Assembly (NCBI GenBank): GCA_046590205.1
Contig: JBKJTT010000068.1
Location: forward strand, 4,819-68,818
Source of the DNA: Candidatus Kapaibacterium sp.
GTDB lineage: Bacteria; Bacteroidota; Ignavibacteria; Palsa-1295
Length of the DNA: 64,000 bases
Direction: 5' to 3'
In this document: piece by piece, positions 1-64,000 of the stretch
How positions within the stretch are numbered: the first letter of the stretch is position 1
Layout: the number at the start of each line of letters is the position of its first letter
Made by a program: the position numbers and the translations under genes
Notes under the pieces: model-generated
Seen by the model: only the letters and a program-made list of their open reading frames with translations
The model's database searches: none
What the model was told of the DNA's origin: nothing

Positions 1-479
1 ATCTCGCCGCCGAAGTCAACGATGATGAGGTGTATCTTCTCGTATTCAGATGCAAATCCTATCGTCTCGTATCTTCCTCTTGCTCCGAGCGAAGCACGCC
101 GAAGTTTCTCTGGTGAAAAATGATGCGACACTGTTAATGATGCTGTCTCATTACTAAATAGCTCTTCGTACCCCATACGAACGAACGATACACCAATTGA
201 TGTAGAAATATCAGTAATAGTATAAGCTATGCCCGCCGCATATTCGGTTGCATGATCAAGTCCACCTTTGAAGGGAGAAAATGATACCGACGTAAGCGCA
301 TCAGTGAGCGAATCAGAGTGTACAGATGAAGGGTTAATCGCAAAAACGTTACCACTGCGCGAGATAATATCGGAGTAGGCAAGCGAAACCGAACCTGCCG
401 ATGAGGGCATTAGTCCTTGCCCGAAGGACTCGGTGCAAAGTAAGAATAACACAAACGTAGTAAATATCCGCGAACTCAC
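1..479 (-). CDS. Partial (5' end in window) outer-membrane beta-barrel-like secreted protein, possibly PorV/PorQ-like T9SS-associated; runs off window edge
   Basis: Hand translation of the minus strand from a GTG at 479 gives at least 159 aa with no stops. It begins VSSRIFTTFVLFLLCTESFGQG (signal-peptide-like), followed by ...AYSDIISRSGNVFAINPSS..., which resembles the N-terminal motif of PorV/PorQ/FadL-like barrels. It is absent from the ORF track because no stop codon falls within the window. Confidence 0.4.
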   Translation of the reverse strand, partial: MSSRIFTTFVLFLLCTESFGQGLMPSSAGSVSLAYSDIISRSGNVFAINPSSVHSDSLTDALTSVSFSPFKGGLDHATEYAAGIAYTITDISTSIGVSFVRMGYEELFSNETASLTVSHHFSPEKLRRASLGARGRYETIGFASEYEKIHLIIVDFGGE

Positions 480-482
480 GAG

Positions 483-520
483 TTCAAAAATAAGAAACCC
501 CGACAATTAGCCGGGGTTTC
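483..520 (-). terminator. Rho-independent terminator downstream of the DUF1573-cytochrome c gene
   Basis: The inverted repeat aaaccccg / cggggttt (495-502 pairing with 512-519) is followed on the minus strand by a T-tract (ttatttttg), immediately after the stop codon at 545. Confidence 0.55.
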
Positions 521-544
521 TTAGAAAAAAGATTTTTCGAAAGC

Positions 545-1378
545 TTAGTTTGCTTTGGTAGCACCTTCGAGCGACTTCATGCTCTTCTCGCGTTGTAAGT
601 TCTTTTTGAACGCCTTGAGATAATCAACAAGTGATGCGATCTCTTCGTCGTTAAGCGGTCCTTTGTGTTTGGTATGGAATCCGGGCATGTTTGAGTTCGG
701 GATACCATCACGGATGATCGTTGTCCACGATTTTTCATCATGGTTCATCATTGCATCAGATGCGATGTCGGCACCCGGCTTGTGTTCAGCAGCAGAACCG
801 TGGCAAAGAGCGCAGTCTGCTTCATAAAGCTTTGCGCCAAGTTCGCCTTTGCCTTTATCAACGTGGCATGATGCACAACTTCCTTCAAAGACTTTCTGAA
901 TTGACATTGCTTCACCCGCATGTGCAGTCGATGACTTGAAGATCGTACCTTGAATACGAAGTGTCTTCTGGGCGCCGTTAACAGCATTAGAGACAACAGT
1001 AATGGTCTTGACCATCGGTCCTTCTGCTTTGTTATGAGCATCAAAGGTGATCTTCAAGCGCGATTCCTGATTCGGAGCAAGTTTTTTGTTGTCAAGGACA
1101 GCCGCTGTGCATCCGCAAGACGGGTTTGCGCTAATGATCTCGAGCGTATCAGTGCCAACATTTTTGATCACAAACGTTGTAACTACATCTTTATTCTGCT
1201 CGATCTTCCCAAAATCATGCGTCTCCTCGTTGAACTCGATCTTCGGTCCCTTCATGGAGTCAGCAGGTGTAAAGAAACCGGCAACAGCCGAGCGAAGCTC
1301 AAACGAGGACGGACCGTTCAAGAGGACAAATGCCGCGATGGCAATAACCGCAGCGAAAAGTGCAAAAGTACGTTTCAT
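545..1378 (-). CDS. Lipoprotein-type DUF1573 domain fused to a c-type cytochrome domain (two CxxCH motifs)
   Basis: An N-terminal signal peptide is followed by the DUF1573 signature (HDFGKI...NVGTDTLEI...PSCGCT). The C-terminal region contains CASCH and CALCH haem-binding motifs. Confidence 0.7.
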   Translation of the reverse strand: MKRTFALFAAVIAIAAFVLLNGPSSFELRSAVAGFFTPADSMKGPKIEFNEETHDFGKIEQNKDVVTTFVIKNVGTDTLEIISANPSCGCTAAVLDNKKLAPNQESRLKITFDAHNKAEGPMVKTITVVSNAVNGAQKTLRIQGTIFKSSTAHAGEAMSIQKVFEGSCASCHVDKGKGELGAKLYEADCALCHGSAAEHKPGADIASDAMMNHDEKSWTTIIRDGIPNSNMPGFHTKHKGPLNDEEIASLVDYLKAFKKNLQREKSMKSLEGATKAN

Positions 1379-1510
1379 AGAGGCAGTTGAGTAAATTTAA
1401 CGTAAAGTGTTTAAATGTATAACGCTTAAGAAAGGTTTCGGTTACACATGGAACAGACTATTGGCCAGATAAGTTATACATAGCAGATACAGAAAGGAAT
1501 CCTGCCCCCA

Positions 1511-2809
1511 TTGAGAGAGAATTTTGAGTTTTTCTCGACACATAAAGAACGCGAACGCGCCGCTATCGTGTCGCTCATACGCCAATCCGACGAATCCGGT
1601 CGCCTTGCCGCGAAAGAACATCTTGATGAATTAGAACGACTTGCAGATACTGCCGGAGCCGATGTGCTCTACCGGATGACGCAAGAACGTCCGCTCCCCG
1701 ACGGCGCAACCTACCTCGGAAAAGGAAAAGTAGCCGAATTGAAGACTCATGTAGAGATGAACGAGATCCAGCTCGTCCTCTTCGATGATGACCTTTCACC
1801 CGTCCAGATACGCAATCTCGAAAAAGAACTTACGGTAAAGGTACTTGACCGCTCCGGTCTTATCCTCGATATTTTCGCATCCCGCGCCCGTACCCGCGAA
1901 GCAAAGACGCAAATAGAGCTTGCACAGCTTGAGTACTTTCTGCCTCGCTTGACCCGTCAATGGACTCACTTATCGAAGCAGTTCGGTGGTATCGGTACAA
2001 AAGGACCCGGTGAAACGCAGATCGAGACGGATAGACGTATCATCAAAACACGTATCATCAAGCTTAAAGAAAAACTTAGTGAAATTTCGCGTCAACAGTT
2101 GACTCGTCAAGAAGGAAGAACAGACGAACTTGCACGAGTTGCTCTCGTCGGTTATACCAACGCAGGCAAATCTTCGCTTCTGAATGCTCTTTCACTCGGT
2201 GATGTGTATGTTGAGGATAGATTATTTGCAACACTTGATGCGACAACACGCGCAGTTGAGCTTAGCCACGGAAAAAAGATATTACTTACTGACACGGTTG
2301 GGTTCATACGCAAACTCCCAGCAAAGCTTGTCGCTTCGTTCCGTTCGACGCTTACCGAGATCGAGAACGCCGATATACTTCTGCATACTGTCGATGCAAA
2401 CCACTCCGATATCGACGAACATTTAGAGGTCGTTGAAAAAACACTTTCTGATCTCGGTGCAAGCGAGAAACCGACGATCCTCGTCTTGAATAAATGCGAT
2501 CTATTGCCAAAGGAAGAGAGACCTAACTTCGAGGAGCTTCGCAGCCGCTATCCACACATGGTGATGATAAGCGCATTCAAAGGTTACGGTATCACTACGC
2601 TCAAGGAGGAGATAGAAAATGTACTTGGCGAATCATCTTCGTATATGGAGGTTGAAGTGCCGATGGATAAGTATGAGATCGCTTCACGACTCCACGAACT
2701 TGCCGAAGTAACCGAACGCAAATTCACTGACACGACAGTCACGATGAAGCTATCGGTACACAAACGGAATAAAGAGAGAGTGCAAAGACTTTTGGCGAAA
2801 GCAGCGTAA
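1511..2809 (+). CDS. hflX: GTPase HflX
   Basis: The HflX N-domain and G-domain motifs are present (GYTNAGKSSLLNAL, DTVGF, NKCD) and the sequence is collinear with E. coli HflX. The ORF opens with TTG at 1511, so the true start is uncertain (an in-frame GTG near 1569 is also possible). Confidence 0.85.
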   Translation: MRENFEFFSTHKERERAAIVSLIRQSDESGRLAAKEHLDELERLADTAGADVLYRMTQERPLPDGATYLGKGKVAELKTHVEMNEIQLVLFDDDLSPVQIRNLEKELTVKVLDRSGLILDIFASRARTREAKTQIELAQLEYFLPRLTRQWTHLSKQFGGIGTKGPGETQIETDRRIIKTRIIKLKEKLSEISRQQLTRQEGRTDELARVALVGYTNAGKSSLLNALSLGDVYVEDRLFATLDATTRAVELSHGKKILLTDTVGFIRKLPAKLVASFRSTLTEIENADILLHTVDANHSDIDEHLEVVEKTLSDLGASEKPTILVLNKCDLLPKEERPNFEELRSRYPHMVMISAFKGYGITTLKEEIENVLGESSSYMEVEVPMDKYEIASRLHELAEVTERKFTDTTVTMKLSVHKRNKERVQRLLAKAA

Positions 2810-2812
2810 GGG

Positions 2813-2995
2813 GTAGTTCTTAGTTGGTAGTCGTTAGTGATTGTGTCATTGCGAGGAGTGGCTTTAGCCCGACGAAGCAATCTAAAATATCGAAAGTGCA
2901 ACACTCTTTGAGATTTGAGATTGCTTCGTCACTCCCTTCGGTCGTTCCTCGCAATGACAATACCTTAAATACACACTAAAGACTAACTAAGAGAG
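2813..2995. repeat. Complex nested inverted repeat between convergent hflX and the merR-like gene; likely a bidirectional terminator and a member of a palindromic repeat family
   Basis: The inner stem gtcattgcgagga (2846-2858) pairs with tcctcgcaatgac (2946-2958). A second inner pair is gacgaagcaatct / agattgcttcgtc. The outer arms ggtagtcgttagtg (2826-2839) and ctaaagactaactaag (2976-2991) share core motifs with the hairpin at 48645-48708. Confidence 0.6.
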
Positions 2996-3568
2996 CGTCT
3001 CCTTCAACTCAAGCAGTTGCTTCTTCAAATCCTGTAATGTCTTCACAGGCACAAGCACTTCTTTCGGCGGCACGGGTGGGATAATGTGAAGCTGTGATTC
3101 ATCTTTGACCTTTATTTTTGTTTCTGCTGCCTGCATACGACGCTCGAGGTCGCGCTCTTCATGGAGTATCTTCTTGGCGCCTTCAATAGTAAAACGCTGA
3201 TCGCGCAGAAGTTCTTTGATGCGCTGAATAAGTTTTACATCCTTATCGGAATAGATACGATTTCCGCCGCGATTCTTTTGCGGGTTGAGGTCATCGAACT
3301 CCGTCTCCCAATAACGCAAAACATACTGCTCCACACCTGCCATTGCACTGACTTCCGAAATCGAGAGATAAAGTTTCGGGATTGCATAATCATGCAAACC
3401 GCGACGCTGTCTTGTGCGCTCGGTGTTCTGCTCGGGTTCGGGCTCCATCTGCATATCTTTTGCAGATGGCACTTCAAAAAATTCGCCTTGTACTGTCATT
3501 GGGGTGCCTATCAACTGTAATGCAAAATTACAACAGTTTTGGGACGGGGGTCGTGATTCGTGATTCAC
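2987..3568 (-). CDS. MerR-family transcriptional regulator
   Basis: A MerR-type helix-turn-helix (YLSISEVSAMAGVEQYVLRYWE...NRGGNRIYSDKDVKLIQRI) lies after a roughly 55-aa N-terminal extension. The start overlaps the acpS stop by 4 bp (ATGA); an internal start is possible. Confidence 0.7.
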   Translation of the reverse strand: MNHESRPPSQNCCNFALQLIGTPMTVQGEFFEVPSAKDMQMEPEPEQNTERTRQRRGLHDYAIPKLYLSISEVSAMAGVEQYVLRYWETEFDDLNPQKNRGGNRIYSDKDVKLIQRIKELLRDQRFTIEGAKKILHEERDLERRMQAAETKIKVKDESQLHIIPPVPPKEVLVPVKTLQDLKKQLLELKETLS

Positions 3569-3951
3569 AACTTCTCAATGACAACCATCGCCTCTGCTAT
3601 CTCTTTGGTATGGGTTAGCGAGACTTGTATCTGGTACTCGCCGCCTATTCTGGAATCGGCAAGGGTTTTCATTGAGCCGGTGAGCTTCATGATGGGTTTG
3701 CCAGACATTTCCTTGCCGACGACAGATTCCTTCCAGCGAAAGCCGTTGCGGATACCTGTCCCGAGCGCTTTGGATAGTGCTTCTTTTGCGGCAAATCTTG
3801 CTGCGAAATGTTCGGCGCTGTTCTTACGGGAGCTGCAGTAGCGAATTTCTTCTTCGGCAAAGATGCGGCGAACGAACTGCTCGCCATACGTGGCGATGCT
3901 CGCCGCAATGCGCGGTACTTCGATGGTGTCTATGCCGATGCCGTATATCAT
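3565..3951 (-). CDS. acpS: Holo-[acyl-carrier-protein] synthase (4'-phosphopantetheinyl transferase AcpS)
   Basis: The sequence MIYGIGIDTIEVPRI...AARFAAKEALSKALGTGI is a typical AcpS. It is about 128 aa and overlaps the upstream gene by 4 bp. Confidence 0.85.
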   Translation of the reverse strand: MIYGIGIDTIEVPRIAASIATYGEQFVRRIFAEEEIRYCSSRKNSAEHFAARFAAKEALSKALGTGIRNGFRWKESVVGKEMSGKPIMKLTGSMKTLADSRIGGEYQIQVSLTHTKEIAEAMVVIEKL

Positions 3952-4565
3952 ACTATGACAATATCGAACGAGTGCAGAAGCCCGATAGCTCCCTCGGTAG
4001 AGAACTTCGCTTTCTTAATGGTATTTTCGAGCGGATCAATGATGAAGTTATATGAAGTCGAGAGGTCTGCTTTGGTAAGGTTCGTTCTGCCGAAGATGGC
4101 TTCCGAGAAATCGCAGTTGGAAAATATTGCACCCGAAAGATCAGTCTCACTAAAGAACACTCGCTTTAGCGAGCAACCAGTAAACTCTGTTTTCTTCAAC
4201 GGTAGTTTAATGAATGAAGCATGGTCAAGTTTACACTCATCGAAGCGAACATCTATCATTGCTGCATTTGTAACGCTCATATCAATGCCGAGAAGTTTTG
4301 ATGAGCGGAAGTGGACGCCGCGAAAGTTCGTCGCACGAACGGTAGCATTACTCAAGTCGCAGGAGATGAACTCACACTCGATGAATACGGACTCATCAAG
4401 CTTTATACCGCCGAAGTCGCATCGGGTGAATACGCATCGCTCATATTCACCAGATGTAAAACCTTCTTCGCGAAAGTTTTCACCGGTTATCTTTTTCTCG
4501 AAGTGATAGTTGTCGCTCATAAAAATAAAAGAGTCCGCCGTAGCGGACTCTAATAACTCATTCAT
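3948..4565 (-). CDS. Pentapeptide-repeat protein (Qnr/McbG-like fold)
   Basis: Tandem A(D/N)LxX pentapeptide repeats run through the C-terminal 190 aa (CDFGGIKLDESVFIECEFISCDLSNATVRATNFRG...). The ORF-track entry 3948..5165 is too long, because its N-terminal 200 aa are an out-of-frame overlap with the binding-protein gene. The real start is the ATG at 4565 (MNELL...) or at 4520 (MSDNY...). Confidence 0.7.
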   Translation of the reverse strand: MNELLESATADSFIFMSDNYHFEKKITGENFREEGFTSGEYERCVFTRCDFGGIKLDESVFIECEFISCDLSNATVRATNFRGVHFRSSKLLGIDMSVTNAAMIDVRFDECKLDHASFIKLPLKKTEFTGCSLKRVFFSETDLSGAIFSNCDFSEAIFGRTNLTKADLSTSYNFIIDPLENTIKKAKFSTEGAIGLLHSFDIVIV

Positions 4566-4572
4566 TGATAAA

Positions 4573-6399
4573 TTAAAATCCGGCCGCAACTGCCTTCGTG
4601 CCGCCTCCTGATGCTCCGCGGATCTTCCAGAGAGCATGGATGAAACCGGGACGGACAGGATGCCATGATACATTATCAAACCTATTGACCCAAGCGACAG
4701 GTGTTTGGGGAGTCCAAAGGATAGTGATCGGCTGATCGTCGTAGAGCACTTGCTGAAATTGCTTTTGAAGTTCGATGCGAGTTGCTTCGTCAAACTCTGC
4801 ACGAATACCTGTGAGCAATTCATCAGCACGTTTACTTGCATATTGCGGATAGTTCGAGCCGCGGTTACGCCCCTGCGATGAATGATAAAGTTGGTAGTTA
4901 TCGGATTCAAACGGATCGCTCTGCCATGAACCATACGATGCGTCAAAGTTATGGTCACGCTGACGGTCAAGGAAGATAGACCACTCGATAGGCGCAACTT
5001 CTGCCTTGATACCAACCTTACGAAGTGATTCGGTGATGATAAGAAGAATTTGTTTTCTTGTCTCATTACCTGCATTGACCATGAAGGTAAAACTGAACGG
5101 TGTTTTCTTACCGCCGATAGTTTTATCAAGGATACCGTCGCCGTCGGAATCAACCCAGCCCGCATCGGTCAGAAGCTGTTTTGCTTTTGCAACATCGTAC
5201 TCGATAGTTGCAAGGTTTGAGTTATACTCCTTGCGGGATTCTGAATTTGGAGATTGCGTTAATTTGGCTAACCCATACAGTACTTTATCAATGATCGTTT
5301 TTCTATCAATAAGATGCGACATCGCCCAGCGAACTTTGGAATCGTTAAAGAACTTGCTTTTATTATTCCAGTTGATAAGCGCATACGAGGAAAGCGGGAA
5401 TGTCGTTTTGCTGATATGCTTCGCTTGATTCGTATCAACTTTAACGTAGTACGGCGGCTGCAAGAATCCGATGAGGTCAATGTCCTGCGCCTTGAGTGCT
5501 GTAACTGTTGCAGCCCAATCACTGATGACCTTATAAATAAGGGTATCAGGAGAAACTTCACCATACTTTGAACCGCTTCTATTTACATAGTTTGGATTAC
5601 GCACAAGAATTATGCGGTCATTGGTGCGCCACTCTGCAAGTTTATACGGACCAGAACCCTGAATAAACTTTGGGTCACGACCTGTTTCAGCTGTAGTAAA
5701 ATACTCTGCGTATTCTTTCATTGCCGGATTGATGTTCATCTTGGCTACTTTGTCCACATCAACTTCTTCACCTGCACCAGGTGCTTCGATGATAGCAGCA
5801 ATATCACCCCATGAATACTTGTCCGTCAGTCCTTTGGGGTCAAAAATATGTTTCGGCAAGATATAAAGAATATCGGAGAATGCCTGCTGAACTGTCAAGA
5901 AGTATGGCTTCCACATTGTGAAGCGAACGCGGTATGGGTCGCCGTCAATGAGTTCGCAGCTATGGATGCCATCAACATAGACTCTCTTCTGGGCACTCAT
6001 GGTATTGAGCGGATTCTTCAGCGACTTCAAACTGAAGATAACGTCAACTCCTGTGAGTTCTTTGCCGTCAGCAAACTTGATGCCTTTGCGAAGTTTGAAA
6101 TCGAAGGTCTTGTGGTCTTCGGATTCGATGGGCATTTCTTCAGCAAGCCACGGGATGTTGACTTCCATCGTTTCGGGGTTGATACGAAGCAGACGCTCGA
6201 AGATCATTTCCTCAACGTATGTTTCGTTGGCTCCGGTTGAGTTCTGCGGGTTGAGTCGTTCAAGCTCGGAGAGGATATGCTCAACGACGCGATTATTGGT
6301 TGAAACTGATTTAGCTTCTCCTCCGCTACCGCCGCCGCAACTGACGAGATAGGAAGCAGAAAGAATTGTGAGAAGAAAGATGCGGAAATTCGTTTTCAT
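4573..6399 (-). CDS. ABC transporter substrate-binding protein, family 5 (peptide/nickel/opine type), lipoprotein
   Basis: A lipobox signal (LVSCGGGSGG) is followed by the overall family-5 binding-protein architecture at about 600 aa. The start is taken at MKTNFRIF (6399). No permease or ATPase genes are adjacent. Confidence 0.65.
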   Translation of the reverse strand: MKTNFRIFLLTILSASYLVSCGGGSGGEAKSVSTNNRVVEHILSELERLNPQNSTGANETYVEEMIFERLLRINPETMEVNIPWLAEEMPIESEDHKTFDFKLRKGIKFADGKELTGVDVIFSLKSLKNPLNTMSAQKRVYVDGIHSCELIDGDPYRVRFTMWKPYFLTVQQAFSDILYILPKHIFDPKGLTDKYSWGDIAAIIEAPGAGEEVDVDKVAKMNINPAMKEYAEYFTTAETGRDPKFIQGSGPYKLAEWRTNDRIILVRNPNYVNRSGSKYGEVSPDTLIYKVISDWAATVTALKAQDIDLIGFLQPPYYVKVDTNQAKHISKTTFPLSSYALINWNNKSKFFNDSKVRWAMSHLIDRKTIIDKVLYGLAKLTQSPNSESRKEYNSNLATIEYDVAKAKQLLTDAGWVDSDGDGILDKTIGGKKTPFSFTFMVNAGNETRKQILLIITESLRKVGIKAEVAPIEWSIFLDRQRDHNFDASYGSWQSDPFESDNYQLYHSSQGRNRGSNYPQYASKRADELLTGIRAEFDEATRIELQKQFQQVLYDDQPITILWTPQTPVAWVNRFDNVSWHPVRPGFIHALWKIRGASGGGTKAVAAGF

Positions 6400-6421
6400 A
6401 AGGTATATATTAAGATTCAAC

Positions 6422-6721
6422 ATGAAGTATTATATCATTCTAACAAGCTACGTAGTTCCGCCCGAAATGGTCGTTGAGCATACCCCTGCCCACCGAGCGC
6501 ATTTGGCGGACTATTATAAGAAAGGCATTATGCTCTTCTCCGGACCGATGGAGCCCCGCACAGGCGGCATACTTTATGCCCGAGCAGAGGGTGTTTCAGT
6601 TGTTGAGGAGATGGTATCGGTTGACCCCTTCAAGACGACCGGCTGCGCCAATTTTCAGATAATCGAGATGAAACCTGTTATGTGGGCAGAAGGGCTAAAC
6701 AATTTGTTTGGTACTCCGTAG
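6422..6721 (+). CDS. YciI-like (Dabb-fold) protein
   Basis: MKYYIILTSYVV...HRAHLADYYKKGIMLFSGPM...VDPF resembles YciI-family proteins of about 99 aa. The start is placed at the internal ATG at 6422 because the longer ORF would overlap the divergent upstream gene. Confidence 0.55.
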   Translation: MKYYIILTSYVVPPEMVVEHTPAHRAHLADYYKKGIMLFSGPMEPRTGGILYARAEGVSVVEEMVSVDPFKTTGCANFQIIEMKPVMWAEGLNNLFGTP

Positions 6722-6730
6722 GCATTATCA

Positions 6731-7630
6731 ATGCACACTGCTATTGATCATCTCCAACCGGAAATTGCGTCTTCTTTAGGCAACTTTGAGCTTGTCGCGA
6801 AGTTCGTTGTCGAAGGGTTTATTACAGGACTACATAAATCGCCGTATCACGGATTTTCTGTCGAGTTCGCACAGCACCGCCCATATATGCCGGGAGATGC
6901 GATTCGCAATATAGATTGGAAGCTCTTCGCTCGGACAGACCGACACTTCGTAAAGCAGTTCGAGGAAGAGACGAATCTGAAGGCACATATCATACTCGAT
7001 ATTTCGCGCTCGATGAATTATACGAGCGGCAAACACATCACGAAGTACCGCTACGCTTCGATACTTGCTGCTTCACTTGCATATCTTCTGATTCGTCAGC
7101 AGGATGCCGTCGGGCTTGGCTTGTACGATGAGGAAGTAAAGCTTTTTATGCCTGCACGGCTCAAGACAAGTTACTTGCGCGAGATACTCAAGGCAATCCA
7201 AACGGCAGAGCCCTCGAATAAAACAAAGACTGCATCAGCGTTACGCTCATTACTCGAACGGCTTAAACGACGCGGTCTTGTTATTGTCATTAGTGATTTT
7301 CTTGGTGATGCCGATGAGATTATCACATCACTCAAGCTCCTGCGTCATGCCGGACATGAAGTGATTGCATTTCAAGTGCTTGACCCCGTCGAGAGAAACT
7401 TTGCTCTTGATGTGAGCGATGCAACTATCGTTGATATGGAAACCGGTGAATCGCTAAAAACACAGCCGTACCAATTACAAGAAGCGTATCGTAAGGCAAT
7501 GGGAGAGCACATCGAGAAGCTCCGTCATGAACTTGCCAACGAGAGGATAGATTATCTGCTTATTGATACAACTATTCCGTTCGATATCCCTTTACGGGAA
7601 TATCTCTACAAGCGACAAATGTTATTGTAG
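6731..7630 (+). CDS. DUF58 (vWA-like) domain protein
   Basis: The DUF58 signature is present: HGFSVEF...YMPGDAIRNIDWKLFARTDRHFVKQFEEE. Confidence 0.75.
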   Translation: MHTAIDHLQPEIASSLGNFELVAKFVVEGFITGLHKSPYHGFSVEFAQHRPYMPGDAIRNIDWKLFARTDRHFVKQFEEETNLKAHIILDISRSMNYTSGKHITKYRYASILAASLAYLLIRQQDAVGLGLYDEEVKLFMPARLKTSYLREILKAIQTAEPSNKTKTASALRSLLERLKRRGLVIVISDFLGDADEIITSLKLLRHAGHEVIAFQVLDPVERNFALDVSDATIVDMETGESLKTQPYQLQEAYRKAMGEHIEKLRHELANERIDYLLIDTTIPFDIPLREYLYKRQMLL

Positions 7631-7666
7631 AAATAGAATCTTAGATGTAGTATACAACTTCTTTCA

Positions 7667-9307
7667 ATGACAGAGAAAAACACAGGGACCCCTACACTTG
7701 AGGAGCGAATTAAAACTCTGCAGCATACAATAGAAAACGGTAATCATCCGATACCCGAACTCCTCCTTCAAACGGAAGCTCTTATCACCGAAGCAAAAGA
7801 ATTGGGTGATAATGACGCCCTCTACAAACTTCTCACTGCAAAAGCTTCACAACTCTATTTTTGTGGCAAGCATGAGGAATCAAAAGAGTTTTACCTCGAA
7901 GTATTAGAGCAATGCCTGGCAGAGAATCGAAAAGAAGCACTCCCAAGAATTTATCTTGCCTTAGGCAGGCTTTATTCTACCATGCAAGATGACCGAGTCG
8001 CGCTTGATTATATTCACTTATCAAAAGCCGCCGCCGAAGAGGTAGATGATAAAGAAATCATTGCAGAGGGCAATATACTCAAAGGCATAACTCTCGCCAA
8101 GAGCCAACAGTACAATGAAGCACTTGACGCTTATAACGAAGCTGCACGATATTCATACGAAACGAATAACACCCGAAGAATGGGCGCTATCTTCTTTTTG
8201 ATGGCACAGCTTCATCATCATGCTGAAAACTATCAATCTGCGAAAGAATCATGTGAGCTTGCAATAAAATACTTCACCGAGTGTGACAATAAACGCGGAA
8301 TACTTATTGCGACAACACGACTTGCCTCGATCATCAGCGCTCTTGATGACCATACCAGAGCACTTGATATCCTCAATGAGCATGAAGGACAGGTAACACA
8401 TTTTTCACTCCCATATATATCATGCGGGTTCTATACCATTAAAGCAGAGATTCTTTTGGCGGTAAAAGACTACAGCCGTTGCGAAGAAACGTTACATCTC
8501 GCTTATGGATTTGTATTAGAATCAAATAATCCTCGCAACTTACTTGACCTCTACACAACCTTTATTAGTCTTTATCTACAAACCGACAGAATTTCTCAAG
8601 CCAGGGAGTACCTTGAGCAGGCATATACTATCGCAAAGGATAATAATGATTCTCATTGGGAGATGAAATTGCACAAGCATGAATCTGACCTGTATGCCCA
8701 GATCGGCGACTATCAACAGGCTCTCACACAATATATCCTTTACCATGAACAGGATAAAAAAATAGCTGCCGAAACAACTGAAGAGTGGCTTGCCATTATA
8801 CGCATTAATCATGAGCTTATTGAGAAAGAGCGCGAATCAGAAATTTACCGGCTTCGGTCAGAAAAACTCCAGCGAGAGCTTGTCAGTAAGTCAACGCACC
8901 TTGCTTCTGAATCGGAGATATTGACACGTTTCAGAGAAGAGCTAAAGGAAGTACTCTCCGAGAGTACCGAAGCCAGCGTTATCCTCCGTAAAATTAAGGA
9001 GAAGGTTATCGAAATTCCAATGTCTGCAGTAAATTGGGAGGAATTCGACAGACACTTTCATGATGCACATCCTGATTTTACCAAAAACCTCCTCCAACGC
9101 TTCCCCGACCTCACCCCAATGGAAGCAAAAGTATGTACACTACTTAAGGTTGGACTTACTTCTAAAGAGATTGCCCATATCCTTGTCCTTTCTGAAAGAA
9201 GTATTGAGAACCACAGGTATCGCCTCCGCAAGAAGTTGGGCTTTGGCGAGCAGAATATTTCCCAATTCCTCAATAGCGTAGAAACACAACTGGTACCATC
9301 GCGGTAA
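7667..9307 (+). CDS. TPR-repeat protein with a C-terminal LuxR/GerE-type HTH (transcriptional regulator)
   Basis: N-terminal TPR-like repeats are followed by a C-terminal LuxR-type helix-turn-helix (LTPMEAKVCTLLKVGLTSKEIAHILVLSERSIENHRYRLRKKLG). Confidence 0.7.
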   Translation: MTEKNTGTPTLEERIKTLQHTIENGNHPIPELLLQTEALITEAKELGDNDALYKLLTAKASQLYFCGKHEESKEFYLEVLEQCLAENRKEALPRIYLALGRLYSTMQDDRVALDYIHLSKAAAEEVDDKEIIAEGNILKGITLAKSQQYNEALDAYNEAARYSYETNNTRRMGAIFFLMAQLHHHAENYQSAKESCELAIKYFTECDNKRGILIATTRLASIISALDDHTRALDILNEHEGQVTHFSLPYISCGFYTIKAEILLAVKDYSRCEETLHLAYGFVLESNNPRNLLDLYTTFISLYLQTDRISQAREYLEQAYTIAKDNNDSHWEMKLHKHESDLYAQIGDYQQALTQYILYHEQDKKIAAETTEEWLAIIRINHELIEKERESEIYRLRSEKLQRELVSKSTHLASESEILTRFREELKEVLSESTEASVILRKIKEKVIEIPMSAVNWEEFDRHFHDAHPDFTKNLLQRFPDLTPMEAKVCTLLKVGLTSKEIAHILVLSERSIENHRYRLRKKLGFGEQNISQFLNSVETQLVPSR

Positions 9308-9699
9308 ATCCTTTTTGCCGTCCGGTTAAAGATTTATTTGAATTGAGTACTTTTTGAGTAGTGGGAAGTACTTAATGTAGAGGTATATTTGCATTGTATA
9401 TAATGCCATGTATAACAATATGATAACCACACAAATAGGTGCACCTTCAAGTAGTATGGAATTCGTATTCCTTTGGTGTACAGATAATGAAGCGGTGTAT
9501 GATCTAGGATAATGATTAAACAGCCATGTTTCTTGAGTGGGGGTGAGACCCTTTTTTAGAGATATAGAATACACGCTTCGTATGAAAACGCCCGATGATA
9601 TATCCAAGGAACTTGGAAATGTCATCGGGCGTTGTATTGATTGTGAGACTTATAGGTGTAGGGGGGTTCCATTTAGGCCCTTTGTATCTAGAGTCAAGG

Positions 9700-9745
9700 T
9701 GAGAGAAAAGCCCCGTTGACTTCGGTTGACGGGGTTTATTTTTTG
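9700..9745 (+). terminator. Intrinsic terminator-like hairpin about 80 nt upstream of the M24 peptidase start
   Basis: ccccgttgac ttcg gttgacgggg forms a stem (with two G-U wobble pairs in RNA) and is followed by tttattttttg. Confidence 0.5.
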
Positions 9746-9824
9746 CCCACCGAAAAAAATCGTAATATGCGAAGTTTTCTTTCTCCCTTTGGTGTTATCC
9801 ACGCCCAGTATTAACAAGGTATTA

Positions 9825-10901
9825 ATGGCAAGACTTGCACGACTTCAACGGACGGTACGCGATCATGGGCTTGATGCCTTAGTCGTAACTCACCTGCCTA
9901 ACATCAACTATCTCATCGGTTATACCGGCTCGAACGGTATCCTCGTCGTTCCGGCGCAGGGTAAACCACATTTCTTTACCGATTTTCGCTATAAATCGCA
10001 AGTCAAGATAGAAGTTGCAGGTGCGAAGATCTCTATTGTTGATAGAGAGAAACAACTCCTTGATGCCTTTGTTGAGAAGCAACTCTTTAGTGATTTTGAT
10101 GCTGTGGGCTTTGAAGAGTACAAGTGCCCCTATCACGTCTATGATTTTATCCGCAAGAAATTCCGTCATTTGAAACTCGTTGCAAAACGAGAGATGGTCG
10201 AGACAATGACGATGATCAAGACAGATGATGAGATCGACGCAATCGCCAAAGCAGCAGCAATCGGTGATCAGGTCTTTACAAAAATACTTGATGTTATTAA
10301 ACCGGGCGTTACCGAACTTGAGGTTTCGGCAGAGATAAGTTACCATGCCAAAAAGCTTGGCGGCGAAGGCGATGCCTTCGAGATTATCGTTGCAAGCGGC
10401 GAGCGCACTGCTCTTCCGCACGGTATCGCAACCGATAGAAAGATCAAAAAGAACGAACTCGTCACAATTGATTTTGGCTGCCGCTACAAAGGATTTAATT
10501 CCGATATGACGCGCACCGTATCTGTCGGAAAAGTATCAACCGAGCTTCAGAAGATTTACGATATCGTTCGGGTTGCACAACAGCGCGCAATTGATAAAGC
10601 AAAGCCTGGCATGAACGGCAGAGAACTTGATAATGTCGCGCGTGATTACATCACGCTTCACGGCTACGGCTCGAAGTTCGGGCATGGTACCGGGCATGGC
10701 ATTGGTATCGAAGTACATGAAGTCCCCATCATTGCACAGCGAGGCGAACGCTTTATCCTTGAGCCGAGCATGGTATTCACTATCGAACCGGGTATCTATG
10801 TTGATGGTGTAGGTGGTGTGCGTATTGAAGATGATGTTGTCATTACAAATGACGGATGCACCGTTCTTAATAAAACTACGAAGGACTTGATCGTTCTTTA
10901 A
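9825..10901 (+). CDS. M24-family Xaa-Pro aminopeptidase (PepP/PepQ-like)
   Basis: A creatinase-like N-terminal domain precedes an M24 metal-ligand region (HGTGHGIGIEVHE...). The start is set at the internal ATG at 9825 (MARLARLQ); the upstream part of the ORF overlaps the terminator. Confidence 0.8.
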   Translation: MARLARLQRTVRDHGLDALVVTHLPNINYLIGYTGSNGILVVPAQGKPHFFTDFRYKSQVKIEVAGAKISIVDREKQLLDAFVEKQLFSDFDAVGFEEYKCPYHVYDFIRKKFRHLKLVAKREMVETMTMIKTDDEIDAIAKAAAIGDQVFTKILDVIKPGVTELEVSAEISYHAKKLGGEGDAFEIIVASGERTALPHGIATDRKIKKNELVTIDFGCRYKGFNSDMTRTVSVGKVSTELQKIYDIVRVAQQRAIDKAKPGMNGRELDNVARDYITLHGYGSKFGHGTGHGIGIEVHEVPIIAQRGERFILEPSMVFTIEPGIYVDGVGGVRIEDDVVITNDGCTVLNKTTKDLIVL

Positions 10902-10920
10902 TAACTGAAAAAATAGTAAA

Positions 10921-10949
10921 TAAAAAAGGCAGCTATTCGCTGCCTTTTT
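10921..10949. terminator. Bidirectional intrinsic terminator between the convergent M24 peptidase and lipoprotein genes
   Basis: aaaaaaggcagc tattc gctgcctttttt is a perfect stem flanked by an A-tract and a T-tract. Confidence 0.7.
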
Positions 10950-10952
10950 TAT

Positions 10953-11339
10953 TTAATTAATCACGAGGGTATCCCGCACCGTATCACGCAAGAACCCTTT
11001 ATAAAAATCCGGCTTCTCGAGCGCAAGCCAGCTTGTGTAGGTCCCGAGTGCTAACCCCGTTGGATGAGCCGTCACTTTTATCGGATGGGAGGAGATTGTA
11101 TCCCCTTCGGTTGCAAGATTATATTTAATGATCGATGTATCCCCTGCCCCTGCAATAAATACGGGGAACGGGCAGCCGCAGGTAACGACGGAGTTTACAG
11201 TACGAGTTGAGTCTGTTGCACGGAGGGTAGTTTTGGATGAATTATGCACGAGCATATTTTCCTCCGGCTCCGAAGCAGTCGGTGTGCAGGCAGCAAAAAA
11301 TGCTGCCGGTAGAAGTATGAGGAGAACTGATCTTTTCAT
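10953..11339 (-). CDS. Hypothetical lipoprotein
   Basis: A signal peptide with a lipobox (FFAACTP) is present. There is no recognisable domain. Confidence 0.5.
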   Translation of the reverse strand: MKRSVLLILLPAAFFAACTPTASEPEENMLVHNSSKTTLRATDSTRTVNSVVTCGCPFPVFIAGAGDTSIIKYNLATEGDTISSHPIKVTAHPTGLALGTYTSWLALEKPDFYKGFLRDTVRDTLVIN

Positions 11340-11399
11340 GGGTACTATTTAATACTACTTTATGAAATGGTATCAACGGCGAATTAGTTCTACTTCGCA

Positions 11400-12155
11400 A
11401 TGCTCGTTACTACTGACGCTATAGTTCTTCGCTCGCGCAAACAGGGGGATACCTCGAAGATATGTGCTATCTATACAAAGGAATACGGGCTGGTTGATGT
11501 CATCGCAAAGGGTGCAAGAGAAATGAAATCCAAGTTTGCCGGTTCGCTCGAACTTTTTATGCACATCACCGCCGTGTTCTATAAAAAGCAAGGCAAAGAA
11601 CTGTATCTGCTGGCAAAAGCAGAGAATGTAAGCCGCATGTCGGGTATTACGAACTCGCTTGCAAAGATAGAATCTGCGACAAAGATTGCCGAGCTGCTGC
11701 TAAATACCCTCCATGACGAAGAAAAGAACCCAAAACTTTTTACATTACTTTCGGCGACATTTGAAGCGATCTCCGCTGCCGCGACCGACGATCACGCTCG
11801 CTCGTTCTTATTCAGCTTTTATAATGAATTTGCAAAACTTGGCGGATTTGAGTTACACATCCCCGCCGAGATGCCACAAGGAAAGTACCCTGTCTTCGAG
11901 ATAGAGAAGGGCTGCGTCCTGATGATGGATTCCCCAATGACTGCTGAAAGCCGCTTTTATCTCCCGATAAGTCCGGAAGTCTGCGCTATCCTCCGTTTCT
12001 ACCAAAATAACGACGACCCCACGAAGGTGAACTTGAAAGTATCCGAGAATGCCGGCTTTATGCTCGAGCGTCTCTTTGCCGCGTATTTCTCTGCCCACAT
12101 AGAAGCTATCGGTAATAAAAAAAGCAAAAGCACGAAAGTATTTGCGAGCATGTAA
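11400..12155 (+). CDS. recO: DNA repair protein RecO
   Basis: The N-terminal OB-fold region (AIVLRSRKQGDTSKICAIYTKEYGLVDVIAKGAR) and an overall length of 251 aa are consistent with RecO. Confidence 0.8.
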   Translation: MLVTTDAIVLRSRKQGDTSKICAIYTKEYGLVDVIAKGAREMKSKFAGSLELFMHITAVFYKKQGKELYLLAKAENVSRMSGITNSLAKIESATKIAELLLNTLHDEEKNPKLFTLLSATFEAISAAATDDHARSFLFSFYNEFAKLGGFELHIPAEMPQGKYPVFEIEKGCVLMMDSPMTAESRFYLPISPEVCAILRFYQNNDDPTKVNLKVSENAGFMLERLFAAYFSAHIEAIGNKKSKSTKVFASM

Positions 12156-12181
12156 CTCGTTCTTTCGGCGGTACGTAAAAG

Positions 12182-13999
12182 ATGGCACATCGGCATGTTG
12201 GTCTATGTTATACACGTCCTAAATTACTACTACTGTTGGCTGATATTTTTATTTCATACTCCCGAAAAGATGCCGAACTGGCTATTGCGCTTGCCGAGCG
12301 GCTGCGTGGGACCGGTGCAACCGTTTGGATGGACACCGTTGCCATCGTGGCAGCTCAAACCTGGAGCGCGGAGATCGTGAATGCGATAAAAGAATGCAAG
12401 GCACTTGTGGTCTTGCTTTCTCCTGATTCTGTCGCATCACAGAATGTAACAAAAGAGGTCGCGCTTGCATCCGAAATGCGAAAGATCATTGTCCCTGTTA
12501 ATATAAGTGAATGCGAACTCAACGATGCAATGATCTATGCGCTTGCCGGACTGCACCGCATTTCCTATCATGATGAAGAGGCACTCTTGCGTTCGTTCGA
12601 GAAGCATGGGTTTGGTAATAGAGGAGCGGAAGTAAGTCCATCAGAACCGAAAGAACCGACTGAAGCTCGCACTGACAGAATGGAATGTGTCCGTCCCACT
12701 ACTCTGCACGTTGCCGTGCTTCCATTCGATGACCTATCTCCATCAAAAGATAATGACTGGTTCGCCGATGGGATGATGGATGAGTTAATTACTACATTCG
12801 ACTCGCTTGATACAGTAGTAGTCTGCCCTCGTACAGATGTGCTTTATTACAAAGGGAAACATCCGAAGTTACAAGAGATAGTCGATGATCTGGGTGTCAC
12901 TCATGTCATCGAAGGGAGTGTGCAGAAGATACTTGAGAAGATACGTATCAATGTGACGCTCACTGATGCGCGAAAGAATCAGCGGGTCTGGAGCGAAACG
13001 TATCAGGGTACGTTCGATGATGTATTTGAACTGCAAGATAAAACATGTTTTGCTATCACCGAAGCATTGCGTATCAGCTTGACCCCTGAAGACGAAAAGA
13101 AAATAGAACGCAAACCGACTGATAACACCGAAGCATACGAGTTACTTTTAAAAGCAACTGAGTATTACTATAGACAAACACGCGCCGACTATGAACATGC
13201 GTTGCAGCTCTATGAAGTTGCCGCAAAGCTTGACCCGCTTTGCACTCCGGTGTTTTCTGGTATAGCATCCTCGTCGCTCGAACTCTATAAGTCGTACTCA
13301 CATGATACGGCTGATCTGAAAAAAGCAGAAGACTCTATTGCTAAGATGACTGCCATCGAAGGAGAGACTGCCAGATCACTTCGTTTGATAAGTAATATCG
13401 AGTCATTGCGCGGCAACAACGAAGAAGCGCTTCGGTATGCACAAAAATCTCTTCAACTTGACCCGGACTATTCACCCGCATATCAAGCACTTGGTCTATC
13501 TCTAACGGCGCTTGGTCGTCTGGGCGAAGCTGCCGATGCCAGAGAGCGGAACGTGCAATTGACCATCAATAGTATCCACGTTCACTTTGGGTTGCTCATT
13601 GTGCTCGATCAACTTGGGGACATGGCGCGTTTGCAAGCAGCAGCACTTCGGGCTATACCCTTTTATGAAAAACATGTTCGGTTCAATCCCGATGATGTCA
13701 ATGCACAAGTGCAATTAGCAATGGTGTTGTACTTTGCGGCACGACCTGAAGAAGCAAAACTAAAGGCAGATGAGCTTGTCCTCGAGAAAACAATTGACGG
13801 CAATGCTCTCTATAATCTTACATGTCTCTACCTAAAACTAACAGACACCTCTCGCGCACTTGCAACATTTCGCCGAAGCATCGAAGCCGGATTTACCGAC
13901 ATCAAACTCTTCCGCACCGACCCCGATCTCGCACTCCTTCGCGAAAGCCCGGAATTTGAGCTGTTAGTAGGAGAGTTGGAAGAGAAGATAGCCACGTAG
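12182..13999 (+). CDS. TIR domain / TolB-N-like / TPR repeat protein
   Basis: An N-terminal TIR domain (DIFISYSRKD...VWMD...LLSPDSVASQNVTKEVALA) has a candidate catalytic Glu in the KEVALA stretch. The middle segment resembles the TolB-N-like module seen in TPR signalling proteins. The C-terminal half is TPR repeats. There is no Walker A motif and no transmembrane segment. Confidence 0.7.
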   Translation: MAHRHVGLCYTRPKLLLLLADIFISYSRKDAELAIALAERLRGTGATVWMDTVAIVAAQTWSAEIVNAIKECKALVVLLSPDSVASQNVTKEVALASEMRKIIVPVNISECELNDAMIYALAGLHRISYHDEEALLRSFEKHGFGNRGAEVSPSEPKEPTEARTDRMECVRPTTLHVAVLPFDDLSPSKDNDWFADGMMDELITTFDSLDTVVVCPRTDVLYYKGKHPKLQEIVDDLGVTHVIEGSVQKILEKIRINVTLTDARKNQRVWSETYQGTFDDVFELQDKTCFAITEALRISLTPEDEKKIERKPTDNTEAYELLLKATEYYYRQTRADYEHALQLYEVAAKLDPLCTPVFSGIASSSLELYKSYSHDTADLKKAEDSIAKMTAIEGETARSLRLISNIESLRGNNEEALRYAQKSLQLDPDYSPAYQALGLSLTALGRLGEAADARERNVQLTINSIHVHFGLLIVLDQLGDMARLQAAALRAIPFYEKHVRFNPDDVNAQVQLAMVLYFAARPEEAKLKADELVLEKTIDGNALYNLTCLYLKLTDTSRALATFRRSIEAGFTDIKLFRTDPDLALLRESPEFELLVGELEEKIAT

Positions 14000-14036
14000 C
14001 AAATCACAAAAATCCAATAACCCCATTAACCCGACG

Positions 14037-15809
14037 CTACCTCCCCACCATCTTCTTCAAATCCAACGACCAAGGCGTAACTGCTGCGCCTTGCTTGATG
14101 ACGTTCACACTTGCGCGCCAGCCGTCGGCAGGACAGGAGAGAGCAATATGATACGCTCCCGCAGGAAACGAACTCATATCTACTGCATACTGATGTAACC
14201 CATCAACATCGACTACCTCTTCACGAAGTACCGTTACTCCGATGCTGTTGAATACACGTAACTCAAGTATACCTTTTGTGCAGTTCTCAAATGTAAGGAC
14301 GGTCTTCTGATCGAGTGGGTTGGGTGAGGCATAAAGTTGTGTGGCCTGAAGCTTTTTCAGTTCTCGATCGGATGCTATGTTATTCAGATGTACCGGTATC
14401 TTCGAGGTACCATGCAATACGGCAATATATCCTACATCATCCCAGTCACGGTCAATATCTCTCTGGATTTTTGCGCAAGGATTTCCAATAATAATATCCT
14501 GCATATTATCACTGTCGGCAGTCAATGTATCGGGAACTCCACAATCATATTCTGACTGATAGTACATATCAATCTTATCGTTCATTGCATCACCGAGCAC
14601 ATAGAATGAATGAGTACCTGTAAAACCTGAGTAACTACTTCCACCACTATGTAATACACGATTTCCTGTACCCGTCATATCACCCATATCCCTTAATGCT
14701 TGAAAAGAGAAAATACCTTTAAATTGTGAATTGTACTTTGATGGTTTCCACATGAAGAAATCAGGCTTGTCTATCATTAGTCGTTTTTTCCCGAAATCAG
14801 GACCACCACGATAAATCCATAATGATTTTGTACTATCGTTGTCTGTCCCAAAAGATGGCATGAGATCAACCGAATGGTCATTTGGATCATTTCTTCGGTA
14901 AGCTTGCATTGTAAAAAAGAATGGAGACCAACTTCCCGAATCTAACCCATGCAGTTTCGGATTTTCATGCCGAGATAATAATGTATCAAAACGGATAGCA
15001 TTTGCAAATTTTTCCATGTTGAATGGGGGATCATTCTCATAAAAATACCCATTACTATAATAATCAAAGAAGACCGCGTCTGTTCTTCCTGAATTTCGGA
15101 AATCCGCATATGTACCATATCGACTGAATTCAAGTGAATCATATCTACCAAGACTCATTGCGGAATCATGTGTCACCATTTCTCCTGGATGATAGAGTGA
15201 GGAGCCACCTTTATACAACACAACATATGTGGTATCTCTATATCCAGGATTTCCTGTACCAACCATAAATAGTATGTCATCAACAGTATCAGAGGTAAGG
15301 CGAGCTACATAAGAAAGTGGAAAGGACATCCGGTCTATCGTCCAATCACTTTTCAAATTATATCGTAGCGTAGTAAATCGGGTTCTATTAAATCTACCAT
15401 TGTCGTCAGCCCAGAAAATAGTATCATATTGTTCGCCGAACACTATGACATCTGTATGCTGAGTATCTCTAAAGTGAGCAAACTTATAACTAGTCCCTAT
15501 CCAACCTCTGAAATCAAGATCTGTTTCTTCAACATTTTGGAGATCGTGAATATCAAGATCAGTACTAGTGCTAAAACTGCTAAAGATACCTAAATGCTTT
15601 GGTAAGCCATAGCTAATAATTCTTCTGTTATTTTCCCCTGGAAATTGCGGAATGTTATTTGTATAGCCGCCAAGTTCTTGTTGGTTTCTACTGCCATAGA
15701 CTGTATCAATATCTACCCCTAAAATAGGGTAAAAACAACCACTTTCAAACTGAGCATGAGCAATTCCCGCAGAAAGAACAAGATATGCTGTAATAATGAG
15801 TACTTTCAT
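14037..15809 (-). CDS. Hypothetical secreted protein with a T9SS C-terminal sorting domain
   Basis: The signal peptide is MKVLIITAYLVLSAGIAHAQ, with the start at the internal ATG 15809. The C-terminal region matches the Por/T9SS sorting-domain pattern (LYASPNPLDQKTVLTFE...GAYHIAL...), followed by a 17-aa tail. Confidence 0.6.
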   Translation of the reverse strand: MKVLIITAYLVLSAGIAHAQFESGCFYPILGVDIDTVYGSRNQQELGGYTNNIPQFPGENNRRIISYGLPKHLGIFSSFSTSTDLDIHDLQNVEETDLDFRGWIGTSYKFAHFRDTQHTDVIVFGEQYDTIFWADDNGRFNRTRFTTLRYNLKSDWTIDRMSFPLSYVARLTSDTVDDILFMVGTGNPGYRDTTYVVLYKGGSSLYHPGEMVTHDSAMSLGRYDSLEFSRYGTYADFRNSGRTDAVFFDYYSNGYFYENDPPFNMEKFANAIRFDTLLSRHENPKLHGLDSGSWSPFFFTMQAYRRNDPNDHSVDLMPSFGTDNDSTKSLWIYRGGPDFGKKRLMIDKPDFFMWKPSKYNSQFKGIFSFQALRDMGDMTGTGNRVLHSGGSSYSGFTGTHSFYVLGDAMNDKIDMYYQSEYDCGVPDTLTADSDNMQDIIIGNPCAKIQRDIDRDWDDVGYIAVLHGTSKIPVHLNNIASDRELKKLQATQLYASPNPLDQKTVLTFENCTKGILELRVFNSIGVTVLREEVVDVDGLHQYAVDMSSFPAGAYHIALSCPADGWRASVNVIKQGAAVTPWSLDLKKMVGR

Positions 15810-15868
15810 CTCTATAAAGACACGCGAGAATCCAAATGGATGCGTAGTGTCAGGGCAAAAATACGTCA

Positions 15869-16048
15869 TATCGTAGGGGCTCGCCGGTGGCGTGCCTGTT
15901 TTCAGCTCCGATAGAAGTTACGTTTCGCTCCTACGGAGCTCTGGAATGTTGCGGATACTTTTCCAGGGGCTCACGCCCCTGGCTACCGACGTGCCGCTCC
16001 TATCGGAGCTAAGGGGGCAGGGCACGCCACCGGCGAGCCCCTACGATA
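15869..16048. repeat. GC-rich nested palindromic element (MITE-like, or a structured RNA or operator) in the 770-bp divergent intergenic region
   Basis: The outer inverted repeat tatcgtaggggctcgccggtggcgtgcctg (15869-15898) pairs with cagggcacgccaccggcgagcccctacgata (16018-16048), about 30 bp with one indel. TA dinucleotides flank both ends. Inner hairpins are cagctccgatag/ctatcggagct, gctcc-tac-ggagc and ccagggg-ctcacg-cccctgg. An internal direct repeat is cgctcctacggagc / cgctcctatcggagc. Confidence 0.6.
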
Positions 16049-16578
16049 GGTGCCTATGGGAATTGGCGAAAGCGGGGCAAAAACGTGGATTTCGGATATC
16101 CCCAAAGATTATCTTGTTGTTAATCAATAAGTTAGCGTGAATTTTTGGCGGACATCTTGCAAAACGTCAAATAATTTCGTAAATTTGCATGTCGGAGTTT
16201 GTCGCTCGTGGATTGTGATTCGTCGAAAATGCGGTTTTCCGATAGATTCTTCCATATCCAGATTCCTCATTTCGCTTCGCTCCATACGGAATGACGTCCC
16301 CGAAAACTAAAGCATGAACGTCTGCACCCCTAAACGTCCATTTCCCCTATATGTGTAAATTCTTAGCACCATCCCTGCAACCTACTACCCGTAACCTCCA
16401 ACCCTCATTAAAGTGGGGAAAAGTGGAAGAGGAGTGCACAATTAGAGTGTTGATTTATATGGGACTTACGAGGGAAAGTTGCGGAAAGTAAGGGCACAGA
16501 ATTATCCACACATTTTCCCCAAGATTTTTTGTAACCTTTTGGGAAGATAAGTGTCCTTTATATAGAGAATCTTACGAA

Positions 16579-17256
16579 ATGTCATTACTTACCTTACATA
16601 AAGAAGAAGAACAGGCATTAAAGCAGCCGAACGGGCAGCCACAGGGACCTACAGAACAGGACCGTCTGGACTTTGCTACCTACACTGCTTTTATTAAGGG
16701 TGATGACAAAGCATTTCTTCAGCTTTATAACCGCTACGAAGCGCCCCTTTTGCTCTATTGCCGTAAAATGTGTGCCGATAGCCGTGTCGCCGAGGACTCG
16801 TTCCAGGAGACATGGATGCATATTTTCGAGCTTCGCGGCAAGACAACAAGTTTGGCTAATTTCCGCCCGTTCCTCTTTCGCACAGGTCGGAATGTCTGCC
16901 TCAATAAAATGCGGCATGAGATGGTTCGAATTCGCAGGTCGGTTGAGTTAACCGATGAAAGCGCAAGCGTTTCGTACCAATCGGAATCTGAGCAGGAAGA
17001 GCTTCGCCAGCTTATTTCACGCGCACTGAGCAAACTGCCGATCGCCGAGCGCGAGGTATTTGTACTCCATGAGTACAGTAATTTTCATTATCATGAGATC
17101 GCATCGATCTTAGGTCGAAGCGATGCAAGTATCAAAACACTTGCCTTCAGGGCAAGAACCCGTTTACGAAAAGTGGTTTCAAGCTGGCTTGGTCTTGGCG
17201 AAGAAGCAGACCCGGCGGCACATAATCAGTTGTTTGCCAAGCTATGGAAGGAATAA
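16579..17256 (+). CDS. RNA polymerase sigma-70 factor, ECF subfamily
   Basis: Region 2 (DSFQETWMHIFE) and a region 4 helix-turn-helix (LPIAEREVFVLHEYSNFHYHEIASILGRSDASIKTLAFRARTRLRK) are present. Confidence 0.8.
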   Translation: MSLLTLHKEEEQALKQPNGQPQGPTEQDRLDFATYTAFIKGDDKAFLQLYNRYEAPLLLYCRKMCADSRVAEDSFQETWMHIFELRGKTTSLANFRPFLFRTGRNVCLNKMRHEMVRIRRSVELTDESASVSYQSESEQEELRQLISRALSKLPIAEREVFVLHEYSNFHYHEIASILGRSDASIKTLAFRARTRLRKVVSSWLGLGEEADPAAHNQLFAKLWKE

Positions 17257-17262
17257 TATAAT

Positions 17263-17895
17263 ATGAATATTCGTGACGAAGAGTTAGTACAACGGTATTT
17301 TGACCATTCGATGTCATCTGGTGAGGAACAAAACTTCCTCATTGATGTCGCCGCACGCGACGATATGCGGATGGCGTTCCGTTCACAGCTTGAACTACTC
17401 AAAGCGATCAAGTTTGATAAAGATATTTTAGGCGGTACAGGACTTGTCCGCGAGCGAACCCTTGCCGCACTTGGCTTATCGGCAATGCTCACGGCAACGA
17501 CCGATGAGGCAATCGCCGCGCCGACCTTCATGCAGAACGTGAAAGGGTTTCTCGCGAAACCATACACGATGCTTATTGCAGGTGTCGTCGCTGGTGGATT
17601 AGCAACGTATGCAGTGCTCCCGACGAACACTGTTATGGTAGCTCCGGTAAAGACCGAACAACAGATAGTACAGCCGTCATCGCTGGAGATTCAGATGCCG
17701 GAAGTCAGTGCTCCTGAAATTCAGAATAACCTGTCGCCTGCCGAAACGAAGCAGACAAACGTTGTAAAGCCAACTGCTAAGCAGGCAGTGACGAATACGA
17801 AGCCCGCGGAGACTACACCTATTGTGAATACGAACGGTGTATCACCAGAAGTCAAAAACAAGGTGGTTATCCGCAAACCGAGCGAGGTAAAATGA
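17263..17895 (+). CDS. Putative anti-sigma factor (single-pass membrane protein)
   Basis: The gene lies immediately downstream of the ECF sigma gene (6-nt gap). It has an N-terminal anti-sigma-like helix region, one transmembrane helix (YTMLIAGVVAGGLATYAVL) and a Pro/Thr/Val-rich extracytoplasmic tail. Confidence 0.5.
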   Translation: MNIRDEELVQRYFDHSMSSGEEQNFLIDVAARDDMRMAFRSQLELLKAIKFDKDILGGTGLVRERTLAALGLSAMLTATTDEAIAAPTFMQNVKGFLAKPYTMLIAGVVAGGLATYAVLPTNTVMVAPVKTEQQIVQPSSLEIQMPEVSAPEIQNNLSPAETKQTNVVKPTAKQAVTNTKPAETTPIVNTNGVSPEVKNKVVIRKPSEVK

Positions 17896-18027
17896 TTCTT
17901 TCATTCACATGATCCTTCGTTAGTACGAGATGGGGTGGGCATGTTGCCCGCCCCGTTTCGGTAAAAGGCGAAGGTGGTGCAAACGTGAACTTTCTCCTGG
18001 GATAACTTATTGTTATAGTAGAGAAAT

Positions 18028-20181
18028 ATGCTGCTTCTTGACGCAGTCCTTATGAGTGTCATGTTCGGTACCAAAACACACAGCCCTTCACGAGCGACCT
18101 CCCGTTTCGGGTATGTAGTGTCCCTATTACTTATACTCGCGTCATCCTCTTACTCGCAGATCGCATTGCTTTCCAAGAACGATAAACCTGCTCGGCTCGG
18201 TATCAGCGGACTTTATGGTACGAACATCTCAAGCACTCATATCGAAGAGTTTAACGGTCAGGAATTCTGCGGTGTCTTCGAGCAAGGCGAAGCACCGGGA
18301 TTATCAGTTGGTGTCTTTGGTGAGATACCATTTGGGGCAAGCAGCTTCTCGCTCATCCCCAGTCTGTCGTACCGTAACCTATCAAGCAGCTTTACAACAA
18401 ACCCGTTCAACTTAGAGCATGCTTTTGATATTGGTGCAGGAGATACAGTCCGCATTGACCGCGAACGAGTTTACCAGACTAACATCTCGACTATAGCTTT
18501 CGGAGCATCAGCCGGATGGCGACCGATTGAACAGCTCCGTTTCGATGCAGGATTATCATTCGGATTTTTCGCATCACATAGCTATACCAAGACGGAGCAT
18601 CTCCTGACACCGGATGCAGTCTATACATCAAACAACCTCTCGACGCTTGAACTTGAGAGTGGTGAGATGCCAGTCAACTCATTCCTGCTTACACTTGAGA
18701 CAGGTATCGGCTATGACTTCCCTCTTTCGGATAAGGTAACGTTCTCGCCTCGGATCAATGCAAGTATCCCGCTAACAGCTATTTCCGAAACTGGCGGTTC
18801 AAGTTATAAAACATGGACTATCGCCGGCGGAGCGCAGCTATCAGTTGCACTTGATAAAAAAGAAGAACTCTATATCCCGCCAATACCGCCGGAGCTACCG
18901 ACTGCCCCGCCTGCAGAAAAACCGGTTGCTATTCGTGAACCTGATAAGAGTGTTCTTCGCGTCAATGTCAGGGCTGTTGGTATTACAAGCGGCGGCGAGG
19001 AAGTCCCGGAGCCAATAGTCTCAATACAAAATGTTCGCGTCACAGACCTTGCGCCGACACTCAACTACGTATTCTTTGATGACGGTAAAGAGGAAATACC
19101 TTCTCGCTATCAGAAGATAACAGCATCCGGCACACGCGGCTTTAACTACTCAATGTTCAATACCGAAAATGCACTTGAGATACATTATAGCGTCTTGAAC
19201 ATCATCGGTAAACGACTACAATCTGAACCGCAGGCAAAGATAACCTTAACAGGGACAAAGAGTCTTCACTCGGATGGTGATTCACTTAGTGAAGATAACC
19301 TTGCAATGCAACGCGCACAGAATGTTGCAAACTACTTGCAAAATGTGTGGGGTATCTCTTCATCCCGCATCCGTATCAAGAGCAAGGGATTGCCGGATCA
19401 GCCATCGGATGATAATACATTGACTGGTCAAGCAGAAAATAGACGAGTTGAAATTAGCACTTCATTCCCAAAGATACTTGACCCGCTTGAGACAAAACGT
19501 ATAGAACGCACTGCAACACCGCCGCGCATTGCATTCTATCAGGATATTGTATCAGATACTGGTATTAAGTCGCTTCAGATAACTATCAAACAAGGCGACA
19601 AGATAATCGAGCGCATTGACGGACTCACCGACGAGCGAATTAAAGAACAACTTTGGAATATACCATCTGAAAGCATTACTGCTGGTTCAAGTGATTCTGT
19701 TCTCTGGACTATGGATATTGTAGATTTTGCCGGAAATACAGCGCAGGTAACAGGTGCTATCAATGTAAAGCTCGCGGAATCTACTCTTGATGTTAATAAA
19801 CGCGACACCATCGTTGATAAAAGTTTAGAACGCTTCCAACTCATCCTCTTTGATTACAGCCGTGCATCATCGTCACTTGATAACAATGTCAGTGCCCTGC
19901 TTGATAGAGTATCGTCATCGGTATCACCCGATGCCAAAATATATCTTGTCGGCTATACTGACATTACAGGCGACCAGTCATATAACGACCGACTCTCCCT
20001 TGATAGAGCAAGCAAAGCGTCGCTCTTACTATCATCAAAGCTGAAAACACTTGGCATACGTTCGCCGCAGTTCACGCTTGAAGGACGCGGCTCACGCGAA
20101 CTTCTCTATGATAATACAAATGCCGAAGGCAGATTCCTTTCTCGTACTGTGCGCATCTCGATTGAGAAGGATATTAAGTGA
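18028..20181 (+). CDS. OmpA-family protein with two C-terminal OmpA-like peptidoglycan-binding domains
   Basis: Two OmpA-like modules are present (ITLTGTKSLHSDGDS...NLAMQRAQNVANYL...NRRVEIS and IYLVGYTDITGDQSYNDRLSLDRASKASLLL...RTVRISIE). The N-terminal region is signal-peptide-like, and the exact start is uncertain. Confidence 0.65.
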   Translation: MLLLDAVLMSVMFGTKTHSPSRATSRFGYVVSLLLILASSSYSQIALLSKNDKPARLGISGLYGTNISSTHIEEFNGQEFCGVFEQGEAPGLSVGVFGEIPFGASSFSLIPSLSYRNLSSSFTTNPFNLEHAFDIGAGDTVRIDRERVYQTNISTIAFGASAGWRPIEQLRFDAGLSFGFFASHSYTKTEHLLTPDAVYTSNNLSTLELESGEMPVNSFLLTLETGIGYDFPLSDKVTFSPRINASIPLTAISETGGSSYKTWTIAGGAQLSVALDKKEELYIPPIPPELPTAPPAEKPVAIREPDKSVLRVNVRAVGITSGGEEVPEPIVSIQNVRVTDLAPTLNYVFFDDGKEEIPSRYQKITASGTRGFNYSMFNTENALEIHYSVLNIIGKRLQSEPQAKITLTGTKSLHSDGDSLSEDNLAMQRAQNVANYLQNVWGISSSRIRIKSKGLPDQPSDDNTLTGQAENRRVEISTSFPKILDPLETKRIERTATPPRIAFYQDIVSDTGIKSLQITIKQGDKIIERIDGLTDERIKEQLWNIPSESITAGSSDSVLWTMDIVDFAGNTAQVTGAINVKLAESTLDVNKRDTIVDKSLERFQLILFDYSRASSSLDNNVSALLDRVSSSVSPDAKIYLVGYTDITGDQSYNDRLSLDRASKASLLLSSKLKTLGIRSPQFTLEGRGSRELLYDNTNAEGRFLSRTVRISIEKDIK

Positions 20182-23100
20182 GTACGATAAGAACATATCG
20201 TCTCACCCTTGTTGCGCTCTTCGCACTGTTGTTTGCAGCAACCCTGCGAAGCCAGAATTGCGAATCGAACATGCTCTTCATACAAGACTCTGGTGGATAT
20301 GCTTACGTCCCGAAGTTCTCTGCAACAAAACTTGGCACGTCATTTACGATAGAGTTTTGGGTACAGTCACTTCGGAGCCAAAGTGGTAAAGGAATTCTTG
20401 AGATAGGGAGAACCGGTGATAGCGGAACAATACGATTTGAGATCGATAGTTCATTCTTAGTCAAAGCAACAACATCTTTTACAAATGCTACTGTATCGCT
20501 GACCACACCGTCATTTACTCAATCACAGTGGAATCACGTTGTGCTCTCGCTCTCAACAAAAGATACACTTAAATTATATCTTAATGGTACTCTTGTAGCA
20601 AGCCAAAGAGTATCGACACGCACATTACGAACACTCGGGGATACGCTTTTTATTGGTACAAGCAGTTTATTGCAGACAACACTTTATGGTAATATTGATG
20701 AGCTTCGTATTTGGAACAAAGAACGTACCCTCGCGGAGATACAAATTCACAACACCTCACCGGTTTCGGATACCGCATCAGGTCTGGCTGCATACTACCG
20801 TATGGATGATAGATCAGGGCTTGGAAGACTTTGCGATTTTTCATGGAATGGAAATAATGGGATACTCGTAGGCAATGCTTCTACTACCGCGTCCACTTCA
20901 CCTATCGGAGCACCCGACCATAAGGGGTACATGCTCAAGGCACGGGAAAAGATCGTTGATATGGGGACCATTTCGTGCGGCGGCTCAAAAGCTGCAACGG
21001 TTCATATCACCAACACTGATATTGATACACTTGGAATAAAATCGATCGGGTATTCGAGCGGAAATATCTTCAGTATTACGCGGACACCGCCGTTCCCTAT
21101 CTATCCGGGCCGAACGGAAATAATATCAGTCCAAGCAGACGCAAAAAGTATCGGTACGTTCTTTGACACGCTTATCATTGCAAGCTCGACTGAATGCGGA
21201 GGCATCGTAAAGATAATTTTTAAGATCCGAGTTGACTCAGCCGGAGTGGAATTTCTCAATCCAGAAGTGCTCTTAAGTAAGATCCCAATATGTGATCTAC
21301 CCAGAAAATCATCGGTACAGCTCAAGAATACCGGCGGCTCGAAAGTAACTATTGATTCATATCAAATTCTGGATGATCAAGCAATAGAGATCATCAGTCC
21401 TGCACTACCTTTTACTATCGATAGCGGAGCGACACAAGAAGTTCTCTTTACCATCCGTGACCTTCCACCTTCAAAATTTATCACACGCCTACGTATCCAT
21501 ACAAAAGAATGTTCAAGGATAGCGGAAGTTTCTTTTGCAGGTGAACGGACAGATGTTGGTTTTATCTTGCCGGAGGAGATGGTCTATCCTGCGGCGAACA
21601 TGACTTCCAGCGGAGTAATGTACGACAGCACATTCTTTATCTACAATACAGGCACCTCGGAGATATTTATTAATGATATGAGGATCATCGGAGATCCTAT
21701 GTTCCGAATCGTAAAACCAATTTCCGGGAAAATTTATCTTGTCCCCGGTGATACCGCTGAAGTAACGATACGCCTTGATGCACGGACGTGCGGGGAGTTT
21801 TCCGCAAAGCTCGCACTAAAAGGAGTGCCCTGTGGCATAGATACCTCCATTCGGTTGAATGCTGTTGTTGATGGTCCGCTCATCGAACTCAATGATGAGT
21901 ATGACCTTGGCTCATCATGCTTCGCACATGATACGACAATAACATTCGTTAACCGTTCGGATATCACGACCATTCTTGGCAAACCGAGCTTTGATAAAAC
22001 AAATGTATTCACATACTTCGATCAAGGGCTCCTCCCGAAACAACTTGCACCCGGTGATTCGGTAACAATAGCTCTACGCTTTAATCCTCTTATCCCGGGA
22101 GTACATACAGTGCAGGCAACGCTTCCGCTTACTCCGTGCGGGGAGGTTAGTATTACACTAAAGGGACTTTTAGGAGTTGGGTTAATTGCAGTGAGTGATT
22201 CTCTCATTGATTTCGGTCTCGCCTGTGACCTTATACCACAACAAGAAAGCATCAACATCACGAACAATGCCGGAAAAAACGTAACTGTAACGACTGCCGA
22301 CATTATTGGCTCACTCGATTATACGCTTCTTTCCCCATTGCCACCGTTCACTTTGAGTGATGGTGAGACAAAAAATATCATAGTAGAATATCATCCGGCT
22401 TCTCTCGGGCTTGATTCGGCGAACCTTGTGATGAACGATAATGGCTGCTTTGTTACCTCTATCCCTATAGGCGGAATCCGAGAGATAACATCGCTTAAAC
22501 TTGTGAGCGATACTATTGTCTTTGATATGACATGCCCAACGAAGCGTTCTCTAAAGAGTTTTGGTATTGAGAATCTCGGTCTCGGAACGGTATCGATCAC
22601 GAGTGTAACATTCGGCGGTACAACGTTCGGGATAGGCAATCTTGGGAATGTGAAATTAGGTGCAAAACGAGTTACTACCCTTCCTATTTCATTTAATCCG
22701 AAAACGTTGGGCTTGCATGAAGATATGCTCACCATCGTTTTTGGTCCATGTGATGATACTCTTGTCTTGCACTTGAGGGGGATCGGCGGACCTATCGCAC
22801 GCCTCATTCAAGAAGACACACTTTTTGATTTCGGTGAGGTAAAGATCGGTAACACAAGAACACTTTGTGTAGAGTTCACAAACCCAAGCTGTTTGCCGAT
22901 CATTATAGAGAAGTCGAGCATCTTACTTGATGGTTCGTTCGAGTTAGATTTTACCGACAGTACATTGGAACACTTCCCATACAGTGTGACAAAAGATAAC
23001 CCGATAACATTTTGTTTCCGATATACACCAACGATCGAACGAGAGGACTCAAGAATTTTTAGAATACGTTTTGCCGGGGACAGCGTAACAACGATTCTAA

Positions 23101-24719
23101 AGGGAACGGGCATCACCCCACATATTACTCATACTCATCGAGTTCTTGATTTTGGTGATGTCCTTCTCGATAGTACAAGGACACTCTCTGATACAGTAGC
23201 AAATACTGGTAAACTTCCTGTAGTCTTTGTCACTACTCAACCAATCAGTTCTGTATTTACTGTTCTCACTTCTCCTGTAGGATTAGCTTCAGGAGATGAC
23301 TCTCTCTTACGTGTATCCTTCACCCCAAGAGCAGCAATGCTCTATGAGGACACAATCTTCATGCAATGGGAGCAAACCGTTGATACGATCATCCTTCGCG
23401 GAAGAGGTACAGGGCACGGCGCACTCGTGAATACTACACAAGTTGATTTTGGTGATGTGCGTGTCAATACATCTCAAGACGCAAAGATCGCTATTACAGC
23501 CGGAGATGGATTCCCCGTAATCCTCTCGAACGTTGCTATTACGGGTAGTTCGTTCGGTTTCAGCCCCCCAAGTACTAATACGCTATCCTCATCACTTGAT
23601 ACTGCATTTGTAATTATCACATATAGTCCTACTCTTGAAGTGAGTGAATTGGTCCAGCTCACCTTCGACGACAATGCAGGCAACAAAAAGTCTGTAAATC
23701 TCAAAGGACGAGGCGTTGAGGCACATCTGCGAATTGATACACAGTTCGTTGATTTCGGTGTAGTAAAAATTGGTACTGAAAAAACAGCATTGATACCAGT
23801 ACTGAATACCGGTGACTACCCACTTTCTATATCAGAAGCAAGACCCGATATTCGTTCTGTTTTTGACTTGATAAAATTACCAGGTGACATCCCTGCACGT
23901 TCAAGCGAATACTTTGAGTATGTATTCAAGCCGGTAACTGACATTGAGTATTTTGATGCCGTAACCATCACTGCAGACGCTCCAGAAAAAGAACGTACTA
24001 TTATCATTCGCGGTGAAGGCACATTCGGAGATATTATCTATTCGGTTGGAAATGTTACTCTTAACGTAGGTGATATAGTTGAACTGCCTGTTTCAATTGG
24101 TGGTACTGACTTTGCTTCTGTTGCTATTGATAGCTTCACGTGTGTAGTTCATTATGATCCGACCGTCATGTTCGTCCATGATGTCATAACAGAGAATACA
24201 CTTTCAAGTGGGATGATGATGATCGTTGATCGTCTGCCCAAAGACAGCATTATCCGTATTCACGGATTTGCAAAACGATTACCAAGTACACCCGGTGTCC
24301 TCTTTAACTTGAAGGTAGAAGCATTACTCGGACCTATCGATACCACAAGTGTCATGCTTGCCTCATCATCACCGAAACATCAATCACCGCAGGCAGCGCA
24401 AGGGCTATTTACCGTTGCTGATTGCGGAAAATACCGAACAAATATTCACTACAAGGGACCTTACTCGCTTTCTGCTCCGAAGCCGAATCCGGTGACTTCG
24501 ACGCTGTCGCTCTCGTATGAACTCGGTCTTGACGGATTTGTCTCAATGGATATTATCGATGAACTCGGAGTGGTCGTAAAACGAATTCTTTCCGACTCAC
24601 AAAAAAGAGGAAAGCACAACGTTGTTGTAAATGTCGCCGACCTGCCCAGTGGTATGTTCACCTATATCCTACAAAGTTTGGAATACCGCGAAGCAAAGAG
24701 CTTTATTATCTCAAAATAA
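20178..24719 (+). CDS. Giant (1513 aa) secreted adhesin-like protein with, in order, a LamG/ConA-like lectin domain, multiple Ig-like (ASH/choice-of-anchor-like) repeats, a cohesin-like domain and a T9SS C-terminal sorting domain
   Basis: A GTG start overlaps the upstream stop codon (operon coupling). The signal peptide is followed by the LamG signature (FTIEFWV...LYLNGTLVAS...DELRIWNKERTLAEIQ). A repeated DFG.V.IG...T..V.N.G domain occurs many times. The tail matches a cohesin-like segment followed by the sorting domain (...LSAPKPNPVTSTLSLSYELGL...GMFTYILQ...). Confidence 0.75.
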   Translation: MSTIRTYRLTLVALFALLFAATLRSQNCESNMLFIQDSGGYAYVPKFSATKLGTSFTIEFWVQSLRSQSGKGILEIGRTGDSGTIRFEIDSSFLVKATTSFTNATVSLTTPSFTQSQWNHVVLSLSTKDTLKLYLNGTLVASQRVSTRTLRTLGDTLFIGTSSLLQTTLYGNIDELRIWNKERTLAEIQIHNTSPVSDTASGLAAYYRMDDRSGLGRLCDFSWNGNNGILVGNASTTASTSPIGAPDHKGYMLKAREKIVDMGTISCGGSKAATVHITNTDIDTLGIKSIGYSSGNIFSITRTPPFPIYPGRTEIISVQADAKSIGTFFDTLIIASSTECGGIVKIIFKIRVDSAGVEFLNPEVLLSKIPICDLPRKSSVQLKNTGGSKVTIDSYQILDDQAIEIISPALPFTIDSGATQEVLFTIRDLPPSKFITRLRIHTKECSRIAEVSFAGERTDVGFILPEEMVYPAANMTSSGVMYDSTFFIYNTGTSEIFINDMRIIGDPMFRIVKPISGKIYLVPGDTAEVTIRLDARTCGEFSAKLALKGVPCGIDTSIRLNAVVDGPLIELNDEYDLGSSCFAHDTTITFVNRSDITTILGKPSFDKTNVFTYFDQGLLPKQLAPGDSVTIALRFNPLIPGVHTVQATLPLTPCGEVSITLKGLLGVGLIAVSDSLIDFGLACDLIPQQESINITNNAGKNVTVTTADIIGSLDYTLLSPLPPFTLSDGETKNIIVEYHPASLGLDSANLVMNDNGCFVTSIPIGGIREITSLKLVSDTIVFDMTCPTKRSLKSFGIENLGLGTVSITSVTFGGTTFGIGNLGNVKLGAKRVTTLPISFNPKTLGLHEDMLTIVFGPCDDTLVLHLRGIGGPIARLIQEDTLFDFGEVKIGNTRTLCVEFTNPSCLPIIIEKSSILLDGSFELDFTDSTLEHFPYSVTKDNPITFCFRYTPTIEREDSRIFRIRFAGDSVTTILKGTGITPHITHTHRVLDFGDVLLDSTRTLSDTVANTGKLPVVFVTTQPISSVFTVLTSPVGLASGDDSLLRVSFTPRAAMLYEDTIFMQWEQTVDTIILRGRGTGHGALVNTTQVDFGDVRVNTSQDAKIAITAGDGFPVILSNVAITGSSFGFSPPSTNTLSSSLDTAFVIITYSPTLEVSELVQLTFDDNAGNKKSVNLKGRGVEAHLRIDTQFVDFGVVKIGTEKTALIPVLNTGDYPLSISEARPDIRSVFDLIKLPGDIPARSSEYFEYVFKPVTDIEYFDAVTITADAPEKERTIIIRGEGTFGDIIYSVGNVTLNVGDIVELPVSIGGTDFASVAIDSFTCVVHYDPTVMFVHDVITENTLSSGMMMIVDRLPKDSIIRIHGFAKRLPSTPGVLFNLKVEALLGPIDTTSVMLASSSPKHQSPQAAQGLFTVADCGKYRTNIHYKGPYSLSAPKPNPVTSTLSLSYELGLDGFVSMDIIDELGVVVKRILSDSQKRGKHNVVVNVADLPSGMFTYILQSLEYREAKSFIISK

Positions 24720-24762
24720 GATGTTGTAAAACCTCTCGTAGTTTGCCGTATTTTTGCACAAT

Positions 24763-25320
24763 ATGATACTAACCGATAAAGAAATCTTAAACGAAATCGA
24801 GGCAGGGACGATACTCATCGAGCCATATCGCCGCGAAGACCTCGGCTCTAATAGTTATGATGTTCACCTGGGTGCACCGCTTGCAACCTATCGCTCTGCA
24901 ACTCTCGATGCAAGAGCCCATAACGAGATCGAGCATTTTATGATACCCCCTGAAGGGTACGTACTTCACCCGGATACGCTCTATCTTGGCGTGACCGAAG
25001 AATATACCGAGACACATAAGCACGTCCCTTTCCTTGAGGGCAAATCATCTGTCGGCAGACTCGGGATTGATATTCATGCAACCGCAGGCAAAGGTGATGT
25101 TGGCTTCTGTAATTATTGGACGCTTGAAATATCAGTGAAGCAGCCAGTCCGTATCTATGCCGGAATGCCTATTGGACAGCTTATTTACTTTGTTGTACAA
25201 GGTGAATGCCTTGTACCCTATAATACCAAAGGAAATGCGAAATATAACGCCCGCACTACCCGTCCAGTCGAATCAATGATGTTTAAGAACTTCGACGAAA
25301 AAGAGGGCAAATGGAAATAA
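24763..25320 (+). CDS. dcd: dCTP deaminase
   Basis: MILTDKEILNEIEAGTILIEPYRREDLGSNSYDVHLG is a typical Dcd N-terminus. The start is set at the ATG at 24763 (the track ORF opens with TTG at 24754). Confidence 0.8.
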   Translation: MILTDKEILNEIEAGTILIEPYRREDLGSNSYDVHLGAPLATYRSATLDARAHNEIEHFMIPPEGYVLHPDTLYLGVTEEYTETHKHVPFLEGKSSVGRLGIDIHATAGKGDVGFCNYWTLEISVKQPVRIYAGMPIGQLIYFVVQGECLVPYNTKGNAKYNARTTRPVESMMFKNFDEKEGKWK

Positions 25321-25404
25321 TCTACAACTGAAACTCAATAGCCTAAATAATCCTTTTATATGATTGCCGCTAGTTACGGTCATTCATGTAAAAGTAGTTA
25401 GATT

Positions 25405-28359
25405 ATGTTAAAAAAATATGGTTTTATTTTGAGTTGTGCCCTCCTTTCTGCGTTCGACCTCCCAGTAACAGCGCAAGAAGTAAAGGAAGCTGAAGTCCTG
25501 AAATCACCTTTCAAATCGACGAGTGAAATTGGTGCTTTCAAAGAGTTAAATCTTTACCCTGAAAGTATACGCCGCTCGAAGCCATTCGCACGGTATATGC
25601 ACCGATTCCAACGTGTCGCCGAAGTTAATGGTACGTACGATGCAGTTTCCAGATACGAATCATTTACCGAATCACAAGGACATTTGCTCCAGGCATCCTA
25701 TAAGCAAAGCAAGGGAGAAAATTCGATCTTTGCAGATGCGTGGGTAAATATTGGACCCTCGAACCGTGGCGGCTGCACAAAAGCACTTGCTATCGACCCC
25801 ACTAATGGTAATATAGTCTATGCCGGGGCAGCCGGAGGCGGTGTCTGGAAAACAACCAATGGCGGTTCTTCGTGGACAGCGCTTACTGATCTTGTCATCC
25901 CTGACCTTGCAACAGTATCCATTGCCATTGACCCAAGCAATACAAATACGATCTATGCCGGCTCTGGTGATGGTTCTCTCGCCACTGACGGGCTTGCAGG
26001 TACAGGGCTTTATAAGTCAACCAATGCAGGCGGCTCATGGACAAAGGTTGGCTCAACACAGCTTTCACGAACAGTGAACAAAGTACTTGTCCACCCGACG
26101 AACTCTAATGTTGTCTTTGCTTGCAACTTTGATGGTTCCGGTACGAACGGGAAAGGACTTTACCGTTCAACAAACGGTGGGACAAGTTTTACCAGAGTCC
26201 ACCCGACTACTAAAAATGCTGATGGTGTGATTTGGGATATTGTTCAAGGAGCAACGATCAGCGGCAAAACTATTTTCTATCTTGTCGAAGGAAATCTTGG
26301 CAATGGCACTTCAACAGAGTGCGGTATCTATAAATCAATTGATGACGGAGTCACGTGGGGTAAGCTTTTAACGACTACCCTTCCCGATGGCTCGCTCATC
26401 GGTAAAGCTGCGCTTGCTTGCCCTAAGGCAAACCTATCAAAACTCTATTGCTTCATGGCTACACCGGCTGGTAACTTACGCGGACTTTACCGCTCGACCG
26501 ACGGTGGCTCATCATTTAGTACCATCACCGTACCCAGCACCATCTTTTCTCCAAGCGGTGGGACCGGTCAAGGATGGTACGATCTCTGTATCGGAGTTTC
26601 TCCAAACTCAGGAGGTACAGGCGGAAATGATACCGTTCTCATCGGAGGCGTAGAAGCATATCGTACATATAACGGCGGTTCAACTTGGATCGCTTATAGC
26701 GACTACGACAATAACTCTGCTGTCCACGTTGATCATCATGCGATCGCATTCAATCCGGTTAGTTCAAAGCAGATATTTATTGGCAATGATGGCGGTATCT
26801 ATAAATCAACAAATACCGGCAGCTCGTGGAATTACACAAGCAATAATTACAACACTATGCGCTTTTACCACATCGGTCTTGATAAGACTGATTACAAAGC
26901 GACAATGGGCGGCAGTCAAGATCAGGGTACATGGCGCACGTATAGCGGTGGAAGTCCTTCATTCCGATTTGGTGGTGACGGATTCAACGTTATCATTGAT
27001 CCAACTATACCGAGTACGTATTATTGTGAGGGCCCTTATGGAGAGCTTTTCAGAATCACAGGCAATGGATTATTGACAACACCGATCAGTGGTTCCTCGT
27101 TTGAATCTGAATCGGCATGGGATACACCATTTATCATGGCTCCTAAGAGCAGTACCACTCTATATACCGGACGTACAAAGGTATGGAAAACAACAGACCA
27201 AGGCACTACCTGGACAGCGATATCTCCTGTCTTAAATGCCTCTCATATCCAAGCACTTGCTGTTTCTCCATCAAATAGTAATGTGATATTTGCCGGATTA
27301 ACAACAGGGCGCATCAAAAAAACTACGAATGGCGGTACCGATTGGACAGATGAAAATACGGGTACATCTGCAACGGTCGAATCGATCGTATGCCATCCTC
27401 GCGACAAGGACTGGGCACTGGTTTCGCTCAGTGCAACCTCAACAGCAACTCCACGTGTCATGCTCACTACCAATGGCGGTACTGATTGGACAAGCAAATC
27501 CGGTACAACAACTACAACACGTTTGCCGGGTGTACCTGTCAATCAAGTTGCACTTGACTCAACAGATCCCGCAAATATCTGGTATGCAGCAACAGACAAC
27601 GGGATGTATTACACACGCGACGCCGGTGCGACATGGTCAATTGCCGGTTCAGGTATAGGACTTTCGCCTTGTTGGGATGTGCAAGTTCATCCGAATAAGA
27701 TCACGATACGTGTCGGTACACATGGCAGAAGTATTTGGGAAGCAAATGCAAATATCCTTCCGGTAGAACTTACGAGTTTGACCGCCCGCCGTACGCTCAG
27801 CGGCACCGCACTTGCATGGGCTACTGAAAGCGAGACAACCAATAGCGGCTTCAAGGTGCAGCGCAGCTTTAACTACGATGAGTTCGAAGATATTGCCTTC
27901 ATCCCGGGGGCAGGCAACTCCAACATTCATCGCGATTATAGTTATCTTGACACCAAAATGGATGCCGGGTATTATATCTATCGCTTAAAACAAATTGATC
28001 TTGACGGCTCGGAACACTTATCGAATATCGTAGAAGTTCGCTATGGCACTGACGGGACTTCTCGACTTGACCAAAATTTCCCGAATCCATTTGTTATGAG
28101 CGTAAGCGGTTCTTCAACTACGAAGATACGTTTTGCACTTTCGACAAATGACAAAGCAACGCTTTCTATCTATTCAGTCACCGGAGATCATATCCGCACA
28201 CTCATGCGAGCTGAAGAGCTACCTGCCGGAGAACAGATAGTTAACTGGGATGGAAAAGATGAAAGTGGTGGTATGGTAGCAGATGGTGTCTATCAATACA
28301 CCCTTGAACTCGATAGCGGGACAAAGCTTTGGAATAAGATGGTTGTTCTAAAACAATAA
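25405..28359 (+). CDS. BNR/Asp-box repeat (sortilin/Vps10- or xyloglucanase-like) secreted protein with a T9SS C-terminal sorting domain
   Basis: Many S-x-D/N-G-G-x-S/T-W/F Asp-box repeats are present (STNGGTSFT, STDGGSSFS, TTNGGTDWT and others). The C-terminal sorting domain reads QNFPNPFVMSVSG...IYSVTGDHIRTL...GVYQYTLEL. Confidence 0.7.
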   Translation: MLKKYGFILSCALLSAFDLPVTAQEVKEAEVLKSPFKSTSEIGAFKELNLYPESIRRSKPFARYMHRFQRVAEVNGTYDAVSRYESFTESQGHLLQASYKQSKGENSIFADAWVNIGPSNRGGCTKALAIDPTNGNIVYAGAAGGGVWKTTNGGSSWTALTDLVIPDLATVSIAIDPSNTNTIYAGSGDGSLATDGLAGTGLYKSTNAGGSWTKVGSTQLSRTVNKVLVHPTNSNVVFACNFDGSGTNGKGLYRSTNGGTSFTRVHPTTKNADGVIWDIVQGATISGKTIFYLVEGNLGNGTSTECGIYKSIDDGVTWGKLLTTTLPDGSLIGKAALACPKANLSKLYCFMATPAGNLRGLYRSTDGGSSFSTITVPSTIFSPSGGTGQGWYDLCIGVSPNSGGTGGNDTVLIGGVEAYRTYNGGSTWIAYSDYDNNSAVHVDHHAIAFNPVSSKQIFIGNDGGIYKSTNTGSSWNYTSNNYNTMRFYHIGLDKTDYKATMGGSQDQGTWRTYSGGSPSFRFGGDGFNVIIDPTIPSTYYCEGPYGELFRITGNGLLTTPISGSSFESESAWDTPFIMAPKSSTTLYTGRTKVWKTTDQGTTWTAISPVLNASHIQALAVSPSNSNVIFAGLTTGRIKKTTNGGTDWTDENTGTSATVESIVCHPRDKDWALVSLSATSTATPRVMLTTNGGTDWTSKSGTTTTTRLPGVPVNQVALDSTDPANIWYAATDNGMYYTRDAGATWSIAGSGIGLSPCWDVQVHPNKITIRVGTHGRSIWEANANILPVELTSLTARRTLSGTALAWATESETTNSGFKVQRSFNYDEFEDIAFIPGAGNSNIHRDYSYLDTKMDAGYYIYRLKQIDLDGSEHLSNIVEVRYGTDGTSRLDQNFPNPFVMSVSGSSTTKIRFALSTNDKATLSIYSVTGDHIRTLMRAEELPAGEQIVNWDGKDESGGMVADGVYQYTLELDSGTKLWNKMVVLKQ

Positions 28360-28365
28360 TTAGTA

Positions 28366-28391
28366 AAGAGGTCAGCTTCGGCTGACCTCTT
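28366..28391 (+). terminator. Terminator-like hairpin after the BNR gene
   Basis: aagaggtcagc ttcg gctgacctctt forms an 11-bp perfect stem with a ttcg tetraloop, followed by a weak T-run (ggtttg). Confidence 0.45.
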
Positions 28392-28394
28392 GGT

Positions 28395-29435
28395 TTGAGA
28401 GTAGCAGCGATGAACACACAACGGCTTGACATCATAAACATTGGTCTGATGCTGCTCTCGTTCGGCTCGGCGTTGCTGTTCCCTGCCGAAACATTTCTTG
28501 TTGCTATTATGATTCTTGGACCGTTGCATTATCTTACTGAAATGCCATGGCTTGAGAAGAAGGGGTTCTTCATTCCTTCAAAAAAGATGGTATGGCTGCT
28601 TGTAGGAATGGGAGTACTCATTATTTTTCTGCAATTTGGGAAAGATCTACTCCCTGAAGGAAGCGGTAAGTGGACATTCCGAACAATGGGCATGTTAGCT
28701 GGAGCATGTTTCCTCGTAGCGTTTTCGCTTACAATGTTCAAGAAGTTATCTTTAATACTAGTCGCTCTTGTTGTCATTCTTATTGCTTCATGGTTTCTTT
28801 CCGAATCACCACAATATACACAGCTTTTTCTAAATCTATTCCCTACACTTATCCATGTCTTCATTTTTACGAGTGCATTTATCCTTTTCGGCGCGCTCAA
28901 ACATAAAAGTAAAACCGGAATCGCTTCACTTCTTGTTTACACAGTATGCACGGCGTTGATATTCCTTTTTACTCCAAGTGCTTCAGATGCAACCCTTAAT
29001 CCGACTGTCATTAATCTATATTACTATCAAGCGGATATACACATGAGCTTGGTCTCGATACTTAACTTCCCTACTATCGGTCCGGATAATTATGATTTGG
29101 ATAATCTCATTTTCTATTCGCCTGCGGGAATAACAGTAATGAGATTTATTGCCTTTACCTACATGTATCACTTCCTCAACTGGTTCTCAAAAACATCTAT
29201 TATCAAGTGGCATGAAAATAGTCGGTTCGTCCTTGTAGGAGTGTTTAGTGTTTGGATTGGTGTGCTCATATTATATTGGATCGATCTATCGTTGAGTTTG
29301 AATATCATCTACGTACTGGGTATCTTCCATGTGATACTTGAGTACCCTCTCAATCACCGATCGTTCGTTGGTATTGGTCAAGAGCTCAGGAAGCTCTTTG
29401 CCGGTGGTTCGCTCACACCTGCCGATTCGCGATAA
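28395..29435 (+). CDS. Hypothetical polytopic membrane protein
   Basis: About 9-10 hydrophobic segments are visible. The motifs HYLTEM and FHVILEYPLNHRSF may mark an intramembrane enzyme, but no family could be assigned. The start could instead be the internal ATG at 28410. Confidence 0.5.
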   Translation: MRVAAMNTQRLDIINIGLMLLSFGSALLFPAETFLVAIMILGPLHYLTEMPWLEKKGFFIPSKKMVWLLVGMGVLIIFLQFGKDLLPEGSGKWTFRTMGMLAGACFLVAFSLTMFKKLSLILVALVVILIASWFLSESPQYTQLFLNLFPTLIHVFIFTSAFILFGALKHKSKTGIASLLVYTVCTALIFLFTPSASDATLNPTVINLYYYQADIHMSLVSILNFPTIGPDNYDLDNLIFYSPAGITVMRFIAFTYMYHFLNWFSKTSIIKWHENSRFVLVGVFSVWIGVLILYWIDLSLSLNIIYVLGIFHVILEYPLNHRSFVGIGQELRKLFAGGSLTPADSR

Positions 29436-29484
29436 AAGGAAATACTTCCTGCGTATATCGGGTTTTCTATACGAGCAATTTACT

Positions 29485-32400
29485 GTGACGATTAAGGTCA
29501 TATATCGCCCGTTACTCCTTCTACTTCTGCAGATAACTACCATGTTTGCTGGGGTTACCTTTATCTACGGACAAGGGAGAGTCGTTCGCATTCAGCCCGA
29601 CGCGATAGCTGCGGGAATGACCGTTGCATTTGAGTTATTCGCTCTGGAAAAAGATTCAGGCACATTTGGTGCTGATGGTATCTATCTCCCCGATCAAAAG
29701 ATACAACTTGTAAACCCTTCCGATACCACAAGAGCAATTTTCGGACCCGTCGTCGTTAGTTGGAAAGGTCGTCTAATACAGATGCCTGTGACAATTAGCG
29801 AAACCACTCCGCAAGGGCAAATTCAGTTTCGTATTAAAAATGGTGCGTCGGTAAGTCCGTTCATTACATTTTTTCGGATCGTTGGACTCGATCCGAAAGT
29901 GACAGTATCAGGCAGCGCGGTCATAGGTGACCCATTCACAGGAATCGGCAAATTTACTCCCGGGAATACGATGGTCGTCGAAGGTTTGGAGATAACATCA
30001 ACCTCGCTAACTGATAATGTTACTTTTTCTACGTATCACATAGACAGCAACGGAAACCCACGTTTTCATCCTGTTATCATTCTCTCGAAGGGACCGATCA
30101 CGATCTCCAACTCAAGACTTTCTCTCAGTGCCGATTCACTCAATGGTGGACCCGGAGGGGGTGGGGGTGGGGGTGGATTTGCACGGACAGGCGGTGCAGG
30201 GTTTACCGGAGGAGGAAGCGACAGCGGAATAACTATTATGAACGTAGGATCGGGTGACGGACCAAGTTTTCAAATCGATGGTTCTTACACCGGCGGAGCA
30301 TCACTAACGGGTGCTTTGGGTGGAGTTAGTGACTTTTCAGATCAAGGTGGTGGTGGTGGAACAGGATCACCATTTGGATCAAGCGGAAAAAGCGGAAGGG
30401 AAAATAGTTTATCTCCTAAAGGTGGGTATGGTGGTGGCTCAGCTGGCGGAGAAGAATTGAATCTACCATACGGCGGCGGCGGCGGCGGCTACGCAACAAA
30501 AGGTGAGAGTGGCAAAGGGGGAGGAGACAATGGTGGGAACATCAATGGCGGCAGATTTCTTGTTCCGCTGCAAGGTGGTTCCGGAGGCGGCGCAGGCAAT
30601 TGTTACGAATGTATTGATTCACTTACAGGTTCAGGCGGCGGGGGCGGCGGGGGATTAACAATCATCAGCTTCGCAAGTATTAATGTAAACGCTTCGAAGA
30701 TACTATCGAATGGGAATATGGGTACAAACGCACCAGAACGACTACAAGCCGGTGGTGGAGGTGGCTCCGGGGGTGCTCTATATCTTACAGCACGAGCAAA
30801 AGTAATCTTTTTGTCAGCAATGCTTCAGAGTCAAGGCGGCAATGGCGGACTCGGAGGAATTGATATAGAAGAAGCATCACGCGGAGGGAATGGCGGAGAT
30901 GGCTTGATTCGTGTCGACGGCGATACATCTTTTGTCGCAAGCTCATTTGATGCCGGTATCATTGCTTCAGGTCCTACCGTACACATCCCAACGAGTCCGG
31001 TATCTGCGGTCGGTTTACAAATTATCGGTACTGCGGGAAACATGATGGGACTGAAAGATTCTATCCGTATCTACTACCGCTCCTCCCGTTCATCATGGAA
31101 ATTCGTTGATACGGTTCGCATCACCGATACCCGCTGGCAAAAATATATTCAGTCTGATTTTGATTCGGTACTCTATGTGACAGTCCTACAAAGGACTGAA
31201 GACCCGCAACGAAGATTTGCAAACTACGAACCGGAGTGGCTGCTATCGCATTTATCAAGTGGTATCATCAAGGTTATTCCACGTCCACGTCTCGTTTATT
31301 CTCCTGATACCGTTCGCACGGGATGCATAAAACTTGACTCATGCGGTTCGAGCACAGTCTATTTAAACAATGTAGGTTCTCTTCCAGTCACGATAGACTC
31401 TCTTAGTATATCCAATCCTGATTTTACGATTATCTCTAATCCTACTTCGATTCGCCAATTTTCACGCGATAGCATTACCATAAATTACTGCCCAAAAAAA
31501 GCAGGGCAAGATACGGCAATACTCTCGCTTTTTACAAATGATTCGTCAAGGCAGATTGTCGTTATCGGCTGCGGCACAAACAAAGATTTGCGTATCACGA
31601 TTATTACATCAATCCATCATTTTGGCAGACGGAAAGTTGATTCTTGTTATACTGTAAAGATCACTATTAAGTCTGATGGTCAAGATACTGTCACCATTGA
31701 CCCAAAAGAATTTACGAACGGCCAGTTTACAGTTCTATCGCCAACATCACCAATCAAACTTGGAAAAGGGCAAAGTGATACAATAGTTATTCAGTATTGT
31801 CCAACTGACACCGGCTTCGTTCGCTCCTCTGTAATTATAACGGAGCAACGGGATTCTATCGTCGTCACAGGCACCGGAATACTGAAGAAAATATCAGCGG
31901 TCGATACACTGAATCTGGGAGTGCTATGTAATGGCAAATGCTTTGATACCACAATTACAATTACATCAAGCGGAAATGAGCCGGTCCGTGTGGATTCTAT
32001 CAATGGGGCAACGATACTATTATCTCAACTCCCCATAACTCTTCAACCTGAGCAGCAGACAGATATTCGCATACGTATCTGTCCCGATTCGATCACGCAA
32101 ACACAAAAGAGGATTAGCTTTATCGGTGATGCAGATTTTTCGCAATCTACTCTATCTGTATTTTTACTTTCATCGCCAAATCTTACACTTACCCAACCAC
32201 TTGAATTCAAGGGAATCTGTATCGGTGGTAAGGATACGATAGTCCGAAGCTTTGTTAACCGAACAGGTACTAATTTAGCTGTAAATTCCGCGTCGCTTCA
32301 CGGAAGTTCAGGGATAACATCCTCTGCGATTTCTACACCGACATCATTACCGAGTGATGATTCTGTGCGGATTGAGTTTTACTTTGATCCTGCTACACCG

Positions 32401-33483
32401 GAAGCATATAGCGACACTCTTGAGTTTGCCGTCTCATCAAACGGCTGCGATACTGTTCTATCGTATATCATTACGGGTTTTGCATCAAATGGTGAGCCGT
32501 TATTCTCGCGCAAGGAAATAGATTTTGGAACAGTCGATACAGGAGACTGCACAACTAACCTACTTATCATCAGCAATGTATGTCTCTCGCCGATAACAGT
32601 TAATGTTCCTACACTATCGGGAAGATTTAGTTTAATCTCATCTCAATCGTCCCCTCTCCAGATAAGCGGAGGCGAAAGCGATACTCTTATCTATCAATAC
32701 TGCCCAAACACAGATACTGGTGATTCATTATCTGTAAACTTCACCGATGGTTTAGGCACAAACTATCCCGTGACTTTCAGAGGAAAAGGACTAGTAAAGA
32801 CATCACAACCACACGTATATATCCATTTGCCAATTAGCAAAGCTGTTTCCGGAACAGCGTTCGACTATATCGTATCAATTGATAGTGCGAGAGATATTGT
32901 CCGTCTTGATTCGTTTGTCGTTACGCTAACGTATGACCCAATCGTTGTTCAGCCGATGAGTATTGCATCAGGACAAATAGGAAGTATCAAACGTGGCAGC
33001 GAGACTACGCCCGGTGTTTATACTTTTGCAGTTGAGAACATTCAGATAGAACCTGCGAGGTCAATCGCATCTATTACAATGATGCCACTTCTCTCGAAGC
33101 ATACATCAACACCTGTAATTGCTACAGCTTCGCTACCATATCCGAATGCTGCTCTTACAATAAATGAAGGACGTATCGATGTTGAGCGATGTGAAGATCC
33201 GCCACAGAATATCGTCATACCCGGAGATTTTTCTTTTGAGCTACCTACTCCTAATCCAACAAACGCGAACATACTACTCTCGTTTGAAACAGGAGCTGAA
33301 GGGATAGCGAATATCTCTGTTTCAAATTCATCAGGAAGTGTTGTTTTGGAGAAGAGTGTTGCGGCAAAAAAAGGTTTGAATGAATATCATCTTGATCTCT
33401 CATCGTTGCCATCGGGCAGATATTCTGTTGCGATAGATTCATGGGGATGGCGCGAGACCAAGCCCGTGGTAATTATAAAATAA
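29485..33483 (+). CDS. Giant secreted protein with, in order, a long Gly-rich (probable beta-helical) region, Ig-like repeats, a cohesin-like domain and a T9SS C-terminal sorting domain
   Basis: The track ORF 29338..33483 overlaps the upstream membrane-protein gene. The likely start is the GTG at 29485, giving a signal-like N-terminus (IYRPLLLLLLQITTMFAGVTFIYGQG); the ATG at 29542 is an alternative. The Gly-rich block is encoded at about 30140-30920 (GGPGGGGGGGGFARTGGAGFTGGGS...GGNGGDGLIRVDGD). Ig-like and cohesin-like domains follow. The sorting domain reads ELPTPNPTNANILLSFE...GRYSVAIDS. Confidence 0.65.
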   Translation: MTIKVIYRPLLLLLLQITTMFAGVTFIYGQGRVVRIQPDAIAAGMTVAFELFALEKDSGTFGADGIYLPDQKIQLVNPSDTTRAIFGPVVVSWKGRLIQMPVTISETTPQGQIQFRIKNGASVSPFITFFRIVGLDPKVTVSGSAVIGDPFTGIGKFTPGNTMVVEGLEITSTSLTDNVTFSTYHIDSNGNPRFHPVIILSKGPITISNSRLSLSADSLNGGPGGGGGGGGFARTGGAGFTGGGSDSGITIMNVGSGDGPSFQIDGSYTGGASLTGALGGVSDFSDQGGGGGTGSPFGSSGKSGRENSLSPKGGYGGGSAGGEELNLPYGGGGGGYATKGESGKGGGDNGGNINGGRFLVPLQGGSGGGAGNCYECIDSLTGSGGGGGGGLTIISFASINVNASKILSNGNMGTNAPERLQAGGGGGSGGALYLTARAKVIFLSAMLQSQGGNGGLGGIDIEEASRGGNGGDGLIRVDGDTSFVASSFDAGIIASGPTVHIPTSPVSAVGLQIIGTAGNMMGLKDSIRIYYRSSRSSWKFVDTVRITDTRWQKYIQSDFDSVLYVTVLQRTEDPQRRFANYEPEWLLSHLSSGIIKVIPRPRLVYSPDTVRTGCIKLDSCGSSTVYLNNVGSLPVTIDSLSISNPDFTIISNPTSIRQFSRDSITINYCPKKAGQDTAILSLFTNDSSRQIVVIGCGTNKDLRITIITSIHHFGRRKVDSCYTVKITIKSDGQDTVTIDPKEFTNGQFTVLSPTSPIKLGKGQSDTIVIQYCPTDTGFVRSSVIITEQRDSIVVTGTGILKKISAVDTLNLGVLCNGKCFDTTITITSSGNEPVRVDSINGATILLSQLPITLQPEQQTDIRIRICPDSITQTQKRISFIGDADFSQSTLSVFLLSSPNLTLTQPLEFKGICIGGKDTIVRSFVNRTGTNLAVNSASLHGSSGITSSAISTPTSLPSDDSVRIEFYFDPATPEAYSDTLEFAVSSNGCDTVLSYIITGFASNGEPLFSRKEIDFGTVDTGDCTTNLLIISNVCLSPITVNVPTLSGRFSLISSQSSPLQISGGESDTLIYQYCPNTDTGDSLSVNFTDGLGTNYPVTFRGKGLVKTSQPHVYIHLPISKAVSGTAFDYIVSIDSARDIVRLDSFVVTLTYDPIVVQPMSIASGQIGSIKRGSETTPGVYTFAVENIQIEPARSIASITMMPLLSKHTSTPVIATASLPYPNAALTINEGRIDVERCEDPPQNIVIPGDFSFELPTPNPTNANILLSFETGAEGIANISVSNSSGSVVLEKSVAAKKGLNEYHLDLSSLPSGRYSVAIDSWGWRETKPVVIIK

Positions 33484-33488
33484 GTTTG

Positions 33489-34451
33489 ATGGAAACATTA
33501 GCAACCTGGAAACACGGCTTTACGCCGAACCGAGTTACATTTGAATCATTACGATTAGGCAATTCATCGCTTGACGCTGTCGAATCAGGAGCGCGCAATT
33601 GCGAAGCAGATGAAACGTGCATGTCAGTCGGCAGAGGCGGGATACCCGATGATATGGGTATCGTCTCACTCGATGCATCCATTATGGATCATGGAGGAAA
33701 CTGCGGAGCTGTTACATTCGTCGAACATTACTTACATCCCATTTCCATTGCGCGCCGCGTCATGGAGAAGACTCCGCACATTATGTTATCAGGCAAAGGT
33801 GCAGAGCTATTTGCCGAGCGCGAAGGATTCACGAGAGACGAACTCCTGACCGATGCCGCAAAAAAACTTTACGATAAGTGGAAGTCGCTCCCCAAAGGCG
33901 GATTGAATGTTCGTCTGCGCCGCTCGACCGAAGGTGAGCATGAATATGTTTTTGAATACACCGAGGGAGGCATAAAGCATGAGCTTTCACGAGAGATACT
34001 CAACGAGTCTCATGACACGATAGGCATCATTGCGCGAGATAAGAACGGCAAGCTTGCCGGGGCGTGCACCACCTCGGGACTTGCATTCAAGATGCACGGC
34101 AGAGTCGGCGATTCACCTATCATTGGTGCGGGTCTCTACGTTGATGGTGAAGTAGGTGCGGCGGTAGCAACAGGTAACGGCGAACTCGTGATGCGAGCTT
34201 GCTCCGCATTTCATATCGTTGAGCAGCTTCGTCAAGGAGTTGAGCCGAATGTAGCACTTGATAACGCTATCGCAAGAATGCACAAAGACAAACATTTGAC
34301 TGACGACATGCAAGTCGGCGTAATGCTGCTTCGATCTGATGGTGTATGGTCTGCACGAAGTTTACGCGAAGGATTTCAGCTTGCTGTTGCGAGTGACGGC
34401 AAGGAAAACACACTCTATAATTGTAACAACACATCATTCTCACAGGTATGA
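33489..34451 (+). CDS. Ntn-hydrolase asparaginase family 2 (isoaspartyl peptidase / glycosylasparaginase-like)
   Basis: HDTIGIIARDKNGKLAGACTTSG...GRVGDSPIIGAGLYVDGEVGAAVATGNGE contains the autoproteolytic Thr motif region. The start is set at the ATG at 33489 (METLATW). Confidence 0.75.
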   Translation: METLATWKHGFTPNRVTFESLRLGNSSLDAVESGARNCEADETCMSVGRGGIPDDMGIVSLDASIMDHGGNCGAVTFVEHYLHPISIARRVMEKTPHIMLSGKGAELFAEREGFTRDELLTDAAKKLYDKWKSLPKGGLNVRLRRSTEGEHEYVFEYTEGGIKHELSREILNESHDTIGIIARDKNGKLAGACTTSGLAFKMHGRVGDSPIIGAGLYVDGEVGAAVATGNGELVMRACSAFHIVEQLRQGVEPNVALDNAIARMHKDKHLTDDMQVGVMLLRSDGVWSARSLREGFQLAVASDGKENTLYNCNNTSFSQV

Positions 34452-35179
34452 CGGTACTTATCACAGGCGCGGGACGTGGCATTGGTAGAGCAATAGCATT
34501 AGCACTTACTGCCGCAGGTCATACTGCGATACTTACCGCTCGCACAACGACTGAACTTGAAGGCGTTAAACAAGAGATAGAGTCGAAGAACGGAAAAGCA
34601 TTTATCTACCTATGTGACATCACTTCGAAAGAATCTCTGACTTCCCTGCTTGCTTCAGTAAAGAATGATGTCGGCAATGTTGATATACTTATTAATAATG
34701 CAGGGATTGCCGAATCGGCGAAACTTGAAGATACGTCAGATGAATTCTGGCAAAAAACGTTCGCCGTCAATGTTGACGCACCGTTCTTCCTTGCTCGCGC
34801 AGTTGTACCTGACATGAAAAAGAATGGGAAAGGTGTAATAATCAATATTGCTTCGACCGCCGCACTTGAGGGCTTTAATTATACGTCTGCATACACCGCT
34901 TCCAAGCATGCACTCCTTGGCTTATCTCGTGCTCTCGCGGTAGAACTTCGCAAAAGCAACATCTCTGTCCATACTATCTGTCCTGGATTTGTCCGGACTG
35001 ATATACTCGCAAAGAGCGTCGAGAATATCACTAAACGCACAGGCAAATCAAGCTCGGATGCCGAAGCAGAGCTTGGCAAGATGAATGCTTCGGGCAAAAT
35101 CATCGAACCCGAAGAAGTCGCACACATTGTTCTTGGTATTATTTCAGGTGCAAATACGAGCGAGCTTATAACTCTCTAA
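34448..35179 (+). CDS. SDR-family oxidoreductase
   Basis: The TGAGRGIG Rossmann motif and the NNAG and YTASKHAL catalytic motifs are present. The gene overlaps the upstream stop by 4 bp. Confidence 0.8.
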   Translation: MTVLITGAGRGIGRAIALALTAAGHTAILTARTTTELEGVKQEIESKNGKAFIYLCDITSKESLTSLLASVKNDVGNVDILINNAGIAESAKLEDTSDEFWQKTFAVNVDAPFFLARAVVPDMKKNGKGVIINIASTAALEGFNYTSAYTASKHALLGLSRALAVELRKSNISVHTICPGFVRTDILAKSVENITKRTGKSSSDAEAELGKMNASGKIIEPEEVAHIVLGIISGANTSELITL

Positions 35180-35182
35180 ACT

Positions 35183-35794
35183 ATGCTTGACATACGTACA
35201 GAAGCCATCGTAAAAGCATCGGTGCTTGCATCGCGTCCATCATACCGTGATGGATTGCGTCTGCATCTTGCGAAAGTAAAAGCTGATGCACTTGCAACAC
35301 GTGAAGAACTTTATGAAGCATTCTTACAACTTTATCTCTTTGCAGGTTTTCCGTCTGCACTTGAGGCAAGCCGCGCACTTTTGAGACTATTCCCAGTCGA
35401 TAAGAATGATGTAAGTAGAGATATTACTTCGTACTACACTGTCGAATCATTTGCTCGTCAAGGCGAAGAACTCTATAAAAAAGTGTATGCTGCAAATCAT
35501 AATGTCGTCAAGCAAGGGCTTATCGATATTTCGCCCGAGCTTGCCGCATGGGCACTTGTTGAAGGATATGGGAAGACATTATCACGCCCGAATCTGGATA
35601 CCAAAACCCGAGAGCTTGCTATTGTTGCTATTCTTACGCAGCTTGAATGGGATAGACAGCTTTTCTCGCATATACTCGGCTCACGAAACGTCGGAGCTAC
35701 AAGTCGGGAGATAACTGAAGCTGCAAGAATAGGTGCGAACGGCGACGTAAAGAAGTTTGAAATTGCGGAACAACTCATCCAAAAAATCACTTAA
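35183..35794 (+). CDS. Carboxymuconolactone decarboxylase (CMD/AhpD-like) family protein
   Basis: The all-helical sequence resembles CMD-family proteins (ELAAWALVEGYGKTLSRPNLDTKTRELAIVAILT). It has no CxxH motif, so it is not an AhpD peroxidase type. Confidence 0.45.
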   Translation: MLDIRTEAIVKASVLASRPSYRDGLRLHLAKVKADALATREELYEAFLQLYLFAGFPSALEASRALLRLFPVDKNDVSRDITSYYTVESFARQGEELYKKVYAANHNVVKQGLIDISPELAAWALVEGYGKTLSRPNLDTKTRELAIVAILTQLEWDRQLFSHILGSRNVGATSREITEAARIGANGDVKKFEIAEQLIQKIT

Positions 35795-35804
35795 AACACC
35801 CGCA

Positions 35805-37049
35805 ATGAATACGAACCGTTTCTTATTAGTATTTCTCGCATTTCTTACCGTCGGCTGCGGCAAGAGTATTGACGCACCACCAACACTATCGTCGGTTGGC
35901 TTTGATGCTGCAGGTTCGAGGCAGATTCCGAAGATCGGCTCGCCGGCCACGATCACTAATATACTTAATGAGAAACTTACCTTCGAGAGAGCGGAGTTTA
36001 CTTCGTCACCCATCGCTTTCCCGGATGCAAGCGGATATGTTGTCGGAACACGCGCTGGTATGGTGGCGATCTTTTCTGCTGCCGATTCGCTCACTGCATT
36101 AATCTCACTTCAAAGTAAGTCGCCAGTTCTTGAAATACTTGTTGACAGCAATTCTATTATTGTTTTACAACCCGACGGCTTAGTAACGTTACTCGCAAAA
36201 GATGGGAAAGAGCGATGGACAAACCCACTGACTACTTCTCCACGGTGCAACTCTCTTCTTAGCGACGCAAACATTTTGATTGCGACTGATTCTTCCCTTG
36301 TTCGTATTTCAACTGCTGATGGTAAATCGTCAAATATTTTATCTTATGCTCTTTCTCCTCGCTCACTTGCATACGATAAGAATGCAAAGCTTATCTATTT
36401 TGCACTGACGACAAATTCAAGCGACGGGGCTGATAGTATTATATGTATAAGTGAAGATGGGAAAGTTATCTCACGTACAGGATTTCCGAACATGCGTATT
36501 AGTTCGAACTTGACACTCGTTGGTGATGAGAGCAAACGTGTAGCATTCGGATACTTTGGTGACTTGAATCCGCAAAGCTCTGTACGCAGAACTTATGTAG
36601 CTCTTTATGAAGGCATTACAGAAGGCAAGCCGAAACAAGTAGCTAAGCATGAAATACCATATATCCCGATGAACATCGCATCAAACAGGGAGCTTATCGT
36701 TTCATCCGGCTTCCGCGAACGTTCGGAAGAACTTGCATCAGGCATTGACGCATTTGATATTGCAAAGCTCGAAAAGCGTTGGCAGCGCAGATTCTCGGAG
36801 CCGCTTGTCGCACCAATCAGTATCTCAAGTGCAAATATATACTTCACTCTTAGTTTTCCGACGACTGCCGAGACGCCCTCGAATGGATTGTTCTATGTGC
36901 TCTTTGCTGAAGACGGAAAAACCGATAGAGAAGTTGCTATCGAAGGAGTGCGTTCCGGGTTTGCGGCGGGTATGCCAATGCCGCTGGGTGAATCGGCACT
37001 TATGCTATCTGATAATCAAAAACCAATTATCTATATAATCAGAGATTGA
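35805..37049 (+). CDS. Hypothetical lipoprotein (possible beta-propeller)
   Basis: A lipobox (LTVGCGKS) is present and the start is the internal ATG at 35805. The repetitive beta-strand-rich sequence shows no confident family match. Confidence 0.5.
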   Translation: MNTNRFLLVFLAFLTVGCGKSIDAPPTLSSVGFDAAGSRQIPKIGSPATITNILNEKLTFERAEFTSSPIAFPDASGYVVGTRAGMVAIFSAADSLTALISLQSKSPVLEILVDSNSIIVLQPDGLVTLLAKDGKERWTNPLTTSPRCNSLLSDANILIATDSSLVRISTADGKSSNILSYALSPRSLAYDKNAKLIYFALTTNSSDGADSIICISEDGKVISRTGFPNMRISSNLTLVGDESKRVAFGYFGDLNPQSSVRRTYVALYEGITEGKPKQVAKHEIPYIPMNIASNRELIVSSGFRERSEELASGIDAFDIAKLEKRWQRRFSEPLVAPISISSANIYFTLSFPTTAETPSNGLFYVLFAEDGKTDREVAIEGVRSGFAAGMPMPLGESALMLSDNQKPIIYIIRD

Positions 37050-37954
37050 TGGACCTTTTCAATAAGCTCATTGCTTGGGTTTTACCAATTGTTCCAAAAG
37101 GTATTGTCCGCAAGGTAAGCGCACGGTACATCGCAGGCGATGCACTCCCCGATGCTGTTCGATGTGTTCGCTCTCTTAACGGCGAAGGTGCAATGGCAAC
37201 GGTGGATGTACTCGGTGAATACATCAAGAATATCGGTGAAGCAGATGAGAATACACGCTACTCATGTGAAGTGCTCGAGACAATTGAGCGCGAAAAGATT
37301 GACAGTAACCTTTCGATAAAGCTAACATCGCTCGGACTTGGCTTGGATAATGCTCACTGCGAAGAGAACGTCAGGAAGATACTCGATACAGCGAGGACAC
37401 ACGGCAATATCTTTGTGCGCTTTGATATGGAAGACTCTCACTACACAACTCTTACAATAGATCTTTATGATAAACTCCGCAAAGAATATTCAAATGTAGG
37501 AGTCGTAATACAAGCATATCTTCGCAGAACAGAGAACGATATTAAACAGCTTACTGATGGTGGCTTCACAAACGTTCGACTCTGCAAAGGCATCTACATT
37601 GAAGCCGAAGAGATCGCATTCAAAGGACGCGACGAGATACGCTATAACTTTGCGAAGTGCCTCGACCTGCTTTTCTCACGCGGAGCATACGTCGGTATAG
37701 CGACACATGACGAAGTTATCGTTGAAAGTGCAAAGAACATCATCAAGAAACACTCTCTTGATAGAACAAAGTATGAATTCCAAATGCTTCTTGGTGTACG
37801 CGAGAATATGCGTCGCGCCATCATTAAAGAAGGACATCGTCTGCGTGTTTATGTTCCGTTCGGTGCAGATTGGTACGGATATTCTGTGCGCCGCTTAAAA
37901 GAGAATCCAAGTGTTGCAGGACATGTTGTAAAAGCGATGTTCACGAGAGGATAA
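37046..37954 (+). CDS. Proline dehydrogenase (monofunctional PutA-type catalytic domain)
   Basis: At about 300 aa, with ...SIKLTSLGL... and LCKGIYIEAEEIAF...YVPFGADWYGYSVRRLKENPS, it matches stand-alone ProDH enzymes. It overlaps the upstream gene by 4 bp. Confidence 0.75.
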   Translation: MMDLFNKLIAWVLPIVPKGIVRKVSARYIAGDALPDAVRCVRSLNGEGAMATVDVLGEYIKNIGEADENTRYSCEVLETIEREKIDSNLSIKLTSLGLGLDNAHCEENVRKILDTARTHGNIFVRFDMEDSHYTTLTIDLYDKLRKEYSNVGVVIQAYLRRTENDIKQLTDGGFTNVRLCKGIYIEAEEIAFKGRDEIRYNFAKCLDLLFSRGAYVGIATHDEVIVESAKNIIKKHSLDRTKYEFQMLLGVRENMRRAIIKEGHRLRVYVPFGADWYGYSVRRLKENPSVAGHVVKAMFTRG

Positions 37955-37957
37955 CCA

Positions 37958-38347
37958 GTGCACCAATACGCAAAACATTTTTCGCTTGAAGAGGCGCAGC
38001 AGATCGTCAAGGATGTCATCCCCATCCTCGAAGATATTTCGCGGCTCAAAGAAATTCTCGACAATAAAGGATATGACGTATTCCGCCATCAGTATTTTGG
38101 TGGCATAGGACCGAACGGACAGAAGTTCTTCCCGAGCGAAATGGAAGAACTTGTGCTGAAGGTCAGGGAGATAAACGAACTCGGCATTGAGATCAAAGAC
38201 CTTAATAAAGGACTCATCGATTTCCCGCATTTGCGTCGCGGCGGAGAGGAAGTATATCTCTGTTATATGCTCGGTGAACCTGCTATCATTGCATGGCATC
38301 CGATCTTGGGCGGATTCCCTTCAAGAAAATCGCTTGACGAACTGTAA
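37958..38347 (+). CDS. Hypothetical protein (DUF2203-like)
   Basis: This is a 129-aa GTG-start ORF lying 3 nt after the ProDH stop. It has a weak resemblance to DUF2203. Confidence 0.4.
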   Translation: MHQYAKHFSLEEAQQIVKDVIPILEDISRLKEILDNKGYDVFRHQYFGGIGPNGQKFFPSEMEELVLKVREINELGIEIKDLNKGLIDFPHLRRGGEEVYLCYMLGEPAIIAWHPILGGFPSRKSLDEL

Positions 38348-38400
38348 TATTTTTGTACTTCCCCGTGTCTATATACTTTCTATCTAACGCAAAATAATCT

Positions 38401-39243
38401 ATGAAAAGAACGTTACGAATCGCTCTCTGTGCATTTACATTCTTATCACTGCAAACCCTCATTAGCTGCAGTCAGAAAGAAGCCGATAAACCCGCCGAGA
38501 ACATCGAATCAAAAGTTGATAGCGCACTCGGCAGCGAGCCGACTGCTGAGGTTGTACCTCCGACAGATACTACAACATCCGCTCCTACCGGAGGATCAGG
38601 CGGCGCTGGCGAAAAGCTCTTTAAGAGCACCTCGCTTGGCAAAGTAAAATCATCATGTGCAACATGCCACTCTACCGGAGGTTCTGATTCGCGTATCAGA
38701 GCAGGACATACCCTCGCCGGAGTTACCAAACGTACCTCCACATGGAACGGGATGTTCAAAGACGCTGACCTCGAGAAGAACGCATACGGCGCATCGCTCT
38801 GCGCTACGCTCTTCCAGGCAAAAGCTAGCGGACTTAAAGCCGACGAAGTTACTGCGCTCAATGAATACCTGAAGTCTCTAGAATCTGCTCCCGGAGCTGT
38901 GACAAAGAATCTCAACATCCAATGGGCAGCGAAGCCACCTTTGAAAAAGGATGAATCTGTTGATGAGAAAGTTGCCAAGCCAATTCTCAAAGCGATCATG
39001 AAAACACCCGGTGATGTAAAAGCGGGAGAAGGTGTATTCGCAAAGTCATGCGCTAACTGCCATAGCTTTAAAGATAAACTTATCGGACCAAAGTTCACGG
39101 CGGATATTGCGGGTGAACCGGAGATCATTGCATCGGCAATACGCTTCGGCTACGGTGCGATGCCATTCTTTGCGAAGGATAAGCTTACCGATCAGCAAGT
39201 CGCTGATGTAGTCGCCTATATTCAGGCAACAGCCGGCAACTAA
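38401..39243 (+). CDS. Di-haem c-type cytochrome lipoprotein
   Basis: A lipobox signal (LISCSQ) is followed by two CxxCH motifs (CATCH, CANCH), each in a cytochrome-c-like segment. Confidence 0.7.
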   Translation: MKRTLRIALCAFTFLSLQTLISCSQKEADKPAENIESKVDSALGSEPTAEVVPPTDTTTSAPTGGSGGAGEKLFKSTSLGKVKSSCATCHSTGGSDSRIRAGHTLAGVTKRTSTWNGMFKDADLEKNAYGASLCATLFQAKASGLKADEVTALNEYLKSLESAPGAVTKNLNIQWAAKPPLKKDESVDEKVAKPILKAIMKTPGDVKAGEGVFAKSCANCHSFKDKLIGPKFTADIAGEPEIIASAIRFGYGAMPFFAKDKLTDQQVADVVAYIQATAGN

Positions 39244-39264
39244 AATAGAGACACTTTCTTACTT

Positions 39265-39299
39265 CACAAGCCCTTTTTTTGAAGGGCTTGTGTTGTTTA
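39265..39299 (+). terminator. Intrinsic terminator after the di-haem cytochrome gene
   Basis: cacaagccc ... gggcttgtg forms a stem and is followed by ttgtttat. Confidence 0.5.
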
Positions 39300-39344
39300 T
39301 AACTCATCCTGTCACAGAGCGTTACCGAGTTGTGTCATTGTAAT

Positions 39345-41861
39345 ATGAAAAACACCGCATATCTCTTCGCACTAATAGTGCTTACATTCCTTTCTGCCCC
39401 CTCTGCATGGGCATTGGAGCATAATATTACGGCAGATGTGATAATTTCTCCTACGAACGGTGGGCGCCTGCCTGTAAACGTCCCTACAACTGTAAAAGCG
39501 TACTTTAAAAACAATGGCACATCCGCAGATTCAAATGTTGTGCTTACTGCATTTATCAGAAACGTTGCCAACACTGTAATATACAGAGATACTGTCATCG
39601 TCAGTAGTTGGGGAAGCGAAGAAGTTAAAGAAATTACCTTTAGAAATTTCACACCAACTCAACTTACAGATTACCGTTTTTATGTTGTCGCACTCTTACC
39701 TACTGATGAACTGAGAAGTGACGACACCCTCATTAACTATACTTTCAGTCGTTATGAATCTGATGTAAAAGCTGTCGCTGTTACAACTCCAACCCCTGAT
39801 AGTATTATCTCGCAAAAGCTTGGATTCCAACCTGCTGGCACATTTCAGTGCTTGGGGGTACGCGACAACTTCGATTTTAAGTGTAGATTTCAAATAAGGA
39901 AGTGCAGTGATAATTCGCTCGTGTTTCAGGCAGACTCTATCATGCCTGAACTTTACTATGGTGATCTGCCGAAAGAGTTTAAATTCCCTTCGAAAAGTTG
40001 TAACTTCGATACGCGCAAACTTGCACTGGGATGTTACAAAGCAGCGGTAATCGCATTTCTCCCCGACGATGGCGACAGAACCAACGACACTGCTTACGCA
40101 TTCTTCGAGGTCGTTGCTACTACACTCCCCCATGACATGAAAGCAGACTCCGTCGTTACGCCGAAGAACGGGACGAGCATACCGAACCCGACGAACATTC
40201 CCATCACCATCCGATTCCGCAATAGCGGGGCGAACGATGAATCGAACGTGAAGGTCGTTGCTTCGGTGACGAATCCGAAAGGTCTTGTGCTTTACCGCGA
40301 CACTGCGACGATCAACTTCCTTGCAAAAGGCGGCACGCAGGATGTTGCTTTCAAGACGTTCATCTTCCCTTCGCAAAGTAATTACTTTGGCAATTACATT
40401 TTCTCCGGTACTGTGCTACTGACCAATGATGAATACCGTCTCGATGATACCATCCGCTCAAGCGTAACACTCGGCACCGCGCAGGATGTGCAGGCAGTAG
40501 AGATACTCAATCCGTTTAACGGAGAAGTAAAGACAGGTGGAGTTGCATTCGGGGTGAAGGTGACGTTCCGCACCAGTTGGGGTACTGGTGAGTTTCTGAA
40601 TGTACCTGTTCGCGTACAACTCCGTGCATGTTCTGAAAACCTTTTGCGCTTTCAAGCAGATACCGTTATTCCTGTACTGAACATCGATTCAGGACTCTTC
40701 ACTGTCATATTCCCTATTGCAAGCGGAGTCTTCAACACAGCCGAACTTCCGGCGGAATGTTATCGAACCGTTGCGTTCACAAGACTTTCTTTCGATGGCA
40801 ACAGAGCAAACGATACCGTACGCAATACATTTACCATCGCGCCATATAGGTCACATAACATCACTGCTGTTGCTGTTACTGCCCCTCTCGATCAGTCGCA
40901 TGGCGGAAAGCTTATCGCTGTTGCGGTGAAGTACCAGAACACGGGTGTCAATGATGAATCAACCGTCAAACTTCTTGCGATAATAAAAGACAGGGACGGT
41001 AATGTGATATACCGCGACAGCGCGTATGAAACAAATTGGATCTCGAGCGAAGAGCGGACGAAAGGATTCAAGAACTTCACGCTGCCTGCCGACGGCATCT
41101 ATACGCTCTATGGCATTTGCGCAATGGCGGGCGACGTCGCGCGTTCGGATGATACAGTCCTCTCGCGATTCTCGACCGGTCAGGTCATAGATGCGGAAGC
41201 TGTTGCAGTTGTGTATCCGAAAGAGGGCGATAATATCAAAGAAGGTACATCGTTTAATCCCGTTGCATTATTCCGTTGGGCTGGAGGATATGACGATAAA
41301 TATCCCGTCCCCGTATCGCTTGAGATACGCAGATGCGAGGATAATATGCTCGTCTTCCAGGCAGATAGCATACTGGATTCGCTTCGCGTCGAAGATGAGG
41401 AGAAAGAGGTTATCTTCCCTACTACTGCGGGCGGCTGGGACATTGCCAATATACCCGATGGGTGCCTCCGCGTCGCTGCAATCGCGAAGATGGAGTTCGA
41501 CGGCAATAGAAAGAACGACACGGCATATAGCACTATACTTATCATCGTCAAGCACTCCGTAGGCACAGAGCAGACAAAACAAGCGCTTACGCTCGTAGCG
41601 AACTACCCGAACCCGTTCGCTACGCGCACCGAGATGAGCTACGAGCTTTCGACAAGCGGCTACATGTCCATCCGCCTTATCGATATATCAGGCAAGCTCG
41701 TAGAAACCATAACAGCCAACACACTCCGCGCCGCAGGCAGACACAGCATCACCATAGACGCCACACCCCTCTCAAACGGCACGTATTTTGTGGAGATGGT
41801 CTTTAAGGATGCAAGCGGGATTCTCTCACGCGAGATACAACGGGTGACGGTAAAGAGGTAG
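39345..41861 (+). CDS. Secreted protein with four tandem CARDB-like domain pairs and a T9SS C-terminal sorting domain
   Basis: The start is the ATG at 39345 (MKNTAYLFALIVLTF...). Four repeat units of roughly 125 aa each begin VISPTNGGRLPVNVPTTVKAYFKNNG / VVTPKNGTSIPNPTNIPITIRFRNSG / ...AVAVKYQNTG..., each followed by a Cys-containing subdomain. The sorting domain reads NYPNPFATRTEMSYEL...GTYFVEMVF. Confidence 0.65.
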   Translation: MKNTAYLFALIVLTFLSAPSAWALEHNITADVIISPTNGGRLPVNVPTTVKAYFKNNGTSADSNVVLTAFIRNVANTVIYRDTVIVSSWGSEEVKEITFRNFTPTQLTDYRFYVVALLPTDELRSDDTLINYTFSRYESDVKAVAVTTPTPDSIISQKLGFQPAGTFQCLGVRDNFDFKCRFQIRKCSDNSLVFQADSIMPELYYGDLPKEFKFPSKSCNFDTRKLALGCYKAAVIAFLPDDGDRTNDTAYAFFEVVATTLPHDMKADSVVTPKNGTSIPNPTNIPITIRFRNSGANDESNVKVVASVTNPKGLVLYRDTATINFLAKGGTQDVAFKTFIFPSQSNYFGNYIFSGTVLLTNDEYRLDDTIRSSVTLGTAQDVQAVEILNPFNGEVKTGGVAFGVKVTFRTSWGTGEFLNVPVRVQLRACSENLLRFQADTVIPVLNIDSGLFTVIFPIASGVFNTAELPAECYRTVAFTRLSFDGNRANDTVRNTFTIAPYRSHNITAVAVTAPLDQSHGGKLIAVAVKYQNTGVNDESTVKLLAIIKDRDGNVIYRDSAYETNWISSEERTKGFKNFTLPADGIYTLYGICAMAGDVARSDDTVLSRFSTGQVIDAEAVAVVYPKEGDNIKEGTSFNPVALFRWAGGYDDKYPVPVSLEIRRCEDNMLVFQADSILDSLRVEDEEKEVIFPTTAGGWDIANIPDGCLRVAAIAKMEFDGNRKNDTAYSTILIIVKHSVGTEQTKQALTLVANYPNPFATRTEMSYELSTSGYMSIRLIDISGKLVETITANTLRAAGRHSITIDATPLSNGTYFVEMVFKDASGILSREIQRVTVKR

Positions 41862-41944
41862 GGGTCAGTGGCTAGTGCCTAGTGGTTATTAGGGATAAAA
41901 CTATAAGGGATTTTTTCCGTAGAACTTATTGTCGCTTATATAAT

Positions 41945-43198
41945 ATGAAAAGACTTTATATCCTCTTCCTCTTTTTTGCGTCCTCGGCGTTTGCCCAGCC
42001 GAAGCTGCTTATCCCGATGGATCTCGATCAAGCCGATCACCTGAAGGCATACGGCATTACGTACTGGGGGCTTGCGAAGGGCATCGAGTTCGATTGGCTC
42101 TTGAACTATCGCGGCGGGAGCTTCATGGCGAACTATACCGATATTCTTGCGGCTGAATGCCGGATCAGAGGCGTTGGCTTCGAGAAGATAGACGCTTCGA
42201 GCGCCGCATCGATCTATACTCTTGTTCAGTCCGAAGAGAAGAACATGGATGTCGTGAAGCTTGAGAAGGTGCCTCGCATTGCAGTCTATGTCCCGCCTGG
42301 GTTTCAGCCGTGGGATGATGCCGTAACGCTGGCTTTGGAATATGCCGAAGTGCCCTACGATAAGCTTTGGGATGAAGAGATCGTCGGCGGTAAACTCGCG
42401 AAGTACGATTGGCTTCATTTGCATCACGAGGATTTTACCGGTCAGTATGGTAAGTTTTATGGTAACTCGCGGCACGAGCCCTGGTATCAGGCGCAGGTCA
42501 GGCTGCTCGAGGCAACGGCAAGTAAACTTGGCTTCGCGAAGGTCAGCGAACTCAAACGCTCCGTTGCCAAGAAGATCAAAGAATATGTCGGCAACGGCGG
42601 CTTTATGTTTGCTATGTGTTCGGCAACCGATAGCTACGACATCGCCCTTGCCTCGGAGAACACCGATATCTGCGACGCAGTCTTCGATGGTGACGGTGTT
42701 GATCCAAGCTACCCGTCGAAGCTTGATTTCACCAAAACATTTGCCTTCGAGAACTTTGGTCTTCGCACCAACCCTATGGAATATGAATATTCCGATATCG
42801 ATGTGCAGTATCAGGAGATCGGCAATACGGATAACGATTACTTTACACTCTTTGATTTTTCTGCGAAGTTCGACCCCGTCCCGACAATGCTGACACAGAA
42901 TCATGTCGGGATCGTCAGAGGTTTTATGGGACAATCAACGATGTTTCATAAGCAGTACATCAAGAAGACCGTCACGATACTCGGTGAACGCGAAGGCAGC
43001 GAACAGGTCAGGTATTTATATTCGAACTTCGGACGCGGCTTCTTCGCCTTCTACGGCGGACATGACCCCGAAGATTATACGCACCAAGTAGGCGACCCGC
43101 CGACAGACCTGAAGCTCCATAAACAAAGCCCCGGCTACCGCCTGATACTCAACAACGTCCTCTTCCCTGCGGCAAAGAAGAAGAAGCTGAAGACGTAG
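41945..43198 (+). CDS. Hypothetical secreted protein (possible class I glutamine-amidotransferase/ThuA-like fold)
   Basis: The signal peptide is MKRLYILFLFFASSAFAQP. It is an aromatic-rich globular protein. The assignment to a ThuA-like fold is tentative. A 332-aa antisense ORF is rejected. Confidence 0.5.
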   Translation: MKRLYILFLFFASSAFAQPKLLIPMDLDQADHLKAYGITYWGLAKGIEFDWLLNYRGGSFMANYTDILAAECRIRGVGFEKIDASSAASIYTLVQSEEKNMDVVKLEKVPRIAVYVPPGFQPWDDAVTLALEYAEVPYDKLWDEEIVGGKLAKYDWLHLHHEDFTGQYGKFYGNSRHEPWYQAQVRLLEATASKLGFAKVSELKRSVAKKIKEYVGNGGFMFAMCSATDSYDIALASENTDICDAVFDGDGVDPSYPSKLDFTKTFAFENFGLRTNPMEYEYSDIDVQYQEIGNTDNDYFTLFDFSAKFDPVPTMLTQNHVGIVRGFMGQSTMFHKQYIKKTVTILGEREGSEQVRYLYSNFGRGFFAFYGGHDPEDYTHQVGDPPTDLKLHKQSPGYRLILNNVLFPAAKKKKLKT

Positions 43199-43200
43199 TC

Positions 43201-43689
43201 ATGACTATCGCATCTCTATCTTGTGATGATTGGCATAGTGTTAGCAATATCTATCTCGAAGGAATTGCAACAGGGAATGCTTCACTTGAAACAGATACAC
43301 CGAGTTGGGAGAAATGGGATGATGAACACTTAGCTTATTGTCGGCTCATTGCGAAGGAGGATGATGTCATACTTGGTTGGGCAGCTCTCTCCCCTGTTTC
43401 GGGACGATGTGTTTATGGTGGAGTTGCTGAGGTTAGTATTTACATTGCAGAATCTGCCCGAGGCAAAGGAATCGGCAAACAGCTCTTTGAACGGCTTATT
43501 GAAGAATCAGAAAATAACGAACTCTGGACGTTACAATCTGGCATCCTGCAAGAGAACATCGCCAGCATTAAACTCCACGAGAAATGTGGCTTCCGAATTA
43601 TAGGTGTAAGAGAACGTATTGGACAGCGCGATGGTATCTGGCGCAATGTTGTACTGATGGAGAGAAGAAGTCATAAAGTAGGAGTATGA
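43201..43689 (+). CDS. GNAT-family N-acetyltransferase
   Basis: The acetyl-CoA-binding motif SARGKGIGKQLFERL is present, and the protein is phosphinothricin/MnaT-like overall. Confidence 0.75.
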   Translation: MTIASLSCDDWHSVSNIYLEGIATGNASLETDTPSWEKWDDEHLAYCRLIAKEDDVILGWAALSPVSGRCVYGGVAEVSIYIAESARGKGIGKQLFERLIEESENNELWTLQSGILQENIASIKLHEKCGFRIIGVRERIGQRDGIWRNVVLMERRSHKVGV

Positions 43690-43704
43690 AAACGATTCAT
43701 CTAT

Positions 43705-45897
43705 TTATGCTTCTTCGGTGACCACACTATTCGCATAGTCAAATGCCCTGACGAACCTGAGGTGTTCATACCCAAATTTTTCTTTATCGAGAATCGCCAT
43801 CACGGGAGAAAGAGCATTCATCGAACCAACTTTCTTAAATGCTTCGCGAATTGCATCTATCTTATTTGTATCAATGAGACGGTCAATATCATCGACCTCA
43901 CCCTCTGCTATAAAACCTTCGAGATGAGTTGCAATAGTCGATACAGCAAGCCCGCGTATCTCCGCAATCTCTTTTAGGGAATGACCTTTTTGAAATAAAG
44001 ATTTTGTCAGACCTGCAGTAGATGGTATTGCCGGCGGAATATATGGGTCAACAGTTCTATTGTCCGGTTTTACAACTTCATTTATAACAGCGACAAATGC
44101 CGCAGCATAATGCTTCTTCTTGACTTCACCAATGCCCGTCATCTTCCCGAACTGCTCCTCTGTCCGTGGCAACTTGACGGTCATCTCACGAAGAACCGAA
44201 TCATGGAAGATCACATACGGCGGTACATTTTGTTTATTAGCAAGTTCTTTACGAAGTGTACGAAGTGCTTCGAATAGCTTTGCACTTAGCTCCGATAGAT
44301 CAGCTGTTACTGTTCGAGATGGTCCTGCGGCTCGTTCCTCTTTGGTCTTCCTCGTCTTAAGAGGTGGCGGAGGAAGTGAGATAGGCGAACGGTTGACAAG
44401 GGCTTCATTACCTTTTGTCGTCAACTTCAACGCACCGTATTCTTCATCGCGAATAATATATTCTTCAGCTTCAAGTTCTTTTGCAATATGCTGCCACTGT
44501 GGCTTCTTATACTCTTTCCCTATTCCAAACGTAGTAAGCTTATGATGCCCGTTATGAATAATTCTATCTTCTTTGTCATTACCTGTCAAAACATCTGCGA
44601 TGTATCCTGCGCCATATCGCTGTGAAGTACGAATGATGGTCGAAAGGAATTTCTGCGCTGCAACGGTAAGGTCTGCCGTTTCTTTTTTCTCGCCAGAGCC
44701 GAGGCAGTTATCACATGCTCCACAATTATCTGTCGGCTGTTCCTCCCCGAAATACTGTAAGACCATTTTTCTTCGGCAGGTACGAAGCTCGGCATATTTA
44801 CAGATCAGGTCAAGATTTGCAAGGTTGTTCTTGACGATATTCTGCGGCAGTTTGTCATTCTGGATAAGACGTGATATTTTTATCTTGTCGCCTGCGGAGT
44901 AAAAGAGAACGCAATCCGATGGTAGCCCGTCGCGCCCCGCGCGACCAGTCTCCTGATAATACCCTTCCAAGTTCTTTGAAATATCATAATGCACGACGAA
45001 CCTGACATTCGATTTATCAATGCCCATTCCGAATGCAATAGTCGCGCAAACGATATCAACTTTATCGCGAATGAAATCTTCCTGATTCTTGCTTCGCTGC
45101 GCCGACGTCATACCCGCATGATAGGCAACAGCACGGTAGCCACGAGAAGCGAGACGCTCGGCAATACCTTCGGTCGAGGCGCGGGACATACAATAGATAA
45201 TACCCGATTCACCTTTATGCGTCTCCAGGAATCGGAGCAGGTCATTGAACGTATCGCCTTTCGGCTGAACCGAATAGATAAGATTCGGACGATTAAAACT
45301 TGCCTTATAGCGCGAACCATGTTTACCGATGCCAAGTTGCTCGACGATGTCATTAGCAACTCTCTCTGTCGCCGTTGCCGTCAACGCCATAACAGGCACA
45401 TCACCAAACTTCTTACGAACCATCGCAAGCTGACGGTACTCCGGACGGAAATCATGTCCCCATTCGCTGATACAATGCGCTTCATCAATAGCGATGAAGG
45501 CAACATCAAGCGTACTTAGAAAACCCAAGAAGTCCGGCATAACAAGCCGCTCCGGCGCGCAGTAGAGAATCTTTACCGCACCGCGACGGATGAGGTCTTT
45601 TCGATGCGAAACCTCCTGCGGATCAAGCGAGCTATTGATGAATGTAGCCGGAATGCCAAGCTCATGCAGACTATCCACCTGATCTTTCATCAGCGCAATA
45701 AGCGGACTAACGACGATGACAAGTCCCTTCGTCAGCAGTGCCGGAAGCTGGTAGCAGAGCGACTTTCCGCCGCCAGTCGGCATCAGGACAAAGACGTCCT
45801 TGCCCGCAAGTATATCTTCGATGATCTCGCCCTGCAAGGGTCGAAACGAAGTATAGCCGAAATACTGCTCTAATGCTTGTAGGTGCCTATCATCCAT
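43705..45897 (-). CDS. recQ: ATP-dependent DNA helicase RecQ
   Basis: Helicase motif I (MPTGGGKSLCYQLPAL), a DEAH box, RQC Zn-binding cysteines and a C-terminal HRDC-like region are present. The length is 730 aa. Confidence 0.85.
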   Translation of the reverse strand: MDDRHLQALEQYFGYTSFRPLQGEIIEDILAGKDVFVLMPTGGGKSLCYQLPALLTKGLVIVVSPLIALMKDQVDSLHELGIPATFINSSLDPQEVSHRKDLIRRGAVKILYCAPERLVMPDFLGFLSTLDVAFIAIDEAHCISEWGHDFRPEYRQLAMVRKKFGDVPVMALTATATERVANDIVEQLGIGKHGSRYKASFNRPNLIYSVQPKGDTFNDLLRFLETHKGESGIIYCMSRASTEGIAERLASRGYRAVAYHAGMTSAQRSKNQEDFIRDKVDIVCATIAFGMGIDKSNVRFVVHYDISKNLEGYYQETGRAGRDGLPSDCVLFYSAGDKIKISRLIQNDKLPQNIVKNNLANLDLICKYAELRTCRRKMVLQYFGEEQPTDNCGACDNCLGSGEKKETADLTVAAQKFLSTIIRTSQRYGAGYIADVLTGNDKEDRIIHNGHHKLTTFGIGKEYKKPQWQHIAKELEAEEYIIRDEEYGALKLTTKGNEALVNRSPISLPPPPLKTRKTKEERAAGPSRTVTADLSELSAKLFEALRTLRKELANKQNVPPYVIFHDSVLREMTVKLPRTEEQFGKMTGIGEVKKKHYAAAFVAVINEVVKPDNRTVDPYIPPAIPSTAGLTKSLFQKGHSLKEIAEIRGLAVSTIATHLEGFIAEGEVDDIDRLIDTNKIDAIREAFKKVGSMNALSPVMAILDKEKFGYEHLRFVRAFDYANSVVTEEA

Positions 45898-46064
45898 GCT
45901 GAAAAGATACGAAAATAATCCGAACCGCTAACAAAATTATTCATTACAATATTGTTTTATCTTTTTTTGCGCTGCAATGTCTAAGTTTGTAAATCACCGA
46001 TGGAATTATTAATACCTTCGCTTGTTGAACTTGGTTACTTCATATACTATTTACAGAGGTAATC

Positions 46065-47132
46065 ATGACCACACTCTCTTTATACCGAAACAACTGGTTT
46101 CTTTTTCTATTTATTATAATACCGCTTTTATCGTGCTCACATGATGGCAAAGCTATTAAAATAGAGCCCACAACAGGCGGACCTGGTAACCCTAGTTTTG
46201 AAGAGGCGACAATAAATGATGGAAGCTCTGGAAAGAACTGGTTTGGCCCTCAAAAAGAATATGTGCCGCACTATGAGATAAAGATTGGGACATCCAACGC
46301 ATACGAGGGTAAACAATACGCAGAAGTGTACTCAACAGGTACTCCGACGGGTAGAGAATTTGGCAATATCATGCAATTTATTGATGCGACACCGTATAAG
46401 GGTAAAACTGTTCGATTTAGAGCTGCAGTCAGGGTTACATCTGAAAATGGCGGTAGAGCGCAGATGTGGATGCGTGTTGATAGACCTGACAACTCTATGG
46501 GTTTCTTTGACAACATGAATGACAGACCAATTACTAGCACAGAATGGAAGGAGTATGACATTGTCGGTACGATAGACACTGCCGCTGACAAAATATATAT
46601 TGGTTGTATGTTGATAGGTGAGGGTAAGATAAATGTTGATGCAGTAAGGTTTGACATCATTGATGAAAACCCGCCGCTATCGGCAACCGACCCATTCCGC
46701 AGTGGATGGGGGAGAGCCGGCAGCCATCCCAATGAATATAAGATGGGTTTTACCGAAGACAAAGAAGCTATCGCAAAAATCGAGTATACTTCAAAAGATG
46801 AACCCTCAGGATTTGGTACCTATATGCAAATGTATCCACCAGGTAAATGGGCAGGTAAGAAGCTCAAAATGACAGGATATATAAAGACAGAGAATATAGA
46901 GGATTGGTGTGGTATGTGGTGCCGTATTGATGGTGATAAAGAAGGAGAGTCACTCGATTTCGACAATATGCAAGATCGCCCTATTAAAGGAACCACTGAT
47001 TGGAAAAAATATGAGATCACCATCAATGTACCTACTAAAGCTTCTGCAATAGCGTATGGAGTATTAGTTGCCGGAAAAGGTACTGCATACTTCAAAGATA
47101 TCACGTTCGAAGAAATAGGTAAAGCTGACTAA
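46065..47132 (+). CDS. Hypothetical lipoprotein with repeated CBM4/9-like (galactose-binding-like) modules
   Basis: A lipobox (LLSCSHDG) is present. Two or three internally repeated modules of about 100 aa resemble carbohydrate-binding modules (...GKTVRFRAAVRV...MWMRVD... and ...KLKMTGYIKTE...MWCRIDG...). Confidence 0.45.
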   Translation: MTTLSLYRNNWFLFLFIIIPLLSCSHDGKAIKIEPTTGGPGNPSFEEATINDGSSGKNWFGPQKEYVPHYEIKIGTSNAYEGKQYAEVYSTGTPTGREFGNIMQFIDATPYKGKTVRFRAAVRVTSENGGRAQMWMRVDRPDNSMGFFDNMNDRPITSTEWKEYDIVGTIDTAADKIYIGCMLIGEGKINVDAVRFDIIDENPPLSATDPFRSGWGRAGSHPNEYKMGFTEDKEAIAKIEYTSKDEPSGFGTYMQMYPPGKWAGKKLKMTGYIKTENIEDWCGMWCRIDGDKEGESLDFDNMQDRPIKGTTDWKKYEITINVPTKASAIAYGVLVAGKGTAYFKDITFEEIGKAD

Positions 47133-47140
47133 AGTTACTT

Positions 47141-47857
47141 TCACTTCAAACCCAACTCTTTTTGCATACGAGGCGGAAGATTCCTTCCGCCTTCTCGCAT
47201 CGTTAGTCCTGATGAATCTTCTTTATATTCGCGAAAAAATTCAAATGTTAGGTCAGGATAGTGTTTACCTATTTCGCGCAGTGTCCAGCCGATGGCTTTA
47301 CGGGTGAAGAATCCTTTCTCGTGAAGAAGCTCTTCAAATGTCGGAATTGCAAACTCTGCGCGAAGCTGTTTCTTTCTTGATGGCATGACGTGGATGAGGA
47401 TGGCGGCACGTCTTGTCCAGAGGTGTTTGCTCTTTGTCCACTTCCGAACCTTCGGATATACTTCGTCGGGGTAGTTCATCGCAAGAGTACCGAGATGCCG
47501 CGTCGCAAGGTAATCAAGCATAGCCCAACCTTCACATTCTTGGGTTATCTTTTTAAGCATCGGCAGGTCTTTAGGAGTAAGTTCTTTATCGCACCTCTCG
47601 ATGAGCATCAACCCCGCCGCTTGTTCCTCGAACCAGTTCGACGACCAGAGCTCTAAGCCAAGCACGATGAGTTCGTCTTTATCAAGCTTCGGTTTTTTCG
47701 GGAAGACCTTCGTTACTGCCTCGACGAGAGCAGCATTCTTCAAGCCGTAAAAATCTTTGGTTGACTTGTGATAATTCTTATGGAACGCGGCATGAGTTTT
47801 ATCACGCCGCTTGTTGAGTTCTTTCCGAAGAGCCGCTATTCTCACATCACCCATCAC
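47141..47857 (-). CDS. DNA alkylation repair protein (AlkD/AlkC HEAT-like repeat glycosylase family)
   Basis: The sequence is collinear with AlkD-family motifs (YHKSTKDFYGLKNAAL, WTRRAAIL, RKAIGWTLREIGKHYPDL). Confidence 0.6.
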   Translation of the reverse strand: MMGDVRIAALRKELNKRRDKTHAAFHKNYHKSTKDFYGLKNAALVEAVTKVFPKKPKLDKDELIVLGLELWSSNWFEEQAAGLMLIERCDKELTPKDLPMLKKITQECEGWAMLDYLATRHLGTLAMNYPDEVYPKVRKWTKSKHLWTRRAAILIHVMPSRKKQLRAEFAIPTFEELLHEKGFFTRKAIGWTLREIGKHYPDLTFEFFREYKEDSSGLTMREGGRNLPPRMQKELGLK

Positions 47858-47875
47858 ACATTACTCATCACTCCG

Positions 47876-48583
47876 TTACGCCATTGTATGATAGACTGCC
47901 TGCACGTCATCGTCATCTTCCATGCGGTCGATGAGTTCGAAGACTTCCGTTGCCTGCTCTTCGTTGAGTTCTTTTGTTGTAGTGGGGAGGCGTTCTATCT
48001 TTGCTTCGGTGACAGGGATATGTTTCTCCTCAAGTGCTTTTTGCATTCCGGCAAAATCTGTGAAGGAAGTATAAACGATAACTTCATCGTCTTCAAGTTT
48101 AATATCTTCAGCGCCGAAATCAATCAACTCCAACTCAAGCTCATCCATCTTTACCTCGGCGGCGGGAAGCTTGAAAACACCTTTGCGGTCGAACATAAAT
48201 TCAACAGAGCCCGTCGTCCCGAATGAGCCACCAAGTTTATTGAAATAACTGCGGATATTTGCTACGGTGCGGGTCGGGTTATCGGTAGCGGCTTCGATCA
48301 TCAGTGCAATTCCATGCGGCGCGTATCCTTCATAGATCGCTTCATTGTAATCTTCGGCATCTTTGCTCGATGCACGCTTTATCGCACCTTCGACGCGGTC
48401 TTTGGGCATGTTAACGCCTTTGGCGTTCTGGATTGCTGCGCGGAGGCGGGGATTAGATTCCGGCTCCGGTCCGCCGAGCTTCACGGCAACGGCTATTTCC
48501 TTACCGAGTTTGGTGAACGCCTTGGACATTTTGTCCCAGCGCTTCATCTTTCTTACCTTACGGAATTCAAATGCTCTACCCAT
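47876..48583 (-). CDS. YebC/PmpR-family DNA-binding regulatory protein
   Basis: MGRAFEFRKVRKMKRWDKMSKAFTKLGKEI... is highly characteristic of the YebC family. The start is the ATG at 48583. Confidence 0.85.
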   Translation of the reverse strand: MGRAFEFRKVRKMKRWDKMSKAFTKLGKEIAVAVKLGGPEPESNPRLRAAIQNAKGVNMPKDRVEGAIKRASSKDAEDYNEAIYEGYAPHGIALMIEAATDNPTRTVANIRSYFNKLGGSFGTTGSVEFMFDRKGVFKLPAAEVKMDELELELIDFGAEDIKLEDDEVIVYTSFTDFAGMQKALEEKHIPVTEAKIERLPTTTKELNEEQATEVFELIDRMEDDDDVQAVYHTMA

Positions 48584-48644
48584 AGTGTATCTGGTTACAA
48601 CGGGCGTATCTAACACGGAATCCGGGTTCGGGGTTCTTTGGCAG

Positions 48645-48708
48645 TCGGTAGTCTTTAGTCGTTAGCAAGTAGAAGAACTCTGCATTTTACTAACGACTAA
48701 AGACTACC
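48645..48708. repeat. Perfect 20-bp-stem inverted repeat related to the palindromic element at 2813-2995
   Basis: cggtagtctttagtcgttag (48645-48664) pairs with ctaacgactaaagactaccg (48689-48708) around a 24-nt loop. It shares the tagtcgttag and ctaaagacta cores with 2826-2839 and 2976-2985. It lies in a divergent promoter region, so it is not a terminator. Confidence 0.6.
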
Positions 48709-48761
48709 GATTAACGACTATATTTGTTGTATCTTTGTACTCTATATCTGCAAAATACACC

Positions 48762-49343
48762 ATGAAACTCAAACTACTCGCACCTATTGGTTCTGCTATC
48801 GCTATCTTCGGATTCTTCTCACCGTGGATGAGCTGCGGCGCAATAAAATTCACGGGATATGACCTTGCTTCGGGGGCAAATATGGGTAGTAATACTACCG
48901 ATGCAGACATGATTATTTGGGTAGTGCTGATCGCCGCTGTCATTATCATTGCGCTTTACTTCTTATTCAATATGCGCCGTCAGCTAAAGAAAGCAATGAT
49001 ACCAACTATCGGCGCAGCAGTGCTCGGACTTTCGATTCTTGCCGCAAAGTACATTGATGTCGGGAAAACGAAGTCAGGGTTTAATGAAGGACTTGAGCAA
49101 GGGATGGCTGCGGGGGCTTCGGATAGCACAGTAACCAGCTCGAAAGAAATGGAAGGATTTGGTAATATGATGAGTGATTCTATTCGCATCGAATGGGGCT
49201 TTTGGCTCACTGCACTTGCCTTCGCAACCTCCATCGCCGGCGCATGGAATTACAAAGACGAACCACTCGTAGCTGATGCAACCGCAATCGGTACACCCCT
49301 CCCCGACGACGGAAGTAAGATGAATCAGGATTTGGGGATATAG
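48762..49343 (+). CDS. Hypothetical membrane protein
   Basis: Three or four transmembrane segments are visible. The start is the ATG at 48762 (MKLKLLAP...). No family could be assigned. Confidence 0.5.
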   Translation: MKLKLLAPIGSAIAIFGFFSPWMSCGAIKFTGYDLASGANMGSNTTDADMIIWVVLIAAVIIIALYFLFNMRRQLKKAMIPTIGAAVLGLSILAAKYIDVGKTKSGFNEGLEQGMAAGASDSTVTSSKEMEGFGNMMSDSIRIEWGFWLTALAFATSIAGAWNYKDEPLVADATAIGTPLPDDGSKMNQDLGI

Positions 49344-49380
49344 GGGAGAAAGCAACACCACACACAAAGCTATACTATAT

Positions 49381-49890
49381 ATGATTGCTCTATTATTCAT
49401 ATTTCTATTCATTACTAATCCGATAGAGGTGTCATCTCTTAGGTTTGGGATTTCTGCGGGTGAACTCAAAAAAGATATGAAGAATAAATACATGTCCTGT
49501 GATACCCTCTATACAGGAGTTGTGGAGCCAAGAATAGAATATCTTTGCTACGCACCTGTCATATTCCACAGACTTTCTATGTTTATGAGTGTTCAGCTTG
49601 ATAGGAACGGGAAGGTCGTTAGGTATAGATTCCAAAATGCCAAGTCCACCGACTTTGAACAGCTCGTCCCCAACATCGCGCGAACGAAAGCCGACAGCAC
49701 GATACCCGTCAAATACACAGCTGATGATTTTCTAATACTTACAGAATCGCTCTCAAAAATATTAGGTGAAGGAAAACCATCCGTTGAGAATGGAGTAGCG
49801 ACAATGGATTGGAGTAATGACAGTCAAAAATTGATTACGGTGATGAATGTAGAAGAAGGCGTGATTGAGCTTTTCTATATGATGTATTAA
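49381..49890 (+). CDS. Hypothetical protein (N-terminal hydrophobic segment)
   Basis: This is a 169-aa ORF in a lower-GC stretch, with a signal- or anchor-like N-terminus and no recognisable domain. Confidence 0.45.
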   Translation: MIALLFIFLFITNPIEVSSLRFGISAGELKKDMKNKYMSCDTLYTGVVEPRIEYLCYAPVIFHRLSMFMSVQLDRNGKVVRYRFQNAKSTDFEQLVPNIARTKADSTIPVKYTADDFLILTESLSKILGEGKPSVENGVATMDWSNDSQKLITVMNVEEGVIELFYMMY

Positions 49891-49897
49891 TGACTGT

Positions 49898-50842
49898 ATG
49901 AGACTACGACTTCTATTTATATCATTCATAATCACCTCAACGGCATACTCACAGGGAACTCCTTACTCCGTATCTATTGACTATAAGACTGTCAGAAAAA
50001 TTAAAGAAAAGTGTATTATCGGTGTTAGATTCGACATCGGAGAATCACAAACGCATCCAAACTCTACAAAAAAAGATGGCGATCTGCATATAGGTGGGTC
50101 TACTACTGACTTAGGGTTCAATACGGTTGCTGAAATAATGAATGCCAAAGATGTTCAAGCTGCAATAGATACTGTTCATAACTGCGAAGTAGAGAAGAGA
50201 CCTCTAAATCTTGTTGGTTGTTGGAGATTGTGGTTTGAACACCAAAAAGCGGATGAAGAACAAGATTATGAAGTAGAGCCAGAAGATGAGAATACAAATC
50301 CTGATCATACTTGGGAAATTCACCCTGTTTTAGAGATAAATGGTTATTCTATAGCTAACACTCTGCGACCTATTAGAGAAGGGCTTGATGAATATGAGTA
50401 CAAAAAGGCAGAAAAAACAATCAAAATTTTTAGTAATACGAAGTGTACAGTAACATACTCTGATTCTAGTTTGAGGATTCAATCAAAAAAGCTTGGCTAC
50501 AATTATTGTGCATTCACAATTAGGCCAACCTCTAAACTCAAGAAGATCCCCGGATTCAAAAAAAACGGCAGAACATATGTAGGGGGTCATTACTTAAGTG
50601 CTAATGTTGCAGGCAAAGGGAAAAAAAACCTTGCTTCAAATATTCGTTTTATATTCCCGCCTAGAACATCATCTGAAAACAAAATTAAAAAACTAACCGG
50701 CAAGTCATTACAAGTAGTTGCCATACCCAGAGTTTCTCTGTCTGCTATTTATCATTGGAAAAAATCAGCGAAGAAAAAAACAGTAATAGAACAGTTGCCA
50801 ATTGAATTTATAGTAGTTGCAGTGCTTAGGATTAGTAGTTGA
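49898..50842 (+). CDS. Hypothetical secreted protein
   Basis: The signal peptide is MRLRLLFISFIITSTAYSQG and the C-terminus is Lys-rich. The ORF is visibly AT-rich relative to its neighbours. Confidence 0.5.
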   Translation: MRLRLLFISFIITSTAYSQGTPYSVSIDYKTVRKIKEKCIIGVRFDIGESQTHPNSTKKDGDLHIGGSTTDLGFNTVAEIMNAKDVQAAIDTVHNCEVEKRPLNLVGCWRLWFEHQKADEEQDYEVEPEDENTNPDHTWEIHPVLEINGYSIANTLRPIREGLDEYEYKKAEKTIKIFSNTKCTVTYSDSSLRIQSKKLGYNYCAFTIRPTSKLKKIPGFKKNGRTYVGGHYLSANVAGKGKKNLASNIRFIFPPRTSSENKIKKLTGKSLQVVAIPRVSLSAIYHWKKSAKKKTVIEQLPIEFIVVAVLRISS

Positions 50843-50853
50843 ATTTTGGATTT

Positions 50854-51021
50854 CTAAGCAACTCTCAAGCGGTCTTGAAGGATTAATGAGATAGCTTCCG
50901 AAAGACTCTCATTTGCTTCTTCCTTGGTTCTGCCTTGACCGTTCGCACCGGGAATCTCTGGACAGTAGGCGATATACCACTCCCCATCTTGTTCTATTAT
51001 TGATGTGAATTCATGCTTCAT
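50854..51021 (-). CDS. UPF0150/HicB-like small protein (55 aa), no adjacent hicA
   Basis: This ORF is not in the track (under 60 aa). Hand translation gives MKHEFTSIIEQDGEWYIAYCPEIPGANGQGRTKEEANESLSEAISLILQDRLRVA. The Y.A.CPE(I/L)PG...G.T.EEA...EAI pattern is the hallmark of the HicB N-terminal/UPF0150 fold. It sits 34 nt downstream of the metH-like gene on the same strand. Confidence 0.55.
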   Translation of the reverse strand: MKHEFTSIIEQDGEWYIAYCPEIPGANGQGRTKEEANESLSEAISLILQDRLRVA

Positions 51022-51055
51022 ATTAATACTAACCTGATACGAATGAATACAGTTC

Positions 51056-52882
51056 TTACGCCGCCTTCTTCACCGTCTCCCACTTGCGTTCATCGAAGAT
51101 GAGTTGTCTTGCGAGTTCTCTGCCTTTTTCATCTATTTTATGGAGCGGCATGATCTTGCCTGAATGCACGATAGCCATATCAAGACCTGCCTCGATGGCG
51201 TAGTGCATAAAGACAGAGTTCAGGACGTGACGTGAATGCGGATTCAAGCCGAAGGAAATATTCGAGACACCGAGAATGGTGCGACACTTTGGGTGCAGTT
51301 TCTTGATGAGTCGTATCGCTTCGATTGTTTCGATACCTGCGCCTCGGAATTCATCATCACCTGAACCGAGTGTAAATGTCAGTGTATCGAAAATAAGGTC
51401 TTCTTCACGCATTCCGTACTTACTCACAGAGAGATCAATGATGCGTTCGGCTATCTCAAACTTTTTCTCTCGCGTTTTTGCCATCCCAAGCTCGTCAATA
51501 GTAAGAGCGATAACGGCTGCGCCATAACGCTTGCAGAGCGGAAGAACATGCGCCATGCGCTCTTCGCCGTCTTCAAGATTGATTGAATTAATAATAGCTC
51601 TGCCTGCATAGAGCTTTAGTGCTTCTTCCATGACGGGATACTCTGTCGAATCAATAACAACGGGAAGTGTTACCTGCGTATTAAAGAGCTTCATAACTTC
51701 TCGCATATCGCGGACTTCATCACGTCCGACATACGCAACGCATAAATCAAGCATGTGTGCGCCTTCTTTGACCTGCTCCTTCGCCATCGCGACAGCACTT
51801 TCGTAATCCTCTTTGAGTATCAGGTCTTTGAATTTCTTCGAGCCGTTGGTATTACATCTCTCACCAACGATAACCGGAGCTGGCTCCATGTTGAGCGGTG
51901 CTGATGAATAGATAGATGATGCAGATGGTGTCCAACTTACCGAACGCTCTTTGGTTGTGATACTTTGTGCAAGTGAAGCGAGACGAGCTATATGGTCTTT
52001 ACGAGTACCGCAGCAGCCGCCGATGATAGAGACGCCGAGATCGCCTACGAAATGCTTCATCCACTTCTCCATCTCTTCAGGTGTGAGATGATAATGCGCT
52101 ACGCCGCCGACATTTTCCGGCAGACCGGCATTCGGCATACAGAAGATCGGTTTCGATGAGCTTTGCGTCAGGAAGCGGACGTTCTCTTCCATCTCCTTCG
52201 GACCTGTCGCACAGTTCATCCCAATAGCAGTGATAAAGTCATACGGCTCAAGCGCAGTGAGTGCCGCGCTTATCTCCGTACCCATGAGCATCGTGCCCAT
52301 CGTCTCGATAGTGACGGATGTGATGACGGGAATCTGAATCTTGCGCTCGGCAAAGAGGTCTTGCACTGCGGCAAGTGCTGCTTTCATCTGTAAAAGATCT
52401 TGCGATGTCTCGATGCAGAAAAGGTCTGCACCACCATCAAGCATACCTGCCATCTGTGTATAGAACGTATCGCGTTGTTCATCGAATGTGATGTGTCCAA
52501 GAGAAGGCAACTTTGTTGTAGGACCGATAGAACCAGCTACAAAACGCGGTCGCTCTTTGGTTGAAAAATCACGCGCTACTTTCTTTGCCAACTCGGTCGC
52601 TTCTTTCGAGAGTTCGTAAGCCAAGTGTCCGAGGTCATACTCGGCAAGGACGATAGATGCAGAGCCGAAGGTATTCGTCTCGATAACATCCGCTCCGGCA
52701 TCAAGGTAATCGTAATGTACAAGCTCGACAGCCGATGGCTTCGAGCGCACAAGATACTCGTTACAGCCCGCCAAGTGCTCACCGCCAAAATCATCGGGCG
52801 TGAGGTTCTGGGTCTGCAAATGCGTACCGGTAGCCCCGTCAAAGACGACAGGACGTTCTTGTATGAGTTGTTCAAAGGTCAT
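51056..52882 (-). CDS. metH: Methionine synthase-like protein with homocysteine S-methyltransferase and pterin-binding domains only (no cobalamin-binding or AdoMet domains)
   Basis: The homocysteine-domain Zn-ligand motifs are present (GMNCATGP, IGGCCGT). The pterin-binding domain is recognisable (INSINLEDGEERMAHVLPLCKRYGAAVIALTIDE). The protein ends without a DxHxxG cobalamin-binding motif. Confidence 0.7.
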   Translation of the reverse strand: MTFEQLIQERPVVFDGATGTHLQTQNLTPDDFGGEHLAGCNEYLVRSKPSAVELVHYDYLDAGADVIETNTFGSASIVLAEYDLGHLAYELSKEATELAKKVARDFSTKERPRFVAGSIGPTTKLPSLGHITFDEQRDTFYTQMAGMLDGGADLFCIETSQDLLQMKAALAAVQDLFAERKIQIPVITSVTIETMGTMLMGTEISAALTALEPYDFITAIGMNCATGPKEMEENVRFLTQSSSKPIFCMPNAGLPENVGGVAHYHLTPEEMEKWMKHFVGDLGVSIIGGCCGTRKDHIARLASLAQSITTKERSVSWTPSASSIYSSAPLNMEPAPVIVGERCNTNGSKKFKDLILKEDYESAVAMAKEQVKEGAHMLDLCVAYVGRDEVRDMREVMKLFNTQVTLPVVIDSTEYPVMEEALKLYAGRAIINSINLEDGEERMAHVLPLCKRYGAAVIALTIDELGMAKTREKKFEIAERIIDLSVSKYGMREEDLIFDTLTFTLGSGDDEFRGAGIETIEAIRLIKKLHPKCRTILGVSNISFGLNPHSRHVLNSVFMHYAIEAGLDMAIVHSGKIMPLHKIDEKGRELARQLIFDERKWETVKKAA

Positions 52883-52947
52883 TAGTAACATAATACGAAT
52901 CTACGACGAATTAGTTCATATTATTGTTAAACGGCTTGAGCAAAACC

Positions 52948-53769
52948 ATGAAACTTCAAGCCAAAAAATCTCTCGGACAGAATTTCCTTCACGATGAAGG
53001 CATACTTCGCCGTATTGCAGATGCAGCGAAGATAGAATCAGGCGATACAGTTGCCGAGATCGGTCCCGGGCTTGGCGCATTGACAAAACAACTTCTCAAG
53101 AAAGACCTTGCTAAACTCATTGCATATGAGGTTGATGATCGAGCAATAGAGTTACTTCAAAAGGAATTCATTGACCCTCGCTTTGAACTTCGGCATGAAG
53201 ACATACTTCAAGTTAACCTGACCGAAATCTCAAATGATAGACTACGAGTAGTTGGCAACATCCCCTATTATATCACAAGTCCAATCATCTTTAAACTCAT
53301 TGATGATAGACAGTATATTAGAGATGCACTTTTACTGGTTCAACTCGAAGTTGCAGAGCGACTTACCGCCGAACCACGAACGAAAGCATACGGCATCCCG
53401 ACCGTGCTCACTAATTTCTTCGGTGAAGTAACATACCTTTTTAAGGTCAAAGCCGGATCATTTAGACCTGCTCCAAAGGTAGATTCTGCTGTTATTCATA
53501 TCAACTTTGAGCGTGGGTATTTCCCGAGGAATAACCTCTCAATTCCAGAGGGTTTTGACACGAAAGACTTCCAACGCTTTATTCGTCAGGTCTTTGCTAT
53601 GCGCCGCAAAACACTGCGTAACAATCTAAAGGCGTTTGCAAGTGAGGCGGGGATGGGAATGTTGGAGTCCGACACGATCCTATCAAACTATCTCGGCAAG
53701 AGAGCCGAAGAGCTGATAATCTCTGATTTCCTAAAGATATACGAAGTAATAACTCATTCGTCGGAATGA
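52948..53769 (+). CDS. rsmA: 16S rRNA (adenine1518-N6/adenine1519-N6)-dimethyltransferase RsmA/KsgA
   Basis: SLGQNFLHDEGILRRI...VAEIGPGLGALT is the typical KsgA N-terminus and SAM motif. The start is the ATG at 52948. Confidence 0.85.
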   Translation: MKLQAKKSLGQNFLHDEGILRRIADAAKIESGDTVAEIGPGLGALTKQLLKKDLAKLIAYEVDDRAIELLQKEFIDPRFELRHEDILQVNLTEISNDRLRVVGNIPYYITSPIIFKLIDDRQYIRDALLLVQLEVAERLTAEPRTKAYGIPTVLTNFFGEVTYLFKVKAGSFRPAPKVDSAVIHINFERGYFPRNNLSIPEGFDTKDFQRFIRQVFAMRRKTLRNNLKAFASEAGMGMLESDTILSNYLGKRAEELIISDFLKIYEVITHSSE

Positions 53770-53798
53770 TAGAGTAAGCTATTCCGTTTTTTGCCGCA

Positions 53799-54782
53799 AT
53801 GACCTTCTTCCGTAGTTCCTTCGGCGCAATGACGCCGGTTGACATCGTTACTCTCGTCTTTACGTGCATTCTTGCGGTGCTCACGGCTATATTCCACTCC
53901 CGCTTAGACACCGTTGCAATATACACAAACCTAACTATTGTATGGATAGTCGTAATTGCCGCTAATTACCTGCGTTCACGGTCATCGGCAAAGGGAGTAC
54001 GCATGTTTCATGCGTTCTATATCATGCCCGTTGTTGTCTTTATCTTCAAGACAGTCGAGAAGTTGTCCTATAATATACATGGAAAAGATTTTGACACTCT
54101 CCTGATCGCAATCGATAGAGCGTTTTTTGGTGTTGACCCAACCGTCTGGCTTGCAGAGCATTTTCCTCTTTCACCGCTCGGAGTTGAGTTCTATATGCTG
54201 TGCTATTTCATGTATTATATTCTCTTCATAATTCTGACGTGGGAGCTATTCCTTCGCCGCAAGAATCATTCCGAAGGCGGTATCCATGACAATGAACTTG
54301 AGACGTATAGATTCTCTGTAGTGTATGGCTTCTTGTTCTCGTATATCGGATACATGATACTCCCGAGTGTCGGTCCACGCTTTACACTTCATGAGTTCTC
54401 GCAATTGCCTATCGAGATGCCGGGATTGTGGATGACAGACTTCTTTCGTTATTTGATTGATTCAGGCGAGAACATAACCAAGACAATGACGAGCACGGAA
54501 GCGATGAAATACGTCACACGTGACGCATTCCCAAGTGGTCATACAATGATGGCGGTTATTACGATGCTTCTTGCTATCAAATACAAAACACGTTCACGTT
54601 GGGTGATAAATTTTTTTGTGGTCGGGCTTATTATCTCTACAGTACTTCTTCGGTACCATTATGTAATAGACATTGCAGCAGGGATAATATTCGCCTTAGT
54701 GGCACTCTATACAGCGCCGTATGTAACAAGGGTTTTACTCAGCTGGAACGCAAAACTAACGGGCAACGATGATACCCGATGA
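53799..54782 (+). CDS. PAP2-superfamily membrane protein (phosphatase/phosphotransferase-like)
   Basis: The protein is polytopic. The PAP2 motifs PSGH (FPSGHTMMAV) and a Y-H-x3-D segment (LRYHYVIDIAAG) are present. Confidence 0.55.
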   Translation: MTFFRSSFGAMTPVDIVTLVFTCILAVLTAIFHSRLDTVAIYTNLTIVWIVVIAANYLRSRSSAKGVRMFHAFYIMPVVVFIFKTVEKLSYNIHGKDFDTLLIAIDRAFFGVDPTVWLAEHFPLSPLGVEFYMLCYFMYYILFIILTWELFLRRKNHSEGGIHDNELETYRFSVVYGFLFSYIGYMILPSVGPRFTLHEFSQLPIEMPGLWMTDFFRYLIDSGENITKTMTSTEAMKYVTRDAFPSGHTMMAVITMLLAIKYKTRSRWVINFFVVGLIISTVLLRYHYVIDIAAGIIFALVALYTAPYVTRVLLSWNAKLTGNDDTR

Positions 54783-57281
54783 TACACGCTGGCCTTGTGC
54801 GGTCAATGCGATAATATACGAGCCACTTGGTACTGACTGTGGGAGTGTGAAGTTTATATCCTGAATTGGTCCTGAGTTAGCGAACTTCTGTGTTTGCCAA
54901 AGAGTATTCCCCAATACATCAATAATTGAAATATCTATCTGTGTTCCTTGTGAAAGTTTATGGCTTATAGAAACTACAAAATCACTGCGTATGGGGGAAG
55001 GAATGATCTTAACGATCGAAAGTGGGATCGTCTTCATATACCCATGGAGATATTCATCGCCACAGTTATCTATCCCTACAAATTCACCCGTCGTATCAAG
55101 GGCGTTGACATCCAATGGGCACGGTGAAGCACTTGTAAAGAATCCCGATAGTGCTATCTCTGTAGCATTGGTATCGGTCACATAGGTAGGTCCCTTCAAA
55201 AAACCGAGAAGTCCTTTTCCTTTCACGAGTGCCGCTCCGTTGGGATGAGTATAAATAAGCTCATCAGTCTCATTATCTATCTTATTTATCGATACATCCC
55301 AACCTGCAAGAATAGTAGATGTTGTTTTAACAGAAGATATGTCAAGTACATCGTGATCGTAGCGAAGCCGCACACGAAGCTCACGCAAGGTGTCAACAAT
55401 AGCGGTTTCAAGATAAAGCTGTCCTGTTGTCGTATCACCAAGCTCGACCGAGCGGAGGATGATAGATAATTTTGCATCTACCACACCACGAGACTCAAAT
55501 ATCTGAATTGTTTCCTGCCCAGCTCCTCGACGGTTCGGTAAATACGCGAAGTCAAGTTCACTCTCAGTACTCGTCGCTCGGAGTGTTGTTTGTGGCGATG
55601 TTGTCGATACATCAAAGACTACACTAAGTAGTTCTCCACTTACTGAAATGGGGGTCGGAGATTTTATCGTAAGCCGAATCGTATCAGGCGATAAATTATC
55701 TATCGTTGAAATTCCTACAATAGATGGTGATGGTGTAATCGTTACAGGTGTCATCAACCGTCCATCGTACGTGAACGTTAAGCGCAGTTGATACACGTTC
55801 TCCGATGGTAATATCGGCTCGGCAAGTGAAATCGATGAACTGAACGTCCGACAAGTCTTTGCAGAATCTGATACAATGACAAGTGAACGTGTGATCGGAC
55901 GCGGAAGTGGCGGCGCGATTCCCGTCATTGTGCTCAAGTATGCCTCGGCAGCATCAAATCCGCTCATCATTGCATAGACAGGTACAGGCGATGTGATACG
56001 GTGTTCACCCGAAACAATAGCAGCGATAAGAACAGAAAATGAAGAGTTTGGGATAGGGACTCTTGTAGGGAAACGAGTTATCGGGTCAGTATCAATGAAG
56101 ATGCGATCCGAGTCAGCTGTTGAGTAAATAAGTGATACATAGTTTATTACAAAACCAACGGGAAAACTCGGAGCGAGCCAAAGCAATGTATCTCCCCATG
56201 CTCGCTGCGGCAATACAGGTGCAATTGATGGATCACTGTAATAGTAATTATCTGACCCTGCTGTGAGTTCATGGCAGATCGCTGGGGCACTCACTAAGAA
56301 CATATCAGGATTATTGTGAGGAACTACGAGTCGTCCGGTCGTCGTCTGATAGAGAACTCCGCTCGTACTTAGGACAAAGAATTGTTGGGTTGGACTCGTG
56401 AAAATAAGTCGGCTATCATGCTGTGGGTCTGATGGCGGAGTAGAATAAAAAACCGTATCAATTACCAGTGCAGTCGGAAGCAAATGATCAACAAGAGGGT
56501 TACATGATTGTTGTGCAAGCGGAACATACGAACAGGTAGATGCCATCATAACGCTTACTGGCTTCGTCGATTGCACTTGAGAGTTCGAGAGCGAGGAGTT
56601 TACCGGCAGCGAAAAAATATCTGCCTTGAGTATAAATGTCTCCCCTCTGTTGAGTCTTACATTTATCGGAAGATCAGCATCATACCCACCTATACATTTT
56701 ACTTTTGGAATGATCGTTACGTCAGTACCATCCTCGTTAGCAATAACGAGTATCTGATTACGATTATCTTCATAGTAATTTACATAATCTGAAGTATCAT
56801 TAAAAAGCCCCCAACCAGTCGCCAAATAATCTGTGCCAAGAACATCATCCGGAAATATCTGTGATGATTCACTTGCTGCCGGATTAAGGATGTAATATGT
56901 AAGATTGATTGGTTGGGTAGTCCGAACAAGAATGCCTTTATTCGTTTTACCGAGATCATAGAGGTGCATCAACGAATGAGGCAGGTCAACTTGTGAGGCA
57001 CGGTTCGCCGAAAAAGAAAAATTGATCTCCACTCCGGACGGAGAATAGACTACTCCATCACCATCATGTGGACTCATTATTATTAGAGCTAACCGAGAGC
57101 GTACAAACTCTGAAGAAACCCTATCTGCTCCTTCTGGGATTGCAAACGTGAATGATGTGCCTGCCGTCTTTAGACCTTGTGAATCAGCAGAAACGACTCC
57201 CAAAAGGAGCAGGAAGAAGCTAAAGAGTATGCGTTGGTGTCGTGGCACTCGTGTTTTTAAAAAAAAGGGAGATATACCCAT
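54756..57281 (-). CDS. Large (841 aa) secreted protein with a T9SS C-terminal sorting domain
   Basis: An N-terminal signal (RILFSFFLLLLGVVSA) is followed by a long beta-rich body. The C-terminal sorting domain reads ...KIIPSPIRSDFVVSISH...GSYIIALTAQG.... The 3' end overlaps the convergent PAP2 gene by 27 bp. Confidence 0.6.
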   Translation of the reverse strand: MGISPFFLKTRVPRHQRILFSFFLLLLGVVSADSQGLKTAGTSFTFAIPEGADRVSSEFVRSRLALIIMSPHDGDGVVYSPSGVEINFSFSANRASQVDLPHSLMHLYDLGKTNKGILVRTTQPINLTYYILNPAASESSQIFPDDVLGTDYLATGWGLFNDTSDYVNYYEDNRNQILVIANEDGTDVTIIPKVKCIGGYDADLPINVRLNRGETFILKADIFSLPVNSSLSNSQVQSTKPVSVMMASTCSYVPLAQQSCNPLVDHLLPTALVIDTVFYSTPPSDPQHDSRLIFTSPTQQFFVLSTSGVLYQTTTGRLVVPHNNPDMFLVSAPAICHELTAGSDNYYYSDPSIAPVLPQRAWGDTLLWLAPSFPVGFVINYVSLIYSTADSDRIFIDTDPITRFPTRVPIPNSSFSVLIAAIVSGEHRITSPVPVYAMMSGFDAAEAYLSTMTGIAPPLPRPITRSLVIVSDSAKTCRTFSSSISLAEPILPSENVYQLRLTFTYDGRLMTPVTITPSPSIVGISTIDNLSPDTIRLTIKSPTPISVSGELLSVVFDVSTTSPQTTLRATSTESELDFAYLPNRRGAGQETIQIFESRGVVDAKLSIILRSVELGDTTTGQLYLETAIVDTLRELRVRLRYDHDVLDISSVKTTSTILAGWDVSINKIDNETDELIYTHPNGAALVKGKGLLGFLKGPTYVTDTNATEIALSGFFTSASPCPLDVNALDTTGEFVGIDNCGDEYLHGYMKTIPLSIVKIIPSPIRSDFVVSISHKLSQGTQIDISIIDVLGNTLWQTQKFANSGPIQDINFTLPQSVPSGSYIIALTAQGQRVSSGIIVAR

Positions 57282-57327
57282 ATTTTTAACGACACGGCAC
57301 CAAAGAGTTGTTCCCTTGGAAAAACAG

Positions 57328-58629
57328 TTAGTTCTTCAATGCCTTTTGTCCAATGTCATTTCGGTAATATGCACCGTCAAAGCTGATAAGCCCGAGAGCA
57401 CGATACGCAGCACCGATGGTCTCTTTTATTTCGTTTCCAAAACCAACTGCAGTGACAGAAAGCACTCTTCCTCCGGACGTAACAATCTTCCCGTGCTCAT
57501 CAGTCTTTGTTGCGGCGTGAAAGACAGCAACGCCTTCGTCAATTTCTTTCTTTGGGTTGAAATGGTCAAGACCTTCTATGACCTTTCCCGTCTCGTACTG
57601 TTCAGGATACCCCTGGGATGACATAACAACGGTTACTGCACATGCCTCAAAACTCTTGACGGGCATTTTCTCTTTAAGCTTCCCTGTCGCACATGCAAGT
57701 AGTAATTCTGCAAAGTCACCTTCGATAAGCGGGATGATAACTTGTGCTTCAGGGTCACCGAAGCGGACATTGAACTCAACAACTCTCGCCCTGCTATTCT
57801 TTATCATCACACCGCAATAGAGAACACCTCGATAGGTACGACTTTCTTCGCGAAGTCCTCGGAGCACCGGCTCAATGATCTCACGCTTGATCTGCTCCAT
57901 GATCTCATCGGTAACGATCTTCGCAGGAGCGTATGCACCCATACCACCTGTATTTTTTCCGCGATCACCATCGTAGATACGTTTATGATCTTGCGCCGTG
58001 GCGAGAACGTCATAATCAATCCCATCAGTGATAGCAAATACCGATGCCTCTTCGCCTTCCATAAATTCTTCGATGACTATACGTGCACCGGCTTCGCCGA
58101 AAATGCGGCGGCCGAATATCTCATCCATCGTGTGAAGTGCTTCGGCTTCGGTCTCGACGATAATGACACCTTTTCCTGCGGCTAAACCATCTGCTTTGAT
58201 GACGGCAGGATAGTTGAGGTGGCGTAAGAAGGCACGAGCTTCAAGCTGCTCGCCTGGGGTGAAGACTGCGAAGCGAGCCGTCGGGACACCGTGACGGTGC
58301 ATAAAATCTTTTGAGAATGCTTTTGATGCTTCCAGCAATGCAGCAGAGCGGTGCGGACCGAAGGCAGGGATGCGTTCAGTTTCAAGCGCATCAGCAATTC
58401 CAACTGCAAGCGGACCTTCAGGACCGATAACGACAAGGTCAATACGCTCACGAAGACAAAAACCAACAACAGCTTTTTCATCGGTTGGTACAAGGCCGAC
58501 ACATTCGGCTACCTGTGCAATGCCGGCATTACCAGGTGCACAAAAAATCTGACTTACGACAGGTGATTGCTTGAGCTTCCAACAAATAACATGCTCGCGT
58601 GCGCCGGAGCCGAGTACCAATATTCTCAT
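57328..58629 (-). CDS. purD: Phosphoribosylamine--glycine ligase
   Basis: MRILVLGSGAREHVICWKL... and the ATP-grasp motifs are collinear with PurD. The length is 433 aa. Confidence 0.9.
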   Translation of the reverse strand: MRILVLGSGAREHVICWKLKQSPVVSQIFCAPGNAGIAQVAECVGLVPTDEKAVVGFCLRERIDLVVIGPEGPLAVGIADALETERIPAFGPHRSAALLEASKAFSKDFMHRHGVPTARFAVFTPGEQLEARAFLRHLNYPAVIKADGLAAGKGVIIVETEAEALHTMDEIFGRRIFGEAGARIVIEEFMEGEEASVFAITDGIDYDVLATAQDHKRIYDGDRGKNTGGMGAYAPAKIVTDEIMEQIKREIIEPVLRGLREESRTYRGVLYCGVMIKNSRARVVEFNVRFGDPEAQVIIPLIEGDFAELLLACATGKLKEKMPVKSFEACAVTVVMSSQGYPEQYETGKVIEGLDHFNPKKEIDEGVAVFHAATKTDEHGKIVTSGGRVLSVTAVGFGNEIKETIGAAYRALGLISFDGAYYRNDIGQKALKN

Positions 58630-58711
58630 TCAGGATTTACAACTAATTATATGCAAAAATACGACTGCTGGTGACATCAGCAAACAGGTTATGATATTTG
58701 GAGCAGAATCA

Positions 58712-59653
58712 TCACACCCCATCGTCTTCAAACCGCGACAGCGATTGAAGTTCGAGGAATCGCTCATAGATAGCTCCTGTCTCTAAATTCTCTATTGCCT
58801 CGGTCGAGAACTTCGTGCAGCAATAGCTTGCGAGTGCAGTACCGTATATAACTGCACGTTTGACATCATCATACGCAACCGAATCACGCTTCGATAAATA
58901 TCCCATGAAGCCACCCATAAATGTATCACCTGCACCCGTCGGGTCATATATCTCTTCAAGGGGATAGCTCGGTGCAGAGAAGAAGTGCTCGTTATAGAAT
59001 AACAATGCACCATGCTCTCCCTTTTTAATGATGACGATACTCGGACCGTCACTGGAGAGCATCTCCTGAAGCTTTCTACCGCTGTGAATAAGACTTGGCG
59101 ATTCGACAAGCAAACGTGCTTCGCTATCATTGAGCACTAATGCATTGCTCTTTGAGAGTGTAAGTTCAAGATCTGCGCGTGCCCCTGTTATCCAGAAGTT
59201 CATCGTATCACAAATAATAAGCTTCGGCTTTTTAGTGAGCTGTGTGATAACGTCATGCTGCAAGCTCGGAGCTACATTCCCAAGCACCAGAAAATCAGGA
59301 GCAGTGATATGTGCAGGTACTTTCGGCTTGAAATCAGCAAGCACATTGAGATCAGTAACAAGCGTATCGCGGGTATTCATATCATAATGATACTTGCCTG
59401 CCCAAAAGAAGGTCTTCCCGCCTTTGACAACCTCTACCCCTGAAATATCAAACTTCTTAGATTTGAGGAGATTCCACCCATGCTCGGGAAAATCTTCGCC
59501 TACTACACCAACGAGGGATATCTGTTCACCCGGCACAAAGTAGCTTGCCGAAAGAGCGATATAGGTTGCGCTGCCGCCAAGAGCATTTTCTTTTTTGGCG
59601 AATGGCGTTTCGAGCGAATCAATAGCGAGAGTACCGACTATTAGTAAAGACAT
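58712..59653 (-). CDS. pfkB-family carbohydrate kinase (ribokinase-like)
   Basis: The N-terminal GG motif (NALGGSATYIAL) and the C-terminal DPTGAGDTF motif are present. Confidence 0.75.
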   Translation of the reverse strand: MSLLIVGTLAIDSLETPFAKKENALGGSATYIALSASYFVPGEQISLVGVVGEDFPEHGWNLLKSKKFDISGVEVVKGGKTFFWAGKYHYDMNTRDTLVTDLNVLADFKPKVPAHITAPDFLVLGNVAPSLQHDVITQLTKKPKLIICDTMNFWITGARADLELTLSKSNALVLNDSEARLLVESPSLIHSGRKLQEMLSSDGPSIVIIKKGEHGALLFYNEHFFSAPSYPLEEIYDPTGAGDTFMGGFMGYLSKRDSVAYDDVKRAVIYGTALASYCCTKFSTEAIENLETGAIYERFLELQSLSRFEDDGV

Positions 59654-59918
59654 AGAGTTTTCTTATGTAAAAGCGAAAAGGCAACAACGTCAGTGCTATG
59701 GTGGTTCAGTGGTGAAACAATTCAAATAGTGTGTCGTAGATATATTATGTCATATTTACTCCTTGAATTTCTTGATTCTGCCACAGCCGTATTATTGTTG
59801 CCGAACCGGAAAACACCCTCCGTTTGGGCAACAGCATTTGTACTTGTATTCCTTGCTGGTATACTCGTTATCGTAGCCGCCAACTGAACAGTCCTTCCTA
59901 AATGAGTGTTTACCATGT

Positions 59919-60122
59919 ATGCAGATTGGTAACGAAAACTACGAGATTCTAGTAAAGCGCGAAGGTGAAACGGGTTACTCCGCTTTTTGTCCGGAGCTTG
60001 AGCTTATTGTACGCGGGACAGCGCATGTGCAAGTTGAAGAAAAGATGAAACTGCTCATCCAAGAGCATGTTGCAAAAAAAAATGCTGAAGCCGCGGCTTC
60101 CAACGGCGTTTCAAAGAACTAA
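59919..60122 (+). CDS. UPF0150/HicB-like small protein (67 aa) immediately upstream of priA
   Basis: YEILVKREGETGYSAFCPELELIVRGTAHVQVEEKMKLLIQEHV matches the UPF0150/HicB N-terminal fold pattern. An 18-nt gap separates it from priA. Confidence 0.55.
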   Translation: MQIGNENYEILVKREGETGYSAFCPELELIVRGTAHVQVEEKMKLLIQEHVAKKNAEAAASNGVSKN

Positions 60123-60140
60123 GCTTTTTCCCCTGACGCT

Positions 60141-62696
60141 ATGGCACAGAGCAACGACAGGTATGCAGTTGTAGCTCTTCCACTCCCTTTCAAATTCCAT
60201 TCAGGCGGCTTTGAAGGGCTGACCTATTCTATCCCAGCCGAACTTCGAGACAGTGTCACAGTCGGTGTACGTGTTCTTGTACCGCTCGGCAAGCGGCTTA
60301 CAACTGGGGTACTCGTTGATATTACATCTGAAGCTCCAAAAGATATACGACTCAAGCCAATCACAGACGTTCTCGATGCCACTCCTGTTTTTGACAAGTC
60401 ATTTCTTGAATGGACAAAATGGATTGCCTCATATTACTTAGCATCATGGGGTGAAGTACTTGAGACTGCCCTGCCCGAAGGTCTGCGACCTGCAACAAAG
60501 AGTAAAATATCGGTTATCACAAAACCAAGTGCCGAAGAACTTGCAGTGATGCGTAATTCTGCTCCGCGAAGAGCAGAATTACTTGCTACTATCGCAGGAT
60601 ACGAGAACGGTGTTTATCTTGCCCATCTTGAAAAAAGACATAAGTTCAAGGGACTGTATTCACAAGTCTTTGCGCTTGAACAAGACGGATTTATCAAGAT
60701 AGAACTGCCCTTCACAGGCATCACAAAACCGAAGAAGCAGAAAGTCGTTCTGCTCTCTGATGAACTTGCAAATGACACTACGGCATTCAGCGCAGCCCTC
60801 ATAGAAGTCGAGCGTGCAAAGAAGCAAGTACAAGTCCTCTTGAAACTTCTCCAGCAGAAACAACTTCATCCGAACGAACCGCTTCCGCAATCACTGCTTG
60901 AAAGACAAACGGATGTAACAAGTGCTGTGATAAACAAACTAGAAGAGCGTGGCTTTGTAAAATTTGAGAGTCGAGAAATCATACCTGTTATTCATGAACT
61001 TCCTCTCTCGAATGAGGAAGATGATATAAAGAACATCTCTCTTACTGACGAACAGCAGATAGCGATAACGACGATCTCTGATTCTATCTCAAAAAAAGAG
61101 CCGGCAACATATCTTCTTCATGGAGTAACAGGTTCAGGCAAGACGGAAGTCTATATTGCTCTTGCACGCAAAGTGCTAGATGAGGGGGGAAGTGTACTTG
61201 TGCTTGTGCCGGAGATATCTTTGACACCGCAGCTTATCGATAGATTCAAAAAGCGTCTAAGCTCCGACCGTAACATCCCCGTTGCCGTTCTGCACTCGCG
61301 AATGTCGCTTGCCGATAGGTACCGTTCATGGAAGATGCTTGCATCAGGCGAAGCGCGGATCGCAATCGGGGCGCGTAGCGCGGTATTCGCTCCACTCAAA
61401 GACTTGCGACTTATTGTCGTTGACGAAGAACATGAAGTAACATTCAAGCAATACGACTCGAACCCGAGATATAATGCCCGCGATGCTGCTATCATGCGAG
61501 CACATCTGCTCGGTGCAACAGCCGTTCTTGGTAGTGCAACCCCTTCGCTTGAGAGTTACTATAATGCTGAACAAGGGAAATATCATTTACTCAAGCTTAC
61601 TAAACGAGCACAAGAAGCGCGGTTGCCGAAAGTTGAGATCGTTGATATGCGCACCGCTCCAAGACGCAAAGAGCAGATGGCGGGGATGTCGCATCTCTCC
61701 GATAAGCTCATCGTAGATATGCAAGCGCGGATTGCGAATAAAGAAGGCATTGTTCTTTTACAGAACCGTCGCGGCTTCTCGACGTACATAGGTTGCTCAA
61801 GCTGCGGAGAGGTCATCATGTGTCCGAACTGTTCGGTAACGCTTACCTATCATACGATAGGGAAACGCTTGCATTGCCATTACTGCGGATTCCAAAACCA
61901 TAAACCTAAGACCTGCCCGAAATGCAGTAGCCAGAAACTCTACGAAGGTGGTGTCGGTACACAACGAGTGGAGGATGAACTCCTGCAAGAATTACCGGAT
62001 ACAAAAGTCATCCGAATGGATCTTGACACGACGGCACGCAAAGGCGCATACGAAAAGATACTCGGAGCGTTCGGTAAAGGCGAAGCGGATATTCTTCTGG
62101 GCACACAGATGGTGGCAAAGGGGCTTGACTTTCCTCGTGTAACGCTCGTCGGTGTTATCAGTGCAGATACTTCGCTTACATTACCTGACTTCCGTTCGAG
62201 CGAACGGACATTCCAGCTTCTCACGCAAGTATCCGGCAGGGCGGGGCGAAAGGATTTGGAAGGCGAAGTCATTGTCCAGACCATGCAGCCCGAACATGAG
62301 GCGATACTCCTGGCCAAAGAACATAACTACGAAGGATTTTATAAATATGAATTGCCTTTGCGCAAAGAACTTCGCTACCCGCCATTCTCACGGCTTATAC
62401 TTATTGAGTTCAAAGGTAAATCGGAGCAGTCAGTTCGAGAACGAGCTTTTGCATTTGCGACATTGTTCCCTACCACTGCATCATACTATGAACGCCTCGG
62501 ACCATCAGAGCCGGTCTTGAAGAAACTTCGAGGAGAGTATCGTTGGCATATTCTTATTAAGAACTATCGCGATAAAGATGCCTCCGGGGAAAAGATGCGA
62601 CGGATAATCGCGGGTGCGTTAGAACAGTATCAAACCAAGTATGCGACGAGTGCTGTAAAAGTAACGGTAGATGTCGATGTGCAAGGAGTCCTTTAA
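60141..62696 (+). CDS. priA: Primosomal protein N' (PriA helicase)
   Basis: Walker A (GVTGSGKTEVY), DEEH, Cys-rich Zn-binding insert (CSSCGEVIMCPNCS...CHYCGF...CPKCSS) and the C-terminal domain are all present. The length is 851 aa. Confidence 0.9.
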   Translation: MAQSNDRYAVVALPLPFKFHSGGFEGLTYSIPAELRDSVTVGVRVLVPLGKRLTTGVLVDITSEAPKDIRLKPITDVLDATPVFDKSFLEWTKWIASYYLASWGEVLETALPEGLRPATKSKISVITKPSAEELAVMRNSAPRRAELLATIAGYENGVYLAHLEKRHKFKGLYSQVFALEQDGFIKIELPFTGITKPKKQKVVLLSDELANDTTAFSAALIEVERAKKQVQVLLKLLQQKQLHPNEPLPQSLLERQTDVTSAVINKLEERGFVKFESREIIPVIHELPLSNEEDDIKNISLTDEQQIAITTISDSISKKEPATYLLHGVTGSGKTEVYIALARKVLDEGGSVLVLVPEISLTPQLIDRFKKRLSSDRNIPVAVLHSRMSLADRYRSWKMLASGEARIAIGARSAVFAPLKDLRLIVVDEEHEVTFKQYDSNPRYNARDAAIMRAHLLGATAVLGSATPSLESYYNAEQGKYHLLKLTKRAQEARLPKVEIVDMRTAPRRKEQMAGMSHLSDKLIVDMQARIANKEGIVLLQNRRGFSTYIGCSSCGEVIMCPNCSVTLTYHTIGKRLHCHYCGFQNHKPKTCPKCSSQKLYEGGVGTQRVEDELLQELPDTKVIRMDLDTTARKGAYEKILGAFGKGEADILLGTQMVAKGLDFPRVTLVGVISADTSLTLPDFRSSERTFQLLTQVSGRAGRKDLEGEVIVQTMQPEHEAILLAKEHNYEGFYKYELPLRKELRYPPFSRLILIEFKGKSEQSVRERAFAFATLFPTTASYYERLGPSEPVLKKLRGEYRWHILIKNYRDKDASGEKMRRIIAGALEQYQTKYATSAVKVTVDVDVQGVL

Positions 62697-62702
62697 AATC
62701 TT

Positions 62703-62745
62703 AAAACCCGCAACGAAGTAGATTATTCCACTCTGTTGCGGGCTT
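62703..62745. terminator. Bidirectional terminator-like hairpin between convergent priA and the alpha/beta hydrolase gene
   Basis: aaacccgcaac pairs with gttgcgggcttt (an 8-9 bp GC stem) around a 20-nt loop. Confidence 0.5.
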
Positions 62746-62825
62746 TAAGGAGGCTTCGGTATGAATTATCAATTCAATTCAACAGGTAAAACTACGAAAT
62801 ACAAGAAGAAATAGTTTCAACACTA

Positions 62826-63611
62826 TTACAGTAAAAAATCTTTTACGACTTTATTATACTCTTCGGGTTGGTCAGCGTGGGCTATGTGCCCTGCCCCTTC
62901 AATACAAATATGCTGTGCACCGTTAATACCCGTAGCTAACTCATCCGAGAGCGTGACTGGGGTTATCTTATCTATTGAGCCGGAGATGGCGAGCGTCTTG
63001 TTTTTGACTAAAGGAAGCATCTTTCTGAAATCTGGACTCCAAGTCGCCTGCCAACTTGCAAGATAAGCATCCTTATCTTTACGAGCCATAGCATAGATGG
63101 CTTCATCCAATGTTTCCCTGTCAATATAAGGTTTGAATACGAGCGGTATCCTCTCCTTTGCAAATTCAGAGAGTGTCTTCGTATCAAGTGCTACCTTTGC
63201 ACGCGGGAGAATGGCATCCTTATCAGTATGATAGGCAAATGTATTACCCAGCACGATCTTATCAAGAGTTGTCAATCCAAGTTCTATCGCTTGTAAGATA
63301 ATAACACCTCCCATTGAATTACCAACCCAATGTGCCTTTTCGTAGCCAAGTTGTTTAATGATGGCATCAACATCAAGTGCAAATTCTTTGAGTGTAATTG
63401 GGAGGGTGTTTCCGTCTCTATCACGAGCATCGGAGTCACCGGAGCCCCGCATATCAATCGCCGCAACGGAGTAACCAAGTGAGTTAAAATACTGCAACTG
63501 ATACTTCCAACTCGTCCTATCCGCGCCAACACCATGCAAGAAGACAATCAGCTCTTTCTCACCTTTGAGAAAGTCGAGTGCTATGTTTATGTTTCTGAGA
63601 TTACTGTACAT
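62826..63611 (-). CDS. Alpha/beta-fold hydrolase
   Basis: The oxyanion-hole motif FLHGVGAD and the nucleophile elbow GNSMGG are present. The length is 261 aa. Confidence 0.75.
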   Translation of the reverse strand: MYSNLRNINIALDFLKGEKELIVFLHGVGADRTSWKYQLQYFNSLGYSVAAIDMRGSGDSDARDRDGNTLPITLKEFALDVDAIIKQLGYEKAHWVGNSMGGVIILQAIELGLTTLDKIVLGNTFAYHTDKDAILPRAKVALDTKTLSEFAKERIPLVFKPYIDRETLDEAIYAMARKDKDAYLASWQATWSPDFRKMLPLVKNKTLAISGSIDKITPVTLSDELATGINGAQHICIEGAGHIAHADQPEEYNKVVKDFLL

Positions 63612-64000
63612 TCCCTGTTATCATCATCTCGACGCGGCGGTTTTTGGCCCTCGCGGTGTCATCGGAGCCACCTACAATTGGTTTTGACTTGCCGTATCCT
63701 TTTGCTGTCATGCGACGTGCAGGAATACCTTTGCTTGTAAGAAATTGCATTACGCTCTTAGCTCTGTCTTCAGAAAGTTTGTTGTTGTAGTCATCGTTAC
63801 CAACATCATCGGTATGTCCACCTACTTCGATCGTTGCATTCTTGTTCTTCTGTAGGAATCCAACAACGCGGTCAAGCTCAAGTTTACTTTCAGAGAGTAA
63901 CTCACTCTTATTAAAATCAAAATATACATTTTTAAACTCTGATATTGAGCCAACCTCAATAGGAGTTAGTTCAAGATCAAGTTGCTTTCTATCGAACGAA
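63601..64000 (-). CDS. OmpA/MotB-family peptidoglycan-binding protein, C-terminal part (5' end outside the window)
   Basis: Hand translation of the minus strand gives ...KSVMQFLTSKGIPARRMTAKGYGKSKPIVGGSDDTARAKNRRVEMMITGNVQ*. The NRRVE stretch is the classical end of an OmpA-like domain. The ORF continues beyond coordinate 64000. Confidence 0.55.
   Translation of the reverse strand, partial: SFDRKQLDLELTPIEVGSISEFKNVYFDFNKSELLSESKLELDRVVGFLQKNKNATIEVGGHTDDVGNDDYNNKLSEDRAKSVMQFLTSKGIPARRMTAKGYGKSKPIVGGSDDTARAKNRRVEMMITGNVQ

Follow-up and report, generated by a model that had tools for sequence, protein, structure and literature searches.

What kind of sequence is the palindrome that separates hflX from a converging MerR-family gene in this Kapaibacterium DNA? 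A preliminary description of the window (the whole stretch of 64,000 nucleotides analysed here) had placed a compound hairpin at 2813–2995, had pointed to a related perfect hairpin about 46 kb away and had read the two as copies of a dispersed REP/BIME-like or MITE-like family. The features on which the present analysis rests are collected in Table 1. The product of hflX is 82–92 % identical to Kapaibacterium HflX, and the longest ORF of the merR-like gene reaches 3568. The element is a short extragenic palindrome near gene 3′ ends. It begins 1 nt past the end of hflX and runs into the merR stop codon; its first paired base lies 4–10 nt from the hflX stop and the merR stop codon is inside the outermost stem. 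With no more than 20 bp to both ORF ends at a converging junction, it has the gene-end placement that the preliminary description had proposed to look for. We consider it about 70 % probable that 2811–2987 is a non-coding mosaic palindrome of the REP/BIME type, in which an inverted dimer of TGTC-tagged units from the CGTC-tagged REP superfamily is set within arrays of TTAGTCK, and that it was gained at this converging junction.

Table 1. Coordinates of the palindromic element, its modules, the flanking genes and the second palindrome in the window
Feature	Position	Strand	Remarks
hflX (GTPase HflX)	1511..2809	+	Pfam GTP-bdg_N, GTP-bdg_M, MMR_HSR1, HflX_C; stop TAA 2807-2809
Complete mosaic insert	2811..2987		177 nt; missing from the orthologous junction of L379/L380
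Left outer arm	2819..2839		Heptamer array cTTAGTT-GGTAGTC-GTTAGTG; pairs with 2974-2991
Unit 1, TGTC-tagged	2844..2884	+	TGTC-ATTGC-GAGGA-[GTGGCTTTAGCCC]-GACGAA-GCAAT-CTA
Apical spacer separating units 1 and 2	2885..2916		Small imperfect hairpin in folds
Unit 2, TGTC-tagged, inverted	2917..2959	-	TGTC-ATTGC-GAGGA-[ACGACCGAAGGGAGT]-GACGAA-GCAAT-CTC
Right outer arm	2974..2991		CACTAAA-GACTAAC-TAAG; holds the merR-like stop codon 2987-2989
MerR-family gene, converging with hflX	2987..3499	-	Pfam MerR_1; 170 aa; gene call on Logan contig L001
Second heptamer palindrome, without inner units	48645..48710		Between divergent yebC and DUF7807-like gene

The sequence of 2813–2995 was as previously given, and both of its nested inverted repeats were recovered as perfect matches, GTCATTGCGAGGA/TCCTCGCAATGAC at 2845–2857 and 2946–2958 and GACGAAGCAATCT/AGATTGCTTCGTC at 2871–2883 and 2918–2930. 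The region also forms one compound hairpin, as had been claimed, and does so on either strand (as RNA, −82.0 kcal/mol, z −7.84, equalled by none of 200 shuffles, on the plus strand; −73.4 kcal/mol, z −7.53, on the minus strand). Very stable hairpins on both strands, located between converging genes and a few nucleotides from both stops, might mean that a bidirectional transcription terminator for these two genes had arisen here by selection. However, no intrinsic terminator comprising a stem and a T-run was found on either strand in 2300–3500, where the bases 3′ of the stem were agagagcg (plus) and ccccttacg (minus); sites with a stem and a T-run exist elsewhere in the genome, for example at 10917–10955. 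The element is also missing in relatives in which hflX and merR overlap, and the same modules are present in the divergent promoter region at 48.6 kb and, in either orientation, near gene starts in phage contigs. Selection as a terminator is highly improbable on this evidence, and the previous statement that the hairpin is not just a terminator holds.

Each outer arm is an array of the 7-base unit TTAGTCK, with two to three units and a period of 7, and the two arrays are inverted relative to each other. The word TAGTCKTTAG had six matches in the 64 kb, compared with 0.14 expected, and all six were in the arms of two hairpins (at 2828, at 2976 and within 48645–48710), confirming that the two hairpins have these words in common. 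In an alignment, all four arms had the core TNGKTAGTCKTTAGT (about 17 nt) in common. The 48.6-kb palindrome is built as TCGGTAG-TCTTTAG-TCGTTAG, a loop of 18–24 nt and CTAACGA-CTAAAGA-CTACCGA, and folds at −42.9 kcal/mol (z −8.5). The proposal that the 2.8-kb copy is the 48.6-kb copy with one TTTAGTC unit deleted is consistent with the state of the relative L375 (93 % identical), which has at the hflX|merR position the sequence GTAGTCTTTAGTCGTTAGC, 19 nt of which are identical to the 48.6-kb arm. As reported, one copy is between convergent genes and the other in a divergent region. The 48.6-kb palindrome is missing in the syntenic relatives L364 and L363, in which the yebC ATG-to-ATG spacer is 106 and 122 nt, respectively, compared with 178 nt in the window. 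Both hairpins are missing at orthologous sites of syntenic relatives, as is expected for a dispersing repeat.

The window has the heptamer arms at two loci only, and none were present in ~1.06 Mb of related Kapaibacterium/Ignavibacteriota loci. This indicates that the outer arms are not the module that defines a family, as the preliminary description had assumed; its REP/BIME-like reading stands for a mosaic palindrome at gene ends, but not for the arms as the family signature. Inverted 7-bp repeats resemble protein-binding arrays, and both copies adjoin regulator genes (merR-like and yebC), such that the arrays could be operator or iteron-like sites for a DNA-binding protein. A location between two divergent promoters, as at 48.6 kb, would suit this role, as would the palindromes of the heptamer type in gut-phage contigs, whose loop is conserved and which lie directly against start codons. 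However, the 2.8-kb copy lies where both genes end and not in a promoter, close relatives with the same regulators are without the arrays, and no candidate protein was identified, making binding sites a very unlikely explanation.

Inside the arms, the core at 2844–2959 is an inverted pair of units with their heads outward. The general form of the unit is [T/C]GTC, ATTGC, GAGGA, a small variable mini-hairpin, GACGAA, GCAAT and C-N-N. Both units in the window are headed TGTC (2844–2847 and the reverse complement of 2956–2959) and both have a stem that starts with AT (ATTGC ... GCAAT). The stem consists of five Watson–Crick pairs, the internal loop GAGGA/GACGAA and the mini-hairpin, with no uninterrupted stem of 8–9 bp. 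As DNA, the dimer folds at −35.9 kcal/mol (z −10.1) into a predicted stable four-way junction, while a lone unit is predicted to be unstable (−2 to −3.3 kcal/mol, z 0.2 to 1.1).

These inner repeats had been taken as private to this copy but proved to be a module dispersed across phyla. The pattern CATTGCGAGGA-N(5–35)-GACGAAGCAATC matched at least 120 IMG/VR stretches. Among the matches listed, there were 63 distinct full dimers; heads were TGTC in 70 and CGTC in 57 of 136 units, and tails were CTC in 60, CCA in 44 and CCC in 13 of 136, with CTA and CTC being the two tails in the window. The spacer in these listed matches was usually a mini-hairpin (for example GCGAAGC, GCGCAGC or GGCAAAGCC), whose closing pairs were Watson–Crick in 112 of 133 cases over 69 distinct spacers. 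Units were also present in other Kapaibacterium contigs and on plasmids of Novosphingobium, Methylosinus, Methylocystis, Methylobacterium, Aulosira and Legionella. Novosphingobium resinovorum has the unit at 40 or more places on one replicon, and a copy in a Novosphingobium aromaticivorans operon is located 14 nt 3′ of a gene. Across 1.12 Mb (the window plus relatives), 22 generic units were detected, against 0–2 in shuffles, and the clear ones were concentrated in the Kapaibacterium clade. The window contains three TGTC/CGTC units at two sites, two of them forming the dimer and the third being single and degenerate. L280 and L381 have the same GCTTTAGC mini-hairpin and CTAAAA tail as the window unit.

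As the unit core is abundant in viral contigs, phages may serve as vectors for these modules or make use of them. Among INPHARED phages, the unit gave one partial match, and the heptamer palindrome and the gut-phage locus gave none in a search where the BLAST low-complexity filter may mask heptamers. One phage type (L135/L195/L191) has two loci at which heptamer arrays adjoin a unit, in opposite orientation. A fixed composite of heptamer array and unit was rejected: viral contigs were searched for TAGTCKTTAG followed by CATTGCGAGG within 30 nt, and there were two matches only, neither with a heptamer array plus a full unit.

The inner-unit module corresponds to a published superfamily, the CGTC-tagged REPs (Di Nocera, De Gregorio and Rocco 2013, BMC Genomics 14:522, PMC3733652). 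According to the available text of that report, these repeats have an unpaired terminal head, CGTC or TGTC (with a CCTC variant allowed), a stem that begins with complementary A-T at positions 1 and 2, and an unpaired 3-nt tail with the consensus CCA; the four published families have a stem of 8–9 bp and a loop of 4–5 nt. The same text describes frequent inverted dimers, each able to form a single large stem-loop, copies between converging genes that are no more than 20 bp from both ORF ends, copies equally close to the 3′ ends of co-directional ORFs, and no dedicated transposase. The superfamily takes in dRS3 of Neisseria and RPE-4/6 of Rickettsia, and its carriers include Alphaproteobacteria and Bacteroidetes/Chlorobi, with Novosphingobium aromaticivorans named among them. 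The window element has in common with this account the head, the AT-start stem, the inverted dimers and the placement at gene 3′ ends; its short tails, CTA and CTC, may correspond to the CCA tail. A canonical CGTC-type unit, TGTC-ATTCCCGC-GAAG-GCGGGAAT-C, is present in the related Kapaibacterium contig L203. The window element differs from the families described in that text in its stem of five pairs, which encloses an internal loop rich in purines and a mini-hairpin that varies. The report allows that its scheme may have missed members with bulges or other unusual features. A further difference is that the core of the window type is almost invariant across phyla and abundant in viral contigs, of which the available text of PMC3733652 makes no report.

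Pairing within the mini-hairpin is kept through two-sided changes (GC..GC, GGC..GCC, GCCC..GGGC), the predicted four-way junction is stable and one arm of the full dimers has the extra trinucleotides GGA and GAC. These features would be consistent with a structured non-coding or cis-regulatory RNA (sRNA, RNase III site or 3′UTR regulator) with a conserved four-way junction. However, the window copy is symmetric, and Rfam 15, which the preliminary description had proposed to use, gave no match at the gathering threshold for the window or for nine loci with typical copies; searched by E-value, the region gave sub-threshold matches to generic miRNA hairpins only. Strand-specific selection, as would act at the RNA level, was rejected, with negative results for fold energy, for G:T versus A:C pairs and for the orientation of single units. 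The 63 distinct dimers had no strand asymmetry in RNA fold energy (p 0.08, direction inconsistent), the mini-hairpins contained five G:T versus six A:C pairs, and single units near gene starts in phage contigs were sense in 21 cases versus antisense in 25. Dimers had a weak orientation bias relative to genes (17 versus 6, with crude ORF calls). An RNA of this kind is extremely doubtful, and the constraint is at the DNA level rather than the RNA level, which supports the REP/BIME reading. A link with 23S-rRNA intervening sequences or four-helix-bundle genes was also considered and set aside; no ORF was present in any loop examined.

Relatives of the window differ markedly at the hflX|merR junction. 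L379 and L380 (HflX 92 %, MerR 92.9 %) are without the element; the two stop codons overlap in L379, and in a blastn comparison of L379 with the window, homology stops at 2810 and restarts at 2988. Spacers of just 4–6 nt separate the two genes in L199 and L200. In L381, the junction contains the inner dimer, including a unit nearly identical to unit 1, and no heptamers, while L371 and L375 have one and four heptamer units, respectively, each followed by a TGTC unit, and L376 has a different heptamer array of the AGTGGTC type. Among relatives that are 84–96 % identical, the locus thereby provides a graded natural series, from empty through dimer only to dimer plus one, two or four heptamers. 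Another hflX junction was found in three states: empty (L334), with a dimer of the ATTGC type (L280) and with a compound of the ATTCC type (L279). The element is a fairly ordinary REP-like repeat that close relatives have gained, lost or remodelled, at a site that is strikingly variable among them.

MITEs such as the Correia elements of Neisseria are 100–200 bp in length, have inverted termini, are intergenic and exhibit presence/absence polymorphism. The window element is like them in size, termini, intergenic site and polymorphism, and could be a non-autonomous IS derivative with terminal inverted repeats that was inserted in one piece with a target-site duplication. In support of this, exactly 177 nt are extra relative to L379, the ends are inverted repeats, and TAAG flanks both sides (2807–2810 and 2988–2991), compared with the single TAAG, within cTTAAg, of the empty site. 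However, this border match is of 4 bp only and is weak evidence, as slack in the alignment makes a chance match easier to find, and dimers elsewhere have no evident duplication. The dimer of L381 is at the same junction with neither outer arms nor a duplication, and the heptamer number differs in L371 and L375, a series that insertion in a single piece fails to explain. In contrast to MITEs, the window element is modular inside, with stepwise variation of its modules among relatives, has only a possible TAAG duplication and has no parent insertion sequence with these ends among the loci examined. An origin as a MITE is fairly unlikely.

Alternatively, the palindrome may have grown in place, by heptamer slippage and hairpin-templated copying at a fragile junction, in which case its likeness to sequences elsewhere would be convergent. 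The heptamer count varies at the locus (one, two or four, with another heptamer in L376), the arrays are symmetric on both arms, and the locus differs among relatives that are 93–96 % identical, all of which is compatible with local growth. Against this, unrelated phyla and phage contigs contain sequences that almost match the inner units, and the ATTGC/GCAAT stem varies very rarely, with zero to one stretch for each of three variant patterns tried versus at least 120 for the canonical form. Near-identity across phyla and the rarity of stem variants mean that local growth could account for the outer arms only, and we regard it as an unlikely origin for the element. Within viral contigs, the stem variants comprised one compensated, no C·A and one T·G change, and were too rare to inform.

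A motif scan and tblastn detected no RAYT in the window, and no transposase was linked to the element in the loci examined. To our knowledge, no mobilising enzyme has become known for CGTC-type REPs since their description in 2013. A RAYT-like Y1 transposase is present in the lineage (L379), where its gene is flanked by a GTRG-NN-CGGACTTTAGTCCG hairpin and not by TGTC units or heptamers; this hairpin is likewise missing from the window. GTAG-type REPs and REPINs with their RAYT (Nunvar 2010; Bertels and Rainey 2011; Quentin 2018, PMC6006769) are similar to the window element in being short extragenic palindromes that form inverted doublets and in being gained or lost between close relatives, and the RAYT-like gene of L379 has its own GTRG-headed hairpins. 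The window units differ from this type in their TGTC heads, and neither the RAYT hairpin of L379 nor the gene is in the window. A GTAG-headed doublet at 15869–16048 was considered as a wider family and received no support because its four viral matches represent one homologous G+C-rich locus in four related contigs.

If the element is a mosaic palindrome of the REP/BIME type, its units would spread at the DNA level, through a process that acts on hairpins in single-stranded or cruciform form. The leading candidate for the agent of this process is a transposase working in trans, of the HUH/Y1 (RAYT-like) or another type. The heptamer arrays may lengthen and shorten by slippage, and template switching may copy heptamers from arm to arm, with the result that the palindrome would stay symmetric. 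Transcribed from either side, a hairpin of ~60 bp could be both a 3′-end protector and a barrier to read-through between hflX and merR, a role already suggested for REPs at converging genes. As far as sequence allows a judgement, the function is probably that of a 3′-end hairpin or of a barrier between converging transcripts. The graded series of junction states and the lineage-specific RAYT could serve to test both the movement of units and the growth of the palindrome.

More tentatively, the ATTGC-type unit may be an orphan mobile module, spread by a conserved host or phage factor without a cognate transposase, with the flanking heptamers recording palindrome extension. Such extension would occur by slippage together with arm-to-arm copying and would make gene junctions hypervariable. 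We consider this possible but doubtful. The unit is common to Alphaproteobacteria, Cyanobacteria, Legionella, Kapaibacteria and phage contigs, and is nearly invariant in all of these. Heptamer palindromes of the same build as those in the window punctuate the operons of human-gut phages. A keyword search of the literature on heptanucleotide palindromes in phages gave nothing relevant, and searches by sequence string with CATTGCGAG, CTCGCAATGAC and ATTGCGAG with GAAGCAAT returned unrelated papers only, apparently through chance matches.

Two other known systems resemble parts of the element. The BIMEs of E. coli are mosaics at gene ends, in which palindromic units that alternate in orientation are joined to other short conserved motifs. 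The window element has the same mosaic build and gene-end placement with unrelated sequences, and its extra motif is a heptamer microsatellite rather than an IHF-binding or linker motif. The cyanobacterial STRR, reportedly described by Mazel in 1990, are short tandemly repeated heptanucleotide sequences. The window arms are similar in having tandem 7-nt intergenic units in variable number. They differ in their unit, TTAGTCK, which is not known among the STRR1–3 consensus sequences, in the shortness of the arrays (one to four units), in their arrangement as inverted pairs and in their phylum.

For an ordinary REP-like repeat, the main value of these results is correct annotation, in that the element is neither a gene nor a riboswitch nor a canonical terminator. 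The element also has a practical effect on genome data, as short-read assemblies are broken by it: six independent Logan contigs terminate within it.

The sequence description of a compound hairpin at 2813-2995, made from the sequence by eye, was borne out. Both nested inverted repeats are perfect (GTCATTGCGAGGA/TCCTCGCAATGAC and GACGAAGCAATCT/AGATTGCTTCGTC) and are surrounded by imperfect outer arms made of TAGTC words. Each strand is predicted to fold as a single compound hairpin (+ strand, -82.0 kcal/mol, z -7.84; - strand, -73.4 kcal/mol, z -7.53). The window has six occurrences (0.14 expected) of the word reported as shared with the 48.6-kb hairpin, TAGTCKTTAG; all six are in the arms of the two hairpins, and a core of about 17 nt is common to all four arms. 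The closest HflX among GTDB representative genomes is at 82 %; judged by HflX similarity, the source organism is a relative of Candidatus Kapaibacterium. The preliminary description had read the hairpin as a copy of a dispersed REP/BIME- or MITE-like family. This interpretation stands in part: the element belongs to the REP/BIME-like elements of CGTC-tagged type, an already known kind. Special to this copy are its unusual heptamer wrapping and an unusually informative variable locus.

In two related contigs (L379 and L380; HflX 92 %, MerR 92.9 %) the hflX and merR genes overlap by 4 nt. Homology between these contigs and the window (blastn) stops at 2810 and restarts at 2988, and therefore 2811-2987 is extra in the window. 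By these alignments the element was inserted, and the junction that received it is hypervariable. TAAG lies on both borders of the 177-nt element, against a single TAAG at the empty site; this may be a duplication of 4 bp, or coincidence. With the further junction states listed in the table, these comparisons show gain, loss and remodelling of the element among close relatives. Six independent short-read Logan contigs from different samples (L001, L371-L375) end inside the element, 1-86 nt past the merR stop codon; assemblies are systematically broken by it.

Features of the window and of compared contigs (L-numbers); positions refer to the contig named
Feature	Contig	Position	Strand	Description
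hflX	window	1511-2809	+	converges on merR-family gene
merR-family gene	window	2987-3499	-	converges on hflX
Unit 1	window	2844-2884	+	TGTC-tagged
Unit 2	window	2917-2959	-	TGTC-tagged
Heptamer palindrome	window	48645-48710		-42.9 kcal/mol, z -8.5
hflX/merR junction	L199, L200			HflX 82 % and 76 %; empty, spacer 4-6 nt
hflX/merR junction	L381			HflX 87 %; TGTC dimer alone, 107 nt, without heptamers
hflX/merR junction	L371-L374			MerR 95.9 %; single heptamer-like unit, then TGTC unit
hflX/merR junction	L375			MerR 92.9 %; four heptamer units followed by TGTC unit; shares 19 identical nt with 48.6-kb arm
hflX/merR junction	L376			MerR 96 % (partial); 47 nt of other heptamer (AGTGGTC type), without unit
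Canonical unit	L203			TGTC-ATTCCCGC-GAAG-GCGGGAAT
ATTCC-type compounds	L279, L282			
ATTGC-type dimers	L202, L280, L381			
Degenerate solitary CGTC-tagged ATTCC-type unit	window	16260-16296	-	CGTC-ATTCC-GTATGGA-GCGAAGC-GAAATGA-GGAAT-CT; same intergenic region as GTAG doublet
Dimers flanking secreted-protein gene	L279	1594-1742, 2710-2866		ATTCC-type
Dimers flanking secreted-protein gene	L280	3807-3902, ~4860-4956		ATTGC-type
Phage heptamer palindromes	L184	1498-1590, 5164-5250, 5757-5860		in intercistronic gaps, adjoining the downstream gene's start codon
RAYT-like Y1 transposase gene	L379	16994-17467		157 aa; Pfam PF01797, E 4.8e-10; DHVH and YMWNNP motifs
Hairpin doublet	L207	2056-2110		GT[GA]G-NN-CGGACTTTAGTCCG
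GTAG doublet	window	15869-16048		perfect 28-nt arms, further nested repeats within
Bidirectional terminator	window	10917-10955		canonical, AAAAAAGGCAGC...GCTGCCTTTTTT
Hairpin	window	9587-9633		strong, intergenic; 22-nt arms
Hairpin	window	17926-17960		G+C-rich; intergenic region 17896-18027, z -5.6
Hairpin	window	62697-62760		long; 3' of gene ending at 62696

The inner arms have no second copy elsewhere inside the window. At least 120 IMG/VR stretches match the pattern CATTGCGAGGA-N(5-35)-GACGAAGCAATC, giving a unit consensus of [T/C]GTC-ATTGC-GAGGA-(spacer)-GACGAA-GCAAT-C. The commonest spacer is a 7-nt mini-hairpin (GCGAAGC, GCGCAGC or GCAAAGC), and in longer spacers (GGCAAAGCC, GCCCAAAGGGC) pairing is kept despite changes on both sides. 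Among the matches listed, closing pairs of 69 distinct spacers were Watson-Crick in 112 of 133 cases; heads were TGTC in 70 and CGTC in 57 of 136 units, and tails CTC in 60 and CCA in 44. Single units made up about half of these listed occurrences; in the remainder, two inverted units form a dimer of 66-128 nt whose apical hairpin varies (63 distinct dimers). Plasmids of Novosphingobium carry the element, at 40 or more places in one 1.76-Mb replicon, as do plasmids of Methylosinus, Methylocystis, Methylobacterium, Aulosira and Legionella. In Novosphingobium aromaticivorans, pNL2 has a copy within an operon, 14 nt 3' of a dioxygenase gene. Single ATTGC-type units in IMG/VR loci recur in intergenic positions, with no overall orientation preference; in some viral contigs (L002, L004, L006, L011 and others) they lie immediately upstream of a Shine-Dalgarno sequence and start codon (e.g. 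...GCAATCTCAAAAGGAGGAAACCATG).

An Rfam search returned no family corresponding to the unit or element. Di Nocera et al. 2013 (PMC3733652) defined 'CGTC-tagged REPs' by a terminal CGTC, often replaced by TGTC, a stem starting with A-T and a tail of 3 nt (CCA). Inverted dimers, foldable as one large stem-loop, are described there as frequent. The repeats lie between converging or co-directional ORFs, and copies between converging genes are no more than 20 bp from either ORF end. The hosts named are chiefly Alphaproteobacteria, with Chlorobi and Bacteroidetes too; the species list includes N. aromaticivorans, and the repeats are described as having no dedicated transposase. The window units share the head, A-T start, dimeric arrangement and location, but differ from the 8-9 bp stem and 4-5 nt loop of those repeats, having five Watson-Crick pairs, a purine-rich internal loop and a mini-hairpin. 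We therefore treat the window unit as a structurally atypical member, or close relative, of the CGTC-tagged REP superfamily. No stable fold was predicted for a single window unit; for the dimer (2844-2959), a four-way junction was predicted (-35.9 kcal/mol, z -10.1).

TGTC/CGTC units are typical of the Kapaibacterium clade. A generic unit pattern identified 22 units, against 0-2 in shuffles, in 1.12 Mb comprising the window and 160 Ignavibacteriota loci, and nearly all clear units came from Kapaibacterium-like contigs. Window unit 1 and the copies in two relatives (L280 and L381) have in common a GCTTTAGC mini-hairpin and CTAAAA tail, and make up a clade-specific subfamily. At a second hflX junction, an orthologous spacer was found in three states: empty in L334 (28 nt), occupied by an ATTGC-type dimer in L280 (122 nt), and occupied by an ATTCC-type compound in L279 (189 nt). 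One orthologous secreted-protein gene has REP dimers at both flanks in L279 and L280, contigs of two related genomes. That ATTCC-type dimers flank it in one contig and ATTGC-type in the other suggests that dimers were replaced (concerted evolution) or that insertion happened more than once at favoured sites.

The heptamer TTAGTCK, repeated in inverted arrays, makes up the outer arms. The heptamer-arm word had no occurrences in 1.06 Mb of related loci; the 17-mer TAGTCKTTAGTCKTTAG matched 75 viral stretches holding 22 distinct palindromic arrays, many with a conserved loop, CAAGCGACNNNNT. Most arrays came from related phage contigs, which, going by the IMG sample numbers, we take to derive from the human gut. 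In tailed-phage contigs (L184 and related IMG/VR contigs) the palindromes occupy the gaps between cistrons, next to start codons, and have the form (TTAGTCK)n-CAAGCGACNNNNT-(MGACTAA)n, with unit number varying between arms and between related phages. Every gene of L184 is on one strand, and a head-maturation protease is encoded. Heptamer arrays adjoin a unit at two loci in one phage type, and no recurrence of a fixed array-unit composite was found in the viral contigs. The 48.6-kb palindrome is not present in the syntenic relatives L364 (YebC 90 %, neighbouring gene 84 % identical) and L363. In L362 (87 % nucleotide identity, YebC 99 %), homology ends 6 nt short of it (window 48639/L362 2370) and the upstream gene differs; it consequently lies at a synteny breakpoint.

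The anatomy of the element and the family membership of the units are established by these comparisons. The earlier statement that the element is not just a terminator was upheld, as no terminator signature was found at it, though the genome has canonical bidirectional terminators. Fold energy, wobble pairs and gene orientation gave no evidence of a strand-specific RNA role: folding energy had no consistent strand bias, mini-hairpins contained five G:T and six A:C pairs, and single units near gene starts were 21 sense and 25 antisense. From all these observations we infer function and mode of movement as follows. Constraint would act on DNA hairpins, with units spreading via a transposase in trans, and heptamer number may be altered by slippage. 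After insertion, the long hairpin could, when transcribed, shield 3' ends and curb hflX/merR read-through, a role that has been proposed for REPs. The lineage has a RAYT-like Y1 transposase (L379), whose gene is flanked, in 16950-17520, by inverted GT[GA]G-NN-CGGACTTTAGTCCG hairpins, which are unlike the TGTC units; the doublet recurs in another Kapaibacterium MAG (L207). The window lacks this cassette, also at the orthologous site (6711-6747). The 8-mer CTTTAGTC is common to the CGGACTTTAGTCCG hairpin and the heptamer arms, and this may be chance.

A third compound hairpin, in a 709-nt divergent intergenic region, has the form of a REPIN-like GTAG-REP doublet, each arm being a GTAG-headed imperfect palindrome (GTAG-G-GGCTCGCC-GGT-GGCGTGCC); the fold of 15870-16120 is -138.9 kcal/mol. 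The sole match in a viral scan was an unrelated locus in four related contigs. Diverged direct repeats (families D1-D3, D5 and D13) lie within long ORFs at 22800-28400, one recurring motif translating to ~TTNGG..W, and point to internally repetitive predicted proteins. A protein with a similar type of repeat (L362 233-2344) is 24 % identical to that of window 25660-28329.

Follow-up and report, generated by a model that had tools for sequence, protein, structure and literature searches.

A TIR domain joined to a CadC-type sensor module in an expanded protein family of Kapabacteria and Ignavibacteriota

Introduction

Research on bacterial TIR proteins has dealt almost exclusively with members of multigene defense systems and with STAND-type receptors. 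Among the closest described arrangements to the one reported here is TIR-II of E. coli, in which TIR and TPR regions make up a validated anti-phage system whose defense needs the TIR catalytic residue (PMC11350192, Nat Commun 2024). Only about 30% of TIR-II homologues carry an ATPase, and the protein was grouped among single-protein systems; it is widespread and is found in phages too (PMC11350192). A TIR domain with a catalytic Glu is also common to Thoeris ThsB and to BcTir/Tpr, the latter with the involvement of a TPR protein (bioRxiv 10.1101/2023.05.26.542521). The latest systematic survey of Thoeris explicitly excluded stand-alone TIR proteins.

The protein that we describe, encoded by Candidatus Kapaibacterium sp., follows a different design, in which a predicted TIR enzyme is attached directly to a sensor module of the CadC type, one that elsewhere serves cyclases, kinases, and transcription factors. 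A first-pass annotation of this DNA had regarded a TPR region fused to TIR without a STAND module as a less-described arrangement, but TIR-II provides a precedent for it (PMC11350192). Going by the published description, both combine TIR and TPR in a single chain for which an ATPase is not obligatory; they differ in that no TolB-N fold was reported for TIR-II and in that the family studied here lies off phages and plasmids and is centered on Kapabacteria/Ignavibacteriota. With Avs and other bacterial TIR-STAND-TPR (NLR-like) proteins, it shares an N-terminal TIR and C-terminal TPRs on a single chain, and oligomerization via the sensor would be the expected logic; however, the STAND/NB-ARC NTPase is missing, and a TolB-N-fold domain occupies the middle instead. 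In the multigene systems Thoeris and BcTir/Tpr, the effector or TPR protein has a gene of its own, whereas no partner gene is conserved for this family.

The family is previously uncharacterized. In the literature that we searched, no paper linked TIR domains with COG5616 or with Kapabacteria or Ignavibacteria, and none dealt with transmembrane (TM) or periplasmic bacterial TIR receptors. The same literature made no mention of PDB 9m0n/9umd, a TIR and TPR chain of 824 aa, which falls outside the top structural matches of the protein described here.

Results

The gene and its start

The window, that is, the whole stretch of DNA analyzed, comprises 64,000 nt of contig JBKJTT010000068.1, and coordinates are positions within it. 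Two extents of the gene have to be distinguished.

12182..13999, + strand: longest open reading frame for the TIR-TolBN-TPR protein, ATG start, 605 aa
12236..13999, + strand: probable true coding sequence of the TIR-TolBN-TPR protein, TTG start, 587 aa plus stop

The consensus of the homologues opens with MADIFISYS, which corresponds to residue 19 of the 605-aa frame, and an in-frame TTG at 12236 lies at the same place as this family start. The protein therefore probably has 587 aa and starts at TTG 12236. Homologues number 358 at E<=1e-5, mostly of 570 to 600 aa. The longer frame had been read as encoding a TIR domain, a TolB-N-like segment, and TPRs, and all three were borne out by Pfam, NCBIfam, and the structure model. 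The first-pass annotation had also reported neither an NB-ARC/STAND module nor a TM segment, in agreement with our Pfam and NCBIfam searches, structure model, and hydropathy analysis. No P-loop/STAND (NB-ARC/NACHT) domain was found in the protein with Pfam, NCBIfam, or PADLOC profiles or in the structure model, and neither a signal peptide, a lipobox, nor a TM segment is present; Kyte-Doolittle means over 19 aa peak at 1.43, within the doubtful N-terminal extension. The protein is thus predicted to be soluble, and it is small and confidently modeled. Within the 64-kb window, there are no paralogues of the gene and no RNA families, and promoter and terminator scans around the gene gave chance-level results only.

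A SARM1-like TIR domain

The TIR domain opens the protein and contains one candidate catalytic residue.

12236..12610, + strand: TIR domain, aa 1 to 125 of the 587-aa protein
12455..12457, + strand: codon of the candidate catalytic Glu, E74 of the 587-aa protein (E92 of the 605-aa frame), in the family motif S-x-N-V-x-K-E

The domain matches Pfam TIR_2 (E=4.9e-22) and has the flavodoxin-like TIR fold expected of enzymatic (NADase) TIR domains; in structure comparisons, NADase TIRs rank at the top. Among PADLOC profiles, too, the best scores belong to NAD-depleting effector TIRs, with the pAgo-associated TIR at 4e-13 and TIR-SAVED at 5e-13, and ThsB far behind at 5e-6. The matches to the ThsB, pAgo-TIR, TIR-SAVED, and CAP12/Pycsar TIR profiles cover the TIR domain alone.

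E74 lies in the alpha-C region, where enzymatic TIR domains carry their catalytic Glu, and is invariant in 113 family members as well as in a set of 47 sequences. In profile alignments, it falls on the motif Glu of Cat1, TIR-1/SARM1, and AbTir and on position 77 of the SPARTA TIR-APAZ protein, all of which we take to be catalytic residues. This upholds the earlier suggestion that the Glu in the KEVALA stretch could be the NADase catalytic residue: the position is the catalytic one, E92 of the longer frame is invariant in the 113 members, and it aligns with the known motif Glu. At position -4 from E74, a near-invariant Asn (N70) stands where the common W-x-x-x-E motif has Trp, and the substrate or product of this TIR could therefore differ. 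The BB-loop region (residues 37 to 41), a self-association interface, has low pLDDT in both monomer models. The TIR head is SARM1-like, with an intact, family-invariant catalytic Glu, and is probably NAD cleaving. It resembles SARM1 and C. elegans TIR-1 in its NADase-type TIR domain and aligned Glu, but SARM1 has ARM and SAM domains, forms octamers, and carries its TIR at the C terminus, whereas here an N-terminal TIR is followed by a TolBN-TPR module as the regulator, with Asn at -4.

A CadC-like sensor module

Beyond the TIR domain, the chain consists of a linker and a two-part module.

12611..12703, + strand: linker, aa 126 to 156, disordered and poorly conserved
12704..13075, + strand: TolB-N-terminal-fold alpha/beta domain, aa 157 to 280, with the near-invariant motif LPF-D-LS...DN-WFADG
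13076..13996, + strand: TPR solenoid, aa 281 to 587
13805..13969, + strand: C-terminal "TPR end-of-group" cap, NCBIfam NF047558 TPR_END_plus (E=2.5e-17), residues 542 to 596 of the 605-aa frame

The linker has pLDDT below 50 at residues 130 to 153 and a pairwise identity of 17% across the family. Structure comparison places the middle domain in the TolB-N/FlgO/PelC/CsgG fold, and several Pfam TPR families match the roughly 300 aa that follow, modeled as 17 helices across residues 284 to 586. Together with the first TPR repeats, the TolB-N-fold domain forms a sensor module like the periplasmic domain of CadC, with an alpha/beta subdomain of TolB-N fold and, after it, a helical, TPR-like one, as in CadC-type/COG5616-TPR modules (Foldseek TM 0.62 to 0.64 for the C-terminal module against the CadC periplasmic domain; NCBIfam CadC match, E=2.7e-5). 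The structural classification of the middle domain that had been called for thus returned a true TolB-N fold within a CadC-like module. The module is structurally equivalent to that of CadC (ToxR-like, PDB 3LY7), although identity is only 9%; CadC has a winged-helix DNA-binding head, a TM helix, and a periplasmic module, whereas the window's protein has a TIR head, no TM helix between head and module, and a TPR region about twice as long. Such a helix does occur, at the position of the linker, in a paralogous TIR subfamily.

The same module is found under other heads. Over about 458 aa (aa 126 to 583), it is some 30% identical to rhizobial adenylate cyclases (E=4e-45); these class III cyclase-TolBN-TPR proteins have a homologous module and differ in the head. 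Cyclases carrying the shared module account for 528 plasmid records. Ser/Thr kinase and zinc-ribbon heads also occur on it, in proteins of Acidobacteriota, Aminicenantes, Verrucomicrobia, and others, most with a TM segment before the module. The cyclase, kinase, and zinc-ribbon versions keep the head-linker-module layout, and tandem arrays are known among them too. One protein, P0019, carries TIR, cyclase, and TolBN-TPR on a single polypeptide.

Expansion and divergence of the family

The TIR-headed version is concentrated in Kapabacteria/Ignavibacteriota and is massively expanded there, a distribution that we count as new. Related genomes hold tandem arrays of 8, 6, 5, and 4 family copies, and single metagenome-assembled genomes (MAGs) hold at least 16 and at least 13. 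The description of the protein as stand-alone is apt at this locus; the gene nevertheless belongs to a large paralogous family with arrays of up to eight. No family matches were found in phages, plasmids gave TIR-level or module-level matches only, and viral contigs gave one weak match to the TIR domain alone.

Within one array (L014), identity is 82% for the TIR domain, 80% for the middle domain, and 53 to 61% for the TPR region. Nei-Gojobori dN/dS, calculated per domain in this array and a second one (L008), gave omega of about 0.06 to 0.12 for the TIR and middle domains and 0.22 to 0.35 for the TPR region, with dS saturated (at least 1). The TPR region diverges at about three times the rate of the TIR and TolB-N domains and changes fastest among paralogues, a difference in pace that we also count as new. 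No domain in the two arrays had omega above 1, at the same saturated dS, and groove-lining and outer TPR helices were equally variable, so that positive diversifying selection is unsupported. Non-TIR versions of the sensor module likewise occur in tandem arrays (L082 and L061).

The paralogous TIR-TM-sensor subfamily, again counted as new, is predicted to have the sensor outside and the TIR in the cytoplasm, a Toll-like receptor topology. The analogy with metazoan Toll-like receptors concerns the topology of these TM paralogues only (and not the window's protein): an outward solenoid sensor, a single TM segment, and a cytoplasmic TIR. The chain order is reversed, with the TIR N-terminal, the solenoid consists of TPRs instead of LRRs, the TIR probably acts as an enzyme, and no common origin of the architecture is implied.

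Genomic neighborhood

The gene follows recO and ends at a point where related strains part.

11400..12155, + strand: recO, the upstream neighbor, with RecO_N and RecO_C (Pfam) and TIGR00613 (E=9e-29)
14000..14015, no strand: strain-variable junction directly after the stop codon, where sister-strain DNA homology ends

The gap between recO and the TIR gene is 26 to 80 nt, on the same strand, and the two are probably cotranscribed. The pair is kept in two close relatives, L083 and L084, while every other family locus lacks recO. By blastn, the first of these aligns to window positions 9636 to 14015 and the second to 11363 to 14000, and the genes downstream of the TIR gene differ among the three strains. 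In the strain with a 98%-identical protein, an MmeI-type restriction-modification gene and a DUF3800 gene lie directly downstream, at the variable junction.

The surroundings in the window are chromosomal and housekeeping, in keeping with the first-pass annotation, which had placed the gene next to recO and outside any obvious defense island. That annotation had also set uniformly housekeeping contexts among homologues against an immune role. Most contexts in the family are indeed housekeeping, which weakens the immune reading without refuting it; an MmeI-type gene lies beside a sister copy. When the open reading frames of 51 family loci and the window were clustered (minimum length, 100 aa), no partner gene was conserved among the 51 loci; only the family itself and apparent antisense shadow frames recurred.

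Discussion

We propose that the product of the gene is a cytoplasmic TIR enzyme, self-contained and coupled to a sensor, whose NADase activity is gated by the TolBN-TPR module, a proposal that we hold at about even chances. The protein is most likely a ligand-gated NADase. The module would bind a ligand, be it a peptide, a protein, or a small molecule, or would control the oligomeric state; relatives of the TolB-N fold that assemble into rings (PelC, CsgG, and FlgO) would fit oligomeric control. Either event could bring TIR domains together, and their self-association would complete the active site and switch on NAD+ cleavage, as in SARM1, AbTir, SPARTA, TIR-SAVED, and Cat1. Since no partner gene is conserved, the output would most simply be NAD+ depletion, through which the protein would by itself arrest growth or bring about abortive infection. 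Each paralogue may be tuned to a different trigger. The conservation of the head and divergence of the TPRs within arrays speak for an enzyme of this kind, as do the precedent of TIR-II and the MmeI-type and DUF3800 genes at the variable junction of a sister strain.

Some observations point away from an immune enzyme, namely, the housekeeping contexts and the absence from phages, plasmids, and viral contigs. Many copies per genome within one lineage fit a lineage-specific signaling expansion as well as, or better than, mobile defense genes. The sensor module is otherwise wired to classical signaling outputs (cyclase and kinase). In most relatives and in one TIR subfamily, the module is predicted to be extracytoplasmic, an odd place for sensing phage components.

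One can accordingly envision physiological, nonimmune one-component signaling, in which the TIR makes a second messenger (ADPR, cADPR isomers, or related nucleotides) much as cyclase or kinase heads do, with intracellular cues for soluble forms and periplasmic cues for TM forms. This is possible, although we think it somewhat unlikely. The module is common to cyclases, kinases, zinc-ribbon proteins, and CadC, P0019 joins TIR and cyclase in one chain, and non-TIR versions form arrays too; the contexts are housekeeping, inheritance looks vertical beside recO in close relatives, the family lies off mobile elements, and the sensor of the TM subfamily faces outward. Against this, the neighborhoods of the 51 loci share no receptor or effector on which a TIR-made signal could act, the 64-kb window contains none, and PADLOC places the TIR closest to NAD-depleting effectors. 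We also know of no nonimmune bacterial TIR signaling pathway, which counts against such a role.

The first-pass annotation held that the protein could equally be a signaling scaffold. A signaling enzyme is a serious rival, as set out above, but a nonenzymatic adaptor, with a TIR that mediates homotypic interactions, as the TLR adaptors of metazoans do, and TPRs that recruit partners, is disfavored by the invariant catalytic Glu and seems improbable to us. TIR domains are able to serve as scaffolds (review PMC8494770), and the motif Trp has given way to Asn; yet a pure scaffold is not expected to keep the Glu across about 113 sequences just 30 to 50% identical, and the nearest structures are NADases. 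Membership in a multigene defense system with overlooked partners, whether Thoeris-like, SPARTA-like, a CBASS/Pycsar effector, or Avs, is suggested by the matches to the ThsB, pAgo-TIR, TIR-SAVED, and CAP12/Pycsar TIR profiles, but these are limited to the TIR domain, no neighbor is conserved among the 51 loci, and neither the protein nor its flanks contain a pAgo, SAVED, cyclase-operon, ThsA-type, or STAND domain. The product-sensing effector gene that accompanies thsB in a Thoeris operon is neither conserved in those loci nor present in the window, and in place of the APAZ domain and adjacent short Argonaute of SPARTA, the PADLOC match (residues 21 to 104) comprises only the TIR, with no pAgo in the flanks. 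We regard this explanation as very unlikely. Hardly credible, finally, is an envelope or Tol-Pal/FlgO-type structural protein, as the JGI and NCBI names of homologues ("TolB-like protein" and "FlgO family outer membrane protein") and the TolB-N/FlgO/PelC/CsgG fold of the middle domain might suggest. The protein is without a signal peptide, lipobox, or TM segment, its N-terminal TIR would be cytoplasmic, and whereas TolB is periplasmic and ends in a six-bladed beta-propeller, no propeller appears in Pfam or in the structure model, the C terminus being all-helical TPR.

The family bears on whether bacterial TIR enzymes serve in sensing outside phage defense, and on the way in which exchanging heads on a shared sensor gives rise to receptor repertoires. 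The array expansion resembles a receptor repertoire. More tentatively, and with doubt, we imagine that Kapabacteria/Ignavibacteriota hold a germline-encoded, tandemly duplicating TIR receptor repertoire, in soluble and single-pass membrane forms and ligand-tuned per paralogue, as a bacterial counterpart of TLRs and NLRs. If so, that counterpart would have arisen through the joining of a TIR NADase head to a cyclase/kinase sensor module, and were its output a nucleotide signal rather than simple loss of NAD+, it would be the first general signal-transduction family of bacteria to be based on TIR. The family also gives handles on TIR gating without an NTPase switch: arrays of up to eight, at least 16 copies per genome, TPR change that outpaces the head, and membrane-anchored versions.

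A link between the TIR gene and DNA damage or the SOS response (recO here, lexA elsewhere) was considered and rejected. In three MAGs, lexA lies 279 to 390 bp from family genes. The four lexA loci, and no others, share a palindromic element, AGGTGCYCATMAAAGCA, of which the window has no copy even when 3 mismatches are allowed. The element is most simply lexA's own operator, so that SOS evidence for the window's gene is nil. Other recurrent neighbors of the family are genes for T9SS cargo, an M16 peptidase, an FAD oxidase, an aldehyde dehydrogenase, LexA, and an ECF sigma factor.

Domain anatomy and the predicted catalytic site

The TIR-TolBN-TPR gene (TolBN, TolB-N-fold domain) lies directly downstream of recO, on the same strand:

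12182..13999, + strand, TIR-TolBN-TPR ORF, 605 amino acids (aa) encoded

In the 605-aa ORF, Pfam recognizes TIR_2 (residues 22-133, E=4.9e-22) and, in the stretch from ~395 to 570, several TPR families; at the C-terminus NCBIfam identifies a "TPR end-of-group" domain (E=2.5e-17). Because the family consensus MADIFISYS begins at residue 19, at an in-frame TTG (12236), the true product is probably 587 aa, the numbering used below. A confident structure model built on 113 homologues (mean pLDDT 91.7, pTM 0.73) comprises:

aa 1-125, TIR
aa 130-153, disordered linker
aa 157-277, alpha/beta domain
aa 284-586, 17 helices

From sequence alone, the middle domain is barely recognizable (FlgO, E=0.007; TolB, E=0.024), and residues 194-426 and 238-457 of the 605-aa ORF weakly resemble the NCBIfam CadC and "peptide modification system cyclase" models. 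The Pfam matches and the model bear out the TIR/TolBN/TPR anatomy proposed in the first-pass annotation. Its statement that a transmembrane (TM) segment is absent also holds, the highest 19-aa hydropathy being 1.43, in the N-terminal extension.

That annotation had also pointed to a conserved Glu at a putative catalytic position. All 113 full-length homologues and all 47 TIR domains taken from genomic loci have this residue, E74 (E92 in 605-aa numbering). Profile-to-PDB alignments set it opposite the motif Glu of Cat1 (WCWDE), TIR-1/SARM1 (VHKE), and AbTir (WTNYE), and a pairwise alignment sets it opposite position 77 of SPARTA TIR-APAZ; SARM1 E642, AbTir E208, and SPARTA E77 are the catalytic residues of those proteins. 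Four residues before E74, the family has a near-invariant Asn (N70), whereas SARM1, AbTir, and Cat1 have Trp and SPARTA has Gly. The TIR head is SARM1-like, with an intact, invariant predicted catalytic Glu. PADLOC matches are confined to the TIR, the best being to pAgo-associated TIR (4e-13) and TIR-SAVED (5e-13), with ThsB (5e-6) behind them.

A sensor module with several heads

The CadC-equivalent sensor module (TolBN plus TPR) also occurs in signaling enzymes. Of the 358 homologues returned by a word-indexed search, most share the window protein's architecture and measure 570-600 aa. In Kapabacteria and Bacteroidota they go by "TIR domain-containing protein," and JGI labels them "TolB-like protein" or "adenylate cyclase." An exhaustive search with residues 1-283 gave 410 representatives of 50% clusters with E<=1e-30; among the best 150 of these, ~80 have contiguous TIR and TolBN, the others being giant proteins that each carry 2-7 TolBN modules. 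At E<=1e-10, the 34,584 clusters mix TIR-only with TolBN-only matches, which points to two very common domains and a small TIR-headed subset. Among species-representative genomes, full-length matches occur almost only in Kapaibacterium and Ignavibacteriota/Bacteroidota MAGs; matches in other phyla are restricted to residues ~159-581.

Heads of the non-TIR relatives include Ser/Thr kinases (18/43) and zinc ribbons (10/43). On rhizobial megaplasmids, the annotated matches are to adenylate/guanylate cyclases: 528 records, with E=4e-45 and ~30% identity across aa 126-583. The 758-aa protein P0019 fuses three parts, a TIR, an adenylate/guanylate cyclase, and TolBN-TPR. A 1,069-aa protein (L001:6802-10011; L numbers denote homologue loci in other genomes or MAGs) joins one TIR to two TolBN-TPR modules, and giant proteins such as P0121 (2,837 aa) have up to 7 stretches matching the query, mostly TolBN modules.

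Tandem arrays

The family has undergone a repertoire-like expansion. Head-to-tail arrays of TIR-headed genes reach 8 copies in L014, 6 in L008, 5 in L001 (which holds an 83% orthologue of the window gene), and 4-5 in L011:

L014:4745-18773, TIR-headed array
L008:1041-11514, TIR-headed array
L001:6802-21782, TIR-headed array

Individual MAGs hold at least 16, 13, 7, and 6 copies; in the 64-kb window the gene has no paralogue. Arrays of the non-TIR (TM/zinc-ribbon) type were seen in a Verrucomicrobiae MAG (6 genes, L082:186-11615) and a Gemmatimonadales MAG (5 genes, L061:382-8697).

Identity among array paralogues, by domain
L014: TIR 82%, TolBN 80%, TPR 53-61%
L008: TIR 69%, TolBN 64%, TPR 41-49%

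Among array paralogues, dN is ~3x higher in the TPR than in other domains, and omega, read with dS saturated, is 0.22-0.35 there versus 0.06-0.12 elsewhere, exceeding 1 in no domain. Alternate TPR helices did not differ in variability. The pattern is therefore a conserved head with a fast-evolving sensor; saturated dS, omega of at most 1, and equally variable helices do not demonstrate positive selection.

Membrane-anchored forms

Most kinase and zinc-ribbon relatives have a strong TM helix directly before TolBN, so that their module is extracytoplasmic; seven kinase-headed versions lack it. In the TIR family the helix is absent from 79/88 ORFs, the window protein's type. In a TIR subfamily of 620-630 aa, however, a strong TM helix replaces the linker between TIR and sensor module:

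L001:16893-18770, TM-bearing TIR subfamily
L001:20540-21782, same
L011:2798-4705, same
L036:1212-3092, same
L043:449-2305, same
L047:10832-12688, same
L050:1468-3342, same
L057:9986-11992, further TM-bearing TIR protein (Verrucomicrobia)
L060:10001-11074, further TM-bearing TIR protein

The subfamily retains the NV(T/V)KE catalytic motif, and in 7/9 TM-bearing cases the TIR flank of the helix is the more K/R-rich one, which fits a TIR inside and a sensor outside. This predicted order, cytoplasmic TIR, single TM helix, and outward-facing repeat sensor, mirrors Toll-like receptor topology, although the window protein itself has no such helix. We found no published description of TM-anchored bacterial TIR receptors.

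Genomic neighborhood

Across 51 family loci, no neighbor recurs besides the family itself, and the few repeated neighbors are ordinary genes. The window holds chromosomal housekeeping and surface-protein genes throughout, with neither defense genes nor candidate receptors for TIR products, in agreement with the earlier remark that the gene adjoins recO rather than a defense island. Phage genomes lack the family, as do viral contigs, one TIR-only match excepted; nor was its TIR-headed form found on plasmids.

The recO-TIR pair recurs only in two sister strains, L083 and L084 (proteins 98% and 92% identical). DNA homology to them ends <=16 nt past the TIR stop codon. Directly downstream lie a T9SS-tail protein gene in the window and, in L083, an MmeI-family type IIL restriction-modification gene (in two overlapping ORFs, possibly frameshifted) with DUF3800 (L083:8107-11714); L084 has genes unrelated to either. 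Given this break and three different contents, the TIR gene borders a strain-variable spot with a defense gene in one strain, which hints at an immune setting.

Possible modes of action

The window protein is, as predicted from its sequence, a sensor-coupled TIR enzyme, and it has no partner gene. We propose that the module, whose TolB-N fold recurs in ring-forming proteins, either binds some ligand or governs assembly, and that this event drives TIR self-association, which is known to create the active site in all TIR NADases studied. The assembled TIR would then cleave NAD+. Depletion of NAD+ by the protein itself would be the simplest output, since no conserved nearby gene could read a TIR-made signal. 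We give about an even chance to a gated NADase with a defense or stress role; the immune-effector reading of the first-pass annotation gains a little from the L083 restriction-modification neighbor but is held back by mostly housekeeping contexts.

Those contexts, together with apparently vertical inheritance, periplasm-facing variants, and the module's other partners (cyclases, kinases, and CadC), favor the same enzyme acting as a physiological second-messenger generator, which we consider possible, if rather unlikely. The signaling alternative raised earlier is better cast in this enzymatic form, as a nonenzymatic scaffold would leave the invariant Glu unexplained and seems quite improbable. 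The original observation is confirmed, and its interpretation partly supported.

For a TIR-TPR protein that lacks an ATPase, the less-described arrangement of the first-pass annotation, E. coli TIR-II is a validated precedent (PMC11350192), likened here by description. Actinobacterial proteins of >700 aa with N-terminal TIR plus TPR were noted in a TIR survey (PMC7075850), and a recent systematic Thoeris survey left out stand-alone TIR proteins. BcTir/Tpr, in contrast to the window protein, is a two-gene system. We found no paper on a TolBN/CadC-like module fused to TIR, nor any that deals with Kapabacteria or Ignavibacteria TIR domains. Three traits are out of the ordinary and seem not to have been described before: the module of CadC type, the expansion into tandem arrays, and the relatives anchored in the membrane. 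An 824-aa "Tetratricopeptide repeat protein" of solved structure (PDB 9m0n / 9umd), not mentioned by any paper of the library searched, has an N-terminal TIR-like region matching the family TIR profile (E=5e-4).

Other observations

L083, otherwise collinear with the window at 83-94% DNA identity, lacks a 2-kb segment (7570-9635) on which the window carries the gene of a TPR + LuxR/GerE regulator (7667..9307). Three consecutive genes follow the TIR gene at a distance of 2.6 kb:

16579..17256, ECF sigma factor
17263..17895, putative anti-sigma-like ORF, no Pfam match
18028..20181, 717-aa OmpA-family beta-barrel protein

ECF sigma genes also lie 0.5-8.6 kb from family genes in L009, L016, and L019. 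The palindrome AGGTGCYCATMAAAGCA, a candidate LexA operator for this lineage, is present a single time in each of the four loci with lexA adjoining a family gene and in neither the other 81 loci nor the window:

L007:8432-8448
L023:9760-9776
L037:7091-7107
L040:11826-11842, - strand

Three consecutive ORFs without Pfam matches (48735-50842; 202, 169, and 314 aa) sit in the window's lowest-GC patch (0.375 at 50001-51000). Giant surface proteins with ASH/HYDIN-like Ig repeats are encoded at 29338-33483 (1,381 aa, with a T9SS sorting tail) and 20178-24719 (1,513 aa); within the former gene, positions 30001-31000 show a GC spike (0.514) and strong GC skew (+0.21).

Follow-up and report, generated by a model that had tools for sequence, protein, structure and literature searches.

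A GC-rich nested palindrome upstream of an ECF sigma gene as a probable head-to-head dimer of GTAG-tagged REPs

The 64-kb stretch of DNA analysed here (the window) contains two divergent genes separated by about 770 bp—on the minus strand, one referred to here as the T9SS-tail gene, and on the plus strand the ECF sigma gene, which starts at 16579. The start of the former was put at 15809 by an earlier note on this DNA, and its longest ORF extends to 15869; the T9SS-tail match of its product is weak. The earlier note had remarked on the length of this gap and on a nested, GC-rich palindrome with terminal inverted repeats inside it, and both observations stand. The arms of the palindrome (15869-15896 and 16021-16048) are 28 nt each, 100% complementary and 124 nt apart, with further repeats between them. 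Both sites of the arm 28-mer within the 64-kb window fall in the element, and such a pair arose in 0 of 100 shuffles. With a GC content of 0.63-0.67 against 0.455 for the window, the element is also the strongest GC island of the stretch (120-nt maximum 0.667; window mean 0.455, sd 0.053). Its two strands fold at -124.8 and -118.8 kcal/mol, corresponding to z = -11.5 and -12.7 relative to dinucleotide shuffles; near-equal stability on both strands is expected of any DNA palindrome. The features of the locus are as follows.

15869..16048, no strand: whole element, probable head-to-head (GTAG-outside) REP dimer or REPIN-like nested palindrome, from arms, fold and GC content
Outer ends of 15869..16048: palindromic extension of 3-4 bp, TATC...GATA
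15873..15897, plus strand: left REP unit, GTAG + GGGCTCGCC-GGT-GGCGTGCC(T), 9-bp stem with one T.T mismatch, read from the sequence
15898..16019, no strand: structured spacer between the REP units, about 122-124 nt, from inner hairpins and comparison with other loci
15904..15917: 5' half of a second-tier stem, partner 15997-16010 (inverted repeat I3, 14 nt, 93% complementary)
15927..15939: small hairpin GCTCC-TAC-GGAGC
15963-15982: central hairpin CCAGGGGC-TCAC-GCCCCTGG
15963..15986, minus strand: central GTAG-headed hairpin (GTAG-CCAGGGGC-GTGA-GCCCCTGG), a third REP-like unit in the spacer, from the GTAG-hairpin scan
15996..16010: small hairpin GCTCC-TATC-GGAGC (15996-16009), which doubles as the second-tier stem's 3' half; near-direct repeat of 15927-15939
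16020..16044, minus strand: right REP unit, inverted copy, minus-strand reading GTAGGGGCTCGCCGGTGGCGTGCCC, from the inverted repeat and the GTAG-hairpin scan
15892..16140, plus strand: 82-aa ORF spanning the element, probably spurious (no Pfam family, no homologue)

The internal hairpins and near-direct repeat described earlier are likewise present, 15996-16010 resembling 15927-15939. The 82-aa ORF, which the earlier note had set aside as spurious, matches no Pfam family and has no homologue among 5.8 billion proteins, consistent with that judgement; this copy of the element is extragenic, between divergent genes.

In each arm the tetranucleotide GTAG precedes an imperfect GC-rich hairpin whose stem is 9 bp and whose loop is 3 nt (C-GTAG-GGGCTCGCC-GGT-GGCGTGCCC). 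The GTAGs occupy 15873-15876 on the plus strand and 16044-16041 on the minus strand, giving a doublet of 172 nt from GTAG to CTAC, and the right unit was recovered in the GTAG-hairpin scan (stem 9 bp, loop 3 nt, 1 mismatch). At 25 nt, GC-rich and imperfectly palindromic, the unit agrees with the published description of a GTAG-tagged REP, whose palindrome is short (about 20-40 nt), GC-rich and often imperfect. GTAG-headed GC-rich hairpins number three in the whole window, two of them inside the element, and 20 shuffles gave 0-2, mostly 0. GTAG REPs are known to form head-to-head (HH) dimers with spacers of 20-100 bp that sometimes contain stem-loops, and their RAYT genes are REP-flanked (PMC3733652); inverted REP doublets that form hairpins are known as REPINs (PMC3116915). 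We consider it highly likely that the 180-bp palindrome is such a head-to-head dimer of GTAG-tagged REPs (repetitive extragenic palindromes), that is, a REPIN-type non-autonomous mobile element. Given the extra GTAG-headed unit in the spacer, it could equally be named a small REP cluster or BIME.

We searched for relatives of the arm at several scales. A genome scan with the arm 18-mer GTAGGGGCTCGCCGGTGG, covering one genome per species, returned 22 single-match loci, about the number expected by chance and mostly coding regions of GC-rich genomes; real relatives among them were L006, L009 and L018, with partial matches at L002, L013 and L022. The arm is exact over 25-26 nt in L006, from a Bacteroidetes MAG, and in L009 and L018, two contigs of one Ca. 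Kapaibacterium MAG, and it occurs with small changes in Rubricoccaceae and two Chloroflexota genomes. In L006 both arms are present as a 72-nt doublet enclosing just 21 nt; the partner of the arm in L009 is another hairpin, beginning with the same TATCGTAGGG. The 24-25-mer of the left REP unit is exact in L006, L009, L018, L082, L083 and L088-L090, and the arm 24-mer had 0 matches in the viral contigs scanned.

Metagenomes were scanned with the pattern GTAGGGGCNCGCCGGTGGCGNGCC, in which the two mismatch positions were left free. Of the 54 contigs that matched, about 30 belong to one metagenome, Ga0070698; multi-copy status is read from metagenome contigs assumed to come from single populations. 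The earlier note's suggestion of a multi-copy mobile element held in kind: the arm is dispersed over these 54 contigs and several genomes of the FCB group and Chloroflexota. Altogether we collected 126 arms in 24 variants, forming 23 pairs, or 44 (38 distinct) under a looser definition; the 38 distinct head-outside doublets are 50-188 nt long. Doublets of 50-190 nt are common in the family and appear to be its main arrangement, many singles lie at contig ends or beside a decayed partner, and the 64-kb window has one doublet only. Arm copies lie between called genes or start codons in L077, L088-L090, L009 and L018.

The Ga0070698 copies, about 125 nt long, run arm, inner hairpin, variable centre, inner hairpin, arm; this nested plan is that of the window element, with different inner sequences. 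The spacer hairpins of the window element were absent from all of the roughly 90 fetched loci, in which no second copy of the full 180-bp unit is known, and the spacers of other doublets in the family vary by lineage. The spacer of the window element is therefore lineage-specific, which agrees with published accounts of REP dimers. GTAG was invariant in all 24 variants (126 arms), though the capture pattern itself demanded GTAGGGGC; less constrained evidence on this point came from a GTAG-hairpin scan of RAYT flanks.

The three central pairs of the stem were free in the capture pattern, and across the 24 arm variants they vary on both sides (CTCG/CGTG, CGCG/CGCG, CACA/TGTG, CAAG/CTTG, CATG/CATG and CGAG/CTCG). 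Compensated cells number 14 against 3.1 expected, a value reached in 0 of 500 shuffles, and 96% of cells are paired, compared with 18-55% in a control in which the partner was slid. Because these pairs covary, the small hairpin of the single REP is the unit under constraint or selection. Such covariation fits a RAYT that recognises the folded single strand, as opposed to just a long duplex formed by one arm with the other (PMC8266576).

We then asked which genes accompany the arms, and in 4 of 4 contexts examined, family arms flank genes for RAYTs (REP-associated tyrosine transposases) of the IS200-like HUH/Y1 type. A regular expression for the RAYT C-terminal motif matched only in L008, a chance locus without a REP arm, which served as a phmmer seed; the resulting weak match led to L044. 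There, a 204-aa ORF (1280-1894, minus strand) lies exactly between two 151-nt doublets of the arm family and carries the motifs VVMPNHLHGIL (HUH) and DYIRSNP (Tyr). It passes the Pfam Y1_Tnp cutoff (27.1 bits, cutoff 23), and the only NCBIfam family it matches is 'REP-associated tyrosine transposase', at 67.8 bits (E = 9e-19) where the equivalog cutoff is 80. Its sole PDB match is a weak one to 4ER8, the E. coli TnpA_REP (E = 1e-4). The 606 homologues of this RAYT are widely labelled 'REP element-mobilizing transposase RayT', and the MPNHxH motif and catalytic Tyr are invariant across the clade.

Three more clade members (P0003, P0005 and P0008) are all flanked by GTAGGGGC-type hairpins. P0003 (L082/L083), named 'REP element-mobilizing transposase RayT' by JGI, has at least 7 flanking copies of the window's arm with 0-1 mismatch, T.T mismatch included, some of them identical to those of the window. 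Around P0005 (L077-L081) are stem-variant doublets of about 135 nt whose outer ends are TATCGTAGGGGC, as in the window, and a shorter-stem arm variant flanks P0008 (L084/L085). The TATC prefix of the window arm thus recurs on some RAYT-flanking arms, for example at the outer ends of the L077 doublets. Within the 64-kb window itself, tblastn with 40 clade members (best E = 0.25) and with the Y1 protein of L091 found no RAYT.

Several other readings of the element deserve consideration, the first of which is that it is a large operator or cruciform regulating the ECF sigma operon or the divergent T9SS-tail gene. Its site invites this reading, being intergenic between divergent genes, with the left end 6 nt from TAnnTTTG, a -7-box-like match facing the T9SS-tail gene, and with family arms preceding the sigma orthologue in L088-L090. 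No record matched the sigma protein exactly, and a homology search found orthologues at 97, 87, 84 and 77% identity. The contig carrying the 97% orthologue (L086, from the ERR15009262 population) breaks off about 140 bp before it would reach the element. The 87% orthologue (L087/L091) has RecO 222 bp upstream of sigma and no arm in that intergenic region; relative to it, the window has a TIR-TPR gene, the T9SS-tail gene and a long spacer inserted between RecO and sigma. In the 77% orthologues (L088-L090) a single exact arm with an inner-hairpin fragment stands about 85 nt upstream of sigma, compared with a full doublet about 530 nt upstream in the window. The position of the arm therefore varies between lineages, and the same arms stand beside unrelated genes in dozens of contigs. 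The only non-coding block conserved upstream of sigma in four lineages, 16516-16565 (CCCCAAGATTTTTTGTAACCTTTTGGGAAGATAAGTGTCC), resembles an ECF promoter, with a putative AAC-N17-GTC, and because the element lies about 470 nt away from this block, it is unlikely to serve the sigma operon as an operator, as the earlier note had proposed among its alternatives. We hold the operator reading as a whole to be very improbable; a secondary, incidental effect on the promoter of the T9SS-tail gene is possible. As to the doublet as the replicative unit, the polymorphism in presence and position of arms at the orthologous sigma locus is suggestive only.

A structured small RNA transcribed from the intergenic region—either a 6S-like closed hairpin, as the earlier note had offered, or an sRNA of the Acido-Lenti-1 type—would account for the highly stable fold, which is indeed strong on both strands. 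Yet neither the region nor the 64-kb window as a whole gave an Rfam match, 6S RNA included, at gathering score, and stability equal on both strands is what any DNA palindrome would give. The one notable match is sub-threshold, to Acido-Lenti-1 (RF01687) at 15963-16010 (28.9 bits against a gathering score of 37, E = 3e-4), and no such resemblance appeared in 20 other loci of the arm family. Furthermore, the spacer, where any RNA-specific structure would reside, is unconserved between family members, and the conserved part is a GTAG-tagged arm that flanks transposase genes. A small RNA is, on this evidence, very unlikely. The Acido-Lenti-1 match overlaps the central GTAG-headed hairpin (15963..15986), and the other sub-threshold Rfam matches in the region are weak ones to miRNA/snoRNA families. 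In a preprint, Acido-Lenti-1 matches were described near protease genes in Tannerella; we speculate that the Rfam motif itself may be a fragment of REP-type DNA repeats and no sRNA. Separately, the terminal inverted repeats and the neighbouring TIR-domain gene led us to consider a retron ncRNA, which was rejected, there being no adjacent reverse transcriptase and the arms being GTAG REPs.

The earlier note had favoured an IS630/Tc1-mariner MITE. On that reading a DDE transposase would bind the arms as terminal inverted repeats, and the TA on either side would be the duplicated target site. The perfect inverted repeats, the TA at both ends of the window copy and the multi-copy nature of the arm family would all suit such an element. 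The TA is there on both sides, but as the outermost part of the palindrome itself (TATCGTAG...CTACGATA) and not as a duplication: it belongs to the TATC...GATA extension that recurs at the ends of RAYT-flanking doublets (L077). Across the family, TA occupies the corresponding position in 5 of 87 arms and both sides of at most 2 of the 38 distinct doublets, and no direct duplication of 2-8 bp rose above chance in those 38 doublets at five boundary offsets. The sole conserved flank is the base 5' of GTAG, which is C in 52 and T in 26 arms (78/87). Absence of a target-site duplication is expected for HUH/Y1 single-strand transposition. Among the genes between or beside arms, we saw no IS630-like gene or other DDE transposase, and those found were HUH/Y1 RAYTs; moreover, DDE-type inverted repeats would have no reason to form covarying GTAG-headed hairpins. 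The MITE reading is accordingly rejected as very unlikely. IS630/Tc1-mariner MITEs do resemble the element in being small, non-autonomous and multi-copy with terminal inverted repeats, and differ from it in the TA duplication, the DDE transposase and the self-folding GTAG hairpin arms. Least credible of all, a fortuitous or locally generated palindrome without a family, as the single copy in the window might suggest, is ruled out for practical purposes by identical 24-26-nt arms in many unrelated contigs and genomes.

The head-to-head REP dimer, by contrast with these readings, belongs to a known kind, that of GTAG REPs and REPIN-RAYT systems, and is no new kind. It resembles GTAG REPs and their HH dimers (Nunvar et al. 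2010; Di Nocera et al. 2013, PMC3733652), which share the GTAG at the end of a stem-loop with the GTAGs outside, spacer stem-loops that make one large hairpin, an extragenic location, flanked RAYT genes and stem variants. Two differences are apparent: the usual spacer is 20-100 bp, whereas that of the window is longer, about 122-124 nt, and the 2013 survey placed GTAG REPs in Proteobacteria, Cyanobacteria, Chloroflexi and the PVC group, the repeats it found in Bacteroidetes and Chlorobi being all of the CGTC type (PMC3733652). The arm family of the window is instead found in the FCB group (the window, a Bacteroidetes MAG, Rubricoccaceae and Ca. Kapaibacterium), and also in Chloroflexota and a GC-rich soil organism. 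In Pseudomonas fluorescens SBW25, REPINs (Bertels & Rainey 2011, PMC3116915) likewise join two inverted REPs and a spacer in a hairpin, and doublets predominate there as they appear to here; a single RAYT gene is flanked by REPINs, as in L044 and L077, and the singlets in L088-L090 look like remnants. The window family differs in its REP sequence and has a divergent RAYT clade. The E. coli REP/BIME system with TnpA_REP (Ton-Hoang 2012; Messing 2012, PDB 4ER8; Corneloup 2021, PMC8266576) has the same GTAG plus imperfect palindrome, and the catalytic HUH/Y1 motifs of its transposase are those of the window-family RAYTs. The window stem, at 9 bp, is shorter than that of E. coli and has a single T.T mismatch in place of the AA/GC bulge, and group-3 systems have perfect palindromes, as do many variants of the window arm family.

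Biochemistry on proteins from E. coli, S. maltophilia and Marinomonas has established that RAYTs act on folded single-stranded DNA, with GTAG and stem irregularity as the recognition determinants (PMC8266576). By analogy with E. coli, Stenotrophomonas and Marinomonas, each arm would fold into a small hairpin on single-stranded DNA, for instance on the lagging-strand template, where a RAYT supplied in trans would recognise the GTAG and irregular stem in a strand-specific manner. The RAYT could then cleave at a nearby CT or CA dinucleotide and excise or re-insert the doublet without a target-site duplication. The doublet of the window would be a passenger between two divergent genes, any effect on expression being incidental. 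The perfect complementarity of its arms suggests a young or recently homogenised copy.

Carriers of nearly identical arms differ greatly in base composition and appear to belong to different phyla—the low-GC, T9SS-bearing bacterium of the window, Ca. Kapaibacterium, Rhodothermales-like GC-rich MAGs, Chloroflexota and a GC-rich soil organism—and some arm copies are identical across them, T.T mismatch included. We tentatively propose, as a possibility with less than even prospects, that organisms of very different base composition share one REP/RAYT lineage, its 25-nt arm almost invariant (GTAGGGGC-NNN-CCGNTGG-NNN-GCCC). What is known of REPIN-associated RAYTs comes chiefly from Pseudomonas and Enterobacteria, where inheritance is mostly vertical (PMC5581495). 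If the proposal is true, REPtrons of the window type would either have spread horizontally across phyla or be under much tighter constraint than their Pseudomonas and enterobacterial counterparts, in contrast with the prevailing view of those counterparts as vertically inherited and lineage-specific.

For annotation, the assignment disposes of an 82-aa ORF that is spurious, accounts for a conspicuous GC-rich palindrome and for some of a long intergenic region, and replaces an IS630 MITE label with one that has direct evidence. It also counsels caution, in that sub-threshold sRNA matches inside such palindromes, as with Acido-Lenti-1, are no proof of a regulatory RNA. An arm conserved across distant lineages, with a covarying stem, offers a natural dataset for the REP positions read by RAYTs, and the family could be used to test whether REPIN-RAYT inheritance is always vertical. 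What is new is a GTAG-type REP/REPIN-RAYT system in bacteria of the FCB group, where the 2013 survey had found CGTC-type repeats only; if this holds, GTAG REPIN-RAYT systems would extend to that group.

Across four lineages, a single non-coding block is kept upstream of the ECF sigma gene (window 16516-16565, CCCCAAGATTTTTTGTAACCTTTTGGGAAGATAAGTGTCC), and its sequence looks like an autoregulated ECF-type promoter of the form AAC-N17-GTC. The rest of the gap, some 450 nt (16049-16500), is common only to the window and its closest relative, and explains much of the length that the earlier note had called unusual. Two independent assemblies of the orthologous locus, from relatives with 97% and 77% sigma identity (L086 and L090, respectively), both break off at position 1, with about 385 bp left before the sigma gene starts, as expected if intergenic repeats here defeat short-read assembly.

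The doublet, a GTAG-tagged head-to-head REP dimer, is accompanied on each side by a match to TAnnTTTG, the Bacteroidetes -7 promoter box. The minus-strand match and the left end of the element are only 6 nt apart, so insertion of the doublet may have displaced the upstream (-33) portion of the T9SS-tail gene promoter.

Promoter-box matches and genes near the doublet (window coordinates)
15856-15863, minus strand, TAnnTTTG match left of the doublet
16180-16187, plus strand, TAnnTTTG match right of the doublet
12182-13999, TIR+TPR protein gene, within the RecO-sigma interval
14037-15809, minus strand, T9SS-tail protein gene, within the RecO-sigma interval

The same intergenic region holds a second type of hairpin repeat, unrelated to the REP arm (16244-16295; AGATTCCTC, a variable stretch, then CGGAATGAC; full form GTCATTC...GAATGAC). 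Further copies occur in several fetched loci (L086 71-111; L044 250-365; L048 about 4600-4720; L058 914-955). These hairpins probably make up a further family of dispersed palindromic repeats. Elsewhere in the window, none of five other palindromes showed kinship to the REP arm.

Other palindromes in the window
48645-48710, 24-nt arms, 96%
2871-2930, 24-nt arms, 88%
9587-9633, 22-nt arms
10917-10955, terminator-like hairpin, AT-flanked
44922-44945, additional GTAG-headed GC hairpin

In L077 (3516-3519), L082 (2355-2358) and L083 (674-677), the RAYT gene overlaps the REP that follows it: its stop codon, TAG, is at the same time the last three bases of that repeat's GTAG head. The 87% relative carries a RAYT-like Y1 gene (L091 3700-4345; 157 aa, HUH motif VVMPDHVHLLI), flanked by a hairpin unlike the window arm (GGCACGGACTTTAGTCCGTG upstream, GTAG-AACGGAC-TTTA-GTCCGTT downstream); the syntenic site in the window (6711-6747) has no Y1 gene and spans 36 bp versus 605 bp. 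A similar hairpin, GGGACGGACTTCAGTCCGTCCC, adjoins the arm in L018, a Ca. Kapaibacterium contig.

Many doublets of metagenome Ga0070698 are enclosed by a further outer palindrome, CGGTCCG(ATCG)...(CGAT)CGGACCG (doublet flanks of L028, L030, L031, L043, L049, L050, L061, and L076), which suggests that palindromic sites are preferred as targets or that the doublets belong to a longer composite element, as has been reported for some GTAG families.

The Rfam sRNA family Acido-Lenti-1 gave a sub-threshold match at 15963-16010 (28.9 bits against a cutoff of 37, E = 3e-4) that spans the GTAG-headed central hairpin and following hairpin of the doublet; this resemblance was not found in 20 related loci. 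A preprint has reported Acido-Lenti-1 matches in Tannerella, and the resemblance raises the question of whether this Rfam motif might itself belong to DNA repeats of the REP-like kind.

Finally, what lies between RecO and the ECF sigma operon differs among the relatives and forms a variable islet (window 11400-16578; L087 5023-6000; L088 1-3643; L089 2685-6000). In the 87% relative L087, RecO is immediately upstream, 222 bp from sigma; other relatives have a gene with an ADP-ribosyl-toxin domain there, or a beta-lactamase alongside an OMP beta-barrel gene. The islet may be a hot spot for defence or cargo genes.
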